Positions 1 to 64,000 of a stretch of 64,000 nucleotides of DNA are shown piece after piece; within the stretch, counting starts at the first letter, position 1, and each line of letters begins with the position of its first letter. Source of the DNA: Bryobacterales bacterium (GTDB lineage: Bacteria; Acidobacteriota; Terriglobia; Bryobacterales; UBA6623). Under the pieces are notes generated by a model. That model was not told where the DNA came from and searched no databases. It worked only from the letters and a program-made list of their open reading frames with translations. A program made the position numbers and the translations under genes. Location: the NCBI GenBank assembly GCA_965219585.1, contig CBDCOA010000003.1, forward strand, positions 593,375 through 657,374. The letters run 5' to 3'.

Positions 1-104
1 GCCGGAGGTCGTGTATGGGTTCAACATCACAAATCTCTCTGCAGGATTCCAATACAATGCACATTGCAACACAAATCAAGGGCTGGCCTCAGTCAATTGA
101 ATTA

Positions 105-181
105 TGGCGGGCCCGGAGGGATTCGAACCCCCGACCTGCCGCTTAGGAGGCGGCCGCTCTATCCAGCTGAGCTACGGGCCC
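105..181 (-). tRNA. tRNA-Arg (anticodon CCT)
   Basis: Reverse complement folds as GGGCCCG-TA-GCTC-AGCTGGATA-GAGC-G-GCCGC-CTCCTAA-GCGGC-AGGTC-GGGGG-TTCGAAT-CCCTC-CGGGCCC-G-CCA. This is a 77-nt cloverleaf with a 7-bp acceptor stem, a canonical T-loop, an encoded CCA and anticodon CCT. Confidence 0.93.
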
Positions 182-643
182 GTCTTGGAGGAACCGAGTT
201 ACTTCAGCATCTTACCCCAATGCCTCGAACTCGTTTCCCAGCATTCGGAACATGATCGGCAATCGGCCCGGACTGCGTACGGCCTTGGAGGCCCGTTGGC
301 TGCCCCCAGTGACCCCGCATCGCAGGCAGCGAGCCCCTTTGCCGAGACTCTCTGGCAGTGCAATCCAGTCAGTAGGTGGGCCCATCGATCGAGACCAGAA
401 GGCAAAGTCAGACTGGGGCGTCGACCGATCGGCTTCTGCGTGGCTGGCCTGCAACCCGCCCCTCAGGCGAGGCCCAACCGGACCTCAGGCAAGACGCAAA
501 CACAAAGCAAGCGCTCGCAACACGGAAAACCTTGCGATTTCCCTCGCAATCGCAGTAATCGCGCTTGCCTATCGGGCAGCCGACCCATAGAGTGAGCGCG
601 GCGCCTGGGGCGTCGGCTCCGGTGCGCGATCAGGAGGCACGAC

Positions 644-3600
644 ATGAGGTGCAAACTCTTTTCGGTACTGGTTGCCGCTTGCGCGATCACGTGGGGAGCG
701 TCGACGGCTGCCGCTCAGACATCTACCGGCCAGATCACCGGTACGGTCCTCGATCAGTCCGGCGCAGTCGTTCCCGGCGCAGCGATCCAGATCACGAACA
801 CCGAGACCGGTGAATTGGTCCGTCGGGTCGAGTCCAACGAAGTCGGGCGTTTCTCCGCTCCCCTGCTGAGGCCGGGGACCTATGACGTCGCGACCGAGCT
901 CGAGGGCTTCAAGCAATTCGTGCAGTCGGACGTCCAGCTGCGCGTGGATGAAGTCATCAACCTGCGGCTAATCTTGGAGCCCGGCACTGTCACCGAGCAG
1001 GTCACGGTCGAGGCCATGGCCGTCCAGCTGGAGGAGACGACGCACAGCATCGGCCAGGTTGTCGGCGAGACCACCATTCAGAAGCTTCCGCTGAACGGAC
1101 GCAACTATCTGGACCTCGGCAATCTCACCGCAGGAACCGTCCCGAACGCCCGCTCCCGCGACAAGACCTACTCGGCGTACGGCAACCGCGGCTACCAGAA
1201 CGCCTACTTGCTGGACGGCGCACGCAACGTGAACTACCTGCGAGGGCTCGACAATCGGCAGCGCGACGCCATGCGTCCCTCGCTGGAAGCGGTCGAGGAA
1301 TTCAAGGTGAACACCAGCAACTTCTCGGCCGAGTACGGCGCTTCGGCAGGCGCGGTCGTGAACGTGGTGACCAAGAGCGGCACCAACGAATACCACGGGT
1401 CTGCGTTCTGGTTCCTGCGCAACGACAACCTCGATGCCAGGGACTATTTCGCACCGCCCACGACCGTTGATCCTCTCTACATCCAGCACCAGGCGGGCGG
1501 CGCGCTGGGCGGCCCGATCGTGAGCAACCGCGTGTTCTGGCACGCCGCATACCAGCGCACGCACATCACCCAAGGCACCACGTTGACCGGCAATGTGCCG
1601 CTGCCGGCGGAGCGTGCGGGCGAGTTCGGCGACCGCAGCGTGTTCGACCCGTTCACCACGCGCGCGGCGCCAGACGGCGAGAGCTTCGTCCGGGACCAGT
1701 TCGAAAACAACATGATCCCGTCGTCGCGCATGGACCCTGTTGGCCGGGACCTGATCTCTCGGTACCCGGCCCCGGTGTTCGACCGGACCACGCGGAACTA
1801 CGTGCGAGCCCCCAACAACGGAATCCGGACTGACAACCTCACCGCCAGAGGGGACGTGCGGGTCAGCGACATGGACAGCATGTTCGGACGCTATTCGTTC
1901 AACCTGCCCGACTTCCAGCAGAACGCCGTGTTCGAGACGCCGGCAGGCAACCCGGTCGTCCGCGAGGGCGACGCGTTCAGTATCGGCTACGGCTATACGC
2001 GGACGTTCTCGCCCAGCATCGTCAATGAGTTTCGCTTCGCATGGAACCGAATCGGCGTGGACCAAGACGGCCTGACACCGCGCGACGAGATCATTCCCGG
2101 CGCACTGGATCCTGGCGTCACCAGCGGCACGCCAACATTCGGCCTCGCCGGCCTTACATCGATTGGCGTGGCGCCGCCCGGATTCGGCAACCTCCCGCTG
2201 CTGAAGTCTTCCGCCGTATGGAACTTCTCCGACAATCTGTCGATGGTGTCGGGGCGGCACACTATGAAGCTTGGCTTCGATTACCAGATGATCCGCGCAA
2301 AGACGTCGGCAACGCTAGTGGGCCGTGGGAGCTTTAGCTTCAACGGAGTGTTCACCCAGGATCCGCAGGCCCGGCCCGGAACTGGCTCCTCGGTCGCCGA
2401 CCTTCTGCTGGGCCTGCCCAACAGGATCACAACCGGAACCCGCGCGACAGCGCGAGAACAGCAGCAGAATCTGTACTGGTACTTCCAAGACGATTGGCAG
2501 GTAACCTCCAGGCTCACGCTGAACCTTGGAGTCCGCTACGAGTTGACCCAGCCGTTTATCGAACTGGACAACCGCATGGCAAACTTCATCCTCGAGCCGC
2601 AGGACTCCTTGTTCGGGCAGTTGATCCTTGCCGGGGACGACCGCAAGCCTCGCAGCCTCCTGAACACCGACATGAACAACATCGCTCCTCGTTTCGGGTT
2701 CGCCTACCGTGCGGCCGATGGACTCGTGATCCGGGGCGGCTATGGCGTGTTCTATGGCCAGGACGAAGGGACGGGAGTGAACCGTCGCATGACGAATAAC
2801 CCCCCATTCTTCGGATTCGGTGGGATCTCGCTTCCAAGCGACCAGTTGAATCCGTCAAGCACCATACCGTTGAGCAGCGCCCTGCCTGCTCGCCCGGACC
2901 CGATTGCACCCCAGGATTTTGTCCTCAACCCGAGGTCCACCGCCCGTCTGAGGAGCTGGTTCCATACGCTCGATATGCCAACGATTCAGCAATGGAATAT
3001 CAGCATCCAGAAGCAGCTGCCGGGCAGCATCATGTGGGAGGTCAACTACGTCGGCAACACGGGCCGGCAGCTCTACGCTTCCTATGAGGGCAACCAGCCC
3101 ACCCCTGGCCCGGGATCGCCGAACAACCGCAGGCCTCACGGCGAGTACACGCGGGCGCGTATTTTCCGGACCGAACCTTGGGCAACGAGCAGCTACCACG
3201 GAATTTCGACGCGCCTGGAAAAGCGGTTCAGCGGCGGCCTGTCGTTCCTTACCGCGTTCACTCACGGCAGGTCTCTGGACACTGCCAGCAACCTCGGCAA
3301 TTGCGACGGCTGCGGCCCGTCCGGTGACTACGGAGGCATACAGGACACGCGCAACCTTGACGAGAACCGAGGTCCCTCCAACCACAACATCCCGAACCGC
3401 TTTGTCTTTAGCGGCGTGTACAGCTTGCCCTTCAGCGAAGGCCCGCTCAAGCACGTGCTCGGCGGATGGGACGTGTCCGGAATCGTGACATTCTCTGACG
3501 GGATCCCGTTCACGCCGGCATTGAATTTCGACAACGCCAACACGGGCACAACCTCGCGGCCGGACCGCATCCGGGACGGGACGCTTTCCAATCCGACGAT

Positions 3601-3901
3601 CGACCGCTACTTCGACATTGACGCGTTCCCTTTCCCGACGAGGTACACGTTCGGAGACTCGGGCCGCAACATTCTGTACGGGCCGGGCACCAACATGGTC
3701 AACTTCGCCCTGCACCGCAATTTCCCCCTGCCGCTTAGCGAGACATCGAAGATCGAGTTCCGGTTCGAGGCCTTCAATTTCTTCAATCGGCCTCACTTCG
3801 GCTTGCCGGTTCTTTCTATCGGCAACCGCAACGCGGGAGTCATCGGAGGGACGGCTCAGGACAACCGGCAGCTTCAGTTCGGCCTCAAGCTGCTGTTCTG
3901 A
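644..3901 (+). CDS. TonB-dependent outer-membrane receptor with N-terminal carboxypeptidase-regulatory-like domain
   Basis: 1085-aa ORF. It has a signal peptide (MRCKLFSVLVAACAITWGASTAAAQ) and a CarboxypepD_reg-like segment (TGTVLDQSGAVVPGAAIQITNTETG...GTYDV). A plug-like region and a long beta-barrel follow, ending in the typical C-terminal aromatic (..FGLKLLF). GGAGG lies upstream of the ATG. Confidence 0.85.
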   Translation: MRCKLFSVLVAACAITWGASTAAAQTSTGQITGTVLDQSGAVVPGAAIQITNTETGELVRRVESNEVGRFSAPLLRPGTYDVATELEGFKQFVQSDVQLRVDEVINLRLILEPGTVTEQVTVEAMAVQLEETTHSIGQVVGETTIQKLPLNGRNYLDLGNLTAGTVPNARSRDKTYSAYGNRGYQNAYLLDGARNVNYLRGLDNRQRDAMRPSLEAVEEFKVNTSNFSAEYGASAGAVVNVVTKSGTNEYHGSAFWFLRNDNLDARDYFAPPTTVDPLYIQHQAGGALGGPIVSNRVFWHAAYQRTHITQGTTLTGNVPLPAERAGEFGDRSVFDPFTTRAAPDGESFVRDQFENNMIPSSRMDPVGRDLISRYPAPVFDRTTRNYVRAPNNGIRTDNLTARGDVRVSDMDSMFGRYSFNLPDFQQNAVFETPAGNPVVREGDAFSIGYGYTRTFSPSIVNEFRFAWNRIGVDQDGLTPRDEIIPGALDPGVTSGTPTFGLAGLTSIGVAPPGFGNLPLLKSSAVWNFSDNLSMVSGRHTMKLGFDYQMIRAKTSATLVGRGSFSFNGVFTQDPQARPGTGSSVADLLLGLPNRITTGTRATAREQQQNLYWYFQDDWQVTSRLTLNLGVRYELTQPFIELDNRMANFILEPQDSLFGQLILAGDDRKPRSLLNTDMNNIAPRFGFAYRAADGLVIRGGYGVFYGQDEGTGVNRRMTNNPPFFGFGGISLPSDQLNPSSTIPLSSALPARPDPIAPQDFVLNPRSTARLRSWFHTLDMPTIQQWNISIQKQLPGSIMWEVNYVGNTGRQLYASYEGNQPTPGPGSPNNRRPHGEYTRARIFRTEPWATSSYHGISTRLEKRFSGGLSFLTAFTHGRSLDTASNLGNCDGCGPSGDYGGIQDTRNLDENRGPSNHNIPNRFVFSGVYSLPFSEGPLKHVLGGWDVSGIVTFSDGIPFTPALNFDNANTGTTSRPDRIRDGTLSNPTIDRYFDIDAFPFPTRYTFGDSGRNILYGPGTNMVNFALHRNFPLPLSETSKIEFRFEAFNFFNRPHFGLPVLSIGNRNAGVIGGTAQDNRQLQFGLKLLF

Positions 3902-3929
3902 CGCCGACCAGAAGCTGGACACGAAGACA

Positions 3930-3969
3930 GGGGGTCATGGCACGGCTAGCTTGCCGCGCCATGGCCCCC
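3930..3969 (+). terminator. Stem-loop downstream of the TonB receptor (putative terminator, no T-tract)
   Basis: GGGGGTCATGGC (3930-3941) pairs with GCCATGGCCCCC (3958-3969) with one mismatch. An inner CGGC/GCCG pair is also present. The hairpin starts 29 nt after the stop codon. Confidence 0.35.
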
Positions 3970-4179
3970 AAGCCTTGATCGAGACAGGAAATCGGCGCGT
4001 CACTGCCTCCTCAACCGTAGGCCTCGCCAGTCCCCAAGCCGGCGGGCTCCAAGGAGCCGATCAGTGCCGCGGCACGCTCCCGCACCGCGCGGATTCCGCC
4101 GTGCGCATCGCGGAAAAACTGACCGTCAATCGGGCGCTGGAATAGATCCCGCGGGGTGACGCAGGCGCTGCAGCATGAA

Positions 4180-6495
4180 TCAGAAGCGCAACTTGCGTAG
4201 GCGCAGAGAGTTCAGCACTACCGAAATCGACGATGCGGTCATCGCGAATGCCGCAAACATGGGATTGATCAGGATGCCGAAGAAAGGAAAGAGCAGCCCG
4301 GCTGCCACCGGCACGCCAGAGGCGTTGTATGCCAATGCAAAGAACAGGTTCTGGCGAATGTTGCGCATGGTGGCGCGCGCCAGCCTTCGGGCACGGGCGA
4401 TACCGTCGAGGTTTCCCTTGACCAGCGTGATGCCGGCGCTTTCGATGGCCACGTCCGCACCGGTGCCCATGGCGATGCCTACATCAGCCTGGGCGAGCGC
4501 GGGCGCATCGTTGACCCCGTCGCCCGCCATCGCGACTCGCCTACCCTCCGCTTGGATTTCCGTGATGATACGGGCCTTGTCGCCGGGCAATACGTCGGCG
4601 CGGATATCGGCAATGCCCAAACGGGCCGCCACAGCCCTTGCCGTGCGCTCGTTGTCACCGGTGGCCATGATGATGCGAAAGCCTAGCCGTCGAAGCGCCT
4701 CGAGAGCGCTGGGAGTGGAGTCCTTCACGGGATCGGCGACACTGACCAAGCCCGCGAACCTTCCATCGAGCATGACGAACATCACCGTCTCGCCCTCGTC
4801 GCGCCGGCGGTTGGCCCGGTCGGCCATTGCTTCGACCTCGAGCCCGAGGTCCTGCACCAGCTTCAAGTTGCCGATCGCGACAGCATTGCCGTCGACGGTG
4901 CCTCTGACCCCCTGGCCGGTCACCGCTTCAAAGTCCGCCGCCTCGGCCAGCTCGACGCCACGATCCTCGGCCCCGCGAACGATTGCGTCAGCAAGCGGGT
5001 GCTCGGAGCCCTTCTCCAGCGTCGCAGCCAGCTTCAGCACCGTGGCCTCGTCGTGGCCAGTTGCGGGCAGGACGGCCACGAGCTGGGGCTCCCCCTCCGT
5101 CAACGTACCTGTCTTGTCGACGACGAGAGTGTCGACCATTTCGAGCCGCTCCAGAGACTCGGCGTTCTTGATCAGCACCCCAATCTGAGCACCGCGCCCG
5201 GTCGCCGTCATGACCGACATGGGGGTCGCGAGACCCAGTGCGCAAGGACACGCGATGATCAGGACCGCGACCGCCGCAAGCAGCCCGTAGGACAGCGAGG
5301 GTGCCGGGCCCCAGATTGCCCAGACGATGAACGAGCAGACCGCGACCAGGATCACCACCGGCACGAAGAGGCCCGCCACTTTGTCAGCGTATTGCTGGAT
5401 GGGCGCTCGACTCCGCTGCGCGTTCTCGACCATCTCGACGATTTGGCTCAGCACCGTGTCGGCTCCGACTCTCGTGGCTTCCATGATCAGGCTACCGGTA
5501 CCGTTGATGGTCGCGCCCGTGAGCGGGTCGCCCCGCGTCTTCTCCACGGGTACGGGCTCGCCCGTGATCATGCTCTCGTCGACGAAGGATCGGCCTTCGA
5601 CTACTAGGCCATCGACCGGCACCTTGTCGCCCGGCCGCACCCGTAGCCGGTCACCGAGTTGCACGTCGTCAAGCGGGATCTCTTCCTCCCGCCCGTCCTC
5701 GCGGACCACGAGCGCGGCCTTTGCCGCCATGTCGAGTAGCGCGCGGATCGCTTCGCCGGTACCCTGCCGGGCCCGTAGTTCCATAAGCTGGCCCAGAAGC
5801 ACGAGCGTCACGATCACCGCCGCCGCTTCGAAATAGACCCCGACATGGCCGTCTGCGTTGCGGAAGCCGTCGGGGAAGATGCCGGGCGCCAGCACGGCAA
5901 CCATGCTGTAGAGCCAAGCGGCCATCACTCCCATCGTGATCAGGGAGAACATATTGAGGTTCATCGTGCGAAACGACGTCCAGCCGCGCGCGAGGAACGG
6001 CCGGCCGCACCACAGCACCACTGGTGTGCCCAAGACCACCTCGATCCAGAGCGCTCCGCGTTCGCCAAAAGCTTCGCGCACTCGTTCGAGGCCCAGCAGC
6101 GGTCCCATAGCGAGCACCAGTAGCGGAACCGTCAACACCACGCCGACCCGGAATCGCCGGGTGAAATCCACCAGTTCCGGGTTCGGATCGTCCTCGGCCA
6201 TCGCAGCGGATTCAAGCTCCAGGCCCATGCCGCAGATTGGGCACGAGCCTGGACGCGTCTGGCGCACGGACGGATGCATTGGGCACGTATAGATCACACC
6301 TGTATGCCCGGTCGGAACCGTGTCATTGTGCCTGCCCTCGACCCTGTCCTCATGCCCTCGATGAGAGTGGGCGTGGTGGCTGTGATCACCATGTGCTCCG
6401 ACCTCTTCCTCGGCGACCAAAAGCATGCCGCACTTTGGACAATTCCCTGGCTGGCTCGAACGCACCTGGGGGTGCATGGGACATGTTTGGATCAT
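4180..6495 (-). CDS. copA: Heavy-metal (Cu+/Ag+) translocating P1B-type ATPase
   Basis: Contains the CPC transmembrane motif ([13 protein letters not shown]), the DKTGTLT phosphorylation site, [10 protein letters not shown] and the TGE actuator motif. The N-terminus has two CPMHP...PGxCPxCGM metal-binding modules and a His-rich linker. The ORF is open to 6645, and I prefer the ATG at 6495 (MIQTCPMHP). Confidence 0.85.
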
Positions 6496-6689
6496 GGTCT
6501 TTGGCCAGGAAGGGGTGTGATCGATGTGACCATCGTCGGTCCCTGGGAGCACAGCGTAGTCAGCGCATCGTCGACTGTCAACGGGCAGCGAAGACGCACC
6601 CCGGCCTGCCAAGGGGGCCGGCCTGTGCGAACCCTTGTGTCTCACACACGGGCTTCTGAACGGGCATCGACGGCTGCTACAGTGTCCTC

Positions 6690-8144
6690 ATGCTGGCTCT
6701 TAGACGCCATCTCGCCACCGCAGCGGCCCTGTGCACGTTTGCGGCCTTCGGGCTCACTACCGAATCCCTAGCCCAGACAGCAGATCGTCCCAACATCATC
6801 TTCCTGCTCCTCGATGACATGGGCTACGCCGATGTTGGGGCCTACGGCAACAGCTATCACCGCACTCCCAACATTGACCGCCTGGCCGAAGAGGGCATGC
6901 GCTTCACAAACGCCTACGCCGCCGCCCCCAACTGTTCTCCGACACGAGCCAGTATTCTGACCGGCCGCTGGCCCGCGCGACTCGGCCTGACGCAGTACCT
7001 GCCCGGCAATGTCCTGCCCCACGCCAAGTTGCGACAAGCTCAACTGCCCCTAGGCCTGCCACTCGATGAGACCGTAATCGCGGAGCCGCTCGGCGCGGCT
7101 GGCTACGTCACCGCCTGCATCGGCAAGTGGCACCTCGGAGCAGGCGATTACATGCCGGACGAGCGTGGGTTCGACGAGAGCTTCGCGTCCAGCCACTTGG
7201 GCTCTCACAGGACCATGTTCGCGCCGCACAAGTGGCTCCAAGTCCCCGGTGCTCAGCCCGGCGACTACTTGACTGACAAGTTGACCAAGGCCGCCGAACA
7301 GTTCATCGAAGAGAATCGGGAGCGCCCGTTCTTCCTGTATCTGTCCTACTACTCAGTGCACGGGCCTATCCAAGCCAAGCGCAGCCTGATCGACAGCTAC
7401 GCGGGCAGGACCGATCCGACCAACCGGAACCACGCGGTCTACGCCGCGATGGTCGAAGGTGTCGACCAGAGCGTGGGACGCCTGCTCTCCCTGCTGGAGC
7501 GTCACGATCTCGCCTCCGACACCGCCGTCTTCTTCTTCTCCGACAACGGGGGAGTGGCGAGCCGCGCCTTCAACGGCGGCTTCCGATCGGGCAAGGGCTA
7601 CATCTGGGAGGGCGGCATCCGCGAGCCGCTGATCGTGCGCTGGCCCAAGGCGGTTCGAGCGGGCGCAGTCGAAGACACGCCCGTCAGCAGCATCGACTTC
7701 TATCCCACGCTGCTTGAAATGGCCGCGGCGGCAGATACAGAAGGCCACACCGTAGATGGCAAGAGCCTCGTGCCCTTGCTCAGGCAGACCGGAGAGCTCG
7801 AGCGAGACACGCTGTACTGGCACTATCCTCACTACTCAAACGCGGGCTCCGCACCCACAGCGGCGATTCGCAAGCAAGGCTGGAAGCTGATCGAGTTTTA
7901 CGAGGACTCGCACATTGAACTCTACAACCTCGTCGAGGATCCGGCGGAGAGCAACGATCTGTCCTCGGCGGAAAGGACGCGCGCCGCCGCAATGCGGCAG
8001 GCGCTGGCGGCGTGGAGAGAGTCCGTTGGCGCTACGATGCCAGCATCCAATCCCGACTACGACCCCGCTAGGGCCAAGGAGCGCCGTCCGACCCTCTACA
8101 AGCCGCGCTGGGACGCGAGCGACCCGTTCTTGCCGCGGCGGTAA
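6690..8144 (+). CDS. Arylsulfatase-family (formylglycine-dependent) sulfatase
   Basis: Has a signal peptide, then NIIFLLLDDMGYAD and the CSPTRASILTGR signature (C-x-P-x-R). Confidence 0.85.
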   Translation: MLALRRHLATAAALCTFAAFGLTTESLAQTADRPNIIFLLLDDMGYADVGAYGNSYHRTPNIDRLAEEGMRFTNAYAAAPNCSPTRASILTGRWPARLGLTQYLPGNVLPHAKLRQAQLPLGLPLDETVIAEPLGAAGYVTACIGKWHLGAGDYMPDERGFDESFASSHLGSHRTMFAPHKWLQVPGAQPGDYLTDKLTKAAEQFIEENRERPFFLYLSYYSVHGPIQAKRSLIDSYAGRTDPTNRNHAVYAAMVEGVDQSVGRLLSLLERHDLASDTAVFFFSDNGGVASRAFNGGFRSGKGYIWEGGIREPLIVRWPKAVRAGAVEDTPVSSIDFYPTLLEMAAAADTEGHTVDGKSLVPLLRQTGELERDTLYWHYPHYSNAGSAPTAAIRKQGWKLIEFYEDSHIELYNLVEDPAESNDLSSAERTRAAAMRQALAAWRESVGATMPASNPDYDPARAKERRPTLYKPRWDASDPFLPRR

Positions 8145-8165
8145 CGCCTGCTGACTTGATCGCGA

Positions 8166-8891
8166 CTATCCCAAGTCGAACGAGTCGCTGAGGAACTGGC
8201 GCATCGAGTTCCACGACCTCCGATCGGCCTGGGCGTCGTAGACCGTTCCCATGTCAGGATTGTTGGCCTCCGGGTTCGTGAAGGCGTGCATCGTGCGCCC
8301 GTAGGCGTGGATCTGCCAATCCGCGCCGGCGCGGGTGAACTCCCCGGCAAGCGCTTCCACCGAGTCTGGTTTCGCCATTGGATCGTCCCATCCGTGTAGC
8401 ACCAGCACGCGCGGCCTCACGTTCGCAGTCTCGATGTTGCCGGGTGGGTTCAGCAGGCCGTGAAAGCTCACCGCAGCTTGGAATGGCGCGCCCGTGCGGG
8501 CCAGGTCCAGCACGCACAGGCCTCCGAAGCAGTAACCGATCGCAGCCGTGCGCCCCGAATCCACGCTCGGGAGCGCCTTGAGGGCATCGAGTGCGGCCGT
8601 CATACGTCGCTGCAGCAGGGCGCGGTCTTCCAGCACGACCGACATGAGCTTGGCGTTCTCTTCCGTGCTGCTGCCGACGATGCCGCCGCCATACATGTCT
8701 ACAGCCAGCGCGACGTAGCCGAGCTCGGCGATTTCCGCAGCCTTCCCCTGCTCGAAAGGCCCGCAACCCGCCCACGTATGCGCGATCAGCACTCCCGGGC
8801 GCGGGTCGGTCCATGTATCGTCTCGCGCAAGCTGGCCTCGCAACAGCGTGCTGCCATCCGAATACTCGAATGTCTCAGTCGTAATCGCCAT
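8166..8891 (-). CDS. Dienelactone hydrolase family protein
   Basis: Alpha/beta hydrolase with a nucleophile-elbow-like GYCFGG and a C-terminal HAF motif, an overall DLH-like pattern. The ATG at 8891 (MAITTETFEY) is preferred over the ORF-track start at 8936. Confidence 0.7.
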   Translation of the reverse strand: MAITTETFEYSDGSTLLRGQLARDDTWTDPRPGVLIAHTWAGCGPFEQGKAAEIAELGYVALAVDMYGGGIVGSSTEENAKLMSVVLEDRALLQRRMTAALDALKALPSVDSGRTAAIGYCFGGLCVLDLARTGAPFQAAVSFHGLLNPPGNIETANVRPRVLVLHGWDDPMAKPDSVEALAGEFTRAGADWQIHAYGRTMHAFTNPEANNPDMGTVYDAQADRRSWNSMRQFLSDSFDLG

Positions 8892-8959
8892 GTTCACCTC
8901 GTTCACAGAAAGTCTTGCCGCTCTACCGTCCCACACCTGTGCGCGTGCCGAGGATGCCT

Positions 8960-9400
8960 TCAGCGCCTGTGCACCAAGACCTTGTTCGTTCCATGCTGCA
9001 CGATCTTGTCGTCTTGATTCAACACCTCATACTCGACAGTGACCACGCCACGGTCCGGCTTGGAGCTAGACGGGCGCTTGTCTGTAACACGAAGTCGCGC
9101 ATGGATCGTGTCACCGATATAGATCGGTCCAGAAAACTCCCACGACCAGTGCAGAGACGCAATGGCCTCGATCTGGAACGAGGACCGGTGCTTCAGGCCA
9201 TCGGCCATCGCCAGCCCCAGCAATCCGTGCGCCACTCGCCGCCCGAACTGTGTCTTGCGAGCGTACTCCTCGTTGGTGTGCAGCTCGAAGAAGTCCATCG
9301 ACACTGCCGCGAAGTTCATCACGTGCCAATCGGTCACTGTGATCGCGGGCGTCTCGTGCTCCTCGCCGATCTCGATCTCGTCGAACCTGCGCTTTTCCAT
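8960..9400 (-). CDS. MaoC-like (R)-hydratase / hot-dog fold dehydratase
   Basis: 146 aa, with a MaoC-dehydratase-like pattern (FAAVSMDFFELHTNEEYA..T.FG.RVAHG). Confidence 0.7.
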   Translation of the reverse strand: MEKRRFDEIEIGEEHETPAITVTDWHVMNFAAVSMDFFELHTNEEYARKTQFGRRVAHGLLGLAMADGLKHRSSFQIEAIASLHWSWEFSGPIYIGDTIHARLRVTDKRPSSSKPDRGVVTVEYEVLNQDDKIVQHGTNKVLVHRR

Positions 9401-9690
9401 GGCCGCTACGTGCAGTAGACCACACCTAACGGCACGCTACGAAGTCGCACCAGTCCTTGGCCGGCCTAGAGAACGCCGTCCGCAAAGCCAGACGGGCGCA
9501 CGGTTCCTTACTCGTGTTAAAGATAAACTTTCTTAACTAGTCGCAAAATGGCAGATGAAGCCTTTGTCCAGCGCGGAACTCGCCAAAGGACCTTGCATTC
9601 CGCCGAGTCCGGTTGCGTCGTGCGGCCCGCACAAGCAGCAAACCACGCAGCCGCGTCATGTGCGAGCCATCGTGGTTGCCCTAAGCTTAG

Positions 9691-11271
9691 ATGCGTTCCA
9701 TGACACTGCAACGAATCCTGCCAGCGGCCCTCGCCCGGCTCGGCGCGGCCAGCTGCGTTCTCGCGGCGATCACGGGCTGCCAAGGCCCGGAGCCCTCCGT
9801 ATCCCGGCCCAACATCATCTTTCTGCTTACCGACGATCAGAGGGCGGATGCCCTCAGCATCGCTGGCAATCCGATCCTTCAGACCCCTCACATTGACAAG
9901 CTGGCCAATGACGGCGTGCGCTTCACCGAGGCCCACGTGGTCGCCCCGGTTTGCATGCCCAGCCGCACGAGCTTCATGAACGGCCAGTACGAGCGCGTAC
10001 ATCAGATCGGCTTCTCATCCCCGAACGTGATTTCCGACGCGCAGTGGGACCAGACCTACTCCGCGCTGCTGCGCCGGCAGGGCTATCACGTCGGCTTCGT
10101 CGGCAAGATCGGATTGCAACAGTACTCATTCCGTGGCAAGCCTCTGGAAAAGTTCGACTTCTGGCGCGGCCACGATGACTGGGCCCGATTCTGGCCGAAG
10201 GAGTTCGAGCACCTCGCGATCTATCACGATGCCGAGGCGGAAATTGTCACGCCGATCATGAGCGACAGCATCGAGCGCTTCCTCGACGACGCACCGGCTG
10301 ACAAGCCCTTCATACTTTCGGTCAGTTTCTCCGCCCCACACGGCTCGATCTCCGGATCGATGCTCTACCCCGAAGAAGACGGAGCGACCCGCATGACCAA
10401 GCCGGCGAACTCCCATCCAAAGCTGGCGAACCATCCGATATATGACTCGCTGTATCGCGACGCCGACCTGCAGCCTCCCAGCACGTTCGGCGACGACACC
10501 GCGGAGCATATCCCGTTGGATGTGCATCCAAGAGAGGGCCGCATGAATACCTACTCGTACTCCTATCTCGGCCCGGAGGTGTTGCGCGAGCATCGCGTGC
10601 GCTACTACCAACTGATCCATGGCGTCGACCGAGCCGTCGGCCAGCTGCGGGAGAGCTTGGAACAGCGGGGCATCGCCGACAACACGGTGATCGTATTCAG
10701 CAGCGACCACGGCCTGCTGATGGGCGAATACGCGATGGGCGGCAAGTCCCTGCTCTACGATCTGACCACCCGCGTACCGCTGATCGTCTACGATCCCCGC
10801 GCTCCAGAGGAGTCGCGCGGTACCACGGTCGACGAACTGGTGCTCAGCATCGACGTTCCCGCAACCATAGCCGCTCTCGGCGGTCTGGACGTGCCGGCCA
10901 GCATGCAGGGGCGGGACCTGGGCCCGTTGCTAGCTGACCCGCAGGCCGAGTGGCGGGACGAGATCTTTATCGAGAGCCTGTTCCTGATGCGCACCGGGCC
11001 GTACATGGAAGCGGTGCGCACGAAGGATTGGAAGTACGTGCGCTACTTCCGCAGCGACAAGGCGCAATACGGCGAGCAAGACGTCGACTTTCGGGGGCGC
11101 CAGCCCGATTTCGAGCAGTTCTTTGACCTCAACAATGATCCGGGGGAGGAAGCCAATCTCGTTACAGAGCCCGCCCTGCAAGGGCGCATTGAAGGATTTC
11201 GCGAGCGTTGCAAGCAGCACTCTGCCGCCCTAGTGCTGGCACGCCAAGATACCGAGACGTACCCGCGCTAG
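9691..11271 (+). CDS. Sulfatase (lipoprotein-type signal)
   Basis: Has a lipobox (LAAITGC), then NIIFLLTDDQRAD and the CMPSRTSFMNGQ signature (C-x-P-x-R). Confidence 0.85.
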   Translation: MRSMTLQRILPAALARLGAASCVLAAITGCQGPEPSVSRPNIIFLLTDDQRADALSIAGNPILQTPHIDKLANDGVRFTEAHVVAPVCMPSRTSFMNGQYERVHQIGFSSPNVISDAQWDQTYSALLRRQGYHVGFVGKIGLQQYSFRGKPLEKFDFWRGHDDWARFWPKEFEHLAIYHDAEAEIVTPIMSDSIERFLDDAPADKPFILSVSFSAPHGSISGSMLYPEEDGATRMTKPANSHPKLANHPIYDSLYRDADLQPPSTFGDDTAEHIPLDVHPREGRMNTYSYSYLGPEVLREHRVRYYQLIHGVDRAVGQLRESLEQRGIADNTVIVFSSDHGLLMGEYAMGGKSLLYDLTTRVPLIVYDPRAPEESRGTTVDELVLSIDVPATIAALGGLDVPASMQGRDLGPLLADPQAEWRDEIFIESLFLMRTGPYMEAVRTKDWKYVRYFRSDKAQYGEQDVDFRGRQPDFEQFFDLNNDPGEEANLVTEPALQGRIEGFRERCKQHSAALVLARQDTETYPR

Positions 11272-11440
11272 CCTCCTTGTCTCGGCGCACGGTGGCCAAT
11301 CAGGTCGAGTCTCGAGGCCGAGGCCCTGCTCTTGGCCAGCTTGGCGGACCCTTCCCGACAGGCACGCCGGTTCGCGGTGCGGCTGCGTTCCCCCGAATGA
11401 CAGCCCTTTTATAATCACGAAGGAAGGACGCCTGCACGGA

Positions 11441-12292
11441 TTGGGATCCAGCATGTCGCTCAAGGCCCGCACAACGACGGCACTGGCCGACGCGGCCCCC
11501 TCCGCCCCCGACGCGGCGGCGCAGGAGCCCGACACCGTCGAGTACCCGGAACGGCAGTGGATCGCACAAAGCGTCTGGCACGGGGAGGCGGTCCTGCTGG
11601 CCACGACAGCGCTGCGCAGCCGCTTCCGAGACCAAGAGGACGTGCTGGTGGCCATGGAACTGGCGGTGTACTACGAGCGCGGCGACGACACGGCCTGGCT
11701 GCAGCCGGACGTGCAGGTGGTGTTCGGCGTGGGACGCAGGGGGAACCGCAGCACGTACAAGGTCTGGGAGGAAGGCAAGCCGCCGGACTTCGTGCTGGAA
11801 GTGGCGTCGCCGTCCACGGAAGAACACGACGCCCGCTACAAGGCTAGGGAGTACGCCCGGATGGGAGTGCGCGAGTACTGGAGGCTGGACCCAGAAGGAG
11901 CGCTGATGGAGACGGCCTTGGAGGGCTCTGCGGCGACTGGGGGGACGTACGAGCCTGTGGAGGCCGTGGAGCGCCCGGGGGGTGGCAGGCAGCTGCGGAG
12001 CCGGGTGCTGGGGCTGGACCTGCGCAGCCGGAAGCGGGACGGAGCCACGGTGCTGGTGTTCGCCGACCCGGTGACGGGCGAGGAGTTCGACGGTGCGCCG
12101 GAGGAAGCGGAGCGGCGGCGGCGGATCGCCCAGGATCAGCTAGCCGCTACTCAGGATCGCTTGACGGTTGCGGAAGATCGGGCCAACGCCGAACGGGCAC
12201 GGGCCAATGCGGCCGAGGATAGAGTGCGGACACTGGAGGAGCGACTCCAGAACCTCGCGAGTCGTGACCGTCCTTCAGGGCTAGATTCCTAG
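11441..12292 (+). CDS. Uma2-family (DUF820) putative restriction-endonuclease-like protein with coiled-coil tail
   Basis: Shows the PD-(D/E)xK-like Uma2 pattern (PDVQVVFG..., PDFVLEVASPST...D...K...Y...GVREYWRLDP). The C-terminus is Ala/Arg/Glu-rich and helical. Confidence 0.7.
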   Translation: MGSSMSLKARTTTALADAAPSAPDAAAQEPDTVEYPERQWIAQSVWHGEAVLLATTALRSRFRDQEDVLVAMELAVYYERGDDTAWLQPDVQVVFGVGRRGNRSTYKVWEEGKPPDFVLEVASPSTEEHDARYKAREYARMGVREYWRLDPEGALMETALEGSAATGGTYEPVEAVERPGGGRQLRSRVLGLDLRSRKRDGATVLVFADPVTGEEFDGAPEEAERRRRIAQDQLAATQDRLTVAEDRANAERARANAAEDRVRTLEERLQNLASRDRPSGLDS

Positions 12293-12592
12293 GCACGAGC
12301 CCTCCAGCGCATGGCGAAGCCGTCCCGCCGCGTTGGGCCCAGCCAAGCACTGGCATCTGGTAGAGCGCCGACAGATTCCCTGAAATCCTCCTCCAAGCCC
12401 GACAGTCCCTTGTCCGATCAGTCTGCCTGCCTTGCGCGATGCTGATCGTCGCCTTGCGTTCTGGGGCTCAACGGCTGCCTTGGCTGGTCTGAACTCAGCC
12501 TCGCTGGCTCTGGGTGGACCGCCCCAGCGCCCTGCCCATGCCCCACATCTCCACACTTGACAACGCTACGGTCGTTGTGGCATGTCTGAAAC

Positions 12593-14932
12593 ATGCTCGA
12601 CCAGCATTGCATTGCCAAGACTCTCTCCACCGCACAGGCCGTGGCGACCCTGCAGGTGCTGCTGGCACAGATCGGCAGCGCCAGCCGGAGCGCATTCGCC
12701 CGCCACGTCTGCCGCGAATTCGGCTTCCTCGACAGTCTCGGCCAGCCGCAGGCGGCCAGTTGCCACAAAGCCTTGCGCCACCTGCATCGGCAGGGTCGCA
12801 TCGAGTTGCCGCCGCCGCGCCATGGCGGCCGCGGCGGCCACTGCCGCCCGCGCCGGCTGCACCAGCCGCTGCCCGCCCCGCAGGCCGTCCCCGCTAGCGC
12901 CGGGGACTTGGCCGGACTCCAGCTGACCCTGGTCACCACGCCCGCACAGCGCCAAGTTTGGAATGAGCTGGTCGCCAGCGAGCACCCGCAGGGTGCCGTC
13001 ATTCACGTCGGCCCGCAGTTGCGCTACCTGATTGAGTCCGAGCACGGCCTGCTCGGGGCGCTCGGCTTCGCCGCCTCGGCCCTGGCGGTCGCGGCCCGCG
13101 ACGAGTGGGTCGGCTGGTCGGCCGCGCTGCGCCGCAAGCGCCTGCACCGCGTGCTGGCCCTGAGCCGTTTCCTGATCCGGCCCTCGGTGCGTTGCCACTT
13201 GCTGGCCTCCAAGGTGCTGGGCCAAGTCCTGCGGCGGCTGCCGCAAGACTTCTGCCAGCGCTACGGCTACCGCCCCGCCTTGCTGGAAACCTTCTGCGAC
13301 CCGCAACAGCACGCCGGCACCTGCTTCCGCGCCGCCAATTGGATCTGCGTGGGCCACACCGCCGGGCGCGGTCGTTTCGCCGGGCGCGCCCAGCGCGTGC
13401 CGGTCAAAACCATCTTTGTGTACCCGCTGCAGGCGGACTTCCGGGACGTGCTCGGGGCCGCCCAGCCACCCGCCTGCGAGCCGCTGGCAGCGGCCGCGGG
13501 CCTCGCCTTGGACACGTTCGCCGAGCACGAACTGGGACGCGCCCCGCTGGGTGATTTACGCTTGTCCAAGCGGCTGGTGCAGACCGCCCGCATGCAAGCC
13601 GGAGCTCCCATGGCATCGATTCCAGCCGCCGCGCAGGGCCTGCGCTCGGCCGTCAAGGGCCACTACCGCCTGATCGACCAGCCGGACGAGTCGGCGGTGA
13701 CCCCGGAGAACATCCTGGCCCCGCACCGCCAGCGCACGCTGCAGCGCATGCAGGCCGAGCGCACGGTGCTGTGCGTGCAGGACGGCACGGACCTGAACTT
13801 CGCCGAGCATCCGGGCTGCGCGGGGCTGGGCTTGATCGGCAAGAACCGCGGCTCGCAGGGCACGCTGGGGCTGCACCTGCACTCGACGCTGGCGCTGAGC
13901 CCGGAAGGCATCCCGCTGGGATTGCTCAAGCTGCAGTACGAAGCGCCGGACGGGCAGGCGCAGCGCGGGCGACCGCTGGAGGAGCGCAAGAGCTTCCGCT
14001 GGATCCGCGGGTTGCGGGACTGCGCGGAGGCGGCGGGCCGCTTGACGGACACGCGTGTGGTGGCGGTGATGGACCGCGAGGCCGACGTGCTGGCGTTGTT
14101 CAGCGAGCAGCGGCGGCTGGCGGGCGTGGAACTGCTGGTGCGGGCCAAGCACAACCGTGCGCTGGGGGCGGGTCAGCCGAAGCTGTTCGAGCAGATCCGG
14201 GAGCAGGCGGCGCAAGGCCGGTTGCAGATCGAAGTGGAGCGCAGTTCGGCGCGGCGGGGCAGCGCTCGCCAGAAGGCCAAGCCGTTGCGCGCGGCGCGCA
14301 CGGCGCAGGCGGAATTGCGCTGGCAGACGGTGGAGTTGGCGGCCGGGACACAGCGGGCGGGGCCGCTGCGGCTGCAGTTGGTGCACGTGTGGGAGCGGAC
14401 GGCGCCGGAGGGGGTGGAAGCGTTGGAGTGGTTTCTGCTCACGACGCTGCCGGTGCAGTCGCAGGCGCAGGCGGAGCAGGTGCTGCAGTGGTACCGGCTG
14501 AGGTGGCGCATCGAGGACTGGCACCGGATTCTCAAGTCGGGCTGCAAGGTGGAGTACCTGGGGCACCGGAGCGGGGAGCGGATCGAGCGGGCGGTGACGA
14601 TCAAGGCGGTGATTGCGTGGCGGCTGGCAGCGCTGACGCTGCTGGGGCGGGAGACGCCGGAATTGCCGGCCACGGTGTTTTTCACGCAGATCCAGTTGCG
14701 GGTGCTGCGGCACTTCACGAGCAAGCGCAGGTTGTCCGAGCCGGACAACCTGGGCTCGGCGGTGCTGGCGATGGCGATTCTGGGTGGCTACCTGAAGAAC
14801 CCGAAAGCGCCGCCGGGACACCAGAAGATCTGGGAAGGCTGGACCCGCTTGACCATCATGAGCGAGGCGTATGAGCTGCGCGACTACTTCGAGCCGCCTG
14901 CCAGCGCCTCTCAGGAGAAGCCCGGTTCATGA
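12593..14932 (+). CDS. IS4/Tn5(IS50)-like DDE transposase fused to an N-terminal DUF4338 (DruA-like) domain
   Basis: The N-terminal ~270 aa carry DUF4338-like motifs (RDEWVGWS, SRFLIRP, LLETFCDPQQHAGTCFRAANW). The C-terminal part is an IS4-type catalytic region with the Y-(2)-R-(3)-E-(6)-K signature (YRLRWRIEDWHRILKSGCKVE) and a Tn5-like tail (IWEGWTRL). The element termini are not resolved. Confidence 0.75.
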   Translation: MLDQHCIAKTLSTAQAVATLQVLLAQIGSASRSAFARHVCREFGFLDSLGQPQAASCHKALRHLHRQGRIELPPPRHGGRGGHCRPRRLHQPLPAPQAVPASAGDLAGLQLTLVTTPAQRQVWNELVASEHPQGAVIHVGPQLRYLIESEHGLLGALGFAASALAVAARDEWVGWSAALRRKRLHRVLALSRFLIRPSVRCHLLASKVLGQVLRRLPQDFCQRYGYRPALLETFCDPQQHAGTCFRAANWICVGHTAGRGRFAGRAQRVPVKTIFVYPLQADFRDVLGAAQPPACEPLAAAAGLALDTFAEHELGRAPLGDLRLSKRLVQTARMQAGAPMASIPAAAQGLRSAVKGHYRLIDQPDESAVTPENILAPHRQRTLQRMQAERTVLCVQDGTDLNFAEHPGCAGLGLIGKNRGSQGTLGLHLHSTLALSPEGIPLGLLKLQYEAPDGQAQRGRPLEERKSFRWIRGLRDCAEAAGRLTDTRVVAVMDREADVLALFSEQRRLAGVELLVRAKHNRALGAGQPKLFEQIREQAAQGRLQIEVERSSARRGSARQKAKPLRAARTAQAELRWQTVELAAGTQRAGPLRLQLVHVWERTAPEGVEALEWFLLTTLPVQSQAQAEQVLQWYRLRWRIEDWHRILKSGCKVEYLGHRSGERIERAVTIKAVIAWRLAALTLLGRETPELPATVFFTQIQLRVLRHFTSKRRLSEPDNLGSAVLAMAILGGYLKNPKAPPGHQKIWEGWTRLTIMSEAYELRDYFEPPASASQEKPGS

Positions 14933-15092
14933 CTTGTGGGGTAACGGCAGCCAGCGCCTGATGCCTTTACTAGAGAGTTCCTGCTCGGTCTCAGGCAGGA
15001 CCAGAACATCAGATACATTTGTCGGGTGCTATAGCATTAGGCCGAGATGGTGACTAGCATTGCGCTGCGGTGTCCGGTCCGGTAGTTTCAGG

Positions 15093-15380
15093 ATGCGATT
15101 CCAAGCCGTCGGTACCGTGGTAGTTGCGTCCTGTCTCGCGATTGGCTGCGGTCGCGGAGGCGATCCGAGATCCGTTCCGCCGCTCCCACCCCCGCCAGGC
15201 GAAATCAGCACATTGCGAGACACGTGGGAATACGCGGAGTGCGCAAAGGCAATGCGTTCGGCCCGAGAGCAATACGTTGTGGACTGCTCGCGGTCGAGGT
15301 CAAAGCAGGAATGCAGGGAGTTGGCGGCGGAACGCTACAAGGGCCAGAAAGCATTCTGCGAGTCACTGCTGCTTCGCTGA
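15093..15380 (+). CDS. Small hypothetical lipoprotein
   Basis: Has a lipoprotein-type signal (MRFQAVGTVVVASCLAIGCG) followed by a Cys-containing helical polypeptide. I recognise no family. Confidence 0.35.
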   Translation: MRFQAVGTVVVASCLAIGCGRGGDPRSVPPLPPPPGEISTLRDTWEYAECAKAMRSAREQYVVDCSRSRSKQECRELAAERYKGQKAFCESLLLR

Positions 15381-15786
15381 TGCTCTGACCGGCGCCGGAC
15401 GTCTCCCAAGCACCGATCGGCTGCAGTCCCTCGGATGACCGCCCGGATCGCAGGGATAGTCATCGAGATCGACATAGTTCTGGCCAGAGCAAGCCGAGCA
15501 CTAGAATCGCCCTCGCTTCCAGTGCGGCGACTCCGTTAGCCGTCGTCTTGCATCCGTCCGCGATCGGCAGCTGAGCAGGCTTGCTTGAGACCAGCGACGG
15601 CATAGAGCCGCATCTCAGCCGTGGACTCGTGATTATCTGGGCAAATTATCTAGGCTAGCTGTCGCGTGGCTGGCAGCCCGTATCGCGGACGAGCGCACGA
15701 TCGGCGCCGCCCTGCTGCAGTGCCGACTGCAGCAAGTGCAACCTCTCCCGCATTGCACCAACTAGGCCGCCTGTATCAACTGCGTG

Positions 15787-15795
15787 CGGTCGCTA
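15787..15795. repeat. Left copy of the 9-bp target-site duplication CGGTCGCTA of the ISKra4-like element
   Basis: An identical 9-mer occurs at 17685-17693, immediately outside the terminal inverted repeats. Confidence 0.8.
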
Positions 15796-15865
15796 GGGTG
15801 TACGACTTCAAAGTGATATAGCAGGGGTTCCGGGCGGTTGAAGGCCCGAGCCAGCGGGGCAGGCA

Positions 15866-17230
15866 TCAGGGGCGGGTAGTGCGGTAGGCCCAGAAGTCCT
15901 CGTAGAGTCCACTGAGCTTGCAGCAGCGCAAGGCGGCGATCGCATTGGCGCCTGCTTTGGTCCAGTGCATCCCGGAACGCTTCAGGCGCGTGCCGAGCAC
16001 AGCCTTGCAGGCAGACTCTACGATGCCCGAAGAAACGCACAGCCCGCGGGCGCGGAAGTCGGCGTATTGCATGCGCGCGCGGTTGTTTTCGATGTAGTTG
16101 GCGCACTGGGTGGCCGCGCAGCAGTCGGCGTGGGAGCGCAGGATGGCCAGCACGTCGTCGAGGCAGCCGTCGTCGAGTTCGTCGCAGCGCACGTCGGCCC
16201 ACAGCCGGGCGTGCTCGGGCTGGTCGGGGAAGAGCGCTTTCGAGACCGCGTGCAAGTGCTCTTTGGCGTGGAACAGATCCACAATCTGGATCGCACCGGG
16301 GTAGTCTTCCCCGGCGATCTTCCAAATCCAGGCAGCTCCGTCACCGAGGATCACGCGGCGCTGGGCTTGCGGGAAGCCGCGCCGCTCGGCCTCGCGCCGC
16401 ACGCGCTGGGCGAACGGGGAGGGCTGTGGGTCGGTGTCGCGGCTGGCCGCGCTCTCGATCGCGGCCGAGTAGCTGGCCGAGCCGGGGTCGCGCATCGGGC
16501 GGCCGGTCTTGGGGTGGCGCGACTGGGCCGTCCAGACTACCGACAGCTTGGCCTCGCGGGTCTTGGCCGAGCCGTCGGGCTGCTTGCCGGCGCGCCCGGC
16601 CGTCTCGCTGGAGCGCATCGGCAAGCCGGTGCCGTCCAAGCCGAGATACATGGTCGGGGCAGACGGGCCCTCGGCAGGGAAAGCCCCGGCTTGCTCGGCG
16701 GCGGCGATCTCGCTGCCGAGCGCCTCGGCGCAGCGCTCGACCTGCTTGGCTTCCACGCGCACGCCGGCCAGTTCGGCGAGCAGCTCGGAGGACTCGGCGA
16801 AGCTGACCAGAGCGGCGCTCGCGCCGGTCATGCGCAGCACGCCGGGCGAGAGCGAGCAGCCGTGCAAGCCCAGGCTGTGGTCGCGCGGGCAGCAGCCGTG
16901 GCCGCAGGCCGGGCAATGGTAATAGGCGCGCTGGAGGGTGAGCGGGCCCAGCACGCTCTCGAAGGTCTTGGGGCGGCGGCCGGCGTAGCGGGCCGGCCGA
17001 CCACAGTCGGGGCAGTCTCGCAGCGGGCCGCAGTGGTCGGAGCGGTCGGCGTCGAGGCGCTGCTCGACGGCGCGCGCGGCGAGTTGCAGGGCGCTGCGGC
17101 GGACAGCGGTCTCGACGGCCTCGAAGTCGATGGGATCGTCCGGGCGGGTGCCGACGAAGCGGTCGATCTCGGCGCGGATGTCGGGTGCGAAGCTCTGGCT
17201 CAGCGTTTTTTTTTCGCCTGTTCGGCGGCC
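15866..17230 (-). CDS. ISKra4-family transposase frame (orfB), probably expressed as an orfA-orfB fusion by -1 frameshifting
   Basis: The frame is open from 17230. The N-terminal 92 codons (SQSFAPDIRAEIDRFVG...CPDCGRPARYAGRRPKTFESVLGPLTLQRAYYHCPACGHG) look like a conserved ISKra4 N-terminus. No ATG, GTG or TTG start occurs before 16954. Confidence 0.8.
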   Translation of the reverse strand, partial: GRRTGEKKTLSQSFAPDIRAEIDRFVGTRPDDPIDFEAVETAVRRSALQLAARAVEQRLDADRSDHCGPLRDCPDCGRPARYAGRRPKTFESVLGPLTLQRAYYHCPACGHGCCPRDHSLGLHGCSLSPGVLRMTGASAALVSFAESSELLAELAGVRVEAKQVERCAEALGSEIAAAEQAGAFPAEGPSAPTMYLGLDGTGLPMRSSETAGRAGKQPDGSAKTREAKLSVVWTAQSRHPKTGRPMRDPGSASYSAAIESAASRDTDPQPSPFAQRVRREAERRGFPQAQRRVILGDGAAWIWKIAGEDYPGAIQIVDLFHAKEHLHAVSKALFPDQPEHARLWADVRCDELDDGCLDDVLAILRSHADCCAATQCANYIENNRARMQYADFRARGLCVSSGIVESACKAVLGTRLKRSGMHWTKAGANAIAALRCCKLSGLYEDFWAYRTTRP

Positions 17231-17571
17231 TCAGCAGTTTGGGCCATGCGGGCCCGGCAGATTTGCTCGCTGATCTGGACCAGTTCCGCGGACAGGGCCT
17301 GGAAGCGGCGGTAGTTGGCAATCTGCTGGCGGGCGGTGTCGACTTGGTCGGGGCGCAGCGAGCGGGTGACGGTCTTGCCGTCGGTCTTGAAGGTGAGCGA
17401 CCAGTAGGGGCCGTGCAGCTTGCCTCCGGGCGAGCGGCATTGGCAGCCGGGCTTGCCACAGGGGCGGGAGCGAGACGAGAGGGAGCCGGGGCGCATGTCG
17501 CCGAGTTCGGCGAGCAGCCGCAAGATGCACAGCTTGCGGTCTTGGAGAGCGGAGAGGGAGAGAGTGAGCAC
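17200..17571 (-). CDS. IS orfA, DUF6788-like zinc-ribbon protein
   Basis: GTG start with AGGAGG 5 nt upstream. Carries the motif CGKPGCQCRSPGGKLHGPYWSLTFKTDGKTVTRSL. The ORF ends ..AEQAKKKR* inside the A9 run. Confidence 0.75.
   Translation of the reverse strand: MLTLSLSALQDRKLCILRLLAELGDMRPGSLSSRSRPCGKPGCQCRSPGGKLHGPYWSLTFKTDGKTVTRSLRPDQVDTARQQIANYRRFQALSAELVQISEQICRARMAQTAEAAEQAKKKR
17206..17214 (-). promoter_or_regulatory. A9 slippery run (candidate -1 ribosomal frameshift or transcriptional slippage site)
   Basis: The minus strand reads GCG AAA AAA AAA CGC TGA. The -1 frame is open only from 17230, after a TGA at 17231-17233, and continues into the transposase. Confidence 0.6.
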
Positions 17572-17684
17572 AAGGGCCTCCTATCCTCCAGTATATAGTA
17601 CTGGAGGAATCCGAAATGCAACCCTATGCCCAATATGAGACTTCGTCTCAGTTCAGCGGGAAATCACGACCATGTCGTACACCC

Positions 17685-17693
17685 CGGTCGCTA
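17685..17693. repeat. Right copy of the 9-bp target-site duplication CGGTCGCTA
   Basis: Identical to 15787-15795. Confidence 0.8.
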
Positions 17694-17800
17694 GCGGCAG
17701 TTGACCGGAAACCCGGCCACCCGCTACAATCAACACAGTACGGCGCAGTTACCTTCCTCATGGAGGGCCTGCGTCTTTTCCTTAACTGGGACCCAGCACC

Positions 17801-18112
17801 ATGTACGCGATCATCGAGACCGGCGGCAAGCAGTACACCGTCTCCCCCGGGGACGAGATCCAAGTCGAGAAGATCGATGGCGGCATCGGTGACGCGGTGA
17901 CTTTCGACAAGGTCGTCGCCGTCTCTGACGAAGACGGAACGCTACATGCGGGCAACGACGCCAGCGGCAGCGTGTCGGCGACCATTTCCGGCCACGGCAG
18001 GCACAAGAAGATCGACGTCTTCAAGTTCAAGCGTCGCAAGATGTACCGCCGCCGAATGGGGCACCGGCAGTCTTTCACGCAGGTGCGGATTGAGTCGATC
18101 TCGGGCGAGTAG
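17801..18112 (+). CDS. rplU: 50S ribosomal protein L21
   Basis: MYAIIETGGKQYTVSPGDEIQVEKI... is the canonical L21 N-terminus. 103 aa. Confidence 0.95.
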   Translation: MYAIIETGGKQYTVSPGDEIQVEKIDGGIGDAVTFDKVVAVSDEDGTLHAGNDASGSVSATISGHGRHKKIDVFKFKRRKMYRRRMGHRQSFTQVRIESISGE

Positions 18113-18136
18113 GAAGGGACGCCCCTAGGAGCAAGT

Positions 18137-18403
18137 ATGGCGCACAAGAAAGGCCAAGGAACTTCCCGCAACGGCCGAGACTCCCACTCGAAGCGGCTTG
18201 GCGTGAAGCGCTTCGCCGGGCAAGTCGTCACGGCCGGCAGCATCCTCGTCCGCCAGCGCGGAACGCGCTTCCGCCCGGGCGTCAACGTCGGCCGGGGTCG
18301 GGACGACACCCTGTTTGCGAAGATCGACGGGATCGTGGAGTTTCGCAACCGCGGCCGCATGGGCCGCATGATCAGCGTCCACCCCGTCGAGCAGGCAAGC
18401 TGA
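18137..18403 (+). CDS. rpmA: 50S ribosomal protein L27
   Basis: [57 protein letters not shown] is the canonical L27 sequence. Confidence 0.95.
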
Positions 18404-18574
18404 TCCGCCGCCCGCGGCGCGCTCGATCGCAAGCGATCGCACAGCGGGTCGAAGGGCCCGCGCTAGCGAAGCGTCCCAGCCGGCAGAGGCTGGGCAGACG
18501 GATCTTCGGATTTCGGAATGTCCTGCACCCCCGCGCGCGGCGAGGTCATTCCGGCAAGAGCGAACTCTTCAGCG

Positions 18575-19951
18575 CTACGCCAGCCCACGCAGGAGACGCC
18601 TGGAGCTTAGGATCCCCAGCGCCCCCAGCCAGGCCAGCACAGGTGCGTACTCCAAGAAAACCAAGCTGGAATCGTATTCCCACACGCCCGTGGCCTCGTA
18701 GCCGGGTACCACGTGGTACGCCAGCGGCGCTAGAGCGGTCCAAAGCAGCAACGGCCGCACGGGATGCACGGCCAGGAGGGGCAACATCCAGCTCAGATAC
18801 CAAGGAAAGCAGTTCGCCGAAAGCAGCAAGACCGCGGTCACTGCGCCCAACTCTCCGAGACACGGCGGAAGCCGCCGCCACCACAGCCAAGCGACACAAG
18901 CGATCAGAATCCACTTCCCTGCCGTCGCGGCGGACGCCATGTCGCCGCCCACCAGCCAGAGCAGCACCGCGAACAGGCTGTCGTTGTTGCGCCAGCCCAT
19001 CGTGAATCCCTCCAGCACCGCAAGCACCTCGGCGATGCCGTGCCAGTAGAGGCTGCAAATCGCGAGGCCAACCGCGCCGCCAGCCAACAGCCCCTTCCAG
19101 TGCGCTTGCCAGCGGCCGCGGCTCCGGTCCAGGGCCAGGAACGGGAACAAGACGACCGGCCAGAACTTGCAAAGCGTCGCGACCGTCAGCACGACCAGCG
19201 CCCATGTAGGCCTTCCGCGGAGCGACAGCGCAAGAGCCGCCACAGCGAGCGCGACGCCGAGCGCGTCGTTGTGGCCCTCGATCCAAAACTCCGTCACGGC
19301 AAGCGGAGACCACAGGTAGATCAACGCCCATGCCGGGGGCCGTCCGGCAGCCGCCAGCAGCCACATCAGGGCTGCACCGACCCCCAGTTCGGCCAGGGCA
19401 AACGGGAGCTTGAACAGCCAGACTTGAGTCCAAGGGTCGCTCTCCCAGAGTCGAACGCAGCGGTAGGTCCACAGGTTCAGCTGTTCGACGACCGGGCCGT
19501 ACGCTGAAGGCTTGTCCTTGGCGGCGACTCTCGGCCAGGTGGCGTCACGCAGGTTCTCCCATTGCGGATCCTCCGGCAAAGCCAAGTACGGGTCGCCGCC
19601 AGCGTGCTGGACGATGCCCTGCCAGCGGTAGCGCGCAGTGTCCTCAGACAGGCTCGGATGCAACGGAAAGACCGTGACGCGGAACAGCAGCGCCGCAACC
19701 CAGATCCAGCGGACCGATCGGGGTGTCGATAAACGGTCTGACCCGCGAATCGCGATCCAGGTGGCCGCGATATAGGCAATCGAAGCGAGGAGATAGTAAG
19801 CTAGGAACTCAGGGACATTGCTGGCCGGTCGCTCCAGATGCAGCACCAACAGGAGCCCACCCTCGATGAGGGCTGCAGCTACCCCTAGGCCCACAGTCAA
19901 CCGCCGGGCGGTCGGAGGTGCCTCTGTCGAGCCCTGAGCAAGCGGATCCAA
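18575..19951 (-). CDS. Polytopic membrane glycosyltransferase-like protein (GT-C fold, DUF2029/GT87-like)
   Basis: 458 aa with many hydrophobic helices. It has an early loop motif SEDTARYRWQG....GGDPY, typical of DUF2029/PIG-M-like mannosyltransferases. It is divergent from a GT2 gene. Confidence 0.5.
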   Translation of the reverse strand: MDPLAQGSTEAPPTARRLTVGLGVAAALIEGGLLLVLHLERPASNVPEFLAYYLLASIAYIAATWIAIRGSDRLSTPRSVRWIWVAALLFRVTVFPLHPSLSEDTARYRWQGIVQHAGGDPYLALPEDPQWENLRDATWPRVAAKDKPSAYGPVVEQLNLWTYRCVRLWESDPWTQVWLFKLPFALAELGVGAALMWLLAAAGRPPAWALIYLWSPLAVTEFWIEGHNDALGVALAVAALALSLRGRPTWALVVLTVATLCKFWPVVLFPFLALDRSRGRWQAHWKGLLAGGAVGLAICSLYWHGIAEVLAVLEGFTMGWRNNDSLFAVLLWLVGGDMASAATAGKWILIACVAWLWWRRLPPCLGELGAVTAVLLLSANCFPWYLSWMLPLLAVHPVRPLLLWTALAPLAYHVVPGYEATGVWEYDSSLVFLEYAPVLAWLGALGILSSRRLLRGLA

Positions 19952-19973
19952 GATCGCCCCAAGCGTAACGCAG

Positions 19974-21476
19974 ATGAGTATCGTCGACCTCCTGCTGCTC
20001 GGAGCGTACTTCGGGCTGATGGCCGTGCTAAGTCTGTTCGGGCTGCACCGCTATGCGCTGGTCTACCTGTACCACCGCCACCGCGACCGGGTGCTGGGGG
20101 CGCCGCAGCGGCAGTTCGAGCAACTTCCCGCAGTGACCGTACAGCTACCGGTCTTCAACGAGCGCTTCGTCGTGGCTGATCTCGTCAACTCCGTCTGCGC
20201 CCTGCGCTACCCCCGGCGCCTGCTTCAGATTCAAGTCTTGGACGACTCCACCGACGAAACCTCTGCCGTGCTTGAGCGCATCGTGGGCGAAAAGCGCGCG
20301 GCGGGCGAGCCGATCGAATACATCCACCGCTCCAATCGGGAGGGCTACAAGGCCGGCGCCCTCGCGGCAGGCCTGCGCCAGGCGTCGGGGGAGTTGATCG
20401 CGATCTTCGACGCAGACTTCACCCCCAAGCGCGACTTTCTCGAAAAGCTCGTCCACTACTTCGCCGACCCCGCAGTCGGCATGGTCCAAGCGCGCTGGAC
20501 CTTCCGCAACCGCGATCTGTCGCTGCTAACCCGGGTCCAGGCGATGCTGTTGGACGGCCACTTCGTTTTCGAACACGGCGGCCGCGCCCGGTCCGGACGT
20601 TTCTTCAACTTCAACGGGACCGCTGGGATGCTCCGCAAGGCGATGATCGACGATGCCGGCGGATGGCAGCACGACACGCTTACGGAAGACACCGACCTGA
20701 GCTACCGGGCGCAGTTGCGCGGTTGGAAGTTCTTATACGCATCGCACGTGGAAGCGCCATCCGAGCTGCCCGCCGACATGGCCGACTTCCAAGTCCAGCA
20801 GTTCCGCTGGGCCAAGGGGCTGCTGCAGACCGGGCTGAAGCTGCTGCCGACTCTGTTGCGCTCGGGCCAGCCCGCCGGGATCAAGCTAGAGGCCGGGTTT
20901 CACCTACTCGCCAACATCGCTTATCCGATGATGCTGCTCCTGGCGGCGCTCATCCTGCCCTCCATGCTTGTGCGCCACGAGCTCCTGGACGGTCAGCTGC
21001 TCTGGCTGGACCTGCCTGCATTCTTGCTCACCTTCTGCTCTCTTTCGAGCTTCTATACCCTGTCCCAGGCGGAGCTGGGTCGCGGCGGAGTCCATCGCCA
21101 CCTGAAACTGGTGCCTCCGCTGGTGCTCGCGGGCATCTCGCTCTCTATCAGCAACTCGCGGGCAGTGCTGGGCGCCATGCGCGGGTCACGCTCGGCTTTT
21201 GAGCGCACAGCGAAATACAGCGGCGACCGCAGCGCCGCAACGCTCGCGCGCAGGGCGTACGGCCGTCGCGGCGGATGGCGCGTAATCGCCAACCTCGCCG
21301 CAGCCAGCTATTTCGCGGTCTGTCTAGGCGTCGCAGTCGACATCGAGCACTGGCTCGGCCTGCCAGTGATTGCGCTCTTTCTGGCCGGGTTCTCGTACGC
21401 CGGCTTCTCCATGCTGAGCGACACACGCACAGGCAACCGGGCTGTGTTGCGCACGGCCGACGATTCGGCACCGTGA
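19974..21476 (+). CDS. Family 2 glycosyltransferase, processive cellulose-synthase-like type
   Basis: Carries the D,D,D,QxxRW signature (VLDDSTD, IFDADF, TEDTDLSYR, QVQQFRWAKG) and has transmembrane helices at both ends. Confidence 0.8.
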   Translation: MSIVDLLLLGAYFGLMAVLSLFGLHRYALVYLYHRHRDRVLGAPQRQFEQLPAVTVQLPVFNERFVVADLVNSVCALRYPRRLLQIQVLDDSTDETSAVLERIVGEKRAAGEPIEYIHRSNREGYKAGALAAGLRQASGELIAIFDADFTPKRDFLEKLVHYFADPAVGMVQARWTFRNRDLSLLTRVQAMLLDGHFVFEHGGRARSGRFFNFNGTAGMLRKAMIDDAGGWQHDTLTEDTDLSYRAQLRGWKFLYASHVEAPSELPADMADFQVQQFRWAKGLLQTGLKLLPTLLRSGQPAGIKLEAGFHLLANIAYPMMLLLAALILPSMLVRHELLDGQLLWLDLPAFLLTFCSLSSFYTLSQAELGRGGVHRHLKLVPPLVLAGISLSISNSRAVLGAMRGSRSAFERTAKYSGDRSAATLARRAYGRRGGWRVIANLAAASYFAVCLGVAVDIEHWLGLPVIALFLAGFSYAGFSMLSDTRTGNRAVLRTADDSAP

Positions 21477-21511
21477 AGAGCGGCAGGCCCAGAGCAGGCG
21501 AGTACATTCCC

Positions 21512-23740
21512 AGGGCCATTTTTTTGTCCGAGTCCGAGGCAGTGCACGACAGTAGCCGGAGGGGCAGTGGCTGCCTGCTAGAGTTTGCGAGCTCGGCATG
21601 GTAGCGCTGTCTGCTGCGAGGACTGGACATTTTGTTGTCAGTCTGTCAGGCTAGGCTCTAGTGGCAGCGCCAAGCGGCTTGCGGGATCTGGATTTGCGCT
21701 CCGTGCAGGTGCGCCCCACGCACGGTGCGCAGGAGCACCGGCGCTGGGACCGCTTGGTGGCCAGCCACCACTACCTAGCGTTCGAGGGGTTGTTCGGCAA
21801 GGCCCTGCGGCATGTGGCGACGCTGGGGCAGGACTGGATCGCACTGGTGGGCTGGCAGGCCGCCGCGCTCAAGCTGGCGGCCCGTGACCGCTGGATCGGC
21901 TGGAGCCCGCAGCAGCAGCGGCGGCGCCTGCATCTGCTCACGCAGAACTCGCGCTTCGTGATTCTGCCGGCTTGGCAGGGGGCGCCCAATCTGGCCTCGC
22001 GGGTGCTCGGGCTGAGCTTGCGACGGCTTTCGGACGACATGTTGGCCGAGCACGGCATTCCGAGCCTGTTAGCGGAGTCGTTCGTGGACCCTGAACGCTT
22101 CGCCGGCACCTGTTACCGGGCCGCCAACTGGCGCTCGCTGGGCTTCAGCGGCGGCTACGCACGGCTGCCGGGTGCCACGCCGCGCTGGCGTCGGCACGGC
22201 CAGCGGAAGGAGATTTTCGTGTACGAATTGCAGCCCGGCGCGGCCCTCAAGCTGGCCCAGCCGGAGGATGATCCGGCCTGGGACGGGCCGGCCCGCAGCG
22301 CGCCCCCCGACGCGCAGACGCTGCGCAGTCTGTTCGAGTTCCTCGGCGAGTTGCCCGAGTACCGCCATGCGCGCGGCAAGCGCTACGGCTTGCGCAGCGT
22401 GCTGGCCTTGGCGGTGGCGGCGCGCCTGTGCGGCTACCGCGGGGTGACCGCCTTCGCCCAGTTCGCGGCCCTGCTGAGCCAGTCGCAGCGACTGGCGGTG
22501 GAGTGTTTCTACAGCCCCAGCCAAGGCTGCTACACGAGTCCGTCGATCACCACGTTCCACAACATTCTGGCGACCCTAGAGCCGCAGACGCTGGAGGAGG
22601 CGGTGCGCGGGTGGGCCCTCCAGCAAAGCGCGCAAGTGCAGTCACAGCAAGACGCTACGGATTCGTCCAAGGCCGCCAGCGAGGCACCCAGCGAGGGCCC
22701 GGCAGTGCTGCCGGGCGTGAGCCTGGACGGCAAGGACGTGCGCGGGGCCTCCAAGCAGAGCGCACACGGTCGGCGCATGCTGCTGGCCGCGGTGGAGCAG
22801 GGCAGCGGCGTGGTGCTGGGACAGTTGGAGATCGACTCCAAGACCAACGAGATCCCGGCCTTCCGGGAACTAGCCAGGCAACTCGACCTGGCCGGGCGGG
22901 TGGTCACCGGCGACGCGCTGCACGCCCAGCAGGAGACGGCCCGCTGCCTGCTCGAGGAATCCCAGGCAGACTATCTGATCACCGCGGTGAAAAACAACCA
23001 GCCAACGCTGTTCCGGGACCTGCAAGAGATGGACTTCAGTGCCTGCCCGCTGGTGGAGACGCTGGACAAGCAGCATGGCCGCATCGAGCGCCGACGCTAC
23101 TGGGTCAAGGACATCAGCGCCGCCGAATGGGACGACTATGCCGCCCTGCACGGCCGCCAGCAGGCCATCCGCGTCGAACGTCGGCGGCAGCACGTCAAGA
23201 GCGGCAAGAGCAGCACCGAAGTGAGCTATGCGCTCACCTCGCTGGGCCCCGCACGGGCCACCCCCGAGCAACTCGCGGAGTTGCTGCGCAACCACTGGCA
23301 GATCGAGAACCGCCTGCACTATGTGCGTGACTTCACCTACGACGAAGACCGCTGCCGCGTGTATGTGCGCGACCTGCCGCGCAACCTGGCCTGTCTGACC
23401 AACACGGCCATTTCGATCATCCGCTGCCTGCCCCAATTCCGCTACGTGCCGGAGGCCAACCGGCATTTCGCGGCACGCCCGCAGGAGGCTCTCGACTTGC
23501 TGCTGCAAGCGCCCTCGCCTTAGCCCATGCGAGCGTCCCGCCAGCCTGCCCGGCAACGCCTTGCGAGGCGTCACACCCCCGCTGCGCCGACACTGTCCAG
23601 TGCCCCCTCGCGGGCGCTGCGAAGAGCGGCCCAGCGCCCTTCGAGCAGGCCCTTGCAACTCCAGCGACAGGCTGCCCTAGTTGCACGAGCAACGATCCGA
23701 TCCCATCAGACGAGTCACGTATCGACAAAAAAATGTACCT
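21512..23740 (+). mobile_element. ISAs1-family insertion sequence encoding a DUF4338-transposase fusion (~2.23 kb)
   Basis: An identical 12-mer, GAGTACATTCCC, flanks the element at 21500-21511 and 23741-23752. The terminal inverted repeats are AGGGCCATTTTTTTGTC (left) and the reverse complement of GACAAAAAAATGTACCT (right), matching at 15 of 17 positions. Because the outermost C/G is ambiguous, the duplication is 10-12 bp. The ends may be CAGG...CCTG at 21511 and 23741. Confidence 0.85.
21661..23523 (+). CDS. ISAs1-family DDE transposase fused to an N-terminal DUF4338 (DruA-like) domain
   Basis: The N-terminus has DUF4338-like motifs (RDRWIGWS, SRFVILP, LAESFVDPERFAGTCYRAANW). The remainder resembles ISAs1 (H-repeat-associated) transposases (LPEYRHARGKRYGL..., VSLDGKDVRG, ITAVKNNQPTL, HWQIENRLHYVRD). 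Confidence 0.8.
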   Translation: MAAPSGLRDLDLRSVQVRPTHGAQEHRRWDRLVASHHYLAFEGLFGKALRHVATLGQDWIALVGWQAAALKLAARDRWIGWSPQQQRRRLHLLTQNSRFVILPAWQGAPNLASRVLGLSLRRLSDDMLAEHGIPSLLAESFVDPERFAGTCYRAANWRSLGFSGGYARLPGATPRWRRHGQRKEIFVYELQPGAALKLAQPEDDPAWDGPARSAPPDAQTLRSLFEFLGELPEYRHARGKRYGLRSVLALAVAARLCGYRGVTAFAQFAALLSQSQRLAVECFYSPSQGCYTSPSITTFHNILATLEPQTLEEAVRGWALQQSAQVQSQQDATDSSKAASEAPSEGPAVLPGVSLDGKDVRGASKQSAHGRRMLLAAVEQGSGVVLGQLEIDSKTNEIPAFRELARQLDLAGRVVTGDALHAQQETARCLLEESQADYLITAVKNNQPTLFRDLQEMDFSACPLVETLDKQHGRIERRRYWVKDISAAEWDDYAALHGRQQAIRVERRRQHVKSGKSSTEVSYALTSLGPARATPEQLAELLRNHWQIENRLHYVRDFTYDEDRCRVYVRDLPRNLACLTNTAISIIRCLPQFRYVPEANRHFAARPQEALDLLLQAPSP

Positions 23741-23802
23741 GAGTACATTCCCGCCGGTCTTGTACTGACTGGCCGCTTCCGGCAAAATAGGGGATCGGCC
23801 CG

Positions 23803-24135
23803 ATGACCAGTTTTCGCATCCTGTACCTGACCGCTGACGCGGGCGAGAGGTTCCGGGACCGAAGTCCGCGCAAGCCCCCCTTCGTCTTGCGCAAGTCCCA
23901 CTACGAGAGCGGTCCGGAGCTGACCGCGGAAGGTCCCTACGAGCTGTGGCGCCAGCTCCGCGAGCAATCCGAGAGTGGCGAGGCCAGCCCTGCGCGGCCC
24001 ATCGAAGTCGGCGATGCGCTGGAGACAGCGGATGGCTTGCTGCTGTGCAACTTCTGGGGCTTTGACCCCGCTCACTGGATGGATGCAGAGGAATCCGAAG
24101 GACGCGTCGGAGCTGCCGAGAACGGCGCACCTTGA
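23803..24135 (+). CDS. Hypothetical protein (110 aa)
   Basis: The composition looks protein-like and the ORF sits in an otherwise unassigned gap. I recognise no family. Confidence 0.35.
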   Translation: MTSFRILYLTADAGERFRDRSPRKPPFVLRKSHYESGPELTAEGPYELWRQLREQSESGEASPARPIEVGDALETADGLLLCNFWGFDPAHWMDAEESEGRVGAAENGAP

Positions 24136-24312
24136 TGCGAGCGCCAGCCTCGCTCCTACTTCTGAATGACCGCTAGAAACATCCCTGACCTCGCTCGTCT
24201 GCGCTCGAACTGGCGCAGCCTGGCGGCTTGGGCCGTGTTATCGCTCCGTGCGGGACGGCCTAATTCGCGCACACGGTCCAGCGGTCGTGCAGCTCTGTGA
24301 CTAAGACGGAAT

Positions 24313-26133
24313 TTGCCCATGGGCCCGGTTGAGATTTGCAAACAGCGGCTAGAGAGCCGCCACAGTGAGTACAGGCACTGGAAGCAGCGGCACCGCTGGT
24401 TCGGCAACGCCCGACTGGCCGCGGCCGGACTGAGCCTGCTCGGGCTGTGGTGGGTCGAGAGCACGTTCCCGTCTCTGACGTGGTGGGCGGTGGGCCTGCT
24501 CGTGGTGGCGTTCCTCGCCTCCTCCAAAGTGTTCTCGCGGCTGGAAGACTTGAGGCGGTCCGCGGGCATCGCGATGATGTTCTACGCCACCCCCGTCATG
24601 GGCGAGAAGCGCAAGACTGCCTCGAGCCAGTCCGACGCCCTGACCCTGCCGGAAGAGCATCCCTACGCACGAGACGTGGACCTCGCCGAAGATGGCGGCC
24701 TGATTGACTTTCTCAACCTGGGCTCGACCCAGGATGGATTGCTGATCCTATCGAACATGCTGGCCAAGCCCGCCTCGCGAGAGGAGATCATCGAACGCCA
24801 GGCCGCGGTCAAGGAACTCAAGTCGCAGCTCGACCTGCGCGAACGGCTCTTCGTGGAGGGTTCCAAGAAGCTTCCCTACATCCGGACCGACCTGCTGAAG
24901 GCCTGGGCCGAAAAGCAACCGGTCGCGGCGCCGAGCTGGTTCCCGGCGAGCTGCTTCGCGCTCAGCGTCGCGTTCGTGATCCAATCCGTGCTAGTCGCCC
25001 TCGACCCGACTGCGGCTGGCCTCTTGGCCCTCGTCGCCATACTGCTGACCGAGCTCGTGCTGTGGAAGTTCGGCCAGCGCTATTTGACGATGCAGGTCGT
25101 CACGTCCGAGGGCATCCATCATGACTGCAATGAGTTGCGCTCTCTTGTGAAGGTCTTGGACGATCAGGAATTTCACTCCCGCAACCTGCGAGAGCTATCG
25201 AACGATCTGCGGCACGACGGCCACAGGGCCAGCCAGTTGCTGCGAGGCTTCTGCCGCTTGGTCTCGCTGTTCGAAGCCCGTCACAACCAAATCGTCGCCA
25301 TGTTCGGCCCGCTCGTGCTCTACCAGACCCAGGCAGCGCTCGCGCTGGAGCGCTGGCGCGTAGCGCACGCCCACCAGCTGCCGAAATGGATCGACGCCAT
25401 CGGTGCGTTTGAGGCGTATTCATCCATCAGCTGCTTCGCCTTCGAACATCCTCTGTACTGCTTTCCGAGCGTGGTCGAGGAGGGGCCCGTCCTCAAGGCC
25501 GAGGGACTGGCCCATCCGCTGCTGGGGGACGAAGCCGTGGCGAACGAGGTCGACCTCGACCGCGGTCATCCCGTCTTGGTCGTGAGCGGCGCAAACATGG
25601 CAGGCAAGAGCACGCTCCTGCGGACGATCGGCACGAGCGTCGCGCTCACGTACGCCGGCGCCCCGGTCCGGGCCCTTTCGATGACGATTTCGGCCATGGA
25701 TGTGGTCGCTTCCATTCGCGTGAAGGACTCGCTGCAGCGCGGCGAGTCGCGCTTCGCCGCCGAGCTCAACCGGATCCGTCTGGTACTGGAGAGCATCCGA
25801 TCCGGCCATCCGACCTTGGTGCTGATCGACGAACTCTTCGCCGGCACCAACTCCTACGACCGCTACGCCGGCGCGGTCGTCTTGGCGGAGTTCTTGCTGG
25901 GGAGCGATTCCTCGCTCGCCGTGCTGTCGACACATGACCGCAATGTGACGCGGTGGGCGGAGGAGGGACCCGAGCGCGTGACCAACGCCCACTTCCGCGA
26001 TGTCTTCAGCGACGGCGAGATGCACTTCGACTACCGGCTGCACCACGGCCCGGCCATGCGCGGCAACGCGATCGAACTCATGAAGCAGGCCGGCATGCCG
26101 ATGCCGGAGACGCTGCCAAGCCCGGAAGCCTGA
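24313..26133 (+). CDS. Membrane-anchored MutS-related ATPase (MutS domain V only)
   Basis: Hydrophobic helices occur near the N-terminus and around aa 200-250. The C-terminus has a MutS-type ABC ATPase: Walker A VVSGANMAGKSTLLRTIG, Walker B LVLIDELFAGTN, and STHD. No mismatch-binding domain is recognisable. Confidence 0.7.
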   Translation: MPMGPVEICKQRLESRHSEYRHWKQRHRWFGNARLAAAGLSLLGLWWVESTFPSLTWWAVGLLVVAFLASSKVFSRLEDLRRSAGIAMMFYATPVMGEKRKTASSQSDALTLPEEHPYARDVDLAEDGGLIDFLNLGSTQDGLLILSNMLAKPASREEIIERQAAVKELKSQLDLRERLFVEGSKKLPYIRTDLLKAWAEKQPVAAPSWFPASCFALSVAFVIQSVLVALDPTAAGLLALVAILLTELVLWKFGQRYLTMQVVTSEGIHHDCNELRSLVKVLDDQEFHSRNLRELSNDLRHDGHRASQLLRGFCRLVSLFEARHNQIVAMFGPLVLYQTQAALALERWRVAHAHQLPKWIDAIGAFEAYSSISCFAFEHPLYCFPSVVEEGPVLKAEGLAHPLLGDEAVANEVDLDRGHPVLVVSGANMAGKSTLLRTIGTSVALTYAGAPVRALSMTISAMDVVASIRVKDSLQRGESRFAAELNRIRLVLESIRSGHPTLVLIDELFAGTNSYDRYAGAVVLAEFLLGSDSSLAVLSTHDRNVTRWAEEGPERVTNAHFRDVFSDGEMHFDYRLHHGPAMRGNAIELMKQAGMPMPETLPSPEA

Positions 26134-26152
26134 GCAAATCGCGACTCGGCGC

Positions 26153-26818
26153 TCAGACCGCGGCCAACAACTCCGGAAAATCGTTCCTGGGGCTGTTGAC
26201 TTCCAGCCCCACCCTGCGACAGTCGAACGGCCCGGGCAAAGGAGTCTGCACCAGCGCGAGCAACTCTGGCTGGCGAGCGGCCGGATCCAGCCATTCCGCG
26301 TAGCGCTCGCGTGGGATGATCGCAGGCTGGCGGTGATGCAGCCACTGCATCGACGGACCCGCCGGACATGTCAGAACGGTAAAGGAATCGATCCGGCCGC
26401 CGCCGCGGTCCCAGCTCTCCCACAGGCCCGCGAAGGAGAACAGCTCCCCGCCCCGCGATATCCACCACGGCTGCTTGCGCGGGCCGTCGCTTTGCCACTC
26501 GAACCAGCCGTTGGCCGGCACCAGGCAGCGACGGCGGCGGAACGCGCTGCGAAACGCCGGCTTGGAGTCCACCGTTTCGGAGCGGGCGTTGATCAGGCGA
26601 GCGCCGATCTTGGCGTCGCGCGACCATGCCGGGATTAGGCCCCAGCGCTTGGAGGCCAGTTCGCGGTGTCCGTCCAGGTCCGTCGTGCAGATGGCGAAGA
26701 TCTGCGTCGGCGCACCGTTCCAGCGGCGGCGCAGCTCGATTTGCGGAGAAAAGGGATCCAGTTCGTACAGATCGACTAGCTCACCCCCGTCGACATCTTG
26801 GGTGAATCGCCCACACAT
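26153..26818 (-). CDS. SOS-response-associated peptidase (SRAP/YedK, DUF159)
   Basis: The hallmark MCGRF N-terminus (catalytic Cys2) begins at the ATG at 26816-26818. Downstream motifs INARSET and PANGWFEW are present. The upstream extension in the ORF track is rejected. Confidence 0.85.
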   Translation of the reverse strand: MCGRFTQDVDGGELVDLYELDPFSPQIELRRRWNGAPTQIFAICTTDLDGHRELASKRWGLIPAWSRDAKIGARLINARSETVDSKPAFRSAFRRRRCLVPANGWFEWQSDGPRKQPWWISRGGELFSFAGLWESWDRGGGRIDSFTVLTCPAGPSMQWLHHRQPAIIPRERYAEWLDPAARQPELLALVQTPLPGPFDCRRVGLEVNSPRNDFPELLAAV

Positions 26819-27763
26819 CGCGTTCCCTGCCGGACCTCCTCGGCCCGCCCCCATCATAAACTCGGCGACGCGTGCGGCCCCCCTGAAACCGCTTCCGCAG
26901 TCGGGGATTGCGGTCGGTCAGTCCTTTCCAATCGGAAGATGAGCTGCTCTGAGCCGGAGACTGTGGGAACCCGCAGATCATAGCGGAGGGCAGGTCCCCG
27001 AGGGCCTTCGCATGGACGGGGCCGGCCCCCGGTGGCGACTGGCATTTTCCGGGGTCTCGGGCGGGGGGGCTCGGCGGCTCGCTTCCGGCCGGCAGCAACC
27101 GTTCCGAGAGTCAGTCGATCAACGACTACGTGCTAGGCTGAACCCATTCCAAAGGTTCCTCCCCGATGACAAGAGTTCTGGGAGCTCTCTCCAGTAGTGG
27201 AGTAGTCGGGGAGGTCACTTAGCAGCGATTCTCACGACAGTTAGTAGAAGTACTCTGTCCCGTGCTGGAATACTTCGAACTCGTGACGTATCGTCATTTT
27301 GATGCGGTCATACCAAGCAAGCTGCCCTTTCTCCCACTTCCGTTGAATCGCCCGACAGCAGTAGTCCGCAATCTCTCATTCGAGTAGAACAGAGTAGGCG
27401 AGTTTCCGAGGCGGCGCAATCGGTGCAGCCCCCGTCACAATGCTATCCCGGCATCAGCCAATTGGGTTGTGAGTCACAGCACACCATCGCTTGGTGCAAC
27501 TCGTCCGGCCAAGTCTGAGCAGTCCTGTACAACTCGTGGATCGATGCGGGATCCTTGCTCAGCGGAAAACGCCGCTCGGTGGAGCGCATGCACGCCTAGG
27601 TGGCCATTCCAGCGTGACTCGAATCCGTGGTGCATACTCAAGAAGGGAGTGGCAATAGCTGAAACTTCGGGTGGCGCTCGGGGTTAACCAATAGAAAGGC
27701 AGGCGCGTCTAAGTGGTGTCCTTGGCCACCCTTTTGGCCGCAGCAGCGCCAATGACGGATTAG

Positions 27764-28975
27764 ATGACCACTCGTGGCAAAACCTACGCATCGCTGCTCG
27801 CGGTCGTGGCGCTAACGGCGGGCGGATTTGCAGCCAAGGGCTGGCTGGCCGACGACGGCTCCGACAATTCCGGCCAAGACGATTCCAAAGCGCTGGCCTC
27901 GGCTGATGCCGTGCCCGTCTCTGCGGAAACTGCGATGCGAGGACCGATCTCGCACTTGCTCGGATCGACCGCCAACCTGCGCGCCCGGCGGGAGGTGGCC
28001 GTGGCAGCGCAAGCGGCCGGAATCGTCACCTCGGTAAAGGCCGAAGAGGGTGACTTCGTAAAGGCCGGGCAAGTGCTCTGCGCGATCGATGACCGGGACT
28101 TGCAGATCGACCTAGAACTCGCTAGACAGAGGCTGGCCCAGACCAAGATCCAACTCGAGTCGGCCGTAATCCGCACGGACCAGACCCGGACCCGGCTGAG
28201 CAACAAGCGCACCGAGCTCGAGCGCAACGAGGAGGCGCTGCGGGAGGGCCTGCTCGCCGAATCGGAGGTCGCGGTCCAGCGCCACGAGATCGACGACCTA
28301 GAGCACGAAATCCAGGCCGTGGAGTCCACCGTGCGCGAGAACCGCCTCAGACAGGACGAGCTCGAGTCCGAGATTCGCAAGGTCGAGCTACAGATCTCGC
28401 AAACAGCGATCACAGCGCCATTCGCCGGGCGGATCACGGAGCGCACCGTCGAGCTCGGCCAATCGATCCGCAGCGCGGAGAAACTGTTCAAGCTGGGAGC
28501 CTTTACGCCGCTGTACGCCGATGTGTACCTGCCAGAGAACGATTCGCGCTCGGTGCGCGCCGGCCAGAAGGCCACCTTGCGCTTGGGCAGTGCCGGCGGC
28601 GAGTCGGCCGAAGGCGCCGTAGAGCGGGTCAGCCCGGTCGTGGATGAGGAGACCGGCACGGTGAAAGTAACGGTGCGGTTCAGGCCTCCCAATTCGGGCT
28701 TCCGGCCCGGAGCGTTCGTGCGCGTCGAGATCGAAACGCATACCTTGGAAGACGCCATCCTGATCCCGAAGCAGTCCGTGATTGAAGAAGGCGGGCAGAC
28801 CTACGTGGTGCTGGTCGGGGACGACAGCACGGCCCAGCGCACTGCCGTAGAACTCGGTTACCAAGACGAGACCGCAATTCAGGTGACGGCCGGATTGGAT
28901 GCCGGCGCGATCGTCGTGACCGCCGGCCAGGGCAAGCTCAAGGATGGGGACAAGACCCGTGTGGTCGCGAACTAG
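27764..28975 (+). CDS. RND efflux periplasmic adaptor (HlyD/MFP family)
   Basis: Has an N-terminal membrane anchor, a lipoyl-like half-motif, a long coiled-coil hairpin and a beta-barrel region (ITAPFAGRITE). It lies directly upstream of two RND permeases. Confidence 0.8.
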   Translation: MTTRGKTYASLLAVVALTAGGFAAKGWLADDGSDNSGQDDSKALASADAVPVSAETAMRGPISHLLGSTANLRARREVAVAAQAAGIVTSVKAEEGDFVKAGQVLCAIDDRDLQIDLELARQRLAQTKIQLESAVIRTDQTRTRLSNKRTELERNEEALREGLLAESEVAVQRHEIDDLEHEIQAVESTVRENRLRQDELESEIRKVELQISQTAITAPFAGRITERTVELGQSIRSAEKLFKLGAFTPLYADVYLPENDSRSVRAGQKATLRLGSAGGESAEGAVERVSPVVDEETGTVKVTVRFRPPNSGFRPGAFVRVEIETHTLEDAILIPKQSVIEEGGQTYVVLVGDDSTAQRTAVELGYQDETAIQVTAGLDAGAIVVTAGQGKLKDGDKTRVVAN

Positions 28976-29026
28976 CGAGCTCTCGCGGGCGCCTAGCAGC
29001 TGCCGGTCCGGTGGCGGGACCAGCCA

Positions 29027-32000
29027 GTGCAGATCACGCGTATAGCGATCCGGCGCCCGGTCACGGTCTCGATGGCCGTCACGGCGGTGCTGCTGTTCGG
29101 CTATGTTTCTCTGGACCGGCTGGCGCTCAATCTCCTGCCGGAAATCTCCTATCCGTCGCTGACCATCCAGACAGACTACGAGGACGCCGCGCCCGAAGAG
29201 ATCGAGGCGCTGCTCACTCGCCCTGTCGAAGAGGCCGTGGGCGTGGTCGGGGGCCTCAACCGCATCAGCTCGATCTCCCGTCCGGGGCAGTCCGAGGTCG
29301 TACTGGAGTTCAACTGGGACACCGACATGGACATCGCGGGCGTGGACGTGCGCGAGAAGCTCGACCTGATCGAGTTCCCGCAGGACTCCGAGCGCCCGGT
29401 GATCCTGCGTTTCGATCCGGCGAACGACCCGATCCTGCGCATCCAGGTCCATGGCGGCCTGACTCTGGCCCGGCTGCGCGACGTTGCGGACCGGGAGTTC
29501 TCTAAGCGCCTCGAAGCGGTCGAAGGCGTCGCCGCCGTGAAAGTGGTCGGCGGCCGCGAAGAGCAGATCCGTGTCGAGATCGACGAGCGGCGAGTGGCCG
29601 AGCTGGGCCTGTCGATCACGCAAGTGACCGACATCCTGCGGCAAGAGAACCTCAATCAAGCCAGCGGCAGCCTGTACGACCTCGACATGAACTACATGGT
29701 CCGCATGGTCAACGAGTTCCGCGCGGTTGACGACGTGCGCGGGATCGTGATCGCAGACGACGGCGGACGCAAGATCCTGCTGCGTGATGTCGCTCGCGTG
29801 TGGCGCGGTTCCAAGGAGCGCGAAATCATCGCACGCTACAACGGCAGCGAGAGCGTCGAGATGGCCGTGTACAAGGAGGGCGACGCCAACACGGTGACGG
29901 TCTCCCGCGCGGTCATGGACCTGCTCGAGCGGATGGGCAAGGAACCGACGTTCCCGCAGGGCGTGCAGACTTCGGCGGTCTTCGACCAGGCGCGCTTCAT
30001 CACCCAGAGCGTCGACAACGTCCTCTCAGCCGCCTTGGTCGGCGGCCTGCTGGCGACCCTTGTCCTGTTCGTCTTCCTCCGCGACGGCCGCAGCACGGCC
30101 ATCATCGCCGCTTCGATCCCCATCGCGGTGATGGCAACGTTCGCGGCGATGTACCAGTCCGGCATCACGCTCAACATCATGTCGCTCGGGGGCGTCGCCC
30201 TAGGCGTCGGCATGCTGGTGGACAACTCGATCGTGGTGCTGGAGGCAGTGCATCGTCACCGCGAGCCAGGCAAGCCGCTGGCGGAGGTCGTCTACAACGG
30301 CACCAAGGAAGTCGCGATGCCGGTCACGGCCTCGACGCTAACGACAGTGGCGGTCTTTCTCCCGCTCGTCTTCGTGGAGGGCATCGCCGGCCAGTTGTTC
30401 CGCGACCAAGCGCTCACCATCACGTTCTCGCTACTGGCGTCCCTAGGGATCGCACTGACCGTGAGCCCGATGCTGCTGGCGGCTCGCTTTCGCGCGGCGA
30501 GCGAGCTAGGCGTGCCGCCCGCGCCGGTCAGACGCTCCGCGCGGCCATCCAACCGCTTCGCCGCTTGGGGGACGGACGCGCTGACCTTCGTCTCTGTTGA
30601 CGCCCCGCGAGTGATTGTCGGGGATCTCCGGGCGGCGCTGCGCTCCGCCTCTACGTGGGCGTCGCGCTTGGCCGGGCCTCCGCTGTCAAGGTTCGACCGG
30701 GGAATCGCCGTACTGGAGGCGCGCTACGAAAAGCTCCTGGAGTCCTCGCTCAACGCCAAGCGGGCCGTCTTGGGCGGCGTTCTAGGCGCGGTGCTGCTGG
30801 CCGGGATCACCCTCCAATTCTTGGGAGGAGAGCTGATTCCGCCGCTATCGCAAGGCGAGTTCTCATTCGAGGTTGAGCTGCCAGAGGGTCGCCCGCTGGA
30901 GGCCACCGACGCAGCCATGCTAGCGATCGAGAGCGGGGCCCAAGCCATTCCCGGTGTCGCAGCTGTCTTCTCGTCCGTGGGCGGCAGCCAAGAGAACCAG
31001 TTCGCGAGCGGCGACTTGCAGGAGCATGTCGGAACGCTGCACGTCGTGCTCACCGACCGCGAGGACGACGACCTCGAAGAAGAGGTGATTGGCCAGATCC
31101 GCTCGCTCATTGTGAACGTTCCCGAGGCCGAGCCGGCCTTCCAGCGCCCCACCCTATTCAGCTTCAAGACACCGGTAGAAGTGGAGATCTTCGCCTACGA
31201 GATCGAAGACCAGCGGGTCGCAGCCGGCCTGATCGCCGACCGCATGGCCAGCATCGAAGGGCTGCGTGACGTCGAGACCACCGCCCGCTTGGGAAGCCCG
31301 GAGATCCAGATCCGTTTCGACCGGCGGCGCTTGAAGCGCCTAGGCCTGCGGGAGGAGCAGGTCTCTAACGTGCTGCGAAACAAGATCCGCGGAAACGTGG
31401 CTTCGCGCTACCGCGAGGGCGACCGTCAGATCGACATCTTGGTGCGGGTCGACGAGCCCGATCGCGACGCAATCTCCGACATCGAGAGCATGGTCATCAA
31501 CAGCGCTCCCCGACGGTCGCCAAATCCGTCTGGCCGCGTCTCTGAGAACGACGCCGCTTCGACACAGGAATCCACCCCACGAGAAGACGAACCCCGCAGC
31601 GATGGCGAGCCTTCCGCCGACCGACGGGCGAGGACGCCATTCGTGCCGATCCGGCTGGGCCAAGTGGCCGAGGTCGAGGTCCGGCGCGGTCCAGCGGAGA
31701 TCCGCCGCATCCGCTCGCAACGGGCCGCGGTCGTGACGGCCAATCTGAGCGGCCGCGACCTTAGCGGCGCATCTGCCGAGATCCGGGCCATGCTCGCCGA
31801 ACTGCGCCCGATCCTGCCCGTGGGGGCGACGGCCGGCATCGGCGGGCAAAACCAAGAGCTCGAGGTCTCGTTCCGAAGCCTCGCGTTCGCCCTGGCGCTG
31901 GCTGTGTTCCTCGTCTATCTCGTGATGGCATCGCAGTTCGAATCGCTGCTGCACCCGTTCATCATCCTGCTAACCGTCCCGCTGGGCCTGGTCGGCGTTG

Positions 32001-32443
32001 TGTTCACCCTCGCGCTGACGGGGGTGGCGCTGAGCGTAATCGTCCTGTTGGGCGCGGTCGTGCTGGCCGGCATCGCCGTGAACAACGGTATCGTGCTGCT
32101 CGACTACACGAACCGCCTGCGTGCCCACGGCATGTCGAAGCGCGACGCGCTGCTGTGCGCAGGGAGCATTCGCCTGCGCCCGATACTGATGACCTCGCTG
32201 ACCACGCTGCTGGGGCTGCTTCCGCTGGTCTTCGGTTGGGGCGAGGGGGACGAGGTGCGCATGCCCATGGCAGTCGCGGTGATCGGCGGCCTGCTCACAT
32301 CGACGCCGTTCACTCTGTTCGTGATCCCGGTCGTCTACGAGCTGGTCGATCGCAAGCGGTTCGCACCCGCGCGGGACGATGGCAGGGACGAGCCCGCGGA
32401 CGGCCACATCAGGCCCGCTCCCAGCCCCCTGCCCCAGTCCTGA
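29027..32443 (+). CDS. RND efflux permease (AcrB/MdtB-like), subunit 1
   Basis: 1138 aa. It starts MQITRIAIRRPVT and has the 12-TM RND layout with two large periplasmic loops and conserved VDNSIVVLE / VNNGIVLLDY segments. Confidence 0.85.
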   Translation: MQITRIAIRRPVTVSMAVTAVLLFGYVSLDRLALNLLPEISYPSLTIQTDYEDAAPEEIEALLTRPVEEAVGVVGGLNRISSISRPGQSEVVLEFNWDTDMDIAGVDVREKLDLIEFPQDSERPVILRFDPANDPILRIQVHGGLTLARLRDVADREFSKRLEAVEGVAAVKVVGGREEQIRVEIDERRVAELGLSITQVTDILRQENLNQASGSLYDLDMNYMVRMVNEFRAVDDVRGIVIADDGGRKILLRDVARVWRGSKEREIIARYNGSESVEMAVYKEGDANTVTVSRAVMDLLERMGKEPTFPQGVQTSAVFDQARFITQSVDNVLSAALVGGLLATLVLFVFLRDGRSTAIIAASIPIAVMATFAAMYQSGITLNIMSLGGVALGVGMLVDNSIVVLEAVHRHREPGKPLAEVVYNGTKEVAMPVTASTLTTVAVFLPLVFVEGIAGQLFRDQALTITFSLLASLGIALTVSPMLLAARFRAASELGVPPAPVRRSARPSNRFAAWGTDALTFVSVDAPRVIVGDLRAALRSASTWASRLAGPPLSRFDRGIAVLEARYEKLLESSLNAKRAVLGGVLGAVLLAGITLQFLGGELIPPLSQGEFSFEVELPEGRPLEATDAAMLAIESGAQAIPGVAAVFSSVGGSQENQFASGDLQEHVGTLHVVLTDREDDDLEEEVIGQIRSLIVNVPEAEPAFQRPTLFSFKTPVEVEIFAYEIEDQRVAAGLIADRMASIEGLRDVETTARLGSPEIQIRFDRRRLKRLGLREEQVSNVLRNKIRGNVASRYREGDRQIDILVRVDEPDRDAISDIESMVINSAPRRSPNPSGRVSENDAASTQESTPREDEPRSDGEPSADRRARTPFVPIRLGQVAEVEVRRGPAEIRRIRSQRAAVVTANLSGRDLSGASAEIRAMLAELRPILPVGATAGIGGQNQELEVSFRSLAFALALAVFLVYLVMASQFESLLHPFIILLTVPLGLVGVVFTLALTGVALSVIVLLGAVVLAGIAVNNGIVLLDYTNRLRAHGMSKRDALLCAGSIRLRPILMTSLTTLLGLLPLVFGWGEGDEVRMPMAVAVIGGLLTSTPFTLFVIPVVYELVDRKRFAPARDDGRDEPADGHIRPAPSPLPQS

Positions 32444-32444
32444 C

Positions 32445-35633
<3,189 letters not shown>

Positions 35634-35671
35634 CCCTCTCGCCACGGGGACGCCGATCCCCTGAGCTCGAT

Positions 35672-37240
35672 TCAGAAGTAGAGCTGAATCATGCGCCCGT
35701 CGAGCTCGTCGATGGCCGAGCGCCGGCTGGTCCACAGCGGCTCGGCGAGCTGCGCATTCCACTCGGCGAGTTCGGCTTCCAGGCGCGCGACGATGTCAGG
35801 ATGGGCATCGGCTAGATTCTCCCGCTCGCCGACATCGGCCGAGAGATCGTACAGCACCGTCAGCTGGCCGTGGGGCGAGACCGGCGGATAGTCGACCTCC
35901 GGCAGCAGCCTTCCGCCGGAGTAGTCCTCTGCATTGAGGTCCGTCAGATCCACCTTCCAGAGCTTCCACTTGCCCCAACGCACCGACATGTTTGGGGCAG
36001 ACCTCCAGAACAGAAACTCGTGCGGAGCGCCGTCGACCTCACCGCGCAAGTACGGCAACAGGTTCACGCTGTCGGGGCTCTCGGGCTGGTCGGAGCCGAT
36101 TCCCGCTGCGGCCGCGAAGGTGGCGTACAGGTCCAGCGAGATCGCCGGCTGCTCGTAGACTGCACCCCGCGGCAGCCCGGCGGGCCACTTGACGATGAAC
36201 GGCACGCGCACGCCGCCCTCCAAGTGGTAGCGCTTCGCTCCGCTAAGCGGCGCGTTCGTACAGATAACGTCCCGCGCGTAGTTGATGCAGCCGTTGTCGG
36301 AGAGAAACACCATCAGCGTGTCTTGCTCAAGGTCATGGTTTTTCAGGGTCGCGACGATATCGCCAACCATGTCGTCCACCGAGGCCACCATTCCGGCGAA
36401 AATCCGCGCCCCCTCGCCCTCGATGTGCGGGAATCGGCTGACATATTCCTCGGTAGCCTGAATCGGCGTATGCGGAGCGTTCGGCGTCACCATCAGAAAG
36501 AACCGCTCGTCCGCGTGACGCTCGATGAAGTCGACCGCCCGCTCGGCGAAGACGTCGGTCAGGTACTCCTCCACCTTGACGACCTCGAATCCGTCCAAGA
36601 TCTCGCGGGCGTTGTGCGGGCTCGTGCGGTCACCGGAAACCGCCCCGGGCCAAGAATGCACGCCTTCCTTGGCCGAGTCGATGTAGCTGGTGCCGCCGCC
36701 TAGAATTCCGAAGAACTCGTCGAAGCCCCGATTCAGCGGGTGATATTGATCCAGCGCGCCCAAGTGCCACTTGCCGACCAAGCCGGTGGAATATCCCGCG
36801 CCACGCATGAGATCGCCGAGCGTCCGCTGGTCCAGCGGCAGACCAAGCTCGGCGTCGGGACCGCGAGCGTAGTTGGCAGTCGGGTTGTATTCATAACCGA
36901 ACCGGCTCTGCACGCGACCTGAAAACAGGCCTGCCCTCGTCGGGCTGCACACCGCTGCAGAAACATAGCCGTCCGTAAGGCGCACGCCCATCTCGGCCAT
37001 CGCGTCGATGTGCGGCGTGTGGATGATCTCGGAGCCGTTGGCGCTGATGTCGCCATAGCCGAGGTCGTCCGCCACTACCACGATCACGTTGGGGGGTGGC
37101 GGGCCTTCGACCGCCGGCTGGCAGCCGGGCGCAGTCGCGAGCAGCACGCCGATGGCGCACAGCGCACCGAGCCCCGCCTTGCCGAAACAGCTTCGCGGCA
37201 CACAACAATCCGAACCCGATAAATCCCACTTCACTCTCAT
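35672..37240 (-). CDS. Sulfatase
   Basis: NVIVVVADDLGYGD and the CSPTRAGLFSGR signature. Confidence 0.85.
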   Translation of the reverse strand: MRVKWDLSGSDCCVPRSCFGKAGLGALCAIGVLLATAPGCQPAVEGPPPPNVIVVVADDLGYGDISANGSEIIHTPHIDAMAEMGVRLTDGYVSAAVCSPTRAGLFSGRVQSRFGYEYNPTANYARGPDAELGLPLDQRTLGDLMRGAGYSTGLVGKWHLGALDQYHPLNRGFDEFFGILGGGTSYIDSAKEGVHSWPGAVSGDRTSPHNAREILDGFEVVKVEEYLTDVFAERAVDFIERHADERFFLMVTPNAPHTPIQATEEYVSRFPHIEGEGARIFAGMVASVDDMVGDIVATLKNHDLEQDTLMVFLSDNGCINYARDVICTNAPLSGAKRYHLEGGVRVPFIVKWPAGLPRGAVYEQPAISLDLYATFAAAAGIGSDQPESPDSVNLLPYLRGEVDGAPHEFLFWRSAPNMSVRWGKWKLWKVDLTDLNAEDYSGGRLLPEVDYPPVSPHGQLTVLYDLSADVGERENLADAHPDIVARLEAELAEWNAQLAEPLWTSRRSAIDELDGRMIQLYF

Positions 37241-37330
37241 CTCAATCCCTCCGCACTCTCACCGGCTGGCGACGGAAAGGGCCGGCCATGCCGACCCGTC
37301 GTGGCCGGACCGTCCGATATCATAGCTGCG

Positions 37331-38890
37331 ATGCAACGCCCCCTCGCCTCACCGACACCTACTCGCCCCCATCGCACGGCACCAGACGGGAATCCGTGGC
37401 AGTCCACACCGCGTGCGGCCTGGGTTGCCTCGATCGCCCTGTGCTGCTGCTTGCTGCTGCCCCAGCCGGGGCAGGCTCAGGCCGAGTACTTCCCGCCAGA
37501 TCCCGGCATCAAGATGGACGATTTTCCGAATATCGTGCTCATTACGGGCGACCATCTCCGCTGGGACCATGTGGCGGCCAACGGGAACGACGCCATCCTG
37601 ACCCCTCATATGGACCGCTTGGCACGAGAGGGCGTGACGTTTCGGTCGCACTTCACGGTCGGCGTCGCTTGCGCCCCCAACCGTGCCTCGCTGATGACCG
37701 GGAGGTATCCGCACGCCCACGGCGTGATCAACAACGGCATCAAGATGCCTCAGGACGAGGTGACGCTCACGCACGTGTTGCGGGAAGCCGGATACTACAC
37801 CGGCCAGATGGGCAAGCTGCACTTCCTGCCGCACAAGGACCGCGACCACCGGGAGCCGCACCCGCCCTACGGCTTCCATCAGATGCGGATATCAGACGAG
37901 CCGGGCTGCTACGACGATGATTACGGTCGGTGGCTCTGGGCCCAAGGCGAGGATGTCCGCGAGAAGGCACGCATTACCATGCCGGGAGACCGACTCCAAT
38001 TCGAGCACTACGTCTTCGAAGGCGAAGACAGAACCACGCACTCCTCGTGGGTAGCCACAGAGACCCTCACGTTCATCGAGGACACGCTCCAGCGTCACCC
38101 GGGGCGGCCGTTCTTCGTGCATGCAGGCTTCTACGCGCCGCACCCGCCGTTGAACGCCCCGGCCTCGGCGCTCGCTCTGTATGAAGGTCGCGAGCTTCCC
38201 CCGCGCCGCTATTCCGAGGACGAGGTCTCGTTCCTGCCGCCAAACCTGGCGCGTTCCATGACAGCGCTGCTGGAAACGCCAGAAGCCACTTGGGACTCAT
38301 ATCGCAAGTACTTCTACGCGATGGTGTCGCACCTCGACGAAAACATCGGCCGCATCATTGACGCCGTCGAGCAGGCCGGGATCGCCGACCGCACGCTGTT
38401 CGTCCTCACCAGCGACCACGGGGACTACCTCGGAGACCACAATCTCTACAACAAGAGCGCTCGGCCCTACGATGGCGCATTGCGGATCCCGCTCATCTTT
38501 CGCGGGCCGGGCGTGCCCACCAATGTGGCGTCAGACGAGCTCGTGGAGATCGTCGATGTGATGCCGACGCTGCTTGAAATGCTCGGCCTCGAGCTGCCCA
38601 AGGGCAACCAGGGCATGTCCCTGACGCCAGTTATGCGGGGCGGTTCTGGACGGGATCTGATCTACATGCAAGCGATGACCAATCGCATGGTCCGTACGCA
38701 GTCCGCCAAGTACTGGATCGACGCTGATGGCGAAGAGGTGCTGTTTGATTACTCGACCGACCCGCACGAGCTGCGCAATGTGGCCCAATCGCCGGAACAT
38801 GCGAGCCTGCGCGACGAGCTGCGCGTCCGGCTCATCCGCAGGGCCATCAGCACTCGCGACCCGCTGCCAGAGCGCATCAGGCCGTACTAA
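37331..38890 (+). CDS. Sulfatase
   Basis: NIVLITGDHLRWD and the CAPNRASLMTGRYPH signature. The ORF is open from 37301, and the ATG at 37331 (MQRPLAS..) is preferred only weakly. Confidence 0.8.
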   Translation: MQRPLASPTPTRPHRTAPDGNPWQSTPRAAWVASIALCCCLLLPQPGQAQAEYFPPDPGIKMDDFPNIVLITGDHLRWDHVAANGNDAILTPHMDRLAREGVTFRSHFTVGVACAPNRASLMTGRYPHAHGVINNGIKMPQDEVTLTHVLREAGYYTGQMGKLHFLPHKDRDHREPHPPYGFHQMRISDEPGCYDDDYGRWLWAQGEDVREKARITMPGDRLQFEHYVFEGEDRTTHSSWVATETLTFIEDTLQRHPGRPFFVHAGFYAPHPPLNAPASALALYEGRELPPRRYSEDEVSFLPPNLARSMTALLETPEATWDSYRKYFYAMVSHLDENIGRIIDAVEQAGIADRTLFVLTSDHGDYLGDHNLYNKSARPYDGALRIPLIFRGPGVPTNVASDELVEIVDVMPTLLEMLGLELPKGNQGMSLTPVMRGGSGRDLIYMQAMTNRMVRTQSAKYWIDADGEEVLFDYSTDPHELRNVAQSPEHASLRDELRVRLIRRAISTRDPLPERIRPY

Positions 38891-39507
38891 TCGCTCTTCC
38901 GCCGCCGTGGCAGAGGAATCTACCCGGCACTACAGCTGGTTCGAGCAGGTCGTTCTTCAACTACATCCGTGGTCCCGTGGCGCTTCGCTGTGGTCGGAAG
39001 CGTACGCGAAATCACTAGCTTCGACGGTCTAGGCGCCAAGAGCGCGGACCTGTCCTCGCGTGACCATCGACTGCGCGCCCAGCCAGCGTTTCCGCTGGAC
39101 CGCCATGTTGAGTTCGGGCCCGCGGTAGCTATCTTGCCGAGCGCCCGGTGATTCATGTGGTTCGGGAGTCGAGCCGGCCAATGCCTGCCCAACTCGTCCT
39201 CGCGCACGCTGGCGATGCAGCCCAGTGCCACGAGTCGCAATGTCGGGTTCGGAGGCGCGGTCCGTCGGCGAAGACTAGGGCATTGACGGCTACGGGCCCG
39301 CCGCTAGGTCCCGAGTTGTAACCTGCCCTGAAGTCGGCGAATCCCCTAGAATCGTGGGGTGAGAACACGCTTGACGAATGTCGCCAGAGACACCGAGACG
39401 CCCTCGCTGGGCATGATGAAGCGGGACAACATGGACGATCGGATTACGGCTGCACCTTGCCAGGAAGCAGCCCCTTGCGGGTGGCGTCTGGCGTCGACGG
39501 CACGGGC

Positions 39508-41076
39508 ATGACACAAGAATACTGGCGAATCGCGGCTAGGGCGTGGCTCGCGTTGGTCGCAGGTACCGTTTCGCTTATTGGCCAAACCATGGAACCACGC
39601 ATTGCCGTCGGCGGAATTCTGCACGAATCCAACACCTTCTCGTCCGACCTCACGGACCTCGATGATTTTCGCGGGAGGTCGCTTCGTCGCGGACCCGAGA
39701 TCCGAGACGAGTACGTTGATTCGCAGCACGAGATCGGCGGCTACATCGAGGGAGCCCAGGCGCTCGGCTTGGACTTGGTGTTCACCGTCGTCGGAAATGC
39801 AACTCCGGCTGGACCGGTCACCGATCGCGCGTTCGACACGTTGACATCCGAGCTCATCGAGCGCCTAAGGCGGGCCGGGCCCCTCGACGGGCTCCTTCTG
39901 GCGTTGCACGGAGCTATGGTCGTCGAGAGCCATCCCGATGGGGATGCGGAAGTGTTGCGCCGCTTGCGTCTGGCACTCGGGAATGATCTGCCGATAGTCG
40001 TCACCCACGATGCCCACGCTAACGTTGCGCCTTCGGAAATCGAGCTGTCGACAGCGTTGGTGCTGTACAAGGAAGTTCCTCACGTGGATCAGCGCGAGCG
40101 TGGCATGCACGCAGCGGAGATCATGGCGAAGATCGTCAACGAAGGCGTCCGGCCGGCGCAGGCGATTGAGAAGCCGCCACTGCTCTATAACATCCTGTTC
40201 CATAACACCAACCGCGAACCGATGCTTCCGCTCGTGCAGGAGGCCCGGCGCCTCGAGCAGGAGAATCCTCGCATCCTAGCGGTCAGCGTCCCGGTGGGCT
40301 ACCAGTACGCCGACGTTCCCCACATGGGCCCGAGTGTCGTCGTCGTCGCTGACGGTGATCCCGACTTGGCACAGGCAGAAGCAAAGAGACTGGCTGACAT
40401 GATGTGGGAGCACCGGAAGGTGATGAAGTTGAACCTGCCGGATGCTGCCGAAGCGGTCAAGCAAGCAATCGCCGAGCCCAACACGCCCGTAGTCCTTGTG
40501 GAAATGGGCGACAACATAGGGGGCGGGTCCGCCGGCGACAGCACCGCGGTTCTCGAGGAACTCGTCAATCAAGGCGCGCGCGGATACGTGTCCGCAATGT
40601 TCGATCCCGACGCGGTTCGGTACGCGACGGAGATCGGGATCGGCGGGGACTTCGACCGAATGGTCGGAGGCAAGAGCGACGACCTCCACGGGCCGCCGGT
40701 TCGGATAAGGGGCGAAGTCAAGCTCATTTACGACGGTCAGTACGTCGAGACCGCGATTCGCCACGGGGGGCGCCGATATCTTGATCAGGGCCTCACCGTC
40801 GTGATCCATGCGCAAGGCTCCACCGCGGATCTCCCGAATGTGGTGCTGCTCAACAGCAAGAGGCACACTCCCTTTAGCTTGGGCCAGCTCACCAGCGCCG
40901 GAATCGTACCGGAGCGCCAGAAGATCCTGGTGGTGAAGGCCGCAGTTGCGTTTCGAGCTGCATACGAGCCAATTGCCGGCACGATCATCGAGGTCGACAC
41001 ACCCGGGCTCACAGCCGTGAATCCGAATCGCTTCACCTACGAGCGAGTTCGACCGGATCTGTTCGGACTCCGGTAG
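39508..41076 (+). CDS. M81-family metallopeptidase (MlrC-like)
   Basis: The N-terminal RIAVGGILHESNTFS motif and overall length match MlrC/DUF1485 proteins. The start is uncertain (39457, 39508 or about 39589). Confidence 0.65.
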   Translation: MTQEYWRIAARAWLALVAGTVSLIGQTMEPRIAVGGILHESNTFSSDLTDLDDFRGRSLRRGPEIRDEYVDSQHEIGGYIEGAQALGLDLVFTVVGNATPAGPVTDRAFDTLTSELIERLRRAGPLDGLLLALHGAMVVESHPDGDAEVLRRLRLALGNDLPIVVTHDAHANVAPSEIELSTALVLYKEVPHVDQRERGMHAAEIMAKIVNEGVRPAQAIEKPPLLYNILFHNTNREPMLPLVQEARRLEQENPRILAVSVPVGYQYADVPHMGPSVVVVADGDPDLAQAEAKRLADMMWEHRKVMKLNLPDAAEAVKQAIAEPNTPVVLVEMGDNIGGGSAGDSTAVLEELVNQGARGYVSAMFDPDAVRYATEIGIGGDFDRMVGGKSDDLHGPPVRIRGEVKLIYDGQYVETAIRHGGRRYLDQGLTVVIHAQGSTADLPNVVLLNSKRHTPFSLGQLTSAGIVPERQKILVVKAAVAFRAAYEPIAGTIIEVDTPGLTAVNPNRFTYERVRPDLFGLR

Positions 41077-41316
41077 CAATTCCGATTTCGGGTTCTCACA
41101 GGGCTCGGCCCCCGCGGGCGAGCGCGCCGCGGGCCGTGGGCACTGCCGGAGAGCTGCCACCTGCATCGCACCGAAGATCTCGGAGGGGGTGCCGGAGTGT
41201 GGCGTAGGGCATTCCAAGAATCGGAACTAGAAGCTAGGGCTGGACGGCGCTCGCGGAACGAGCGCATCCAAGCCTACGCGCGGCGTCTGAAGCTAGGCAA
41301 TGCTGGGCGGTGCTAC

Positions 41317-41679
41317 CTATTCGAACAATGTGACGAATCGCGCAATCACTTCGTTCACGATGTTCTGGGGGACGGTGTCGATGTGCCTCCCATTCCGGGC
41401 TTCGAGATGCAAGGCACGAGGCTGGTCGCAGCGGATTACACCCTTCGTTTCAATACCCGCATTATCGAGCGATACTGCGAATCCGTGCCGATCCGCAAAG
41501 CTCCCGCCCGTAGTGATCGGCAGAACGATCGGCGTGCCGGTCAGCTCGTTGAACGCTGCCCGGGACACGACCAAGACCGGACGAGCGCCCTGCTGTTCGT
41601 GGCCGGACGCGGGGTTAGGCTGACGAGCCAGCTGTTGCCTCGTTTCACTACAGACGCTCTCTGCCGACTGGCTTAGCAT
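41317..41679 (-). CDS. mazF: Type II toxin, MazF/PemK family endoribonuclease
   Basis: ..PNPASGHEQQGARPVLVVS..FNELTGTPIVLPITT...GVIRCDQPRALH matches the MazF/PemK pattern. The ATG at 41677-41679 overlaps the antitoxin 3' end by 32 nt. Confidence 0.75.
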   Translation of the reverse strand: MLSQSAESVCSETRQQLARQPNPASGHEQQGARPVLVVSRAAFNELTGTPIVLPITTGGSFADRHGFAVSLDNAGIETKGVIRCDQPRALHLEARNGRHIDTVPQNIVNEVIARFVTLFE

Positions 41680-41905
41680 CAAGCCAAGCGCGATCTTCGG
41701 CGGAGGGAGTGTCAGTCTCCTGACACTGTGCCAGAAGCTCATCTAGCGTGTATGTGGGGCGCTTTCTGGGCTCCACAACCATGCGACCGTTCTCCACTCC
41801 GATGTCCACCTTGGCCCCGACCGCGAGGCTCAGCAGGTCGAGAATGGCCGGGGGAACAGCGAGCATGACGGAACCGCCGACCTCGCGCAGAGTTGTCGTA
41901 TGCAT
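41648..41905 (-). CDS. mazE: Type II antitoxin, MazE/AbrB (SpoVT) family
   Basis: MHTTTLREVGGSVMLAVPPAILDLL.L..G..V is a swapped-hairpin AbrB-type N-terminus, followed by an acidic C-terminal tail. It lies directly upstream of mazF. Confidence 0.7.
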   Translation of the reverse strand: MHTTTLREVGGSVMLAVPPAILDLLSLAVGAKVDIGVENGRMVVEPRKRPTYTLDELLAQCQETDTPSAEDRAWLDAKPVGRERL

Positions 41906-52158: not shown

Positions 52159-52400
52159 TTGAGGCGGCCTCATAGAGGTCGAATCCCCAGTTCCACACCT
52201 TGCGGACTCGCAGCCTGCCGCTCCGAAGGGCGGTTGCGAGCGAATTGGCAGAGGCCGAGCATCGTCGCCGGGATTCGAGACAGGCTTCGACCACGTGAGC
52301 CCGCGCTCAGTTTGCCTCCCGCTAGAACGGTAAAATATCTAAACCTTTCGGGGCCTGTGCCGGATCCGAAGAACGGCGAGGCCTCTTCTCCGCCGGCCGA

Positions 52401-53534
52401 ATGCTGTTGCGGAGGCCGTGCGAAAACGCTGGAACCAAGAACGTGAGCAGTATCGACAAGTTGACGCGAGCCATTTCTCGCGGACTGGGTTTCCTTGAGG
52501 AGCATCAGCACTCGGACGGACATTGGCAGGACTTTGGCCTCCCCTTCGAGAGCGACATGTGGGTGACTGCATATGTGGGCACCATGGTGTCGGGGGTTTC
52601 GCTTGGCAACACTCGTGAGATGGCCGAGCGCGGCTACGCTTGGCTCCAGCAGGTTGCCAATCGCGGTCGATGGGCTTATGCGGACGAGGCAGCCCTCGAC
52701 GCCGACTCCACCATTTGGGCCTCCCGCCTCGGAGAGCAACTGGGACTCGGGATCTCTTCGGAGACCTTGGAATTCCTGCACAAACACGTCTGCGAGGACG
52801 GTCTAGTCGCGACCTACATGCACGAGGACTTTCTCGAGAGATACGGCGACAGCTTTCAGATGCAGAACCCTGGCTGGTACCGTGGCCACGCTTGCGTCAG
52901 CAGCGCAGCCAGTTCGCTCGGCGGGTTGCCTTGGCGGGACAGAATAGTTCGCGCGCTAAGCCTCGCCCAACAGTCAACGGGTTCTTGGCAGGGATATTGG
53001 TGGCTCGACCCCGAATACGCTACGGCGCTCAGCATTGAGGGCCTCCTTGGCTCCGTAGAATATGCACATAGCGTGGAGGCCGGGGCGCAATGGTTGTCCC
53101 GCCGAGCGCGAGACGGTGCGGCGAAGACACCGCACTTTCCCGAAGGATCGCCCTTTGCGACCGGTCTCGCCCTTCGAGGGCTCTGCATGGCTGGCGAGCG
53201 CGGCCCCGTTCAAGAGCGCATAGGCGCTTGGCTAGCAAACGCACAGAAGCGCGACGGTAGCTGGAGTTCTTCCGCTACGCTGCTGGTGCCCAACCCTCAC
53301 ATGATGCGCCCCAACCCGCTCTTGTGGCTTCCCGGGGACCGCAAGCGAACCCGTTGGGAAACAGTCTTTTGGGACCAACACCGGCTCCATACAACCTCTA
53401 CCGTGATCAACGCCCTTTGGCAGCTGCTGGTAGCCATGGAACTCGATGGGAACGCTAGCCCGAGCGCCGAGGATTCAGACCTCGGCGAATCCGACAGCGC
53501 CAAGGCGGAGCCTAGCCCGGGGGCCGCGAGTTAA
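52401..53534 (+). CDS. Prenyltransferase / squalene-cyclase-repeat (alpha/alpha-toroid) protein, no signal peptide
   Basis: Has three QW-type repeats (LEEHQHSDGHWQD, LAQQSTGSWQGYWW, LANAQKRDGSWSS) and an acidic, disordered C-terminus. An alternative GTG start lies at 52443. Confidence 0.6.
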   Translation: MLLRRPCENAGTKNVSSIDKLTRAISRGLGFLEEHQHSDGHWQDFGLPFESDMWVTAYVGTMVSGVSLGNTREMAERGYAWLQQVANRGRWAYADEAALDADSTIWASRLGEQLGLGISSETLEFLHKHVCEDGLVATYMHEDFLERYGDSFQMQNPGWYRGHACVSSAASSLGGLPWRDRIVRALSLAQQSTGSWQGYWWLDPEYATALSIEGLLGSVEYAHSVEAGAQWLSRRARDGAAKTPHFPEGSPFATGLALRGLCMAGERGPVQERIGAWLANAQKRDGSWSSSATLLVPNPHMMRPNPLLWLPGDRKRTRWETVFWDQHRLHTTSTVINALWQLLVAMELDGNASPSAEDSDLGESDSAKAEPSPGAAS

Positions 53535-56473
53535 GCCGACTGGCGACGGACAAGGTCTTGAAACAGACCCTCTGTTGCCGCCAGTTCCGCGAACGACCCT
53601 TGCTGGACCACTCTTCCTGCGCTCAGCACATAGATCCGATCCGCCTGGCGCAAGGTGGAGAGCCGGTGGGCAATGACAAGTCGCGTGGCAGTAAGGCTTG
53701 CGAGATTGTCCATGACCTCGGCCTGGCTCTCGTTGTCTAGCCAGTTCGTGGCTTCGTCCAAGAACAAGATGCGCGGATTCCGAATCAGGGCGTGGGCGAC
53801 GACGATCCGCTGGCTTTCGCCTCCCGACATGACGCTGGCTCTGGCACCAACGTTTGTCATCATGCCCATCGGCATCGCTGAGATCACCCGATCCACGGCC
53901 GCGACCTGAGCTGCATTCCATACCTCCGCCGAAGTCGCATCCTCGTAGTCGCCGACAATGTTGTCCCACACGTCTTCCGGATGCAGCTGCACATCTTGCG
54001 GGACCACGCCAACATTGCGACGCAATTGCTTGACATTGAGATGTTTGAGGTCGCGGCCATCGTAGTACACCGCTCCAGACGATGGCTGGTGCAGGCCCAG
54101 CGCGAGCTTGAATAGCGTGCTCTTGCCCGAACCTGACTCGCCCGTTATGGCGACGAACTCGCCGGGATTTGCTCGTATGGACACGTCGTCCAGCATCAGT
54201 GGGCCCTCAGGATCGAATCGAAAGCTGACATGATCAAACGCGACCTCGCCTCCCAAGTGGTCGACGGATTCTCCGTCAACGTCTACTTCTGGAGGCTCGG
54301 CAAGCAGTGGCTGCAACTGTGTGAAGGCCGGCACGCTAGCAGCGACTGCACTGAAAGAGCAGCTAAGGTTGGTCACGGCCGACTGGAACAGCACCAACAG
54401 GGTGTAGACGACCAGAAAGTCCCCGACCGATAGCGTGTCCCGGTCTGCCGACGAAGCCGCCAGGATCAGCCCGGCACCGGCCAGGAAGGGCAATGCTTCC
54501 CCGAACGCCCGCAGATGCTGTTCGAAAGCACCAACTCTCAGCTCGGCGTGCTTCTGCTCGCGGTAGTCTCGAGCCCAAGCTGCGAACGCCGAACCCTCCG
54601 CTCCGGAGACTCGCAATCGAGTAATGCCGTTGATGAGTTGGAACAGCCGGCCCGCAAGGCGCTGGACAGCGTGGATCAGGCGACCGTGGGGCGCGATCTG
54701 ACACATGCCTAGTGCCAGGGTCACTGCCAGGGACACAAGACCGAATGCGAGGGTCACGCTACCTAGCACGGAGTCGTAGAAGAAGGTGACCAACAGCGCG
54801 GGGGACAGGAATGCGACTGAAAGAACAGAGTTGCCCACAAAGCCGTGCGCCGCGTCGCGGAGGTTCTGGAACGCCATGCCCCGCATTGCGAGGTCACCTG
54901 CGGCATACCGGTGCAGGATGGCTGGCGAGAGCCGGAGCATTCGGTCCCAGAAGGAGGCTTCCATTCGCGATGCCGCCCGTCCTCCCAAGCGCATCAATGA
55001 AGTGCCTCTGAGAACGTGCAAGAGCGCCCCGATGACCGCGAGCGTCGCCAGTACAGCCGCGATCGGGTACAACAGATCGGTATCGCCGGTCGGAATCATC
55101 TCGTCCGCGACAATGCCCAGCACTATCGCCGGCAACAGCATGACCAGGCCAGCCGCCAGCCCGCTTGCCACGAATCGCACGAGATCGGCGGAGACACCGT
55201 TGCGCGCTATGCGCAAAAGGTCTCGCGGAGCGGCGCTGGCGGAGGGCAGGGGCGTGTAGAAGATCCACGCTTCAGGACGCAACGATTCGGAAGCACTAGC
55301 CGTCATCCTTGTCTTCCGCCGCCGGATCGGATCGACCTGTCGGTAGGCTCCGAAGGATCTCGGCAGGAGAGCAACGGGCTGGCCGTCGACAGCCCGGAAC
55401 GCCAGCATTGGACCGCTGTCACCGGTCCACCATTGATCTGCGGTGTCAAGCCGGACTCGTCGCGCACGCACCCCCGACGCGGCGAGCACCTCGGCGAGGC
55501 CTCTGGTCGCATCCGATGTGGTCGGCCGCGCAGGCCACTTGAATTCAATGCCCTGATGCCGGCCAATGATCCGCAACGCCTCTTGCAGCGGTGATTCGCC
55601 CGCGCCTTCAGCGCCATCGACCGGAAGATCGTAGAGATTGAACAGGCCGCGCCGGGCGCTATCTTCGTCCACTCGGCGACTGGTGGCCCGTGCCCAGTCC
55701 AGGTTTGCTTGGTCGACGACTGCCAGCCTGCGATTGAGCCGTTCCAAAGAAAAGCCCATGGCGTGGAAGCTTGCCAAAGCAGGGAGCAATAGGCCCTTGT
55801 CGGCGAGCGCTTCGGAAGACTGGGCCGAGACCGCCACCTCCTTGTCTGTTACGGTCAGCCAGAGACTTGGCGTGAGCGCTACGGCGGTGTGGCCGGCATC
55901 CTGTTCCGGCAAGTCCAGCCCGACGTCCAGCAGCCCCATGAACAATGCCGAGCCTGGAGGTAGTTCCGACACCCATGCCACGCCCCGGCGCGCCGAGAGC
56001 GTGCCCGGTTGCGCCGTTAGAGCCTTCCCCGGTTCTGCCAGCAGATCCGGGCGCGGCCGGTCGCCGACGTCCCGCGACAGAACGGCCGAAACGTCCGCGA
56101 GCCAAGCGTCGACTTGTTCTGCAAATTCTTCGCTTCGGACAGCGGCCAAGCTGGCTACGGGAATGCGCCGGAGCACCGTGCCGGGCAGTCCCTTTGCAAG
56201 CAGCCCGAGAGTCGTGTCTTCGACCTGAGGCTCCACTCCGAGCAGCAGGCGTCCGGTGTCGGTGCGCATCAGGTGCTGCGGTGCAGACTGCTCCACTCCG
56301 TCCTGCCACTCGGTCAGAAACAGGTCGACCGCGCCTTCCTCGATGAACCACGAGCATTGCGGGTCGGCCATGTCGAGCGGCAGATTGCCGGCGCACGGGA
56401 CCCGTTCGCCGAACTCTAGGGCGAGCTCGGCGAGGGAGCGGAATTCCCGGTCTGCCATCGGACTAGCCAGCAC
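53531..56473 (-). CDS. NHLP-type bacteriocin system ABC transporter 2 (cNMP-binding-like N-domain, permease, ATPase; no peptidase)
   Basis: 980 aa. The C-terminal ABC ATPase has Walker A GESGSGKST, signature MSGGESQR and Walker B ILFLDEAT. The long N-terminal region starts with a cyclic-nucleotide-binding-like fold. The start overlaps the stop of the upstream ABC gene. Confidence 0.75.
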   Translation of the reverse strand: MLASPMADREFRSLAELALEFGERVPCAGNLPLDMADPQCSWFIEEGAVDLFLTEWQDGVEQSAPQHLMRTDTGRLLLGVEPQVEDTTLGLLAKGLPGTVLRRIPVASLAAVRSEEFAEQVDAWLADVSAVLSRDVGDRPRPDLLAEPGKALTAQPGTLSARRGVAWVSELPPGSALFMGLLDVGLDLPEQDAGHTAVALTPSLWLTVTDKEVAVSAQSSEALADKGLLLPALASFHAMGFSLERLNRRLAVVDQANLDWARATSRRVDEDSARRGLFNLYDLPVDGAEGAGESPLQEALRIIGRHQGIEFKWPARPTTSDATRGLAEVLAASGVRARRVRLDTADQWWTGDSGPMLAFRAVDGQPVALLPRSFGAYRQVDPIRRRKTRMTASASESLRPEAWIFYTPLPSASAAPRDLLRIARNGVSADLVRFVASGLAAGLVMLLPAIVLGIVADEMIPTGDTDLLYPIAAVLATLAVIGALLHVLRGTSLMRLGGRAASRMEASFWDRMLRLSPAILHRYAAGDLAMRGMAFQNLRDAAHGFVGNSVLSVAFLSPALLVTFFYDSVLGSVTLAFGLVSLAVTLALGMCQIAPHGRLIHAVQRLAGRLFQLINGITRLRVSGAEGSAFAAWARDYREQKHAELRVGAFEQHLRAFGEALPFLAGAGLILAASSADRDTLSVGDFLVVYTLLVLFQSAVTNLSCSFSAVAASVPAFTQLQPLLAEPPEVDVDGESVDHLGGEVAFDHVSFRFDPEGPLMLDDVSIRANPGEFVAITGESGSGKSTLFKLALGLHQPSSGAVYYDGRDLKHLNVKQLRRNVGVVPQDVQLHPEDVWDNIVGDYEDATSAEVWNAAQVAAVDRVISAMPMGMMTNVGARASVMSGGESQRIVVAHALIRNPRILFLDEATNWLDNESQAEVMDNLASLTATRLVIAHRLSTLRQADRIYVLSAGRVVQQGSFAELAATEGLFQDLVRRQSA

Positions 56474-57700
56474 TGACGAGCCGGAAGTACGTGCCGTCCC
56501 GGTCCTGCATCAAGTCGTCATGGGTGCCGCGCTGGACTTCCGCGCCTTGCTCCAGCACGATGATCTCGTCGCAGTCTCGGACCGTGCTCAACCGGTGCGC
56601 CACGATCAGGCAGCTGCAGCCGCGACGACGCAATGCGTCGTCCACACGCTCTTCCGTTGTGGCGTCAAGGGCGCTCGTCGCCTCGTCGAGTACCAGGACG
56701 GTCGGGTTGCCAGCCAGCGCGCGCGCGATCTCCAGCCGCTGCTTCTGCCCTCCGCTGAAATTCCCCCCGCCTTCGTCGACCTGCGTCGCATAGCCGAGCG
56801 GCCTGCTGAGAATCTCGTCATGAATGCCGGCATCCCTTGCCGCAGCGACCAGGACCTCGTCGGGCACGGTCGGGTTCCAAAGCGTAATGTTCTCGCGCAG
56901 GCTGGCTGAGAAGAGGACGAAATGCTGGTCCACCATCGACACCGAGCGCGACAGCACGTCTTCCGGTATCTCGGACCGACCGCGGCTGTCGAAGAGTATT
57001 TCGCCGGACCAAGGCTGATAGACACCAGCAACCAACCGCGAAAGGGTCGATTTTCCTGAGCCGCTCGGACCGACAACGGCAACCCTCTGCCCCGGCTCGA
57101 TTCTCAAACTGAAATCCTTGATCAGCGGCGGGCGGCTCCGGTTGTAGCCGAAGGTAACGTTCCGCAATTCGACGCGCCCAGAGAGACGCAGCCGCCCGTC
57201 GAGCGTAGCGATTGCCTCTGAGGCTTGGCTTCGCCCGGCCAAGCCCGGATCCTCCTCGGCTTCAGTGATGTCTTCCAGTCTCTGCATGTCGCTCTCGAGA
57301 GCCTGGCGCTCTCCGAAGAACTCCACGAACCGCCCGACGGGCGCAAGGAACATGGACGCCACGATGTAAAACGCCACCAGCGTGCCCAAAGTCATCGCTC
57401 CAGCCACGACCTGGGCAGCCCCGAAGGCCAAGACCGTCACGTTGCCGAGAACCGTGAACAAGTCCGGCAGGGCCGCGTTGCAATGGCCCAGCTCGGCGAA
57501 TCGTTGGTGAGCGGCCAGCGCGCGAGCCTGATGGCCGCCCCAGCGCGAAAAGAAGCGGTCGTCCGACGCTGTCACGCGCAGGATGTCCGTCCGCTCCAGC
57601 ATCAACATGCCGATGCCGACCAGCAGTCCACGCTCGCGCCTCAGGGCATGGCTGCTGTCCGTTCGAAGTCGCGTGACCCACCAAGCCGCCACCGCGTTTA
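56463..57700 (-). pseudogene. C-terminal fragment of the C39-peptidase ABC exporter (NHLP system ABC1), separated from its 5' part by IS110
   Basis: Reads ..NAVAAWWVTRLRTDSS...FFSRWGG... then the ATPase (Walker A GPSGSGKST, signature FSGGQKQR, Walker B VLVLDEATS). It joins in frame to 59486-60442 when 57701-59490 is removed. Confidence 0.85.
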
Positions 57701-59485
57701 CTGAGAAACGTCATCGTGGGGGAGGCGCACCGCTCCCCCACCCCGCGGTCGTGAAGTTCCGCGGTCCGCCGTTGTATGCCCACCAGCCGGCGGATCAGCA
57801 GCCCGCCACGGTAGCCCCGATCTGTGTCCGGAGCGGTGCCGCGCCACCGTCGGCGGTGGGCCTAGGATGGGATCGAACTCAGGCGGCCGCCGGCTGCGGG
57901 CCGCCGGAACGGGCGCGCTCGATATAGCCGTGCTCTTCGAGCTTGCGCAGCCAGCGGGCCGCGTTGCGGTCCACCACCAGCTTGTCGTAGTCGATGCCCG
58001 GATCGATGTAGGGACGCTGCTCGCGCAACATCGCCACGATCGTGCGCAGCAGCTTGTGCGCCGTCGCCAAGATGGCGCGCTTGTACGGCATATGCGCCTT
58101 GAGCGCGTTGTGGTGGCCGTGGAACTGCGAGCCCTTGCTGCGCACGGCGCCGTGAGCGCACTCGGCCAGCGTGGCCCGCAGCGTGGCATTGCCGCGCCGC
58201 AAGCGCCCCGAGCGCCGCTTGCCGGCACTCTCGTTGTTGCCCGGGGCCAGCCCGGCCCAAGCGGCCACGTTGGCCGTCTTGTCGAAGGCTGACAGGTCGG
58301 GCCCCAACTCGACCAAGATCGCGCAGGCGCTGCCGCGGTCAATGCCCGGCACCGTCTCCAGCAAACGCACCTGTTCCTCCAGCTCGGACAAGCCCTCTGC
58401 CAGGCGGGCATCCAACTCCGCGATGCTCGCGTTGGCCGCCTCGTGCGTGCGCAGCAGGTCGCCCAGCTTCCACACCGCGTGCGCATCCAATTTCGCTTGC
58501 AGCACTTGCGCGAGCAACTCGCGCTTGTGGCGCACGTGTCCGCTGAGCGTGGCCAGGATCTCGTCCGGCGAGTTGCCCGCGGTCAGCCCCGCCAGGATCT
58601 TGCGCCCATTGCGCCCGAAGATGTCGCTCAGCGCCCCGCCCAGCCGCAGCCCGTCGTGGTCCAGCGTCTTGTGGATGCGGTTGCGCGCCCGGCTGCGCTC
58701 GCCCACCAGCTTGCGGCGGTAGCGGCTCAGCTGGCGCAACTGGCGGAACTTGCGCGGCGGCACGTAGCTGGGCCGACACAGCCCGAACTGGCAAATGCGC
58801 GCCAGCCAGACGCTGTCGGCCACGTCGCTCTTGCGGCCTTTCACCTGCCGCACAAATTGCGCGTGGAATAGCTGCGGCGCGATGCCGGCGGCCTCCAGCG
58901 CCTCCCACGGGGCCTGCCAGAAAATGCCGGTGGCCTCCATGGCCGCGGCCGTGACGCGATGGCTGTGCAGCCACTGGGTCAGCTCTGCCAGCCCGTCGGG
59001 CAAGGCGCTGAACTGGCGCGTGGCGCACTGCACGCCGCCGCCGGGCTGGCACAGCCGCACCGAGGCGGTGATCTGCATCTTGTGCACATCGAGTCCGGCC
59101 GCGCGTGGATGCACGACGTGCATCTCGTCGGGCTGCAGGCTCTCGCCTGCTGGGGTGGTCATGCTGTATCCTCCTGTACAGCGGAGGCGGGTGATGCTGG
59201 CCCGGGGAAATCCCTCGGCTCGCGAGCGAGCCGGGGCTCGATTTACTGTGCGTCCTAGGCCGCAGCCTGGTACGGTACGGGGCTCGAAGGGGCGCAGCGG
59301 CGTCAGTTTAGATAACGAGGTCGGGGGCCACGGCCCTTGCGGGGACCGCAGCCCTTCCACCACTTAGAGATCCGATCTTGCACCCACCTCCGCTACCTGC
59401 AAACCTAGCAACTGAGGTGGCCCCTACGCCGCCGGCAACCCTCGCCCGTTTCATGCATACGGGGTGGCTGCACGCGGCCATGGGT
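57701..59485 (-). mobile_element. IS110-family insertion sequence (~1785 bp) inserted in the C39-ABC exporter gene
   Basis: The 5-mer GTTTA is present at both junctions (57696-57700 and 59486-59490). Deleting one copy plus the intervening 1785 bp restores a continuous 729-codon ORF (...LALAALN|AVAAWWV...). The element carries an IS110-type transposase and has no obvious terminal inverted repeats, as is usual for this family. Confidence 0.85.
57879..59162 (-). CDS. IS110-family (DEDD) transposase/recombinase
   Basis: The ATG at 59160-59162 is preceded by AGGAGGA. The N-terminal part has AAGLDVHK...MEATG (RuvC-like DEDD domain). The C-terminal part has the Transposase_20-like region (VPGIDRGSACAILVELG..., AGLAPG...SAGKRR). 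Confidence 0.9.
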   Translation of the reverse strand: MTTPAGESLQPDEMHVVHPRAAGLDVHKMQITASVRLCQPGGGVQCATRQFSALPDGLAELTQWLHSHRVTAAAMEATGIFWQAPWEALEAAGIAPQLFHAQFVRQVKGRKSDVADSVWLARICQFGLCRPSYVPPRKFRQLRQLSRYRRKLVGERSRARNRIHKTLDHDGLRLGGALSDIFGRNGRKILAGLTAGNSPDEILATLSGHVRHKRELLAQVLQAKLDAHAVWKLGDLLRTHEAANASIAELDARLAEGLSELEEQVRLLETVPGIDRGSACAILVELGPDLSAFDKTANVAAWAGLAPGNNESAGKRRSGRLRRGNATLRATLAECAHGAVRSKGSQFHGHHNALKAHMPYKRAILATAHKLLRTIVAMLREQRPYIDPGIDYDKLVVDRNAARWLRKLEEHGYIERARSGGPQPAAA

Positions 59486-60442
59486 GTTTAGCGCGGCGAG
59501 AGCCAGCACGACCAGCGCGAGCGCCGGATCGTACGCTAGCATGGCCGCCAAGAACACTGCGCTCGTCGCAATCTCGATCAACAAGCCGAGAAAATGCTCC
59601 GACAGGCCTGTGGCGACCTTGTCAACGGCAAGGACGCGATCTGTAAGGTCGCCGACGAGGCGGTGGCTGAAATACTCGACGGGCAACCGGAGCAGCCGTG
59701 AGACACACCGATTTCCAGCGATCACTGAGGCCCGCACGGACAGCCGCAGCAGCCACCGCTGCTTCAACCAAGCCAGGCCATAGACGAGTATCGCCGTGCC
59801 ACCCATGATCGCGGCGATGACGCCACCCCAAGGCTCGCGGCCCCCAACAACGCGATCCACGAAGATACCGAGCATCACAGGTGTAACGAGCGACAGCACG
59901 GCCAGCAGCAATCCGCACACAAAGACGTATGGCAACGCGCCCGAATGACCACCAAACCAAGCCCGGAACTGCCGGAGGGTGCTGGCCCGGGCACCTCCCC
60001 GCATGAAGTCCGGTCCCGGAGCGAACTCCAGCGCGATCCCGGTGAAGCTCTTCCGGAATTCCTCCTCAGGGATCTTGCGGCGTCCTGTGGCTGGGTCGTT
60101 GAGATAGAAGTGCCCCCGATCGAAGCCTTCCAAGATGACGAAGTGATTGAACTCCCAAAACAGGACCAGAGGCAGCGACATTTTTCGCAGAAGCCTCGCG
60201 GGCGCGGTCCGGCCGGTGCACTTCAGCCCGTAATGCCGTGCGGCGCGGACGAGGCCGGCGGCGGAGGAGCCGTCCCGGCCCACTTCACACCGGCCCCGCA
60301 ACTCAGCGAGCGGCACCCAGCGCCCGAAATGCGCAAGGACGCTGCCAAGGCACGCAGCACCGCATTCGGCCGCATGCATCTGCAGGAGCAGCGGTGTCTC
60401 GATGCGCCGCCGCTCACGGGGGATTTGGCGCTTCTCGCTCAA
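59486..60442 (-). pseudogene. N-terminal fragment of the C39-peptidase ABC exporter (NHLP system ABC1)
   Basis: Has a C39 peptidase domain with the catalytic Cys context LLQMHAAECGAACLGSVLAHFG and the later NHFVILEG (His). The first TM helices follow. The native sequence ends at ..LALAALN, then reads into the IS. Confidence 0.85.
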
Positions 60443-60454
60443 TGTCGCTTGTCT

Positions 60455-61369
60455 CTATGGGCGGACCGAATTCGTTCCGAGCAGCCGAGAGCTCAGCAAG
60501 GCTATCGGCCGGTACTGCCCCAGCACGACGCGGATTCGGCAAGCCGCACCGTCGAGGTCGAGCGCGTCCGCCCTCGGATCGAGAGCAACGTCAACTCGGT
60601 GTACTTCACCCACAACCGGAGCGCGCTCAGCCGCCAGCCACTTCGGGAGGGGACCTGGGGTCACCAGAGCCACGCCTGCATTCAGCTGACGGACTCCGCC
60701 GTTGGGCACCGCGACCTCGATGGATGCCTCCATCCCGGATCGGATGCTTCCCGCAAGCCTCGAACCAACTTGCGTCACTGCTTGGACGGTATTGCCATCG
60801 GCCGGAGTCCGAATCTGCGCGACCGCAGTGCCAGGCGGCATGTAGTCTCCCGCAGTCAGCCCCAAGGCCATCACTTCGCCGTCGACATGGCTCGCAAGTG
60901 CCTCTCTTGCCGAACGGCGCGCTTCCAGCTGGAGCATCGCCGAGCGGGCAGCGGCTAGCCGCGAGCGCAAAGCCGCACCACCCCCGGCCGAGGCCCGAGT
61001 CTCCTCTTGCAACAGATCCACGCGGTCACGCAGAGCCTGTATCTCGCGTTCCAGTTCTGGCACGCTTTGTCGCGCAACCGGATCTCCGGCCGCGACTTGA
61101 TCGCCGACATCGACCAGATATTCCACGAGATGGCCCGGCTCGCTCGAGACTACTTCGTGGCGGTCCCCGGGCTTGATCAGTACGCCGTCGATTGTGACTG
61201 TTCGGACAACGCTACCGAACAGCCCCCATGATGCGAGCGCAAGCACCAACGCGCCAATGCCAGCCAGCAGGAGGCGTTCGTGAGGCGCCGCGATGCGCAG
61301 GAGACGGTCGAGTTGCTGGCGCTCGCTCCTGCTGGCGGCGGCTTCCTCCAGAAACGGACTGTTGAACAC
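60455..61369 (-). CDS. HlyD-family secretion adaptor of the NHLP bacteriocin system
   Basis: Has an N-terminal TM anchor (LLLAGIGALVLALASWGLF), a lipoyl-like motif (G.LVEYLVDVGDQVAAGDPVA), a short coiled coil and a beta-barrel region. It sits between the precursor gene and the ABC exporters. Confidence 0.75.
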   Translation of the reverse strand: MFNSPFLEEAAASRSERQQLDRLLRIAAPHERLLLAGIGALVLALASWGLFGSVVRTVTIDGVLIKPGDRHEVVSSEPGHLVEYLVDVGDQVAAGDPVARQSVPELEREIQALRDRVDLLQEETRASAGGGAALRSRLAAARSAMLQLEARRSAREALASHVDGEVMALGLTAGDYMPPGTAVAQIRTPADGNTVQAVTQVGSRLAGSIRSGMEASIEVAVPNGGVRQLNAGVALVTPGPLPKWLAAERAPVVGEVHRVDVALDPRADALDLDGAACRIRVVLGQYRPIALLSSRLLGTNSVRP

Positions 61370-61429
61370 CGGCCTCGCGCCCCCCAGCTACGGCAGGGAT
61401 CCCGCCGAACAATCGCAGCCCAGTCGCTG

Positions 61430-61468
61430 GCTGCTCGGCTCTGGCGGAAACCGCCAGAGCCGAGCAGC
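61430..61468 (-). promoter_or_regulatory. Perfect 18-bp stem / 3-nt loop hairpin between the precursor gene and hlyD
   Basis: GCTGCTCGGCTCTGGCGG-AAA-CCGCCAGAGCCGAGCAGC. No U-tract follows on the minus strand. Confidence 0.7.
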
Positions 61469-61608
61469 GGCCGTACCTGCGAGCAAGCCTCGAACGGGCG
61501 TCGGGAGAACGTTCCCCCCGAGACCGACGGGGCCGGGGCTCGCGATCTGGACATGCTCGAGCACAAGTAGAACCGCTGTCCCCCTTGTGCCCACGATGAG
61601 TTCGAACG

Positions 61609-61860
61609 CTAGATGCAGCAGCAGCAGCGCCCGGCCGAGATAGCCTCAAGCTGCTCCTCGGCGAGGTCGGTGGCAGGCAGAGCCACGTGAACCGTCTGCA
61701 TGTCGTTCTCATGCACCTTGATGGCAACCTCGTCCGGAACTTCTACCCCTAGTTCCTCTTCGACTGCCGCCTTGGGATCCGACAACAACCTGCTGCGGAA
61801 GTCGCCATCAACGCTGGCCCTCTCTGTGAGTCGGGCGCCTAGTTCACTTACAGAATCCAT
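61609..61860 (-). CDS. NHLP (nitrile-hydratase-like leader peptide) family RiPP precursor, predicted core RCCCCI
   Basis: 83 aa: MDSVSELGARLTERASVDGDFRSRLLSDPKAAVEEELGVEVPDEVAIKVHENDMQTVHVALPATDLAEEQLEAISAG|RCCCCI. AGGAGGAA lies upstream of the ATG. The leader matches the NHLP pattern (..F...LL.DPKAA...ELGV..P..V.IKV.E......H..LP......E.L) and ends in a double-glycine-type site. Confidence 0.85.
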   Translation of the reverse strand: MDSVSELGARLTERASVDGDFRSRLLSDPKAAVEEELGVEVPDEVAIKVHENDMQTVHVALPATDLAEEQLEAISAGRCCCCI

Positions 61861-61894
61861 TTTCGTTCCTCCTGTTCCAATACGGACGCGCAGC

Positions 61895-61965
61895 TAACGG
61901 ACATACCGTTAACGTAGACACACATACGTTACACAATACTCACTCTGCTTGTCAAGAAGTGTCAA
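61895..61965 (-). promoter_or_regulatory. AT-rich putative promoter/operator region upstream of the precursor gene
   Basis: On the minus strand, two TTGACA hexamers lie 10 bp apart (61950-61955 and 61960-61965). A TAACGT -10-like hexamer sits 18 nt after the proximal one. A TAACGG-N5-CCGTTA palindrome (61895-61911) lies between it and the RBS. Confidence 0.4.
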
Positions 61966-62427
61966 GGAATCATGGAATGCCCCTCAGCGGTCGCTTCGAG
62001 GACTTCTGGGAATGCCGGTCCGAGTCAAACTGATGCCCACCTCGAATTCCAGGCGTGCACCCTGGTGTGCCCCAGGATTGCGTGACCACATGACGGTAGC
62101 GCGGGGGAGTTTCGGAACGCGGGTATCCCAGCGCGCGTCCGCTTGCTCCAGAAGGAAGCGCCCCGAACAGTCAGACGCTCCCGGATCTGGACTTCATGCA
62201 GCCCAGGCGTCTGTGGCGCGGTCTAGGTCGTCGGCCTCGAGCGCGCACTAGGGCCCATCGGGGTCTGTTCACTCAGCACCGCCTGCCGGACGCCGCCGCC
62301 GGGCGAAGTGCGCTTCGCGCAAGTGGCTCCCTCGAGCAAGGACGGTCGCAGCCAAGAGTCCCCTGCAACTGGGACTCCGACTAGCCAGCCCAGCGCCCGG
62401 GCATGGCCCGACCCGATGGCGCTTGGC

Positions 62428-63843
62428 CTAAAGTGCGGATTCGTCGGACGATCGCACATCGGACTGCAGTGGCCGCCCGATGACGCACTCGCCAACGGTG
62501 CCTTCCACGAGCGGGTCTAGTCCGGTGATGCGGGCGAACAGCGCAGAATCGCCGGCCCCAAGTCCGCATGCGGAGAGTCCGAGTTCCGTCGCCGCCAGAT
62601 AAAGGGTTTGATACAAGACACCCGTGTTGCGGAGGATGTTTCCGTATCCGATTGACCTGTACTTCCACATGACCCGCCCAAACCTCGCCGCGATAGCAAG
62701 GATGATCTGGGGATTGGCACCGTCGCCCGACGACCGCTTCGCGTCCGCAACGATCCGGGACACGTCGGCATCACTGGCAGGTATGCGCACGAGCGAATGA
62801 TGCGAGGCATCGTAGTGGTATACACCGCGCGCCAGATCGGCACAGCGGGCAACCACTGGATAGATCTCAAGCTCGTGGCACGCGCCGGCACTCGGATACG
62901 GGCGTTTGGTGATCTCAAACTGGGCTGACTGACCGGAAGAGCTGGCGACCGGAGCAACCCGGGTAGACCGCGTCCGGGCTGAGCGATCGAGCAGCGCTCC
63001 CAGTTCCTGCACTGAGACCGGACGGCTGTCGTCGAAGCGGCGCACCGAGCGACGCCTCTCCAGCACAGAGGCAAACGATTCCCTGCCCGAATCGACGGGA
63101 GCGCGGGGCAGCCTGATGCGTTCGCCCGGCCAACTCGGACGCTCTGCTGGCGGAGGATTGATCTGCCCGACGAACGGGAAGTGTGCACCCAGCAGGTCGC
63201 GATGCCAGCCCCGCCGCTGATGCGTGTGAAACAGCAGGTCGTGAAATTCCCACAGCTTCAGAGCGTCTTGGCGAGAATCACTCTCTACCTGCGCTTGTCG
63301 CAGGAACCCAGCAGCGGCAAGAGCACGCCGGACGAGAGGCGCTTCCAGCGCGCTCAAGTCGGCCACCACGAGCCTGGCCCCGCACAACGGCGATTCCACC
63401 ACCCAGGCGTTGCCGGACGGGCGCACACAGGCAAACGGTTGGAGGCGATCATCGATCGGCGGCGTCCGCGCAGCAAGCGAAGGGACATACGAAGCCCGCT
63501 GGGGCGCTATGACCGCGTACTCAGTGCCCTTCTCCACAAGCGGGTACTCGACGAACCCCGTGCGACACAGCACCCGCAGCTGTTCAAAGAACGCCATGGC
63601 ATTCCATTCACCGCCGGAGGCGACGACCGAGTCGCGGAGTTCGGCGAGCGCCGCGCCGCTGGCTATCCCATCGATGGCCGCGTCATAGTGCGAGACGTAG
63701 CCCGACAGGCGAACGATGCTTCCGTCCTCGGCCTCTATGAGTAGCGAGCGGCCGTCCTCGGACCTTCCCACCGCGCATCCAGCTCGAATGCGAAGCCGAA
63801 TCGCCGGCTCGTTCAGCAGATCCTCCAGGCCCACGGCGAACAT
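62428..63843 (-). CDS. SagB/ThcOx-family FMN-dependent dehydrogenase (nitroreductase fold) with ~220-aa N-terminal extension
   Basis: The C-terminal half matches the SagB-type pattern (LERRRSVRRF, RPYPSAGACHELEIYPVV, GVYHYD, KYRSIGYGNILRNTGVLYQTLYLAATELGLSACGLG). The N-terminal ~220 aa are unassigned. Confidence 0.8.
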   Translation of the reverse strand: MFAVGLEDLLNEPAIRLRIRAGCAVGRSEDGRSLLIEAEDGSIVRLSGYVSHYDAAIDGIASGAALAELRDSVVASGGEWNAMAFFEQLRVLCRTGFVEYPLVEKGTEYAVIAPQRASYVPSLAARTPPIDDRLQPFACVRPSGNAWVVESPLCGARLVVADLSALEAPLVRRALAAAGFLRQAQVESDSRQDALKLWEFHDLLFHTHQRRGWHRDLLGAHFPFVGQINPPPAERPSWPGERIRLPRAPVDSGRESFASVLERRRSVRRFDDSRPVSVQELGALLDRSARTRSTRVAPVASSSGQSAQFEITKRPYPSAGACHELEIYPVVARCADLARGVYHYDASHHSLVRIPASDADVSRIVADAKRSSGDGANPQIILAIAARFGRVMWKYRSIGYGNILRNTGVLYQTLYLAATELGLSACGLGAGDSALFARITGLDPLVEGTVGECVIGRPLQSDVRSSDESAL

Positions 63844-64000
63844 CTCCCGCTCAGTCTTGGAAGGTCGTGCCCCTTGAACTCACAAACGAGCCTCGGCCCC
63901 CGGCTGCGTATAGCTGGGCACCCCCGGTCAGGTACCGGCTCATAGCTCCTAGCTGGGGTTGGAACCAGTCGAGGACACCTCAGAGCAGGGGCCACGATGA

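Follow-up and report, generated by a model that had tools for sequence, protein, structure and literature searches.

Two insertion sequences with fused transposase genes

The window, by which we mean the whole 64 000-nucleotide stretch of DNA that was analysed, contains two intact insertion sequences (IS), each with a transposase that carries an additional N-terminal module (Table 1). The two open reading frames, ORF1 and ORF2, lie at exactly the positions given in the preliminary description of this DNA, and each is the sole open reading frame of its element, enclosed by inverted repeats and target-site duplications.

Table 1. Positions in the window of the two insertion sequences, their target-site duplications and the parts of their proteins.
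Feature	Position	Strand	Remarks
Left 8-bp target-site duplication, Tn5-type IS, CCAGCGCC	12524..12531	.	identical 8-mer at 14951-14958
Tn5/IS50-type insertion sequence, 2419 bp, intact	12532..14950	+	
ORF1, fusion protein of 779 aa: helical leader, Mom-like GNAT module (predicted), Tn5-type transposase	12593..14932	+	
N-terminal helical leader, ORF1 aa 4-66	12602..12790	+	AF2 models
Predicted GNAT-fold module, ORF1 aa 100-285	12890..13447	+	PF14236 profile positions 45-223
Tn5-type transposase proper: Tnp_DNA_bind aa 310-364, IS4_3 core aa 356-760	13520..14872	+	Pfam, NCBIfam
Right 8-bp target-site duplication, Tn5-type IS	14951..14958	.	
Left 10-bp target-site duplication, ISAs1-type IS, AGTACATTCC	21501..21510	.	
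ISAs1-type insertion sequence, 2231 bp, intact	21511..23741	+	
ORF2, fusion protein of 620 aa: Mom-like GNAT module (predicted), ISAs1-type transposase, no leader	21661..23523	+	
Predicted GNAT-fold module, ORF2 aa 6-196	21676..22248	+	
ISAs1 transposase proper: DDE_Tnp_1_assoc aa 226-319, NF033564 core aa 247-587	22336..23421	+	Pfam, NCBIfam
Right 10-bp target-site duplication, ISAs1-type IS	23742..23751	.	

Pfam searches placed PF14236 (DruA/DUF4338) at residues 104-262 of ORF1 (103.3 bits, E = 1.7e-29), together with Tnp_DNA_bind, DDE_Tnp_1 and Dimer_Tnp_Tn5, and at residues 23-169 of ORF2 (82.8 bits, E = 3.1e-23), together with DDE_Tnp_1_assoc and DDE_Tnp_1; both scores exceed the gathering threshold of the family, 27 bits. 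The NCBIfam models matched were transpos_IS4_3 (NF033590) for ORF1, at 322 bits against a cut-off of 160, and transpos_ISAs1 (NF033564) for ORF2, at 190 bits against a cut-off of 70. When the two proteins were compared by BLASTP, only the module, of about 185 residues, aligned (71/181 identical, 39%, E = 1e-30), and outside it there was no match below E = 0.9. The shared N-terminal PF14236 module that had been proposed for both transposases is confirmed. The catalytic parts, by contrast, had been called unrelated, and this does not hold, as both match PF01609 (DDE_Tnp_1); they represent different IS families of one broad DDE superfamily. The leader of ORF1 also occurs in the IS4-fused and IS66-associated forms of the module and is absent from the ISAs1 type; when it was modelled alone (pLDDT 85.7), its PDB matches had E values of 1.3 or more and included only scattered weak ones to winged-helix proteins.

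The ends of the Tn5-type element, set where the likeness among its 23 genome copies stops, are CTGCCCATGCCCCACA... and ...TGTGGGGTAACGGCAG, with 13 of 16 positions of the inverted repeats matching, and those of the ISAs1-type element are CAGGGCCATTTTTTTGTC... and ...GACAAAAAAATGTACCTG, with 16 of 18 matching. Perfect 8-bp duplications, each of a different sequence, flank 20 of the 23 full genome copies of the Tn5 type, and its target preference is marked, being GC-rich, near-palindromic and approximately GCCGCGGS. Many of these flanks are palindromic, and we considered them as part of the inverted repeats; this was rejected, as the non-palindromic examples GGCGCAGG, CCTGCACC and CGTGTGGC are direct repeats. 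For the ISAs1 type, perfect 10-bp duplications are found at 28 of 29 copies in the genome; the intact ends and target duplication previously described for the window copy are indeed present, the duplication measuring 10 bp and not 12. Both window elements have recently been active in transposition, and the earlier view of the fusion proteins as transposition-competent is upheld by these duplications and by the identity of the genome copies, at least 99.8% overall (at least 99.79% for the Tn5 type and at least 99.87% for the ISAs1 type).

The module in the genome

About 85-87 open reading frames of this genome contain the module, every one of them IS-borne; they belong to eight IS species, with PF14236 scores of 59-104 bits, and the module-bearing elements account for 2.3% of the genome's DNA. 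Within the genome the transposases that have the module fused ahead of them are of the Tn5, classic IS4 and ISAs1 types. In each of 75 full-length copies that we examined, the boundaries were the element's own ends and no second gene lay inside. Identity within families was 35-61% for the module and 30-67% for the transposase part (54% against 35% for c0-c4), and the module is conserved at least as well as the transposase core. It belongs integrally to active insertion sequences and is under selection. IS families without the module are multicopy to an equal degree in the same genome, so that IS elements here do not, as a rule, depend on it for their success; all sampled genomes of the genus contain it.

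Predicted fold and relationship to Mom

The AF2 model of residues 1-300 of ORF1 (pLDDT 90.7, pTM 0.85) contains a beta-alpha core at residues 110-286. A Foldseek search of the PDB returned 139 matches at E ≤ 1e-3, the best 50 of which were almost all GNAT-superfamily structures at a probability of 1.00. A generic HTH domain common to many IS families was rejected on the model and the fold search, and the module is, by prediction from the model, a GNAT fold forming an IS-associated branch of PF14236. The best solved match was Mu Mom (8bv8, E = 4e-6), and in BFVD a phage Mom ranked fourth (E = 4e-8); the TM-score to Mom, 0.59, is no better than the 0.6-0.68 obtained for SpeG or RimI.

The only second Pfam family to match the ORF1 module was PF25680, Mom (15.8 bits, E = 0.011, below the 27.1-bit gathering threshold), and the ORF2 module gave no match to it. 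Alignment by hhalign of a module profile (135 sequences) with a Mom profile (108 sequences), run without secondary-structure scoring, gave a probability of 64% and E = 6.7e-5 over 118 columns, compared with scores of 10-18 over short stretches for nine ordinary PF00583 GNATs of this genome against either profile; when the module profile was run against PDB sequences, only chance matches came back (E ≥ 0.4). The nearest characterised relative of the module is phage Mu Mom, a GNAT that moves glycine from Gly-tRNA(Gly) to the N6 of adenine in double-stranded DNA.

Residues R111, S124 and D149 are essential in Mom, as are H58, Y59 and Y159 (PMC13219725). In the alignment H58/Y59 fall on the H(Y) of the module (H in 236/237 modules), R111 on 'nsRF' (R in 235/237), S124 on 'NLAS' (S in 232/237), D149 on 'ETFVD' (D or E in 224/237) and Y159 on 'GTCYRAANW' (Y or F in 215/237); the equivalents of R111, S124 and D149 are kept in 95-99% of the 237 IS modules and the whole set in 91-99%, while at Mom R151 the alignment is one position off. 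The Mom-equivalent residues are H131, R192, S206, E232, D236, F245, N249 and W250 in ORF1, and H37, Y38, R98, S113, E139, D143, Y152, N156 and W157 in ORF2, where hhalign pairs R98, S113, D143, H37, Y38 and Y152 with R111, S124, D149, H58, Y59 and Y159, respectively.

Mom and the module share a series of motifs: H-Y, (N)R in strand 4, N-x-x-S-R where helix 3 begins, SF-x-D in strand 5, and G-x-x-Y-x-A-x-N-F/W. They also both lack the acyl-CoA pyrophosphate loop Q/RxxGxG/A between strand 4 and helix 3, which is absent in all eight families and is replaced there by v-x-x-[NH]-L-A-S. The two differ in that the essential HTH-like insertion of Mom (residues ~175-209) has no counterpart in the module model, whose last two strands (251-255 and 273-278) are joined by no more than a G/R-rich loop of 17 residues; the hhalign match ends at Mom 159-160 in the numbering of the Mu record, or ~169-170 in that of PMC13219725. 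Conversely, the 'RD.WIGW' helix pair typical of PF14236 is missing from Mom, and Mom is a late phage gene, whereas the module accompanies transposases, as a fused part or as a separate partner.

These comparisons bear on two other readings of the module. A role in DNA recognition had been suggested for it, and what we found instead is a predicted GNAT fold with nearly invariant Mom-like catalytic residues. Were the fold to serve as a non-catalytic, regulatory or binding scaffold that helps the transposases to find their ends or targets, this would suit the delivery of the module to DNA by both transposases, the ends and target duplication particular to each IS species, and the preference of the Tn5 type for targets of about GCCGCGGS. 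The transposases, however, already have DNA-binding domains (Tnp_DNA_bind and DDE_Tnp_1_assoc), the fold is not HTH, near-identical motifs occur in elements with quite different ends, and the 95-99% invariant residues, over seven transposase associations, are equivalents of the catalytic residues of Mom and not a variable specificity surface; we regard such a scaffold as highly improbable. The second reading, an acyl-CoA-dependent protein or small-molecule acetyltransferase, would have the module acetylate the transposase or a host DNA-architectural protein, linking transposition to metabolic state and leaving nucleic acid unmodified. In the PDB, N-acetyltransferases acting on proteins or polyamines (SpeG, RimI, RimL and HP0935) make up most of the fold matches, their TM-scores being at least as high as that of Mom, and DUF4338 has been classed as a GCN5-like acetyltransferase domain (PMC10853773), in the only paper that we found to classify it. 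We nevertheless consider this reading unlikely, given that the module is without the pyrophosphate loop of CoA-using GNATs, having 'NLAS' where Mom has 'NSES', and that the sequence profiles align Mom only and not the nine PF00583 GNATs of the same genome. The module is very probably a Mom-like GNAT accessory domain of IS elements.

Distribution and transposase partners

Clustering at 50% identity gave 8089 module clusters, and a search with a two-sequence alignment as the query found more than 549 module loci in many phyla. We classified 150 representatives by phmmer against the transposase cores of this genome. Fusions to IS4 and IS701-type cores occur in other genomes, and there are ISKra4-like partners too. 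With IS66, also in other genomes, a gene of its own encodes the module and lies next to the transposase gene, on its upstream or its downstream side; no IS66 element with an adjoining module gene was seen in the window. Two long open reading frames with a C-terminal module (L117, 1032 aa, and L093, 877 aa) were rejected as a new kind of fusion partner, being read-through of high-GC DNA; at both, the module gene in fact follows an IS66 transposase gene and overlaps it.

In the module tree, which was a quick search with its root on a very long branch, each fused partner family has a clade of its own, the IS66-associated modules fall in several, and one label change separates the Tn5-fused from the ISAs1-fused modules. 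The idea of a portable module recruited separately by different transposase families gains support from the tree and from the further partners IS4, IS701-type and IS66. A second, strongly conserved and putatively enzymatic domain accompanies transposases in thousands of protein clusters from many phyla. Current annotation gives the proteins only as 'IS4/ISAs1 family transposase', 'hypothetical protein' or 'DruA'. Our search of the literature on 'DUF4338' found no treatment of transposases, the Mom paper makes no mention of DruA or transposons (PMC13219725), and we found no published description of a transposon link of the Mom-like GNAT module.

The module and DruA

The DruA protein of type I Druantia belongs to the same Pfam family as the module, to which hhalign relates it (96%) through G..LRYL...RD.WIGW...R..RL. 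That the module is a real DruA was rejected on profile coverage, PADLOC scores, gene context and the tree. The modules of the window cover positions 45-223 of the 297 in PF14236, and IS modules in general ~45-225, compared with 2-297 for the true DruA of a relative; the PADLOC DruA1 model scored 470 bits with the true DruA, and 14.6 bits and no match with the two window proteins. Neither window gene has a DruB-DruE context, while the relative (G024) has a real DruA-DruE locus, with DruE1 downstream at 1930 bits. True DruA has GGK at the position of the module's NLAS, is without equivalents of R, S and D in the two sequences examined, and lies apart from the IS modules on a branch of length 2.6. 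The earlier hope that the module could inform DruA function is weak, in view of that very long branch, the lack of the R/S/D set in two sequences and the gap in PADLOC scores.

A related possibility is that the module is a passenger, a DruA-type component of defence or counter-defence that acts against phage, or shields the element's DNA, on horizontal transfer, from restriction by the host, and has no role in transposition. Such a passenger would be in keeping with the Pfam assignment to the DruA family, the counter-restriction function of Mom (PMC13219725), a DUF4338-DndF fusion found in defence loci (PMC10853773) and the real DruA-DruE locus of the relative, but all 86-87 genome copies are IS-borne, the 75 full-length ones without any other gene inside. 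The PADLOC scores, the absence of the Mom-like residue set from true DruA, and translational fusion in four families with co-divergence with each, which is unexpected for a passenger, likewise argue against this possibility, and we judge it very unlikely. Matches to PF14236 are not to be taken as Druantia genes, all 86 here being in IS elements, and counts of defence systems made from Pfam alone would be inflated by such IS-borne matches.

Proposed role of the module

The module is probably catalytically active. In the mechanism that we propose, the DNA-binding parts of the transposase, or the helical leader, would hold the module at DNA, where it would transfer an acyl or aminoacyl group, and the resulting mark would regulate or protect the element. 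The most likely acceptor would be a DNA base at or near the transposition complex, although we hold DNA as the acceptor to be tentative and open to real doubt. Taken as a whole, an IS-borne Mom-like acyl- or aminoacyl-transferase, putatively active and serving transposition, is the reading that we favour by a modest degree of confidence. Its boldest form is speculative and rather unlikely: that many bacterial IS, from five or more DDE families, code for a Mom-type DNA-modifying enzyme of their own, which would attach a bulky adduct, derived from an aminoacyl-tRNA or another acyl donor, to adenines of the transposon ends, the excised intermediate or the target. This would be a DNA hypermodification, borne by the transposon, by which transposition would be controlled or protected.

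Should the module prove to be an active transferase like Mom, the chemical marking of nucleic acid or protein would form part of the life cycle of IS elements. Transposition control would then have a new layer, and the tRNA-dependent chemistry of DNA modification, discovered recently, a second natural setting. With eight module-bearing IS species in about 85 copies, the genome is a good natural test system.

Comparison with known insertion sequence families

The transposases of IS4, ISAs1, IS701 and IS66 are usually viewed as consisting of DNA-binding and DDE-catalytic parts. By its transposase, inverted repeats and target duplication, the first element belongs to the IS50 group of the IS4 family; it shares with Tn5/IS50 the combination of Tnp_DNA_bind, DDE_Tnp_1 and the Tn5 dimerisation domain, ends that begin with CTG, and a single open reading frame. 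It differs in having ~300 added N-terminal residues, comprising the leader and the GNAT module, and in its duplication, which is 8 bp at a GC-rich, near-palindromic target, whereas that of IS50 is 9 bp. The second element belongs, by the same three features, to the ISAs1 family (H-repeat-type), with which it shares NF033564, DDE_Tnp_1_assoc and DDE_Tnp_1, short terminal inverted repeats and a 10-bp duplication. Canonical ISAs1 transposases have about 300-380 residues, and the ~200 residues added at the N terminus here are the GNAT module. In the IS66-associated form, the small module gene adjoins the transposase gene in the manner of the accessory tnpA and tnpB beside tnpC; unlike TnpA and TnpB, its product is a leader-plus-GNAT protein, and the gene may stand on either side of the transposase.

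A transposase-borne module and the elements that carry it

Two reading frames with a common N-terminal module had been noted in the window, and both were found as noted. When ORF1, the Tn5/IS50-type transposase fusion, was compared with ORF2, the ISAs1-type fusion, by BLASTP, the module was the sole similarity (39% identity over 181 residues, E 1e-30), and Pfam bore out the supposed assignment of both to PF14236 (now 'DruA', once DUF4338), with scores far above the cut-off of 27 bits. The transposases had also been called unrelated; they do belong to different IS families by NCBIfam (ORF1 to IS4, transpos_IS4_3, 322 bits; ORF2 to ISAs1, 190 bits), but the term is slightly too strong, as both cores lie within the broad DDE_Tnp_1 superfamily.

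Module-bearing elements of the window and their neighbours
Feature	Position	Strand	Description
Uma2-family putative restriction endonuclease	11441-12292	+	PF05685, E 1e-19; immediately left of the Tn5-type IS
Tn5-type IS	12532-14950		2419 bp; ends CTGCC...CCCCACA
Target duplication of the Tn5-type IS	12524-12531 and 14951-14958		8 bp, CCAGCGCC; perfect in 20/23 copies
ORF1	12593-14932	+	779 aa; PF14236 103 bits, aa 104-262; then Tnp_DNA_bind, DDE_Tnp_1, Tn5 dimerisation domain (Pfam)
ISKra4-family transposase ORF	within 15866-17571	-	361 aa; NF033572 274 bits
DUF6788 ORF	within 15866-17571, upstream of the ISKra4 ORF	-	123 aa; PF20586, E 5e-30
ISAs1-type IS	21511-23741		2231 bp; inverted repeats match at 16/18 positions
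Target duplication of the ISAs1-type IS			10 bp, AGTACATTCC, perfect in the window and in 28/29 copies
ORF2	21661-23523	+	620 aa; PF14236 83 bits, aa 23-169; then DDE_Tnp_1_assoc, DDE_Tnp_1 (Pfam)

Element ends were set by aligning the flanks of all copies in the window's own genome (G000). The ISAs1-type element is intact and flanked by a target duplication, as the preliminary description had claimed; identity among copies of the ISAs1-type and Tn5-type elements is at least 99.8%, and the two module-bearing elements of the window are intact and recently active. The target duplication of IS50 is 9 bp long, in contrast to that of the window's Tn5-type element, which, in the window and 22 further G000 copies, strongly favours GC-rich, near-palindromic targets (consensus approximately G-C-C-G-C-G-G-S). 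In three Tn5-type copies the left and right flanks disagree at 1-2 bases or derive from different sites, a sign that copies may have recombined with each other. A nested insertion was also seen on contig C2 of G000 (around 1,562,000-1,565,000), where an ISAs1 element of the 620-aa type splits a Tn5-type copy in two within its GNAT-fold module, the duplication GCGCTCGGCT lying in the module coding sequence.

G000 (7.9 Mb, 3 contigs) holds 86-87 module-bearing ORFs, which at 85% identity group into eight IS species: ISAs1-type, of 622 aa (n = 29, including ORF2), 620 aa (n = 11) and 642 aa (n = 5); Tn5-type, of 780 aa (n = 25, including ORF1), 778 aa (n = 7), 766 aa (n = 3) and 764 aa (n = 1); and classic IS4-type (Nterm_IS4 plus DDE), of 767 aa (n = 2). 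These elements total about 178 kb, or 2.3% of the genome, and the module is present on about half of the 147 DDE_Tnp_1 matches. G000 is very rich in IS elements overall, and IS classes without the module are likewise multicopy: module-less DDE_Tnp_1 open frames occur in about 15 copies at 462 aa, about 20 at 577-579 aa, about 10 at 619 aa and about 6 in a second 622-aa class, and the long ones may carry other N-terminal domains. The match of the window's ISKra4 ORF to NF033572 is confined to model positions 79-420, and the ORF is therefore N-terminally truncated or mis-started; it may form a two-gene IS with the DUF6788 ORF, and the GNAT module is absent from this pair.

Fold of the module and its kinship to Mom

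ORF1 residues 1-300 were modelled with AlphaFold2 on an alignment of 83 homologues; the model is confident (pLDDT 90.7, pTM 0.85) and comprises a small helical leader (aa 4-66) joined by a linker to an alpha/beta domain (aa 110-286). Foldseek comparison of the module with the PDB gave 139 matches at E <= 1e-3, and the best 50 of the 139 are almost all GNAT-superfamily acyltransferases, headed by Mom of phage Mu (8bv8, E 4e-6), which moves glycine from Gly-tRNA(Gly) to N6 of adenine in dsDNA, and followed by SpeG, RimI, FeeM and acyl-homoserine lactone synthase; among predicted viral structures (BFVD), phage Mom ranks fourth (E 4e-8). At the level of sequence, none of the solved structures is related to the module. 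The fold matches agree with the one statement found in the literature, a single line in which DUF4338, as fused to some DndF proteins, is called a GCN5-like acetyltransferase domain (PMC10853773). Many phage proteins in BFVD tagged 'endonuclease-like' or 'homing endonuclease' (about 400-700 aa) also hold a domain that matches this fold (E 1e-5 to 1e-4), and in these too a Mom-like GNAT may be joined to a nuclease of mobile DNA.

We asked whether Mom SPECIFICALLY is the nearest relative of the module or one more GNAT. With the Mom sequence taken from the annotated Mu record and the Mom family gathered from it, hhalign aligned the module profile (135 sequences) to the Mom family profile over 118 columns (probability 64%, E 6.7e-5), whereas nine ordinary PF00583 GNATs of G000, serving as control, scored 10-18 in short alignments against either profile. 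A permissive Pfam scan of the module gave PF25680 (Mom) as the sole other family, weakly and under its cut-off (E 0.011). The Mom residues found essential or important in a 2026 study (R111, S124, D149; H58, Y59, Y159; PMC13219725) align in hhalign onto the most conserved residues of the module, which in ORF2 are H37-Y38, R98 in 'NSRF', S113 in 'NLAS', D143 in 'ESFVD' and Y152 in 'GTCYRAANW'. In a set of 237 IS modules drawn from G000, from 95 loci in other genomes and from 150 cluster representatives, H is kept in 236, R in 235, S in 232, E in 233, D or E in 224, G in 236 and Y or F in 215. Like Mom, the module lacks the canonical CoA pyrophosphate loop (Q/RxxGxG/A). The essential HTH-like insertion of Mom has no counterpart in the module, and at Mom R151 the alignment is off by one position. 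The module thus stands outside the formal Mom family, yet has the same catalytic constellation.

Distribution and fusion history

Out of 1.84 billion representatives, 8089 clusters (50% identity) matched a profile built on the window's two modules at E <= 1e-3, and word-based searches of 90%-identity clusters gave at least 1789 of ISAs1 type and at least 883 of Tn5 type; the source names of module-bearing clusters are only 'ISAs1 family transposase', 'IS4 family transposase', 'hypothetical protein' and 'DUF4338/transposase-like'. With two peptide patterns alone, the genomes of species representatives yielded more than 549 loci, the closest in Bryobacterales (92% identity), which makes this order of Acidobacteriota the probable source of the window, and others in Alpha- and Gammaproteobacteria, Thermodesulfobacteriota, Verrucomicrobiota and Bacillota; Chloroflexi, Planctomycetota, Gemmatimonadota, Bacteroidetes and others hold further module loci. 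Matches occurred in 24/24 sampled genomes of the window's genus, against only 2/16 from other genera of the order; the number of first-look candidates reached 293 in one genome of the genus.

The survey of fusions in other genomes that had been proposed turned up an IS701-type fusion (locus L087, DDE_5 core), an architecture beyond the three of G000, as well as module genes adjacent to IS66. Leader-plus-module genes (about 300 aa) lie directly upstream of IS66 transposases at nine loci (L071, L072, L074, L086, L098, L100, L106, L124, L125) and one lies upstream of a UPF0236/ISKra4-like gene (L101), while at seven others (L113, L120, L123, L093, L079, L109, L117) the module gene is directly downstream, overlapping the 3' end of the IS66 transposase gene. 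Since both gene orders occur, IS66 has acquired the gene at least twice. The downstream class, found in relatives and other phyla and with the leader likewise part of the gene (L113, L120, L123, L093, L117), forms a further clade and accounts for many of the roughly 293 first-look candidates in the relative G021.

For the module phylogeny, a rapid maximum-likelihood search was run on 176 non-redundant modules, with true DruA as the root; a row was dropped only where it had 75% identity or more to one that was retained. Modules fused to IS4, ISAs1 and Tn5 transposases each form one clade (support 95, 99 and 91, respectively). That of ISAs1 has all 52 fused rows inside and is nested among IS66-upstream, ISKra4-adjacent and IS701-fused modules, and that of Tn5 (43 rows) adjoins the IS66-downstream clade. 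Among rows of known partner, the labels (7 states) change 8 times, the minimum being 6, with exactly one change between Tn5-fused and ISAs1-fused rows. This pattern fits a single old fusion per transposase family, which would then have co-diverged, over frequent swapping; given the short tree search and the long branch that carries the root, we make no claim as to the order of events. Within families, the module is conserved at least as well as the transposase core (e.g. 54% versus 35%).

Proposed function

The results show that active IS elements from several families carry, as an integral part under selection, a GNAT-fold domain with the catalytic residue pattern of Mom. We infer that the module works as an active transferase, although a non-catalytic scaffold is also possible. 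For such a transferase, the DNA tether would be the transposase itself, via Tnp_DNA_bind or DDE_Tnp_1_assoc, or, in the standalone forms, the helical leader, for which a search gave no assignable fold. By analogy with Mom, the likeliest acceptor would be nucleic acid at the transposition complex; the module could, less probably, be a protein acetyltransferase. If nucleic acid is the acceptor, a mark on ends or target could regulate end reuse, give target immunity or protect DNA. A further, less probable alternative is that the module is a defence or counter-defence passenger.

Comparison with known systems

Public databases already show the module-transposase architectures, and DUF4338 has already been assigned to the GNATs in print, in the one line cited; in the literature, we found no paper linking the DUF4338/PF14236 family to transposases or to Mom. 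What the window contributes is system scale (eight IS species of three architectures, with about 85 fresh copies, and a module in all genomes sampled from the genus), together with control comparisons and a direct contrast with the true Druantia locus of a relative.

That complete type I locus, in the same-genus relative G024 (L111, contig C20: 9000-26346), encodes, in order, DruA (386 aa), ORFs of 995 and 367 aa, both without a Pfam match, and DruE1 (1862 aa; PADLOC, 1930 bits). Its DruA covers the whole PF14236 profile (positions 2-297, 285 bits) and scores 470 bits with PADLOC DruA1; among the window proteins, the PADLOC DruA model gives ORF1 14.6 bits and ORF2 nothing. DruA and the IS module match in hhalign (96%), chiefly via the segment G..LRYL...RD.WIGW...R..RL, but the two true DruA sequences have GGK where the IS module reads NLAS, lack equivalents of R, S and D, show no similarity to the Mom profile, and stand on a branch of length 2.6 in the module tree. 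Because of the residue differences, the PADLOC scores and this branch length, the IS module is a subfamily of its own, and conclusions can therefore be carried over to DruA, represented by two true sequences, only with caution. The GGK loop occupies the position of the CoA loop in ordinary GNATs, where the module has NLAS; the donor of DruA is therefore perhaps unlike that of the IS modules, so that the defence protein may use a different one.

Follow-up and report, generated by a model that had tools for sequence, protein, structure and literature searches.

The window analysed here, a 64,000-nucleotide stretch from a Bryobacterales bacterium, very probably ends within a conventional proteusin (NHLP-leader) cluster for a thiazole/oxazole-type RiPP, of which it covers the downstream two-thirds, with the gene for the YcaO cyclodehydratase lying about 0.46 kb past position 64000. 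Judged from its genes, the cluster appears to be uncharacterised, with a tiny thiazole-containing ribosomal peptide as its predicted product, and to be a relative of the 'srp' clusters of sponge microbiomes. Its order on the minus strand is a ThcOx/SagB-type oxidase, a spacer, the precursor, hairpins, an HlyD adaptor, a C39-ABC exporter split by an IS110 element (ABC1) and a second exporter (ABC2). This order and strand had been proposed in an earlier note, and were borne out by family-model matches for the oxidase, the precursor and the exporters, and by alignment for the borders of the IS. All the cluster genes are under purifying selection (dN/dS 0.16-0.21 against the relative locus L001). 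Neither identical SagB or precursor proteins nor an identical metagenome or genome contig were found in the searched collections.

The oxidase gene (62428..63843, minus strand) is intact and encodes 471 aa. Its product scored 158 bits against TIGR03605 (curated cut-off 78.4), placing it among the TOMM/LAP azoline dehydrogenases (SagB/McbC/ThcOx), and also matched PF00881 (62.5 bits, cut-off 23.5) and PF22767 (44.5 bits, cut-off 27.7). The closest solved structures are those of ThcOx/CyaGox (5LQ4 and 8PZ5; E 6e-55, residues 158-457), and the FMN-site residues R263-R-R-S-V-R, together with W393-K394-Y395, align with the RRSIR and WKY of ThcOx; studies of BcerB and McbC reportedly found the Lys-Tyr motif to be required for azoline oxidation. 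With these RRSxR and W-K-Y motifs, the enzyme is predicted to be an azoline oxidase of the canonical ThcOx type. Identity to its orthologue in the relative locus L031 is 94.7%, and its dN/dS against that of L001 is 0.18. An identity as SagB-related dehydrogenase 2 (TIGR04511) was rejected, the oxidase reaching 115.8 bits, short of the cut-off of 240. The latter family is presumably part of a peptide-maturation system, TIGR04509-04511, that lacks a YcaO, and the precursor reached 18 bits against TIGR04509, under the cut-off of 34. Like the window oxidase, the cyanobactin enzymes ThcOx/CyaGox are around 470 aa long, carry a ThcOx domain at the N-terminus and contain the FMN-site and WKY motifs; their pathway uses short leaders and macrocyclisation, whereas the window cluster combines an NHLP leader with export through C39-ABC.

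Between the oxidase and the precursor lies a spacer (61861..62427, minus strand) in which sequence reading revealed no conserved gene; the earlier estimate of some 570 bp is close to the measured 567 bp. It gave no Rfam match and no match to a consensus promoter or terminator, and no gene was called in the corresponding 525 bp of L031. In relatives, the length of this spacer ranges from 213 to 680 bp.

The NHLP (proteusin) precursor (61609..61860, minus strand; 83 aa) scored 65.6 bits against TIGR03793 (cut-off 50.9), and its C-terminal stretch reads ...D-L-AEEQ-L-EAISAG/RCCCCI, with a leader of residues 1-77 (61630-61860, minus strand) and a core, RCCCCI, of six residues (61612-61629, minus strand). 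Besides the family match, it thus shows the features expected of an NHLP precursor: L(X)4L at -12 to -7, a cleavage motif of the double-glycine type and a Cys-rich core. The L(X)4L motif occupies the position described for proteusins (PMC10858898), and is the one bound by the RRE domains of YcaO proteins (PMC10858898, PMC12455567). The cores of precursor homologues are RCCCC[ILAFVW], RCCCSW, RCCTCF, RCCC and LCCCW.

Two hairpins follow the precursor on the minus strand. Directly 3' of its stop codon, the minimum-free-energy fold contains a stem-loop (about 61558..61593) that is kept in relatives, and in a consensus fold of eight relatives two pairs of its stem show compensatory changes. Further on, between precursor and HlyD, folding yielded a hairpin whose 18-bp stem is perfect and whose loop has 3 nt (61430..61468), and the intergenic region as a whole folds with a z-score of -3.8. 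L031 contains this second hairpin with identical sequence, and the one formed there in the other relatives is different and shorter. The second hairpin of the window is a likely attenuator; it contains no T-run, and may act as a putative terminator.

The export genes, all on the minus strand, have as their best models TIGR03794, TIGR03796 and TIGR03797 (NHLP bacteriocin export), with scores that all fall under the equivalog cut-offs. The HlyD-type periplasmic adaptor (60455..61369; 304 aa, as in its L031 orthologue) matched PF16576 and PF13437, and TIGR03794 (NHLP secretion protein) was its best NCBIfam model (97.7 bits, cut-off 156.2). The 5' part of ABC1 (59486..60442), comprising codons 1-319, contains the C39 peptidase domain (PF03412, 110.6 bits), covers TIGR03796 positions 2-307 and aligns with nucleotides 1-957 of the intact genes of L001 and L004. 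Its 3' part (56463..57698), containing the transmembrane end and the ATPase, covers positions 311-709 and aligns with nucleotides 955-2190 of the L001 gene. The two halves scored 320.5 and 522.2 bits, respectively, under the TIGR03796 cut-off of 853.3 because the gene is split. ABC2 (53531..56473), a permease/ATPase of 980 aa, scored 685 bits against TIGR03797, slightly under the cut-off of 709.4, and is 91% identical to its L001 orthologue, with a dN/dS of 0.17.

The element splitting ABC1 at its nucleotide ~955 belongs to the IS110 family (57699..59485, minus strand; 1,787 bp; NF033542, 243 bits), with its transposase ORF at 57879-59363 (minus strand), its borders being set by alignment to intact ABC1 alleles. 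It occurs as a single copy within the window, and is absent from the L031 allele of ABC1, which is 95-98% identical. Its removal in silico restored a 729-codon ABC1 ORF with no internal stop, and because the frame is perfect without the IS, the insertion appears to be recent. With ABC1 broken, maturation and export are probably impaired in this genome.

The earlier note reported no YcaO-like ORF between 52.4 and 64 kb, and this absence extends to the whole 64-kb window: tblastn with the YcaO of a relative found none, and the best hit of a YcaO profile against its six frames was 7.5 bits, compared with 1,398 bits for the positive control. This absence is most likely an effect of the window edge, to judge from the relatives. 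Upstream of the oxidase just 157 bp of the window remain, and L031 is colinear with the window from base 64000 inward, with 94.8% DNA identity over 4,516 bp and 98.4% after the IS site. In L031, one strand encodes an FA_desaturase fusion, a 382-aa protein and a 758-aa YcaO; after a 615-bp gap, the opposite strand encodes SagB (471 aa), the RCCCCI precursor, HlyD and ABC1. The fused RRE-YcaO gene of L031 starts ~459 bp past the equivalent of the window edge, divergently from SagB, and the last bases of the window (63844..64000) align, base for base, to the start of this ~615-bp intergenic region (L031 7903-8059), with which those of L001 and L002 also align. The L001 orthologue of this YcaO scored 131 bits against TIGR03882 (leader-binding), 272 bits against TIGR03604 and 332 bits against PF02624.

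Among 13 loci whose oxidase scored at least 860 bits, 11 contain a YcaO within ~1.1 kb of the oxidase; one of the other two lies on a contig that stops 981 bp after SagB, and the other is rearranged, with gene fragments. In L001, L002, L004, L022, L023, L031, L032 and L040-43, a fused RRE-YcaO lies at a distance of 0.1-1.1 kb from the oxidase, and distant oxidase homologues (44-62% identity) from five other phyla or classes have one or two flanking YcaO genes. L031 and the other relatives strongly support the earlier suggestion of a cyclodehydratase just beyond 64000, and we infer from them that this genome continues with the corresponding gene. Conversely, the gene that had been thought to end at 63949-63951 was not borne out: within the window the frame is open, but in L031 it is a 39-codon ORF (7835-7954), the source gene caller having left the interval from YcaO to SagB without a gene, and its length and sequence differ in L001 and L002. 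The YcaO gene is divergent from SagB, and is therefore not this suspected minus-strand gene.

The earlier note had also considered that the dehydrogenase might act on the Cys-rich tail directly, with no YcaO involved, as new chemistry. The one direct point in its favour is the missing YcaO in the 64-kb window, along with the existence of a SagB-related dehydrogenase family outside TOMM clusters (TIGR04511). However, the window ends just 157 bp upstream of the oxidase, and the colinear, 95%-identical L031 has a YcaO on that side; nearly every homologous locus with sufficient flank also contains one; the oxidase fails TIGR04511 (115.8 bits versus 240) and passes the TOMM-type TIGR03605; and the leader retains the L(X)4L that YcaO/RRE domains bind. 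With a canonical ThcOx-type oxidase, the proposal finds no support, and we consider it extremely unlikely.

Somewhat less improbable, but still very unlikely, is that the region is a decaying remnant, in which an IS-mediated rearrangement lost or moved the YcaO block and left an orphan oxidase, a precursor and a broken exporter. Such clusters do rearrange: L021 and L022 differ in gene order, their export genes lying on the opposite side of SagB, and L024 carries fragments of SagB, ABC and the precursor, its flanks lacking a YcaO. The split of ABC1 by IS110 would also fit. Nevertheless, colinearity with L031 reaches the final base of the window, and the genes that follow SagB are arranged as in L001, L002, L004, L031 and L032, all with a YcaO upstream. 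Furthermore, SagB, the precursor, HlyD and ABC2 are all intact, and the perfect ABC1 frame without the IS makes the insertion recent. It had been anticipated that a standard YcaO upstream would make this a conventional NHLP-TOMM cluster and, from its presence in colinear relatives, we judge the cluster to be so.

The closest parallels are with the srp clusters, sponge-derived RiPP proteusin clusters that, as summarised in PMC10286304, PMC10858898 and bioRxiv 10.1101/2023.06.09.544420 from Nguyen et al. 2021, comprise the precursor SrpE, the brominase SrpI and the YcaO SrpC, which reportedly cyclodehydrates contiguous Cys of SrpE. The 83-aa, 252-bp window precursor is 52% identical to SrpE (82 residues, E 4e-33; sequence from the supplement of PMC10286304), and in both clusters the core is very short, its Cys are contiguous and the export genes are C39-ABC, ABC2 and HlyD. 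Because the leader end, EEQLEAISAG, is identical to that of SrpE and L(X)4L stands at -12 to -7 in both, we interpret the locus as a putative srp-like proteusin/TOMM cluster with an oxidase in place of the brominase. Outside the window, the conserved trio of genes in L031/L001 also resembles that of LCCCW loci, with identities of 60% for YcaO, 43% for the FA_desaturase/GlnE-like fusion and 39% for a 372-391-aa protein. Conversely, the core is RCCCCI instead of LCCCW with its C-terminal Trp, and tblastn with the published SrpI found no SrpI-type halogenase in the window, L031 or L001, versus 71-81% matches in LCCCW loci L036-39. The window also contains a ThcOx-type oxidase, absent from the four LCCCW loci examined, and a stand-alone MstE-type cyclase replaces the NHLP-domain/toroid fusion protein.

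Clusters pairing YcaO and oxidase with an NHLP leader are known. In the mpr cluster of Methylovulum psychrotolerans, the YcaO MprC and the flavin oxidase MprD act on MprE NHLP precursors, and fully converted even an LCCCW core (PMC10286304, PMC12455567). By its published description, mpr shares with the window cluster the NHLP leader, an RRE-fused YcaO and a flavin-dependent azoline oxidase leading to thiazoles, but the cores of its ten precursors are longer and varied. The nostatin A cluster (NstC NHLP precursor, NstD YcaO, NstE oxidase and the LanM-like NstG; PMC11583998) follows the same proteusin, YcaO and oxidase logic, although the window cluster has no LanM-like gene or epimerase and a core of just 6 residues. 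The alphaproteobacterial oxidase relatives L006-L017 are nostatin-like, with YcaO (two in several loci), LanM-like genes in most and long Ser/Thr/Gly-rich cores.

By this logic, the RRE domain of the fused E1-like/YcaO cyclodehydratase, encoded divergently ~0.46 kb past 64000, would bind the L(X)4L of the precursor, and the YcaO would convert the four contiguous Cys of RCCCCI to thiazolines. The FMN oxidase would then oxidise these, its presence being the reason to expect thiazoles and not thiazolines. The C39 domain of ABC1 would cleave after ...AISAG, and ABC1, ABC2 and HlyD would export an Arg-(thiazole)4-Ile product.

Convergent on ABC2, a plus-strand gene (52401..53534) encodes a monodomain class II terpene (prenyl) cyclase of the MstE type, as assigned by sequence, fold and catalytic Asp motif. 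In phmmer searches of the PDB, its product matched 6IJ1 'Prenylcyclase' (E 7.5e-54) and MstE (E 6e-43), and its AF2 model (pLDDT 83) gave Foldseek TM values of 0.76-0.85 to both. Its DADST, invariant in 20 homologues, aligns to the DADTT of MstE, the motif with the Asp that is mutated in 6SBD and 6SBE of the PDB. The cyclase gene travels with the cluster, occupying the same position in L001, L002, L004, L032 and L040-43, with differing genes further out. For the predicted fold of the protein adjoining YcaO in relatives, the best 50 PDB matches listed were all ABBA prenyltransferases, at weak TM values of 0.35-0.54.

As summarised in PMC13290415 from Hubrich et al. 2024, NctPC/ChrPC are prenyltransferase-cyclase enzymes of RiPPs with polycyclic isoprenoid moieties. 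These pathways likewise combine an ABBA-barrel prenyltransferase with an MstE-like cyclase, the window having the cyclase and its relatives the prenyltransferase-like fold; by the same account, NctPC/ChrPC are fused and act on Trp, whereas window-type clusters have two separate genes and the RCCCCI core has no Trp. By analogy, we tentatively suggest, as a rather unlikely option, that in RCCCC-type clusters the cyclase and the conserved 382-aa ABBA-like protein may form a split prenyltransferase-cyclase, giving a tetrathiazole peptide with a cyclised isoprenoid on a non-Trp residue, to which the membrane FA-desaturase/GlnE-like fusion might add a further step. If so, the RCCCC-type srp-like clusters would yield more than a plain polythiazole.

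The minus-strand gene order described in the earlier note was borne out by the ORF listing and by family scans. A 471-aa SagB/ThcOx-type dehydrogenase (62428-63843; TIGR03605, 158 bits against a cut-off of 78.4; PF00881; PF22767) is separated by a 567-bp spacer from an 83-aa NHLP precursor (61609-61860; TIGR03793, 65.6 bits against 50.9), followed on the same strand by the adaptor HlyD (60455-61369), the C39-peptidase ABC transporter ABC1, in two pieces, and a second ABC transporter, ABC2 (53531-56473). The best solved relatives of the oxidase were the cyanobactin oxidases ThcOx/CyaGox (5LQ4 and 8PZ5; E 6e-55), with which it shares the conserved RRSxR and W-K-Y motifs. Directly 3' of the precursor stop codon, ahead of HlyD, lies a stem-loop with compensatory changes among relatives; the precursor-HlyD interval also contains a perfect 18-bp hairpin (61430-61468) and folds more strongly than shuffled sequence (z = -3.8). 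Scanning 61300-64000 for promoter and terminator consensus sequences gave no match.

The same note reported no YcaO gene near sagB, and this held for all 64 kb: the YcaO of a relative had no tblastn match, and the YcaO profile reached at best 7.5 bits in the six frames of the window, a control locus scoring 1,398 bits. Oxidase scans of one genome per species (20 loci) and of metagenomes (10 more) returned relatives at no more than 86% identity, and look-ups of the exact oxidase and precursor proteins gave no match. The closest scan loci, from records named Bryobacterales or Terriglobia MAGs (oxidase 83-86% identical), encode, on the opposite strand and separated from the upstream side of the oxidase by a few hundred bp, a 758-aa protein with winged-helix, TOMM leader-binding (TIGR03882, 131 bits) and YcaO (TIGR03604, 272 bits; PF02624, 332 bits) domains. 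Searching with the precursor recovered peptides 94-96% identical to it, with the RCCCCI core unchanged, one of them on the 14.8-kb contig L031, the nearest relative. L031 aligns with the window at 94.8% identity over 4,516 bp, starting exactly at window base 64000, skips an IS element in ABC1 and resumes at 98.4% identity. Its called genes begin, on the minus strand, with a sulfatase; next come an 806-aa FA_desaturase fusion, a 382-aa protein and the 758-aa YcaO (5168-7444). After a gap of 615 bp, the plus strand carries the 471-aa SagB, the precursor, the 304-aa HlyD and ABC1 in intact form. Because window base 64000 falls at L031 position 7903, the YcaO gene would start about 459 bp past the window edge, on the plus strand of the window. 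Thirteen loci have a closely related oxidase, and 11 of them show a YcaO gene; the remaining two are a locus on a contig that stops 981 bp after SagB, and L024, which is rearranged and contains gene fragments. Oxidase homologues from other phyla, more distant at 44-62% identity, likewise have one or two flanking YcaO genes. The colinear gene in L031 and those in the related loci support the earlier suggestion of a cyclodehydratase just beyond base 64000, the putative partner enzyme, positioned from L031, being cut off by the window edge.

The frame ending at 63949-63951, previously taken as the probable end of another gene, is a 39-codon ORF in L031, where the interval from YcaO to SagB has no called gene, and differs in length and sequence in the related loci L001 and L002. 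We rejected it as a gene; the true neighbour, predicted to be YcaO, is on the other strand. Closer to the edge, and on the strand opposite SagB, is a conserved ATG-started block (ATGAC...) that would read MTSD(A/V/F)THL.TL.ERLN.KIKHR and then diverges (window 63991-64000; L001 ~9840-9883; L002 ~9840-9971; L023 3373-3765; L024 9635-9970). Every Bryobacterales-type locus has it upstream of SagB, regardless of the genes beyond; it spans fewer than 30 codons in L031, diverges after about 25 residues in other loci and could represent either a very short ORF or a regulatory site.

A dehydrogenase acting independently of YcaO, the other option raised in the earlier note, would if true be new enzymology. 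Nothing but the truncation of the window speaks for it, however, and it is unsupported, since L031 has a YcaO gene beyond the edge and the SagB-related model TIGR04511 scores 115.8 bits, under its cut-off of 240. Rearrangement might instead have removed the YcaO block from this genome, and L021, L022 and L024 show that rearrangements happen, but such a loss is unlikely because colinearity with L031 extends to the last base of the window and the downstream gene order is shared with relatives. The earlier observation was largely right, but its interesting interpretation, YcaO independence, was not: the cluster is of the srp-like type, cut by the window edge.

Four canonical srp loci with an LCCCW core (L036-39) contain YcaO, an FA_desaturase/GlnE-like fusion, a 372-aa protein, a SrpI-type halogenase and export genes, and none of the four contains SagB. 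The first three proteins are common to the RCCCC-type loci (60%, 43% and 39% identity, respectively), which, in contrast, have SagB and lack the halogenase. The window, therefore, holds part of a cluster of the srp-like type, with an azoline oxidase in the place of the brominase. This kind of cluster is already known, and the RCCCC-X type is a previously uncharacterised sub-type of the srp-like proteusin clusters reported from sponge microbiomes; in the literature searched, no paper mentioned both 'RCCCC' and 'proteusin'. The membrane fatty-acid desaturase with its GlnE-like C-terminal fusion (756-837 aa; L031 1249-3669, L001 3169-5682 and L037 13841-16111, all on the minus strand) is conserved alongside YcaO in all srp-like loci, and in L036 a single call of 1,580 aa apparently joins the two. 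The more distant oxidase homologues of L006-L017 (MAG records named Alphaproteobacteria, Gammaproteobacteria, Vicinamibacteria, Binatia and Paracoccaceae) are accompanied by one fused YcaO gene or by two. In most of the loci there are also a LanM-like gene, TolC and several NHLP precursors, whose long cores are rich in Ser/Thr/Gly/Ala, and this architecture resembles that of nostatin A.

The precursor is 52% identical to SrpE. Its leader ends in ...DLAEEQLEAISAG; in SrpE, the leader end is ...NLTEEQLEAISAG and the core LCCCW comes next (supplement of PMC10286304). The proteusin L(X)4L motif occupies positions -12 to -7 from the leader/core boundary (PMC10858898) and is bound by RRE domains of YcaO proteins (PMC10858898, PMC12455567); the window precursor fits this position exactly if the core is RCCCCI. 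According to PMC10286304, the three contiguous Cys of SrpE are converted to thiazolines by SrpC, a YcaO enzyme, and to thiazol(in)es by MprC/MprD, the YcaO-oxidase pair of Methylovulum psychrotolerans. With a six-residue RCCCC-X core and an oxidase instead of a brominase, the cluster is predicted to make a tetrathiazole hexapeptide, Arg-(thiazole)4-Ile. By analogy, the C39 domain would cut after AISAG, releasing this peptide, and ABC1, ABC2 and HlyD would export it.

The peptidase-exporter ABC1 is broken in the genome of the window. Its two pieces match nucleotides 1-957 and 955-2190 of intact genes from relatives, and the insert therefore corresponds to 57699-59485, a single-copy IS110-family element of 1,787 bp inserted cleanly after ...CTAAAC. 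The L031 allele, 98% identical, lacks the element, and in silico excision yields a 729-codon ABC1 frame with no stop. The insertion is recent. The cluster has been under selection, with dN/dS values against L001 of 0.16-0.21 for the oxidase, precursor, HlyD, ABC1 and ABC2, and of 0.18 for YcaO between relatives.

The clusters of the relatives rearrange often: a fragment of the start of HlyD is duplicated in L002, and the fragments in L024 are of SagB, ABC and precursor genes. Two precursor copies flank the oxidase in several relatives (L002, 9204-9455 and 8673-8969; L021; L022; L040-43). Sulfatase genes lie on both sides of the cluster in L001 (1-3004 and 19863-21410) and, in the window, on the side that can be seen (49124-52158, plus strand). 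These flanks, and the different cluster neighbours found in L040-43, suggest that the cluster is an inserted island. A tRNA gene at 108-181 (minus strand) was the sole Rfam match in the window.

Convergent on ABC2, and overlapping its end by 4 bp, is a plus-strand gene (52401-53534) for an MstE-type monodomain class II terpene/prenyl cyclase. Its PDB matches included 6IJ1 'Prenylcyclase' (E 7.5e-54) and MstE (E 6e-43), the DxD[S/T]T motif is intact (invariant DADST, aligned to DADTT of MstE), and its AF2 model (pLDDT 83) gave TM scores of 0.76-0.85 to both structures. The cyclase stays with the RiPP cluster in relatives with different flanking genes. At the equivalent position, adjoining ABC2, the LCCCW loci (L037 16299-17597, minus strand; also L036, L038 and L039) have a 432-aa protein combining an NHLP-leader-like N-terminal domain (TIGR03793, 49.7 bits; PF02979, 27.3 bits) with a squalene-cyclase-like toroid. 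A protein of 372-391 aa always adjoins the YcaO gene in LCCCW-type and RCCCC-type clusters alike (L031 3976-5124, 382 aa; L001 5922-7097; L037 10362-11480; all minus strand). No Pfam or NCBIfam model matched it, and its family profile found nothing significant among PDB sequences; related protein clusters number at least 301. The AF2 model of the 382-aa protein (pLDDT 89) matched, among the 50 best PDB matches listed, only ABBA prenyltransferases, and weakly (TM 0.35-0.54). A recent review (PMC13290415) describes RiPP enzymes with an ABBA prenyltransferase fused to an MstE-like cyclase; by analogy, RCCCC-type clusters may possibly contain a split version of this pair. The prenyl cyclase and the prenyltransferase-fold protein are the sole parts of the cluster that might point to unusual chemistry, and the srp-like RCCCC-X sub-type is a mining lead of use to natural-product chemists.

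Follow-up and report, generated by a model that had tools for sequence, protein, structure and literature searches.

An IS110-family element interrupting the NHLP-type C39-peptidase/ABC exporter gene of a sponge-associated Bryobacterales bacterium

In the 64,000-nucleotide stretch of DNA analysed here (the window), the gene encoding an NHLP-type C39-peptidase/ABC exporter (TIGR03796, 729 codons, minus strand) is interrupted after codon 319 by a 1,790-bp IS110-family element. Very probably, an active element of this family has recently inserted into the exporter gene, producing a commonplace loss-of-function mutation that shows as a difference between strains. We consider the insertion to be real, strain-specific and recent, because congeners carry the gene uninterrupted and because a 99.9%-identical contig carries the empty site and encodes an identical protein.

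The interrupted gene and its uninterrupted alleles

The two halves of the exporter gene, the element and its junction repeats are located as follows.

59491-60442, minus strand: exporter, N-terminal 319 codons (Peptidase_C39, E=6.5e-32; TIGR03796 profile positions 2-307)
56463-57700, minus strand: exporter, C-terminal 410 codons (TIGR03796 profile positions 311-709)
57701-59490, minus strand: IS110-family insertion sequence, 1,790 bp with one TAA repeat copy counted, co-oriented with the exporter gene
59488-59490, minus strand: left (5') TAA junction repeat (TTA on the plus strand)
57698-57700, minus strand: right (3') TAA junction repeat

The N-terminal half comprises the C39 domain and the first transmembrane helices (first part of ABC_membrane), and the C-terminal half the remaining transmembrane helices and the ABC ATPase domain (ABC_tran); the split point thus falls within the transmembrane domain. 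Both halves are undamaged and match the 710 positions of TIGR03796 in order, 2-307 and then 311-709. Removal of 57701-59490 restores a single 729-codon frame (...VVLALAALN-AVAAWWVTRLR...) in all six registers allowed by the repeat, the insertion site being CTAAAC, from codons Leu318-Asn319 (CTA AAC). As it stands, the N-terminal open reading frame runs through 26 further codons of the element before it stops at 59405-59407, giving a 345-aa product in which the C39 domain is complete and its Cys and His motifs are both intact. The uninterrupted allele (protein P0001) gives one TIGR03796 stretch of 860.9 bits, covering positions 2-709 of 710, a single collinear match above the curated cut-off of 853.3 bits that makes it a full-length member of the family. 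An earlier note on this DNA had stated that an IS110 element cleanly splits one exporter gene, and the exact coordinates, the in-frame 729-codon fusion and the collinear TIGR03796 halves confirm this.

The same note had proposed that related genomes be compared for the uninterrupted gene. Three congeneric Bryobacterales sponge MAGs possess the same cluster in full synteny, with the exporter as one uninterrupted gene (88-91% identity). The reconstructed empty site aligns to these congeners without any gap, and they carry CTG or CTC AAC where this genome carries CTA AAC. All homologues retrieved, close and distant, are single proteins of ~710-740 aa.

The closest uninterrupted allele was found on a Logan contig (L149, run SRR33343648) with 99.9% DNA identity, the differences over 7.85 kb being five SNPs and a single 3-nt indel. 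The empty site is present as predicted, with a single GCGCTAAACGCG at the junction, and the exporter protein of the contig is 100% identical to the fused halves (0 amino-acid differences). Together with the presence of four 100% identical copies of the element in the genome, this contig bears out the earlier view that the insertion is recent. The SNPs of L149 lie on both sides of the insertion site, one of them only 8 nt away, the strain with the inserted allele having C at 59498 and T at 57549; since these flanking SNPs differ, the empty allele belongs to another strain and is not a revertant. The inserted allele was seen in one assembly only. Searches with the exact N-fragment protein and the junction DNA gave no second source, and exact-pattern scans of JGI metagenome contigs returned 0 matches for the empty site and 0 for the left junction, the first pattern having C where the sister strain has T.

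Two readings would deny that an insertion took place. That there are normally two genes here, one for an independent C39 peptidase carrying half a transmembrane domain and the other for a half-transporter, can be practically discounted: every homologue retrieved is a single protein, the split lies inside the transmembrane domain, and the congeners' single gene and the uninterrupted L149 contig refute this reading. An assembly artefact, in which a repeat copy was misplaced inside an intact gene, is very improbable. It is favoured by the uninterrupted version in the public run and by the lack of a second source for the inserted allele. However, the junctions have exactly the C-TAA-AC...CAG-TAA arrangement seen at the other copies, the site is a genuine CTAA, the inserted allele resides on a 5.86 Mb contig, and the uninterrupted contig differs by SNPs and is therefore not simply the same molecule as the inserted allele.

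The element, its junctions and its guide-like RNA segments

Within the element, we distinguished the following parts.

57879-59162, minus strand: IS110-family DEDD recombinase gene, 427 aa (PF01548, PF02371, NF033542)
59163-59485, minus strand: 5' non-coding arm (LE), 323 nt, conserved structured RNA region, candidate bridge RNA
57701-57878, minus strand: 3' non-coding arm (RE), 178 nt, ending in ...GACGTTTCTCAG
59304-59314, minus strand: LE segment UAUCUAAACUG, left-target-guide-like (CU+AA, then AC), covarying with the left target flank
59241-59248, minus strand: LE segment CAGUAAAU, left-donor-guide-like, matching the element 3' end CAG-TAA

The recombinase belongs to the IS110 family, with 244 bits against NF033542 (cut-off 140) and the domains DEDD_Tnp_IS110 (PF01548, E=2.8e-23) and Transposase_20 (PF02371, E=8.7e-20). 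The element has no terminal inverted repeats, its 5' end ACACCCATGG and 3' end GTTTCTCAG not being inverted copies of each other, and TAA flanks every copy, in agreement with the IS110 pattern of a short core at both junctions. LE is longer than RE and contains the guide-like segments, as expected for the IS110 group as opposed to the IS1111 group. The element shares with the bridge-RNA recombinases of IS621 and the IS110 group (Durrant et al. 2024, PMC11208160; Hiraizumi et al. 2024, PMC11208158) the DEDD (PF01548) plus PF02371 recombinase, the lack of terminal inverted repeats, the longer 5' arm and the short core at both junctions, whereas its recombinase is only distantly related to the solved IS621-type structures (matches to the IS621 and ISCro4 transposase structures, E ~1e-10). 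Besides the four identical copies, the genome contains seven further full-length ones at 94% identity, and other copies break a Pkinase-Sel1 gene and a PSCyt1/DUF1549/DUF1553 gene.

GTTTA is present at both junctions (57696-57700 and 59486-59490), as the earlier note had pointed out; however, across ~20 left and 21 right junctions of the element and its relatives only TAA (TTA on the plus strand) is common to both sides, and the extra GT reads as element sequence on one side and, by coincidence, as gene sequence on the other. Of the 20 distinct left junctions, 19 have C before TAA, and the remaining one is a head-to-tail element junction. To count this conserved C as part of the element was rejected, since removal of 1,791 bp would shift the reading frame of the gene and open a gap in the orthologue alignment. 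TAA as the crossover core is itself weakened by one relative (L126) whose left junction has TAA but whose right junction has CAA, because of which the true core is probably AA. Head-to-tail element dimers, mimicking circle junctions, are present in relatives. An RE-AA-LE junction, from a circle or from tandem copies, would read ...GTTTCTCAGTAAACACCCATGG...

IS110 elements use a bridge-RNA mechanism (PMC11208160). The non-coding RNA of such recombinases has two loops, one binding the target and the other the donor, and in each loop a left and a right guide pair with the DNA. In the LE structure, 11 of the 39 consensus pairs show compensatory changes among 10 diverged sequences. Two of its segments covary, with at least four haplotypes each, one with the left target flank and the other with the element 3' end. 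In relatives, the UAUCUAAACUG segment changes in step with the left target flank (CU with CT, CC with CC, UG with TG), and the CAGUAAAU segment occurs as CAGU, UGGC, CGGC and CAGC, each matching the 3' end of its own element. From this covariation, the two segments look like the left target guide (LTG) and left donor guide (LDG) of bridge RNAs. As in the IS621 bridge RNA, the putative structured LE RNA would present unpaired segments in the sense of left target plus core and of left donor plus core, which is the expectation for LTG and LDG, as these pair with the bottom strand. The candidate guide model takes UAUCUAAAC and CAGUAAAU as the LE segments setting target or donor choice. A complementarity search for the right-hand guides (RTG, RDG) against the donor junction yielded no segment both conserved and covarying, and the match of GGUGGGUG to the element 5' end more probably reflects one strand of the long closing stem than a guide. 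The Rfam scan of the element (E<=1) returned chance matches only and no bridge-RNA family.

The ~20 insertion sites share (Y)C-TAA alone, with flanks otherwise unrelated, and the genome offers 6,585 CTAA and 428 CTAAAC sites; the sequence-specific insertion into one conserved target that characterizes bridge-RNA recombinases is not seen. The guide would seem to specify little beyond CT+AA, a target of about 4 bp, so that the element could land almost anywhere CTAA occurs. Unlike in IS621, specificity is limited to ~2-4 nt of left target plus the AA core, the right flank showing no conservation, and insertions are therefore scattered over unrelated sequences, with no concentration at a single repeat such as REP. 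There is no support for a gene-specific role of the insertion, as the element breaks other genes too and its target is ~4 bp.

Cluster context and consequences of the insertion

The exporter gene is accompanied by three further components of a RiPP cluster.

53531-56473, minus strand: second exporter subunit ABC2 (TIGR03797), intact, 685 bits, slightly below the 709 cut-off
60455-61369, minus strand: HlyD-type NHLP secretion adaptor, intact, 97.7 bits, under the family cut-off
61609-61860, minus strand: NHLP-leader precursor with C-terminus ...AISAG-RCCCCI (leader_NHLP, 65.6 bits against a cut-off of 50.9)

TIGR03794 is the best family match of the adaptor despite the score below cut-off, and the gene is syntenic. 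The exporter thus stands alongside an NHLP-leader precursor, ABC2 and HlyD, which is the genomic association of TIGR03796; a fused E1-like/YcaO cyclodehydratase gene lies just beyond the window edge and a SagB-type dehydrogenase is also present. All three components of the NHLP bacteriocin export triad (TIGR03794 HlyD, TIGR03796 ABC1 with C39 peptidase, TIGR03797 ABC2) are found here and are syntenic in congeners, but in this strain, unlike in the triad elsewhere, the element splits the ABC1 gene. The srp proteusin clusters of sponge microbiomes (PMC10858898) likewise combine an NHLP-leader precursor with a short Cys-run core (LCCCW in SrpE, RCCCCI here), whereas the present core contains four Cys but lacks Trp, and the region examined showed no brominase. 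A second TIGR03796-type exporter (62% identity), intact and with its own ABC2 and HlyD, is encoded 46 kb away in the same genome.

In the proposed course of events, an element that encodes a DEDD recombinase and whose long 5' arm holds a structured, putative guide RNA region would have recombined into CTAAAC in one strain of a sponge-associated Bryobacterales species. Judging from the domain architecture, the insertion would cut the transmembrane domain in two and leave an ABC1 subunit unable to transport, so that the thiazol(in)e-type RCCCCI peptide has probably lost its dedicated export, wholly or in part. Leader cleavage by the truncated N-terminal product may persist, and the paralogous exporter may partly stand in. 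With the C39 domain intact in the 345-aa product and a paralogue at 46 kb, the earlier claim that leader cleavage and export are abolished and the cluster silenced is unproven.

It seems unlikely that exporter loss was adaptive in this strain, whether owing to a costly or reactive product or to redundancy with the paralogous cluster. The intact paralogous export set would fit such a loss, as would protein P0124 (642 aa, from another genome in the same 90%-identity cluster), which starts 87 residues later and so has no C39 cysteine. This shortening might be a second, independent lesion, but it could also be an artefact of the start-codon call, and the insertion itself is one event in one assembly. 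Moreover, the three congeners retain tetra-Cys cores, RCCCC[F/A], together with intact exporters, which speaks against the suggested selection against a tetra-Cys product. Improbable, too, is the reversible insertional switching that had been thought plausible, in which precise excision, as of IS492 from the eps locus of Pseudoalteromonas atlantica, would turn RiPP export on and off in the population. IS492 mobilisation and EPS phase variation were reportedly treated by Higgins in 2007. EPS phase variation is controlled by IS492 mobilisation (PMC2536512), and IS110-family elements are described as excising scarlessly via a circular form (PMC11208160). As with IS492, an IS110-family element here occupies a gene for a secreted product in a marine surface- or host-associated bacterium, with a short direct repeat and scarless removal possible in principle. 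The undamaged gene halves, the circle-like dimers in relatives and the co-orientation of element and operon, through which read-through could supply guide RNA and recombinase, are also consistent with a switch. For IS492, however, experiments demonstrated precise excision at high frequency together with phenotypic phase variation, whereas neither excision products nor circle junctions nor revertants were observed here, the sole empty allele found being that of another strain. Furthermore, IS621 excision is reported to be inefficient (PMC13626964) and, according to a preprint, has a single-stranded circle as its main product, the donor site staying intact (10.64898/2026.08.31.748434), and a ~4 bp target with disruption of unrelated genes is what random insertion predicts. 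Highly improbable is a self-resetting export switch, in which a minimal-guide bridge-RNA recombinase (~4-6 bp target), co-directional in the operon, would couple excision to cluster expression; if true, transcription of the RiPP operon would read into the guide RNA and recombinase gene, and the exporter would be restored upon excision in a sponge symbiont.

Read as an ordinary recent loss-of-function insertion, the disruption is of minor importance, because IS insertions breaking accessory genes are routine in symbiont genomes. For mining or expression of this srp-like cluster, the exporter is best taken from the uninterrupted allele, which is now documented with its exact empty site. The 99.9%-identical allele pair, with and without the element, offers a natural before-and-after example of IS110 insertion, and the covarying guide-like RNA segments with their very short effective target bear on how specificity is set in bridge recombinases.

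An exporter gene that is whole in relatives and in a sister strain

The 1,790-bp IS110-family element at 57701-59490 leaves two exporter ORFs:

60442..59405, minus strand: N-terminal exporter ORF, with Peptidase_C39 (E=6.5e-32) and ABC_membrane positions 1-150
57692..56463, minus strand: C-terminal exporter ORF, with ABC_tran

In an NCBIfam search, these pieces matched TIGR03796 (NHLP family bacteriocin export ABC transporter peptidase/permease/ATPase; cut-off 853.3 bits) at profile positions 2-307 and 311-709 of 710, indicating that they are collinear halves of one protein. The earlier note had proposed an in-frame fusion, and removal of 57701-59490 in silico indeed gave a single 729-codon frame (junction ...VVLALAALN-AVAAWWVTRLR...), with an identical product in all six deletion registers permitted by the repeat. 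The gene is broken after codon 319, within the transmembrane domain, and the N-terminal ORF continues 26 codons into the element, its product being 345 aa.

The relatives of the window's assembly (7.9 Mb, three contigs) were Bryobacterales and other sponge-microbiome MAGs. Gene order is kept in three congeners (L039 JAJDZN01, L040 JAPPMG01 and L041 VXMF01):

Conserved gene order
1, SagB-type dehydrogenase
2, NHLP precursor
3, HlyD
4, C39-ABC
5, ABC2
6, terpene-cyclase-like repeat protein gene, convergent
7, sulfatase

C39-ABC is one frame of 729-733 aa (88-91% identity) in all three. The reconstructed empty site aligns with theirs without gaps, the codons being CTG AAC or CTC AAC in the congeners and CTA AAC in the window genome.

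Moreover, a protein search retrieved P0001, a 729-aa exporter that is 100% identical to the fused halves and scores 860.9 bits against TIGR03796 in a single stretch, above the cut-off. Like the three congeners, it argues against the alternative that the fragments are normally separate genes. P0001 is encoded on L149, a 7,882-bp Logan contig from run SRR33343648, which aligns to window positions 61684..59486 and 57700..52038, with five bases (TAAAC) common to both matches, and carries exactly the predicted empty site GCGCTAAACGCG. Over 7.85 kb, five SNPs and a single 3-nt indel separate L149 from the window; the exporter gene contains two of these SNPs, both synonymous, with no amino-acid change. 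This near-identity around an exact empty site indicates that the insertion is real, polymorphic at the strain level and, as previously claimed, recent. Since SNPs flank the site on both sides (the nearest 8 nt off), L149 represents a sister strain and not a revertant. The dedicated peptidase-exporter of this srp-like RiPP cluster is thus confirmed to be broken by a clean, recent IS110 insertion. Events of this kind are known and ordinary; the matching empty-site allele makes this one unusually well documented.

The 642-aa P0124, from a 2.5-Mb ENA contig, falls in the same 90%-identity cluster as the exporter; it begins at residue 88, without the C39 catalytic cysteine, which could reflect either another lesion of the gene, in a different genome, or an artefact of the start-codon call.

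The element, its copies and its choice of target

The element comprises a recombinase gene and a non-coding arm, LE, with two segments of interest:

59162..57879, minus strand: IS110-family recombinase, 427 aa, with PF01548 and PF02371
59163-59485, minus strand: LE, 323-nt 5' non-coding arm
59304-59314, minus strand: segment (i), UAUC-U-AA-ACUG, tracking the left target flank
59241-59248, minus strand: segment (ii), CAGU-AA-AU, tracking the element's own 3' end

The protein scores 244 bits against NF033542 ('IS110 family RNA-guided transposase'; cut-off 140) and shows distant similarity to the IS621 and ISCro4 transposases of solved structure (E about 1e-10). The window's genome, G000, holds four copies 100% identical over 1,790 bp (the exporter copy, C3:5529952, C2:1516849 and C2:1526826); a further seven full-length copies are 94% identical, and there are also one truncated copy and several fragments. 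Of 30 congeneric genomes, 18 carry related elements. Removal of the copy at C3:1702923-1704703 rejoins a 964-aa protein kinase with Sel1 repeats, and removal of that at C3:5529952-5531741 an 814-aa PSCyt1/DUF1549/DUF1553 protein; a third copy lies directly upstream of a putative B12-binding-domain gene (domain judged by reading the sequence). Because other copies break genes, the exporter is not alone in having been struck by this element, which is of low specificity and was recently active.

In element orientation, the junctions read flank-C, TAA, AC(A/C)CCCATGG ... GTTTCTCAG, TAA, variable flank; beyond C and TAA, the flanks of about 20 distinct left and 21 distinct right junctions are unrelated. 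GTTTA is indeed seen at both exporter junctions (57696-57700 and 59486-59490), but this repeat is the TAA shared by every copy, extended by a two-base coincidence: the right-hand TAA is followed by AC from the gene, the left-hand TAA by the AC that opens the element. The conserved C before TAA is target sequence. Counting this C within the element was rejected, as a 1,791-bp removal frameshifts the gene and gaps the orthologue alignment.

LE is highly conserved and adopts a domain fold with a 13-bp closing stem, compensatory changes being present at 11 of 39 consensus pairs among ten sequences, including four lineages with recombinases only 56-60% identical. Its two unpaired segments covary with the junctions:

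Covariation of LE segments with junctions (L126 to L141, relatives of the element)
Segment (i) CU+AA: left target flank CT+AA; window's element, L126
Segment (i) CC+AA: left target flank CC+AA; L127, L128, L129, L133, L141
Segment (i) UUG+AA: left target flank TTG+AA; L140
Segment (ii) CAGU: element 3' end CAGT
Segment (ii) UGGC: element 3' end TGGC
Segment (ii) CGGC: element 3' end CGGC
Segment (ii) CAGC: element 3' end CAGC

Both segments are in top-strand sense, as expected from the bridge-RNA model, in which the left target and left donor guides, core included, base-pair to the bottom strand (PMC11208160). The junctions of L126 read TAA (left) and CAA (right), pointing to AA as the probable crossover core, in which case the T of TAA would be specified separately in target and donor. 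Right-hand guides were not identified in the element, and the right side of the target shows no conservation (AC start in 4 of 20 sites against 6.5% expected, a weak signal). In segment (i), the core is followed by AC, as at the start of the element; this would fit a handshake-type dinucleotide (PMC13626964).

Despite covarying across lineages (L126-L129, L140, L141), the segments specify only about 4-6 bp. The effective target (Y)CTAA has 6,585 occurrences in the genome and CTAAAC 428, and this IS110 lineage inserts at dispersed sites, not site-specifically. All six positions of CUAAAC in segment (i) are matched at the exporter, where the site exists only because CTA is the Leu318 codon in this bacterial lineage. 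This short-guide, low-specificity, bridge-RNA-like system is the by-product most worth pursuing.

Head-to-tail pairs of related elements, 1,772 bp apart and joined by a single core, occur in G020:C1 (e.g., 6143427/6145199, 6060586/6062358 and 5521821/5523593) and at L120:1500, and have the structure of a circle junction. The exporter's element (G000:C3:651075-652864) and a 94%-identical copy (G000:C3:676234-678014) lie inverted, 23 kb apart, bracketing the N-terminal exporter fragment and the HlyD, precursor, SagB and YcaO genes, a segment that recombination between the two copies would flip.

The RiPP cluster and the consequences of the split

Apart from the split exporter, the cluster is complete. 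It has its own cyclodehydratase, since a YcaO gene was found just outside the window, divergent beside the SagB-type gene:

L150:2756-5110 = G000:C3:657755-660109, just past window position 64000, plus strand: fused E1-like/YcaO cyclodehydratase, 784 aa (TIGR03604, 263 bits)

The precursor family is similar to the srp proteusins known from sponge microbiomes, in which the SrpE core LCCCW is converted to thiazolines via a YcaO enzyme (PMC10858898).

The earlier note considered the cluster silenced, with both leader cleavage and export abolished. Judging from its architecture, this ABC1 subunit should be inactivated by the split within the transmembrane domain. However, the N-terminal product keeps the whole C39 domain, including the QxxxxECG and NHF motifs, and isolated PCAT peptidase domains are active in vitro (cf. 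Bobeica 2019), so leader cleavage may persist in the interrupted strain. Silencing is further called into question by a paralogous NHLP cluster 46 kb away (L151, G000:C3:690000-708000), whose intact TIGR03796-type exporter, 62% identical and with 827 bits slightly short of the family cut-off, might take the same NHLP leader as substrate.

Genes of the paralogous cluster L151
YcaO, 784 aa
GlnE-like protein, 798 aa
NHLP-leader fusion protein, 432 aa, leader N-terminal
ABC2
Intact C39-ABC exporter
Short HlyD, 218 aa, directly adjoined by an ISKra4-family transposase gene

It had been speculated that a reactive tetra-Cys product might be selected against, making plausible an insertional switch in which the element excises and the exporter is restored. 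General selection of this kind is argued against by the congeners, which retain RCCCCF and RCCCCA cores alongside intact exporters. Reversal is mechanistically conceivable, since scarless excision has been described for IS110 elements (PMC11208160) and EPS phase variation is under the control of IS492 mobilisation (PMC2536512); moreover, the element is co-oriented with the operon, which would allow read-through into the guide RNA and recombinase gene. However, IS621 excision was reported to be inefficient (PMC13626964), and a preprint describes mostly single-stranded circles, with the donor site left intact (10.64898/2026.08.31.748434). No revertant, circle junction or second inserted allele was found by protein search or exact-pattern scans of JGI metagenomes, and the sole empty allele is that of the sister strain, all of which speaks against switching and leaves a plain insertion as the preferred reading, with switching and selection both speculative.

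The precursor itself varies: a repeat at window 61615-61628 is (TGC)4, against (TGC)3 at L149:84-95, and the C-terminus is RCCCCI in the window and RCCCI in L149, a one-Cys core-length polymorphism between strains 99.9% identical.

More distant exporters (46-72% identity) are found across MAGs of many phyla (L042-L118), including Nitrospirales, Gemmatimonadota, Alphaproteobacteria, Gammaproteobacteria, Dehalococcoidia, Acidimicrobiia and Binatia, and several of them are named as sponge-associated taxa (e.g., Poriferisocius, Poriferisodalis). HlyD and ABC2 adjoin the exporter in all three loci examined (L042, L043, L104), and at two of these an NHLP precursor with a Cys-run core is present as well.

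What the first reader, a model, noticed from the sequence alone, without database searches (positions are those of the whole stretch)
61609..61860. NHLP-leader RiPP precursor whose entire predicted core is the hexapeptide RCCCCI
Seen: a minus-strand 83-aa ORF with a strong SD (AGGAGGAA). The first ~77 residues match the nitrile-hydratase-like leader peptide pattern and end ...EEQLEAISAG. Only RCCCCI follows before the stop.

Established: NHLP leaders (Haft, Basu and Mitchell 2010) are removed at a double-glycine-type site (GG/GA/AG) by a C39 peptidase-ABC exporter. The matching HlyD, C39-ABC and second ABC genes lie directly downstream.

Inference: the mature product would be about 6 residues with four contiguous cysteines. 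That is much shorter and more Cys-dense than the NHLP/Nif11 cores I know of. With the adjacent SagB/ThcOx-type dehydrogenase, a contiguous tetra-thiazol(in)e is conceivable. A thiol-rich metal ligand or a lipidated C-terminus are also possible. I know of no characterised RiPP with this core.
Basis: partly seen in the sequence, partly recalled or inferred. Interest (0 to 1): 0.85.

Follow-up and report, generated by a model that had tools for sequence, protein, structure and literature searches.

The report
Four-cysteine variant of sponge srp peptide
This small gene is real and encodes a precursor peptide with a six-residue, four-cysteine tail, but it belongs to an already described family of sponge-microbiome peptides (srp) in which adjacent cysteines are converted to sulfur-containing rings, so it is a new variant and not a new kind of system.

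Summary
The 83-aa ORF at 61609..61860(-) is there as described. It has an AGGAGG ribosome-binding site 7 nt upstream, passes the NHLP leader model (65.6 bits, cutoff 50.9) and ends AG|RCCCCI. The tail is not an accident or a truncation. 426 loci in species-representative genomes encode relatives, and nearly all of the 80 loci retrieved end in LCCCW, RCCC, RCCCC[X] or similar.

The LCCCW form is SrpE of the published "srp" sponge-microbiome clusters. There a YcaO enzyme converts the three cysteines to thiazolines.

The window holds an Acidobacteriota (Bryobacterales-like) subtype with four Cys, an N-terminal Arg, a ThcOx-type azoline oxidase and no brominase. The required YcaO is not in the window. 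Collinear relatives place it about 450 nt past the window end.

The most likely core product is Arg-(thiazole)4-Ile. An IS110 element splits the C39-peptidase exporter gene, so this copy may not be able to export its product.

The conserved partners include an MstE-like terpene cyclase (in the window) and, off-window, an ABBA-prenyltransferase-fold protein and an AlkB-like oxygenase. These suggest a prenylated mature product, but this is unproven.

The parts
61609..61860 (-). Precursor gene (83 aa plus stop). Leader residues 1-77 are at 61860..61630. Core RCCCCI is at 61629..61612. The stop codon is at 61611..61609.
   Evidence: TIGR03793 scores 65.6 bits against a cutoff of 50.9. The family profile's best PDB match is the MprE7 NHLP structure 8tb1. 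The LxxxxL motif spans L66-L71, which is positions -12..-7 from the core.
61866..61873 (-). Shine-Dalgarno sequence AGGAGGAA. The AGGAGG part ends 7 nt before the ATG.
   Evidence: Read directly from the sequence.
62428..63843 (-). ThcOx/SagB-type FMN-dependent azoline oxidase, 471 aa.
   Evidence: TIGR03605 scores 158 bits; Pfam ThcOx and Nitroreductase domains are present. PDB 5lq4 (CyaGox) and 8pz5 match at E 5.6e-55. The Lys-Tyr motif WKY lies at residues 393-395.
60455..61369 (-). HlyD-type periplasmic adaptor of the NHLP export system, 304 aa.
   Evidence: TIGR03794 scores 97.7 bits, below its cutoff. Pfam HlyD_D23 and HlyD_3 match. The protein is 82-86% identical to the same-length gene in L001 and L009-L011.
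59486..60442 (-). 5' part of the C39-peptidase/ABC exporter gene: the peptidase domain plus the first part of the membrane domain. It is cut off by the IS insertion.
   Evidence: TIGR03796 profile positions 2-307 and Peptidase_C39 at 110.6 bits. Collinear with L009 12367..9899.
57699..59485 (-). IS110-family insertion element of 1,787 bp. Its transposase ORF is at 57879..59363.
   Evidence: NF033542 transpos_IS110 scores 243 bits. The flanks abut at L009 12365/12367, so this is a clean insertion relative to the intact gene.
56463..57698 (-). 3' part of the C39-peptidase/ABC exporter gene: the rest of the membrane domain plus the ATPase.
   Evidence: TIGR03796 profile positions 311-709 at 522 bits. 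89% identical to residues 317-729 of the intact L001 protein.
53531..56473 (-). Second NHLP-system ABC exporter (permease/ATPase with an N-terminal extension), 980 aa.
   Evidence: TIGR03797 scores 685 bits against a cutoff of 709.4.
52401..53534 (+). MstE-like monodomain class II terpene cyclase, 377 aa, convergent with the second ABC exporter. Probably part of the cluster.
   Evidence: PDB 6ij1 'Prenylcyclase' matches at E 7.5e-54 and MstE 6sbb at E 6e-43, both over the full length. The DADST motif aligns with the corresponding motif in both. It is syntenic in L001 and L009-L011. An NHLP-leader::cyclase fusion sits in 37 LCCCW loci.

Best explanation
The ORF is the precursor peptide of an Acidobacteriota (Bryobacterales-like) subtype of the srp family, the sponge-derived RiPP proteusin clusters. 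The proposed pathway is as follows.

1. The NHLP leader folds. Its LAEEQL motif, at positions -12 to -7 from the core, docks the peptide on the modifying enzymes.
2. A fused E1-like/YcaO cyclodehydratase converts the four adjacent Cys to thiazolines. This enzyme is encoded divergently from the oxidase gene and lies about 450 nt beyond the window end.
3. The ThcOx-type FMN oxidase in the window oxidises the thiazolines to thiazoles.
4. The C39-peptidase ABC exporter, with the HlyD adaptor and the second ABC protein, cleaves after Ala-Gly and exports the product.
5. The minimal product is Arg-(thiazole)4-Ile, 619.128 Da.

**Shown here:** the ORF, the leader family membership, conservation of the tail, the identity of the neighbouring genes and the synteny with relatives.

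**Shown in the literature, for the LCCCW relative only:** YcaO-dependent cyclodehydration of the contiguous Cys.

**Inferred:** that the YcaO gene is present in this genome, that all four Cys are modified and oxidised, and that cleavage occurs at AG|R.

**Caveats.** In this genome the exporter/peptidase gene is split by an IS110 element, so maturation and export may be lost. Further tailoring is likely but unproven. The candidates are the ABBA-prenyltransferase-fold protein, the AlkB-like oxygenase and the MstE-like cyclase.
For: **Leader and motif.**
- NHLP leader scores above the family cutoff.
- LxxxxL sits at -12..-7, exactly as published for SrpE and MprE7 (PMC10858898).

**Conservation of the tail.**
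- 31 protein homologues and 426 genome loci were found.
- The 80 best loci almost all end in X-CCC(C)-X tails after (A/G)G.

**Published chemistry of the relative.** SrpE has the core LCCCW, and SrpC makes three thiazolines in it. MprC/MprD convert LCCCW to thiazoles.

**Synteny.**
- L009, L010 and L011 (Bryobacterales/Terriglobia MAGs) are collinear with the window. Window 52000..64000 matches L009 18063..7883 at 83-92% nucleotide identity.
- These loci carry, divergently upstream of SagB, the YcaO, the ~380-aa protein and the AlkB-like fusion.
- The L001 YcaO matches TIGR03882 and TIGR03604 above their cutoffs.

**Oxidase.**
- SagB matches ThcOx with the KY motif present.
- SagB co-occurs only with RCCCC-type cores.
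Against: - No YcaO gene is inside the window. Its presence is inferred from synteny only.
- No chemistry has been done on any RCCCC-type precursor.
- Published SrpC activity on LCCCW was partial and difficult.
- The C39-ABC gene is disrupted here.
- The conserved prenyltransferase-fold protein could use a Cys thiol, in which case not all Cys would become azoles.
- The AF2 model of the precursor is low confidence, pLDDT 59.7.
Confidence: 0.72

Rival explanations
1. The main fate of the tail is lipidation. The conserved ABBA-fold prenyltransferase-like protein prenylates one or more Cys thiols, or the Arg or a terminus. The MstE-like class II cyclase then cyclises the prenyl chain, and the AlkB-like oxygenase oxidises it. 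The mature product would be a peptide-terpenoid hybrid and not a bare tetrathiazole.
For: - The ~380-aa partner is found in nearly all loci that are long enough to show it.
- Its AF2 model has pLDDT 89.9, and all top 50 PDB fold matches are ABBA prenyltransferases.
- It has invariant Arg/Lys/Tyr on or next to the barrel strands, mainly R217, K349, K361 and Y363.
- The window's 377-aa protein is a full-length MstE/prenylcyclase homologue with the DADST motif.
- The cyclase is fused to an NHLP domain in 37 LCCCW loci.
- The AlkB-like domain matches 8f6t at E 1.3e-51.
Against: - The fold matches have modest TM-scores of 0.38-0.55, and there is no sequence-level match.
- Some ABBA homologues in RiPP clusters are inactive; PatF is an example (from memory).
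- No prenyl-diphosphate synthase was seen in the loci.
- The cyclase is missing from the RCCC, LCCCG and WCCCG subtypes.
- Published work shows that all three Cys of LCCCW can be heterocyclised.
- This reading is compatible with the best explanation as added tailoring, and is not a strict alternative to it.
Confidence: 0.3
2. In this genome the locus is a decaying, non-producing copy. The IS110 insertion has inactivated the bifunctional peptidase/exporter, so the leader is not removed and nothing is secreted.
For: - There is a clean 1,787-bp insertion inside the membrane domain of the C39-ABC gene, relative to the intact 729-aa genes in L001 and L009-L011.
- The IS110 transposase ORF is intact, which suggests a recent event.
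Against: - All the other cluster ORFs in the window are full length and 82-93% identical in protein sequence to their relatives.
- The precursor keeps its SD sequence and its tail.
- The insertion could be a variant present in only part of a metagenomic population.
- A stand-alone C39 domain can still cleave in vitro; LahT150 has been used this way.
Confidence: 0.35
3. The Cys stay as free thiols or disulfides, and the hexapeptide acts as a thiol-rich metal ligand or redox peptide without heterocyclisation.
For: Four adjacent Cys would bind soft metals. No YcaO is visible inside the window itself.
Against: - A dedicated azoline oxidase is adjacent.
- YcaO is present in almost every related locus that is long enough to show it.
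- Cyclodehydration has been shown experimentally for the LCCCW relative.
Confidence: 0.05

Closest known systems
SrpE / srp clusters (sponge-derived RiPP proteusins; Nguyen et al., J Am Chem Soc 2021; PMC10858898, PMC10286304)
   Same: - Homologous NHLP leader of the same length. Both genes are 252 bp, and the leaders are about 50-55% identical.
- The same ...EEQLEAISAG boundary and LxxxxL motif.
- An ultrashort core of contiguous Cys.
- The same conserved partners: fused YcaO, the ~380-aa protein, the AlkB-like fusion, C39-ABC and ABC2.
- Cys to thiazoline conversion by the YcaO is published for SrpE.
   Different: - The core is RCCCCI, with four Cys, an N-terminal Arg and no Trp. SrpE has LCCCW.
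- There is no SrpI Trp-6 brominase.
- There is an added ThcOx-type azoline oxidase, found only with RCCCC-type cores.
- The terpene-cyclase homologue stands alone here, whereas in LCCCW loci it is fused to an NHLP domain.
- No chemistry exists for this subtype.
MprE / MprC / MprD proteusin azole system (PMC12455567)
   Same: An NHLP precursor, a YcaO cyclodehydratase that binds the LxxxxL motif, and an FMN oxidase that gives thiazoles (-20 Da per Cys). MprC/MprD have been shown to process an appended LCCCW core.
   Different: Mpr cores are longer, carry two to six azolines and vary between the ten precursors. Mpr is not the same orthologous cluster.
Plantazolicin (a linear azole-containing peptide); comparison from memory
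   Same: An N-terminal Arg followed directly by a run of contiguous azoles and then Ile (core RCTCTTIISSSSTF). The predicted Arg-Thz4-Ile resembles its N-terminal half. Some RCCC-type relatives have an adjacent methyltransferase, which recalls the Arg N-dimethylation of plantazolicin.
   Different: Plantazolicin has a short, unrelated leader and a 14-residue core of mixed thiazoles and methyloxazoles. It uses different export and cleavage machinery and comes from Bacillus.
Muscorides (short linear bis-prenylated polyazole cyanobactins); comparison from memory
   Same: A very short core, contiguous azoles and ABBA prenyltransferases that act on the peptide termini. This is a precedent for the prenylation reading.
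   Different: Muscorides use a cyanobactin leader and PatA/PatG proteases, contain oxazoles and not thiazoles, and have no terpene cyclase.
MstE (merosterolic acid class II terpene cyclase, PDB 6sbb) and 'Prenylcyclase' 6ij1
   Same: The window's 377-aa protein aligns with both over its full length, with the D-x-D-[ST]-T motif conserved.
   Different: MstE acts on a prenylated aromatic acid in a meroterpenoid pathway. No RiPP substrate is known for this enzyme type.

Membership tests
NHLP leader peptide family RiPP precursor (TIGR03793; proteusin-type) | Scores above the curated cutoff of the leader HMM. | tested here: met
   65.6 bits against a cutoff of 50.9, residues 5-77.
NHLP leader peptide family RiPP precursor (TIGR03793; proteusin-type) | Similar to the nitrile hydratase alpha subunit but lacking its CxxCSC metal site. 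| tested here: met
   Pfam NHase_alpha scores 47.1 bits. PDB profile hits are 8tb1 (an NHLP structure) and then nitrile hydratase alpha chains. There is no Cys outside the C-terminal tail.
NHLP leader peptide family RiPP precursor (TIGR03793; proteusin-type) | A double-glycine-type boundary, with the LxxxxL motif at -12..-7. | tested here: met
   The AG at residues 76-77 is invariant in the family. L66 and L71 give the motif LAEEQL. Cleavage itself was not tested.
NHLP leader peptide family RiPP precursor (TIGR03793; proteusin-type) | Three-helix bundle, two strands and a helix over LxxxxL, as in MprE7. | tested here: inconclusive
   The AF2 secondary-structure pattern matches (H3-17, H19-27, H29-37, E48-52, E56-60, H68-75), but pLDDT is only 59.7.
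NHLP bacteriocin export system (TIGR03794/03796/03797) | An HlyD adaptor, a C39-peptidase ABC exporter and a second ABC exporter next to the precursor. | tested here: met
   All three genes lie directly downstream. The C39-ABC gene is split by an IS110 element, so the genes are present but integrity fails.
srp cluster (sponge-derived RiPP proteusin) | A precursor homologous to SrpE, with an ultrashort core of contiguous Cys. | tested here: met
   Leaders are about 50-55% identical to those of LCCCW precursors, and the boundary is the same. The core differs: RCCCCI against LCCCW.
srp cluster (sponge-derived RiPP proteusin) | A cognate YcaO cyclodehydratase (SrpC) in the cluster. | tested here: inconclusive
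   It is not in the window. Collinear L009, L010 and L011 have it 0.25-1.3 kb upstream of SagB. The window end corresponds to L009 position 7883 and the YcaO starts at 7432.
srp cluster (sponge-derived RiPP proteusin) | A C-terminal Trp and the Trp-6 brominase SrpI. | tested here: not met
   The core ends in Ile. No Trp_halogenase homologue is found in the window tail or in L001 and L009-L012.
Linear azol(in)e-containing peptide / TOMM | An FMN-dependent azoline dehydrogenase with the Lys-Tyr motif. | tested here: met
   TIGR03605 scores 158 bits. ThcOx 5lq4 matches at E 5.7e-55. WKY lies at residues 393-395.
Linear azol(in)e-containing peptide / TOMM | Azol(in)e rings actually installed on the core. 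| not testable with these tools
   This needs mass spectrometry of the co-expressed precursor. It has been published only for the LCCCW relative.

The most novel reading that the evidence does not exclude
The srp-type clusters, including this RCCCC subtype, may not stop at a polythiazol(in)e peptide. They may make a peptide-terpenoid hybrid in three further steps:
1. A previously unannotated ABBA-fold prenyltransferase attaches a prenyl chain to the tiny heterocyclised core.
2. An MstE-like class II terpene cyclase cyclises the chain. This cyclase is present in the window and is fused to an NHLP domain in the LCCCW clusters.
3. An AlkB-like di-iron oxygenase oxidises it.

I could find no description in the held literature of a class II terpene cyclase acting on a ribosomal peptide. 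If true, this would explain why the mature srp product has stayed cryptic.
Probability: 0.25. Interest if true: 0.75.

Novelty: new variant of a known kind. Interest (0 to 1): 0.42.

Why it matters
The srp clusters are among the most widespread and most highly transcribed biosynthetic loci in sponge microbiomes (preprint 10.1101/2023.06.09.544420), yet their mature product and their role are still unknown.

This window adds a subtype with four Cys and a dedicated azoline oxidase, which should give a fully aromatic, chemically stable Arg-tetrathiazole-Ile. That product would be easier to detect and synthesise than the labile tris-thiazoline of SrpE.

The comparative analysis also shows two further things:
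- The core type tracks the tailoring enzyme: oxidase, brominase or methyltransferase.
- The conserved module contains a prenyltransferase-fold protein, an AlkB-like oxygenase and often a terpene-cyclase homologue. These give concrete, testable leads to the missing steps.

The precursor itself is not a new class of RiPP.

Tried and rejected
- **Looking up the window's own contig.** The exact-sequence look-up of the precursor found nothing on record, and neither did P0006. The region beyond 64000 could therefore only be inferred from collinear relatives.
- **Original srp paper.** The J Am Chem Soc 2021 paper (PMC8780398) and the MprC paper (PMC9746716) are not held. I could not check whether RCCCC-type variants or the accessory genes were already annotated there.
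- **Literature and supplement searches.** A full-text search for RCCCC/RCCC found no RiPP paper. The supplements of PMC10858898 carry no annotation of the other srp genes.
- **The ~380-aa protein.** Sequence searches against Pfam, NCBIfam and PDB found nothing. Only the fold search was informative.
- **Promoter and terminator scan** around the precursor found nothing, which is uninformative for this phylum.
- **Precursor structure.** The AF2 model was too low in confidence to justify a fold search.
- **Rejected: truncated remnant of a longer precursor.** Dozens of independent lineages share the same length and stop position.
- **Rejected: SagB acting alone on Cys.** Relatives show that a YcaO is always part of the module.
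- **Rejected: PalQ as a relative of the ~380-aa protein.** PalQ, an NHLP Trp prenyltransferase (PMC10853753), has an isoprene-synthase fold and not an ABBA fold.

Full report
**Observation.** It has 83 codons and an ATG start. AGGAGG lies at 61873..61868, 7 nt upstream of the ATG. The product ends ...LAEEQLEAISAG-RCCCCI-stop. NCBIfam's NHLP leader model TIGR03793 scores 65.6 bits (cutoff 50.9) over residues 5-77, and Pfam NHase_alpha scores 47.1 bits. There is no second NHLP precursor in the window.

**Neighbours in the window.** All of the following are on the same strand as the precursor.
- Upstream lies a 471-aa SagB/ThcOx-type dehydrogenase at 62428..63843.
- Downstream lies an HlyD-type adaptor at 60455..61369.
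- Next is a C39-peptidase ABC exporter.
- Last is the second NHLP-system ABC exporter at 53531..56473.

The C39-ABC gene is split. Its two parts match TIGR03796 profile positions 2-307 and 311-709, and an IS110 transposase gene lies between them. Alignment to a relative shows a clean 1,787-bp insertion at 57699..59485.

**Is the poly-Cys tail real?** Yes.
- A protein search gave 31 homologues. Their leaders fall to about 50% identity, yet the tails remain RCCCC[ILAFVW], RCCCSW, RCCCV, RCCC or LCCCW.
- A scan of one genome per species with the precursor alignment found 426 loci that encode a relative.
- Among the best 80 loci, the tails are: LCCCW in 50 distinct loci; RCCC in 14; RCCCSW in 4; and RCCCC[F/A/W], LCCC[L/V], LCCCG[V/L] and WCCCG[N/T] in one or two each.
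- The AG before the tail is invariant.
- Close relatives differ by synonymous TGC/TGT changes at the Cys codons.
- The ORF is therefore neither a chance ORF nor a truncated remnant.

**What it is.** The LCCCW form is a published molecule. SrpE is the NHLP (proteusin) precursor of the "srp" clusters of marine sponge microbiomes.
- Its C-terminal Trp is then brominated by SrpI (PMC10858898; PMC10286304). The original report is J Am Chem Soc 2021, 143:10221, which is not held here.
- A preprint reports that this 252-bp gene is the most highly transcribed element of RiPP clusters across phyla in four sponges (10.1101/2023.06.09.544420).
- The published LxxxxL recognition motif lies at -12..-7 from the core. 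In the window's precursor L66 and L71 (LAEEQL) occupy exactly those positions.
- The profile of the window's family finds the solved NHLP structure 8tb1 (MprE7) as its best PDB match.
- The AF2 secondary-structure pattern agrees with that structure, but the model is low in confidence.

**The missing enzyme.** A SagB-type oxidase cannot make azoles without a cyclodehydratase, and none is in the window. Related loci resolve this.
- The closest genome loci are L009 and L010 (Bryobacterales MAGs) and L011 (a Terriglobia MAG). Each has the same gene order:
  - On one strand: AlkB-like fusion, ~380-aa protein, YcaO.
  - Divergently on the other strand: SagB, precursor, HlyD, C39-ABC, ABC2.
  - At the end, a convergent cyclase homologue.
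- Window 52000..64000 is collinear with L009 18063..7883 at 83-92% nucleotide identity, apart from the IS. The L009 YcaO starts at 7432. The YcaO is therefore expected about 450 nt beyond the window end.
- The YcaO of L001 is a canonical fused TOMM cyclodehydratase. It scores 129.5 bits on TIGR03882 (leader-binding domain) and 270.7 bits on TIGR03604 (SagD family), both above their cutoffs.
- The window's oxidase matches the cyanobactin azoline oxidase ThcOx/CyaGox (5lq4) and 8pz5 at E 5.6e-55. It also matches McbC, and it keeps the Lys-Tyr motif (WKY, residues 393-395).

**Subtype structure.** Across the 88 loci retrieved, the YcaO, the ~380-aa protein, the AlkB-like fusion and the two ABC exporters recur with every core type. 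The other tailoring enzymes track the core.
- The SagB oxidase occurs only with RCCCC[X] or RCCCSW cores (L001-3, L009-L012 and the window).
- The Trp halogenase occurs almost only in loci with W-terminated cores (LCCCW, LTCSW).
- A methyltransferase occurs with RCCC, LCCCG[V/L], WCCCG[N/T] and LCCC[L/V] cores.

The window thus represents a distinct, oxidase-bearing, brominase-less, four-Cys subtype. I found no mention of an RCCCC-type core in the searchable literature, but I could not read the original srp paper or its SI.

**Most likely mechanism.**
1. The precursor is translated and its NHLP leader folds.
2. The LAEEQL motif docks on the YcaO, which makes four thiazolines. This step is inferred by homology to SrpC and MprC.
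3. The ThcOx-type oxidase makes four thiazoles. This step is inferred from family membership and from the oxidase's exclusive co-occurrence with this core type.
4. The C39 domain cleaves after AG, and the ABC/HlyD system exports the product. This step is inferred from the NHLP system models.

The minimal product is Arg-(thiazole)4-Ile, at 619.1276 Da. The unmodified peptide is 699.2325 Da. From memory, this resembles the N-terminal Arg-pentazole-Ile half of plantazolicin.

**Further tailoring.** Three other conserved proteins suggest the product is modified further.
- *The ~380-aa partner.* It has no sequence-level annotation. It gives a confident AF2 model (pLDDT 89.9, pTM 0.89). All of its top 50 PDB fold matches are ABBA prenyltransferases, including EpzP, AmbP1, PriB, IptA, LimF, NphB, CloQ, KgpF and PagF, at TM 0.38-0.55 and E 1e-5 to 1e-3. 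Its invariant Arg, Lys and Tyr residues sit on or next to the barrel strands.
- *The ~800-aa fusion.* Its N-terminal half matches alkane 1-monooxygenase AlkB (8f6t, E 1.3e-51). Its C-terminal part matches a GlnE-like segment.
- *The window's 377-aa ORF at 52401..53534.* It is a full-length homologue of the monodomain class II terpene cyclases 6ij1 (E 7.5e-54) and MstE (E 6e-43), and their D-x-D-[ST]-T motif is conserved. It is syntenic in all close relatives. In 37 LCCCW loci the homologous cyclase domain is fused to an NHLP-leader-like domain, which ties it to the system.

A prenylated, possibly cyclised and oxidised, polythiazole is therefore a live possibility. It is unproven, and the acceptor atom is unknown.

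**State of this copy.** The IS110 insertion cuts the exporter/peptidase gene inside its membrane domain. All other genes look intact. Whether the cluster is dead, or whether the insertion is a minority variant, cannot be told from one assembled window.

**Verdict.**
The leader, the export system and the thiazole idea are right. The claim that nothing like this core is known is wrong.
- This is a new variant of a known kind. It is of moderate interest for the precursor itself. The interest would be higher if the terpenoid-tailoring reading of the conserved module proves correct.

Noticed in passing
window 57699..59485: An IS110-family element of 1,787 bp interrupts the C39-peptidase ABC exporter gene of the cluster. 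Its transposase ORF is at 57879..59363(-) and scores 243 bits on NF033542. The flanks rejoin cleanly on the intact gene of relative L009 (12365/12367).
   Followed up: yes
window 52401..53534 (+): This 377-aa protein looked like a weak squalene-cyclase hit in Pfam. It is in fact a full-length homologue of the monodomain class II terpene cyclases MstE (6sbb) and 'Prenylcyclase' (6ij1), with the DADST motif conserved. It is convergent with the second ABC exporter and syntenic in all close relatives.
   Followed up: partly
L007 16299..17597 (-), and 36 other LCCCW loci (for example L020, L028, L046): In canonical srp (LCCCW) loci the cyclase homologue is fused to an N-terminal NHLP-leader-like domain (TIGR03793 49.7 bits). 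That domain lacks the LxxxxL motif and a double-glycine boundary. An enzyme that carries a leader-like domain is unusual and unexplained.
   Followed up: partly
L001 6459..7515 and 9395..10569; L010 7621..7851 and 10001..10231: Some relatives carry two copies of the precursor gene as inverted repeats of about 1.1 kb and about 90% identity, flanking the SagB oxidase gene. The oxidase segment is in opposite orientation in L001-3 compared with L010, L009, L011 and the window. This looks like inversion by recombination between the repeats.
   Followed up: partly
L009 3970..5112 (-); homologues in most loci L001-L088: A protein of about 380 aa is nearly always next to the YcaO and has no Pfam, NCBIfam or PDB sequence match. 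AF2 (pLDDT 89.9) and Foldseek predict an ABBA prenyltransferase barrel. Some loci (L014, L025, L063, L072) have two copies.
   Followed up: partly
L009 1214..3631 (-); L001 157..2577 (-): A conserved ~800-aa fusion of an AlkB-like membrane di-iron alkane monooxygenase domain (8f6t, E 1.3e-51) with a GlnE-like C-terminal segment. It is co-operonic with the YcaO across core types. Its role in a RiPP pathway is unknown.
   Followed up: no
loci L001-L088 (table): The tailoring enzyme tracks the core type. The SagB oxidase occurs with RCCCC[X]/RCCCSW cores. The Trp halogenase occurs with LCCCW/LTCSW cores. A methyltransferase occurs with RCCC, LCCCG[V/L], WCCCG[N/T] and LCCC[L/V] cores. DUF1329/DUF1302 outer-membrane-type proteins accompany many LCCCW loci.
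   Followed up: partly
window 47798..52158 (+): A cytochrome P450 gene (47798..49060) and two sulfatase genes (49124..50629 and 50611..52158) lie directly beside the cluster. Multiple sulfatases are typical of sponge symbionts (from memory). There is no evidence that they belong to the cluster.
   Followed up: no
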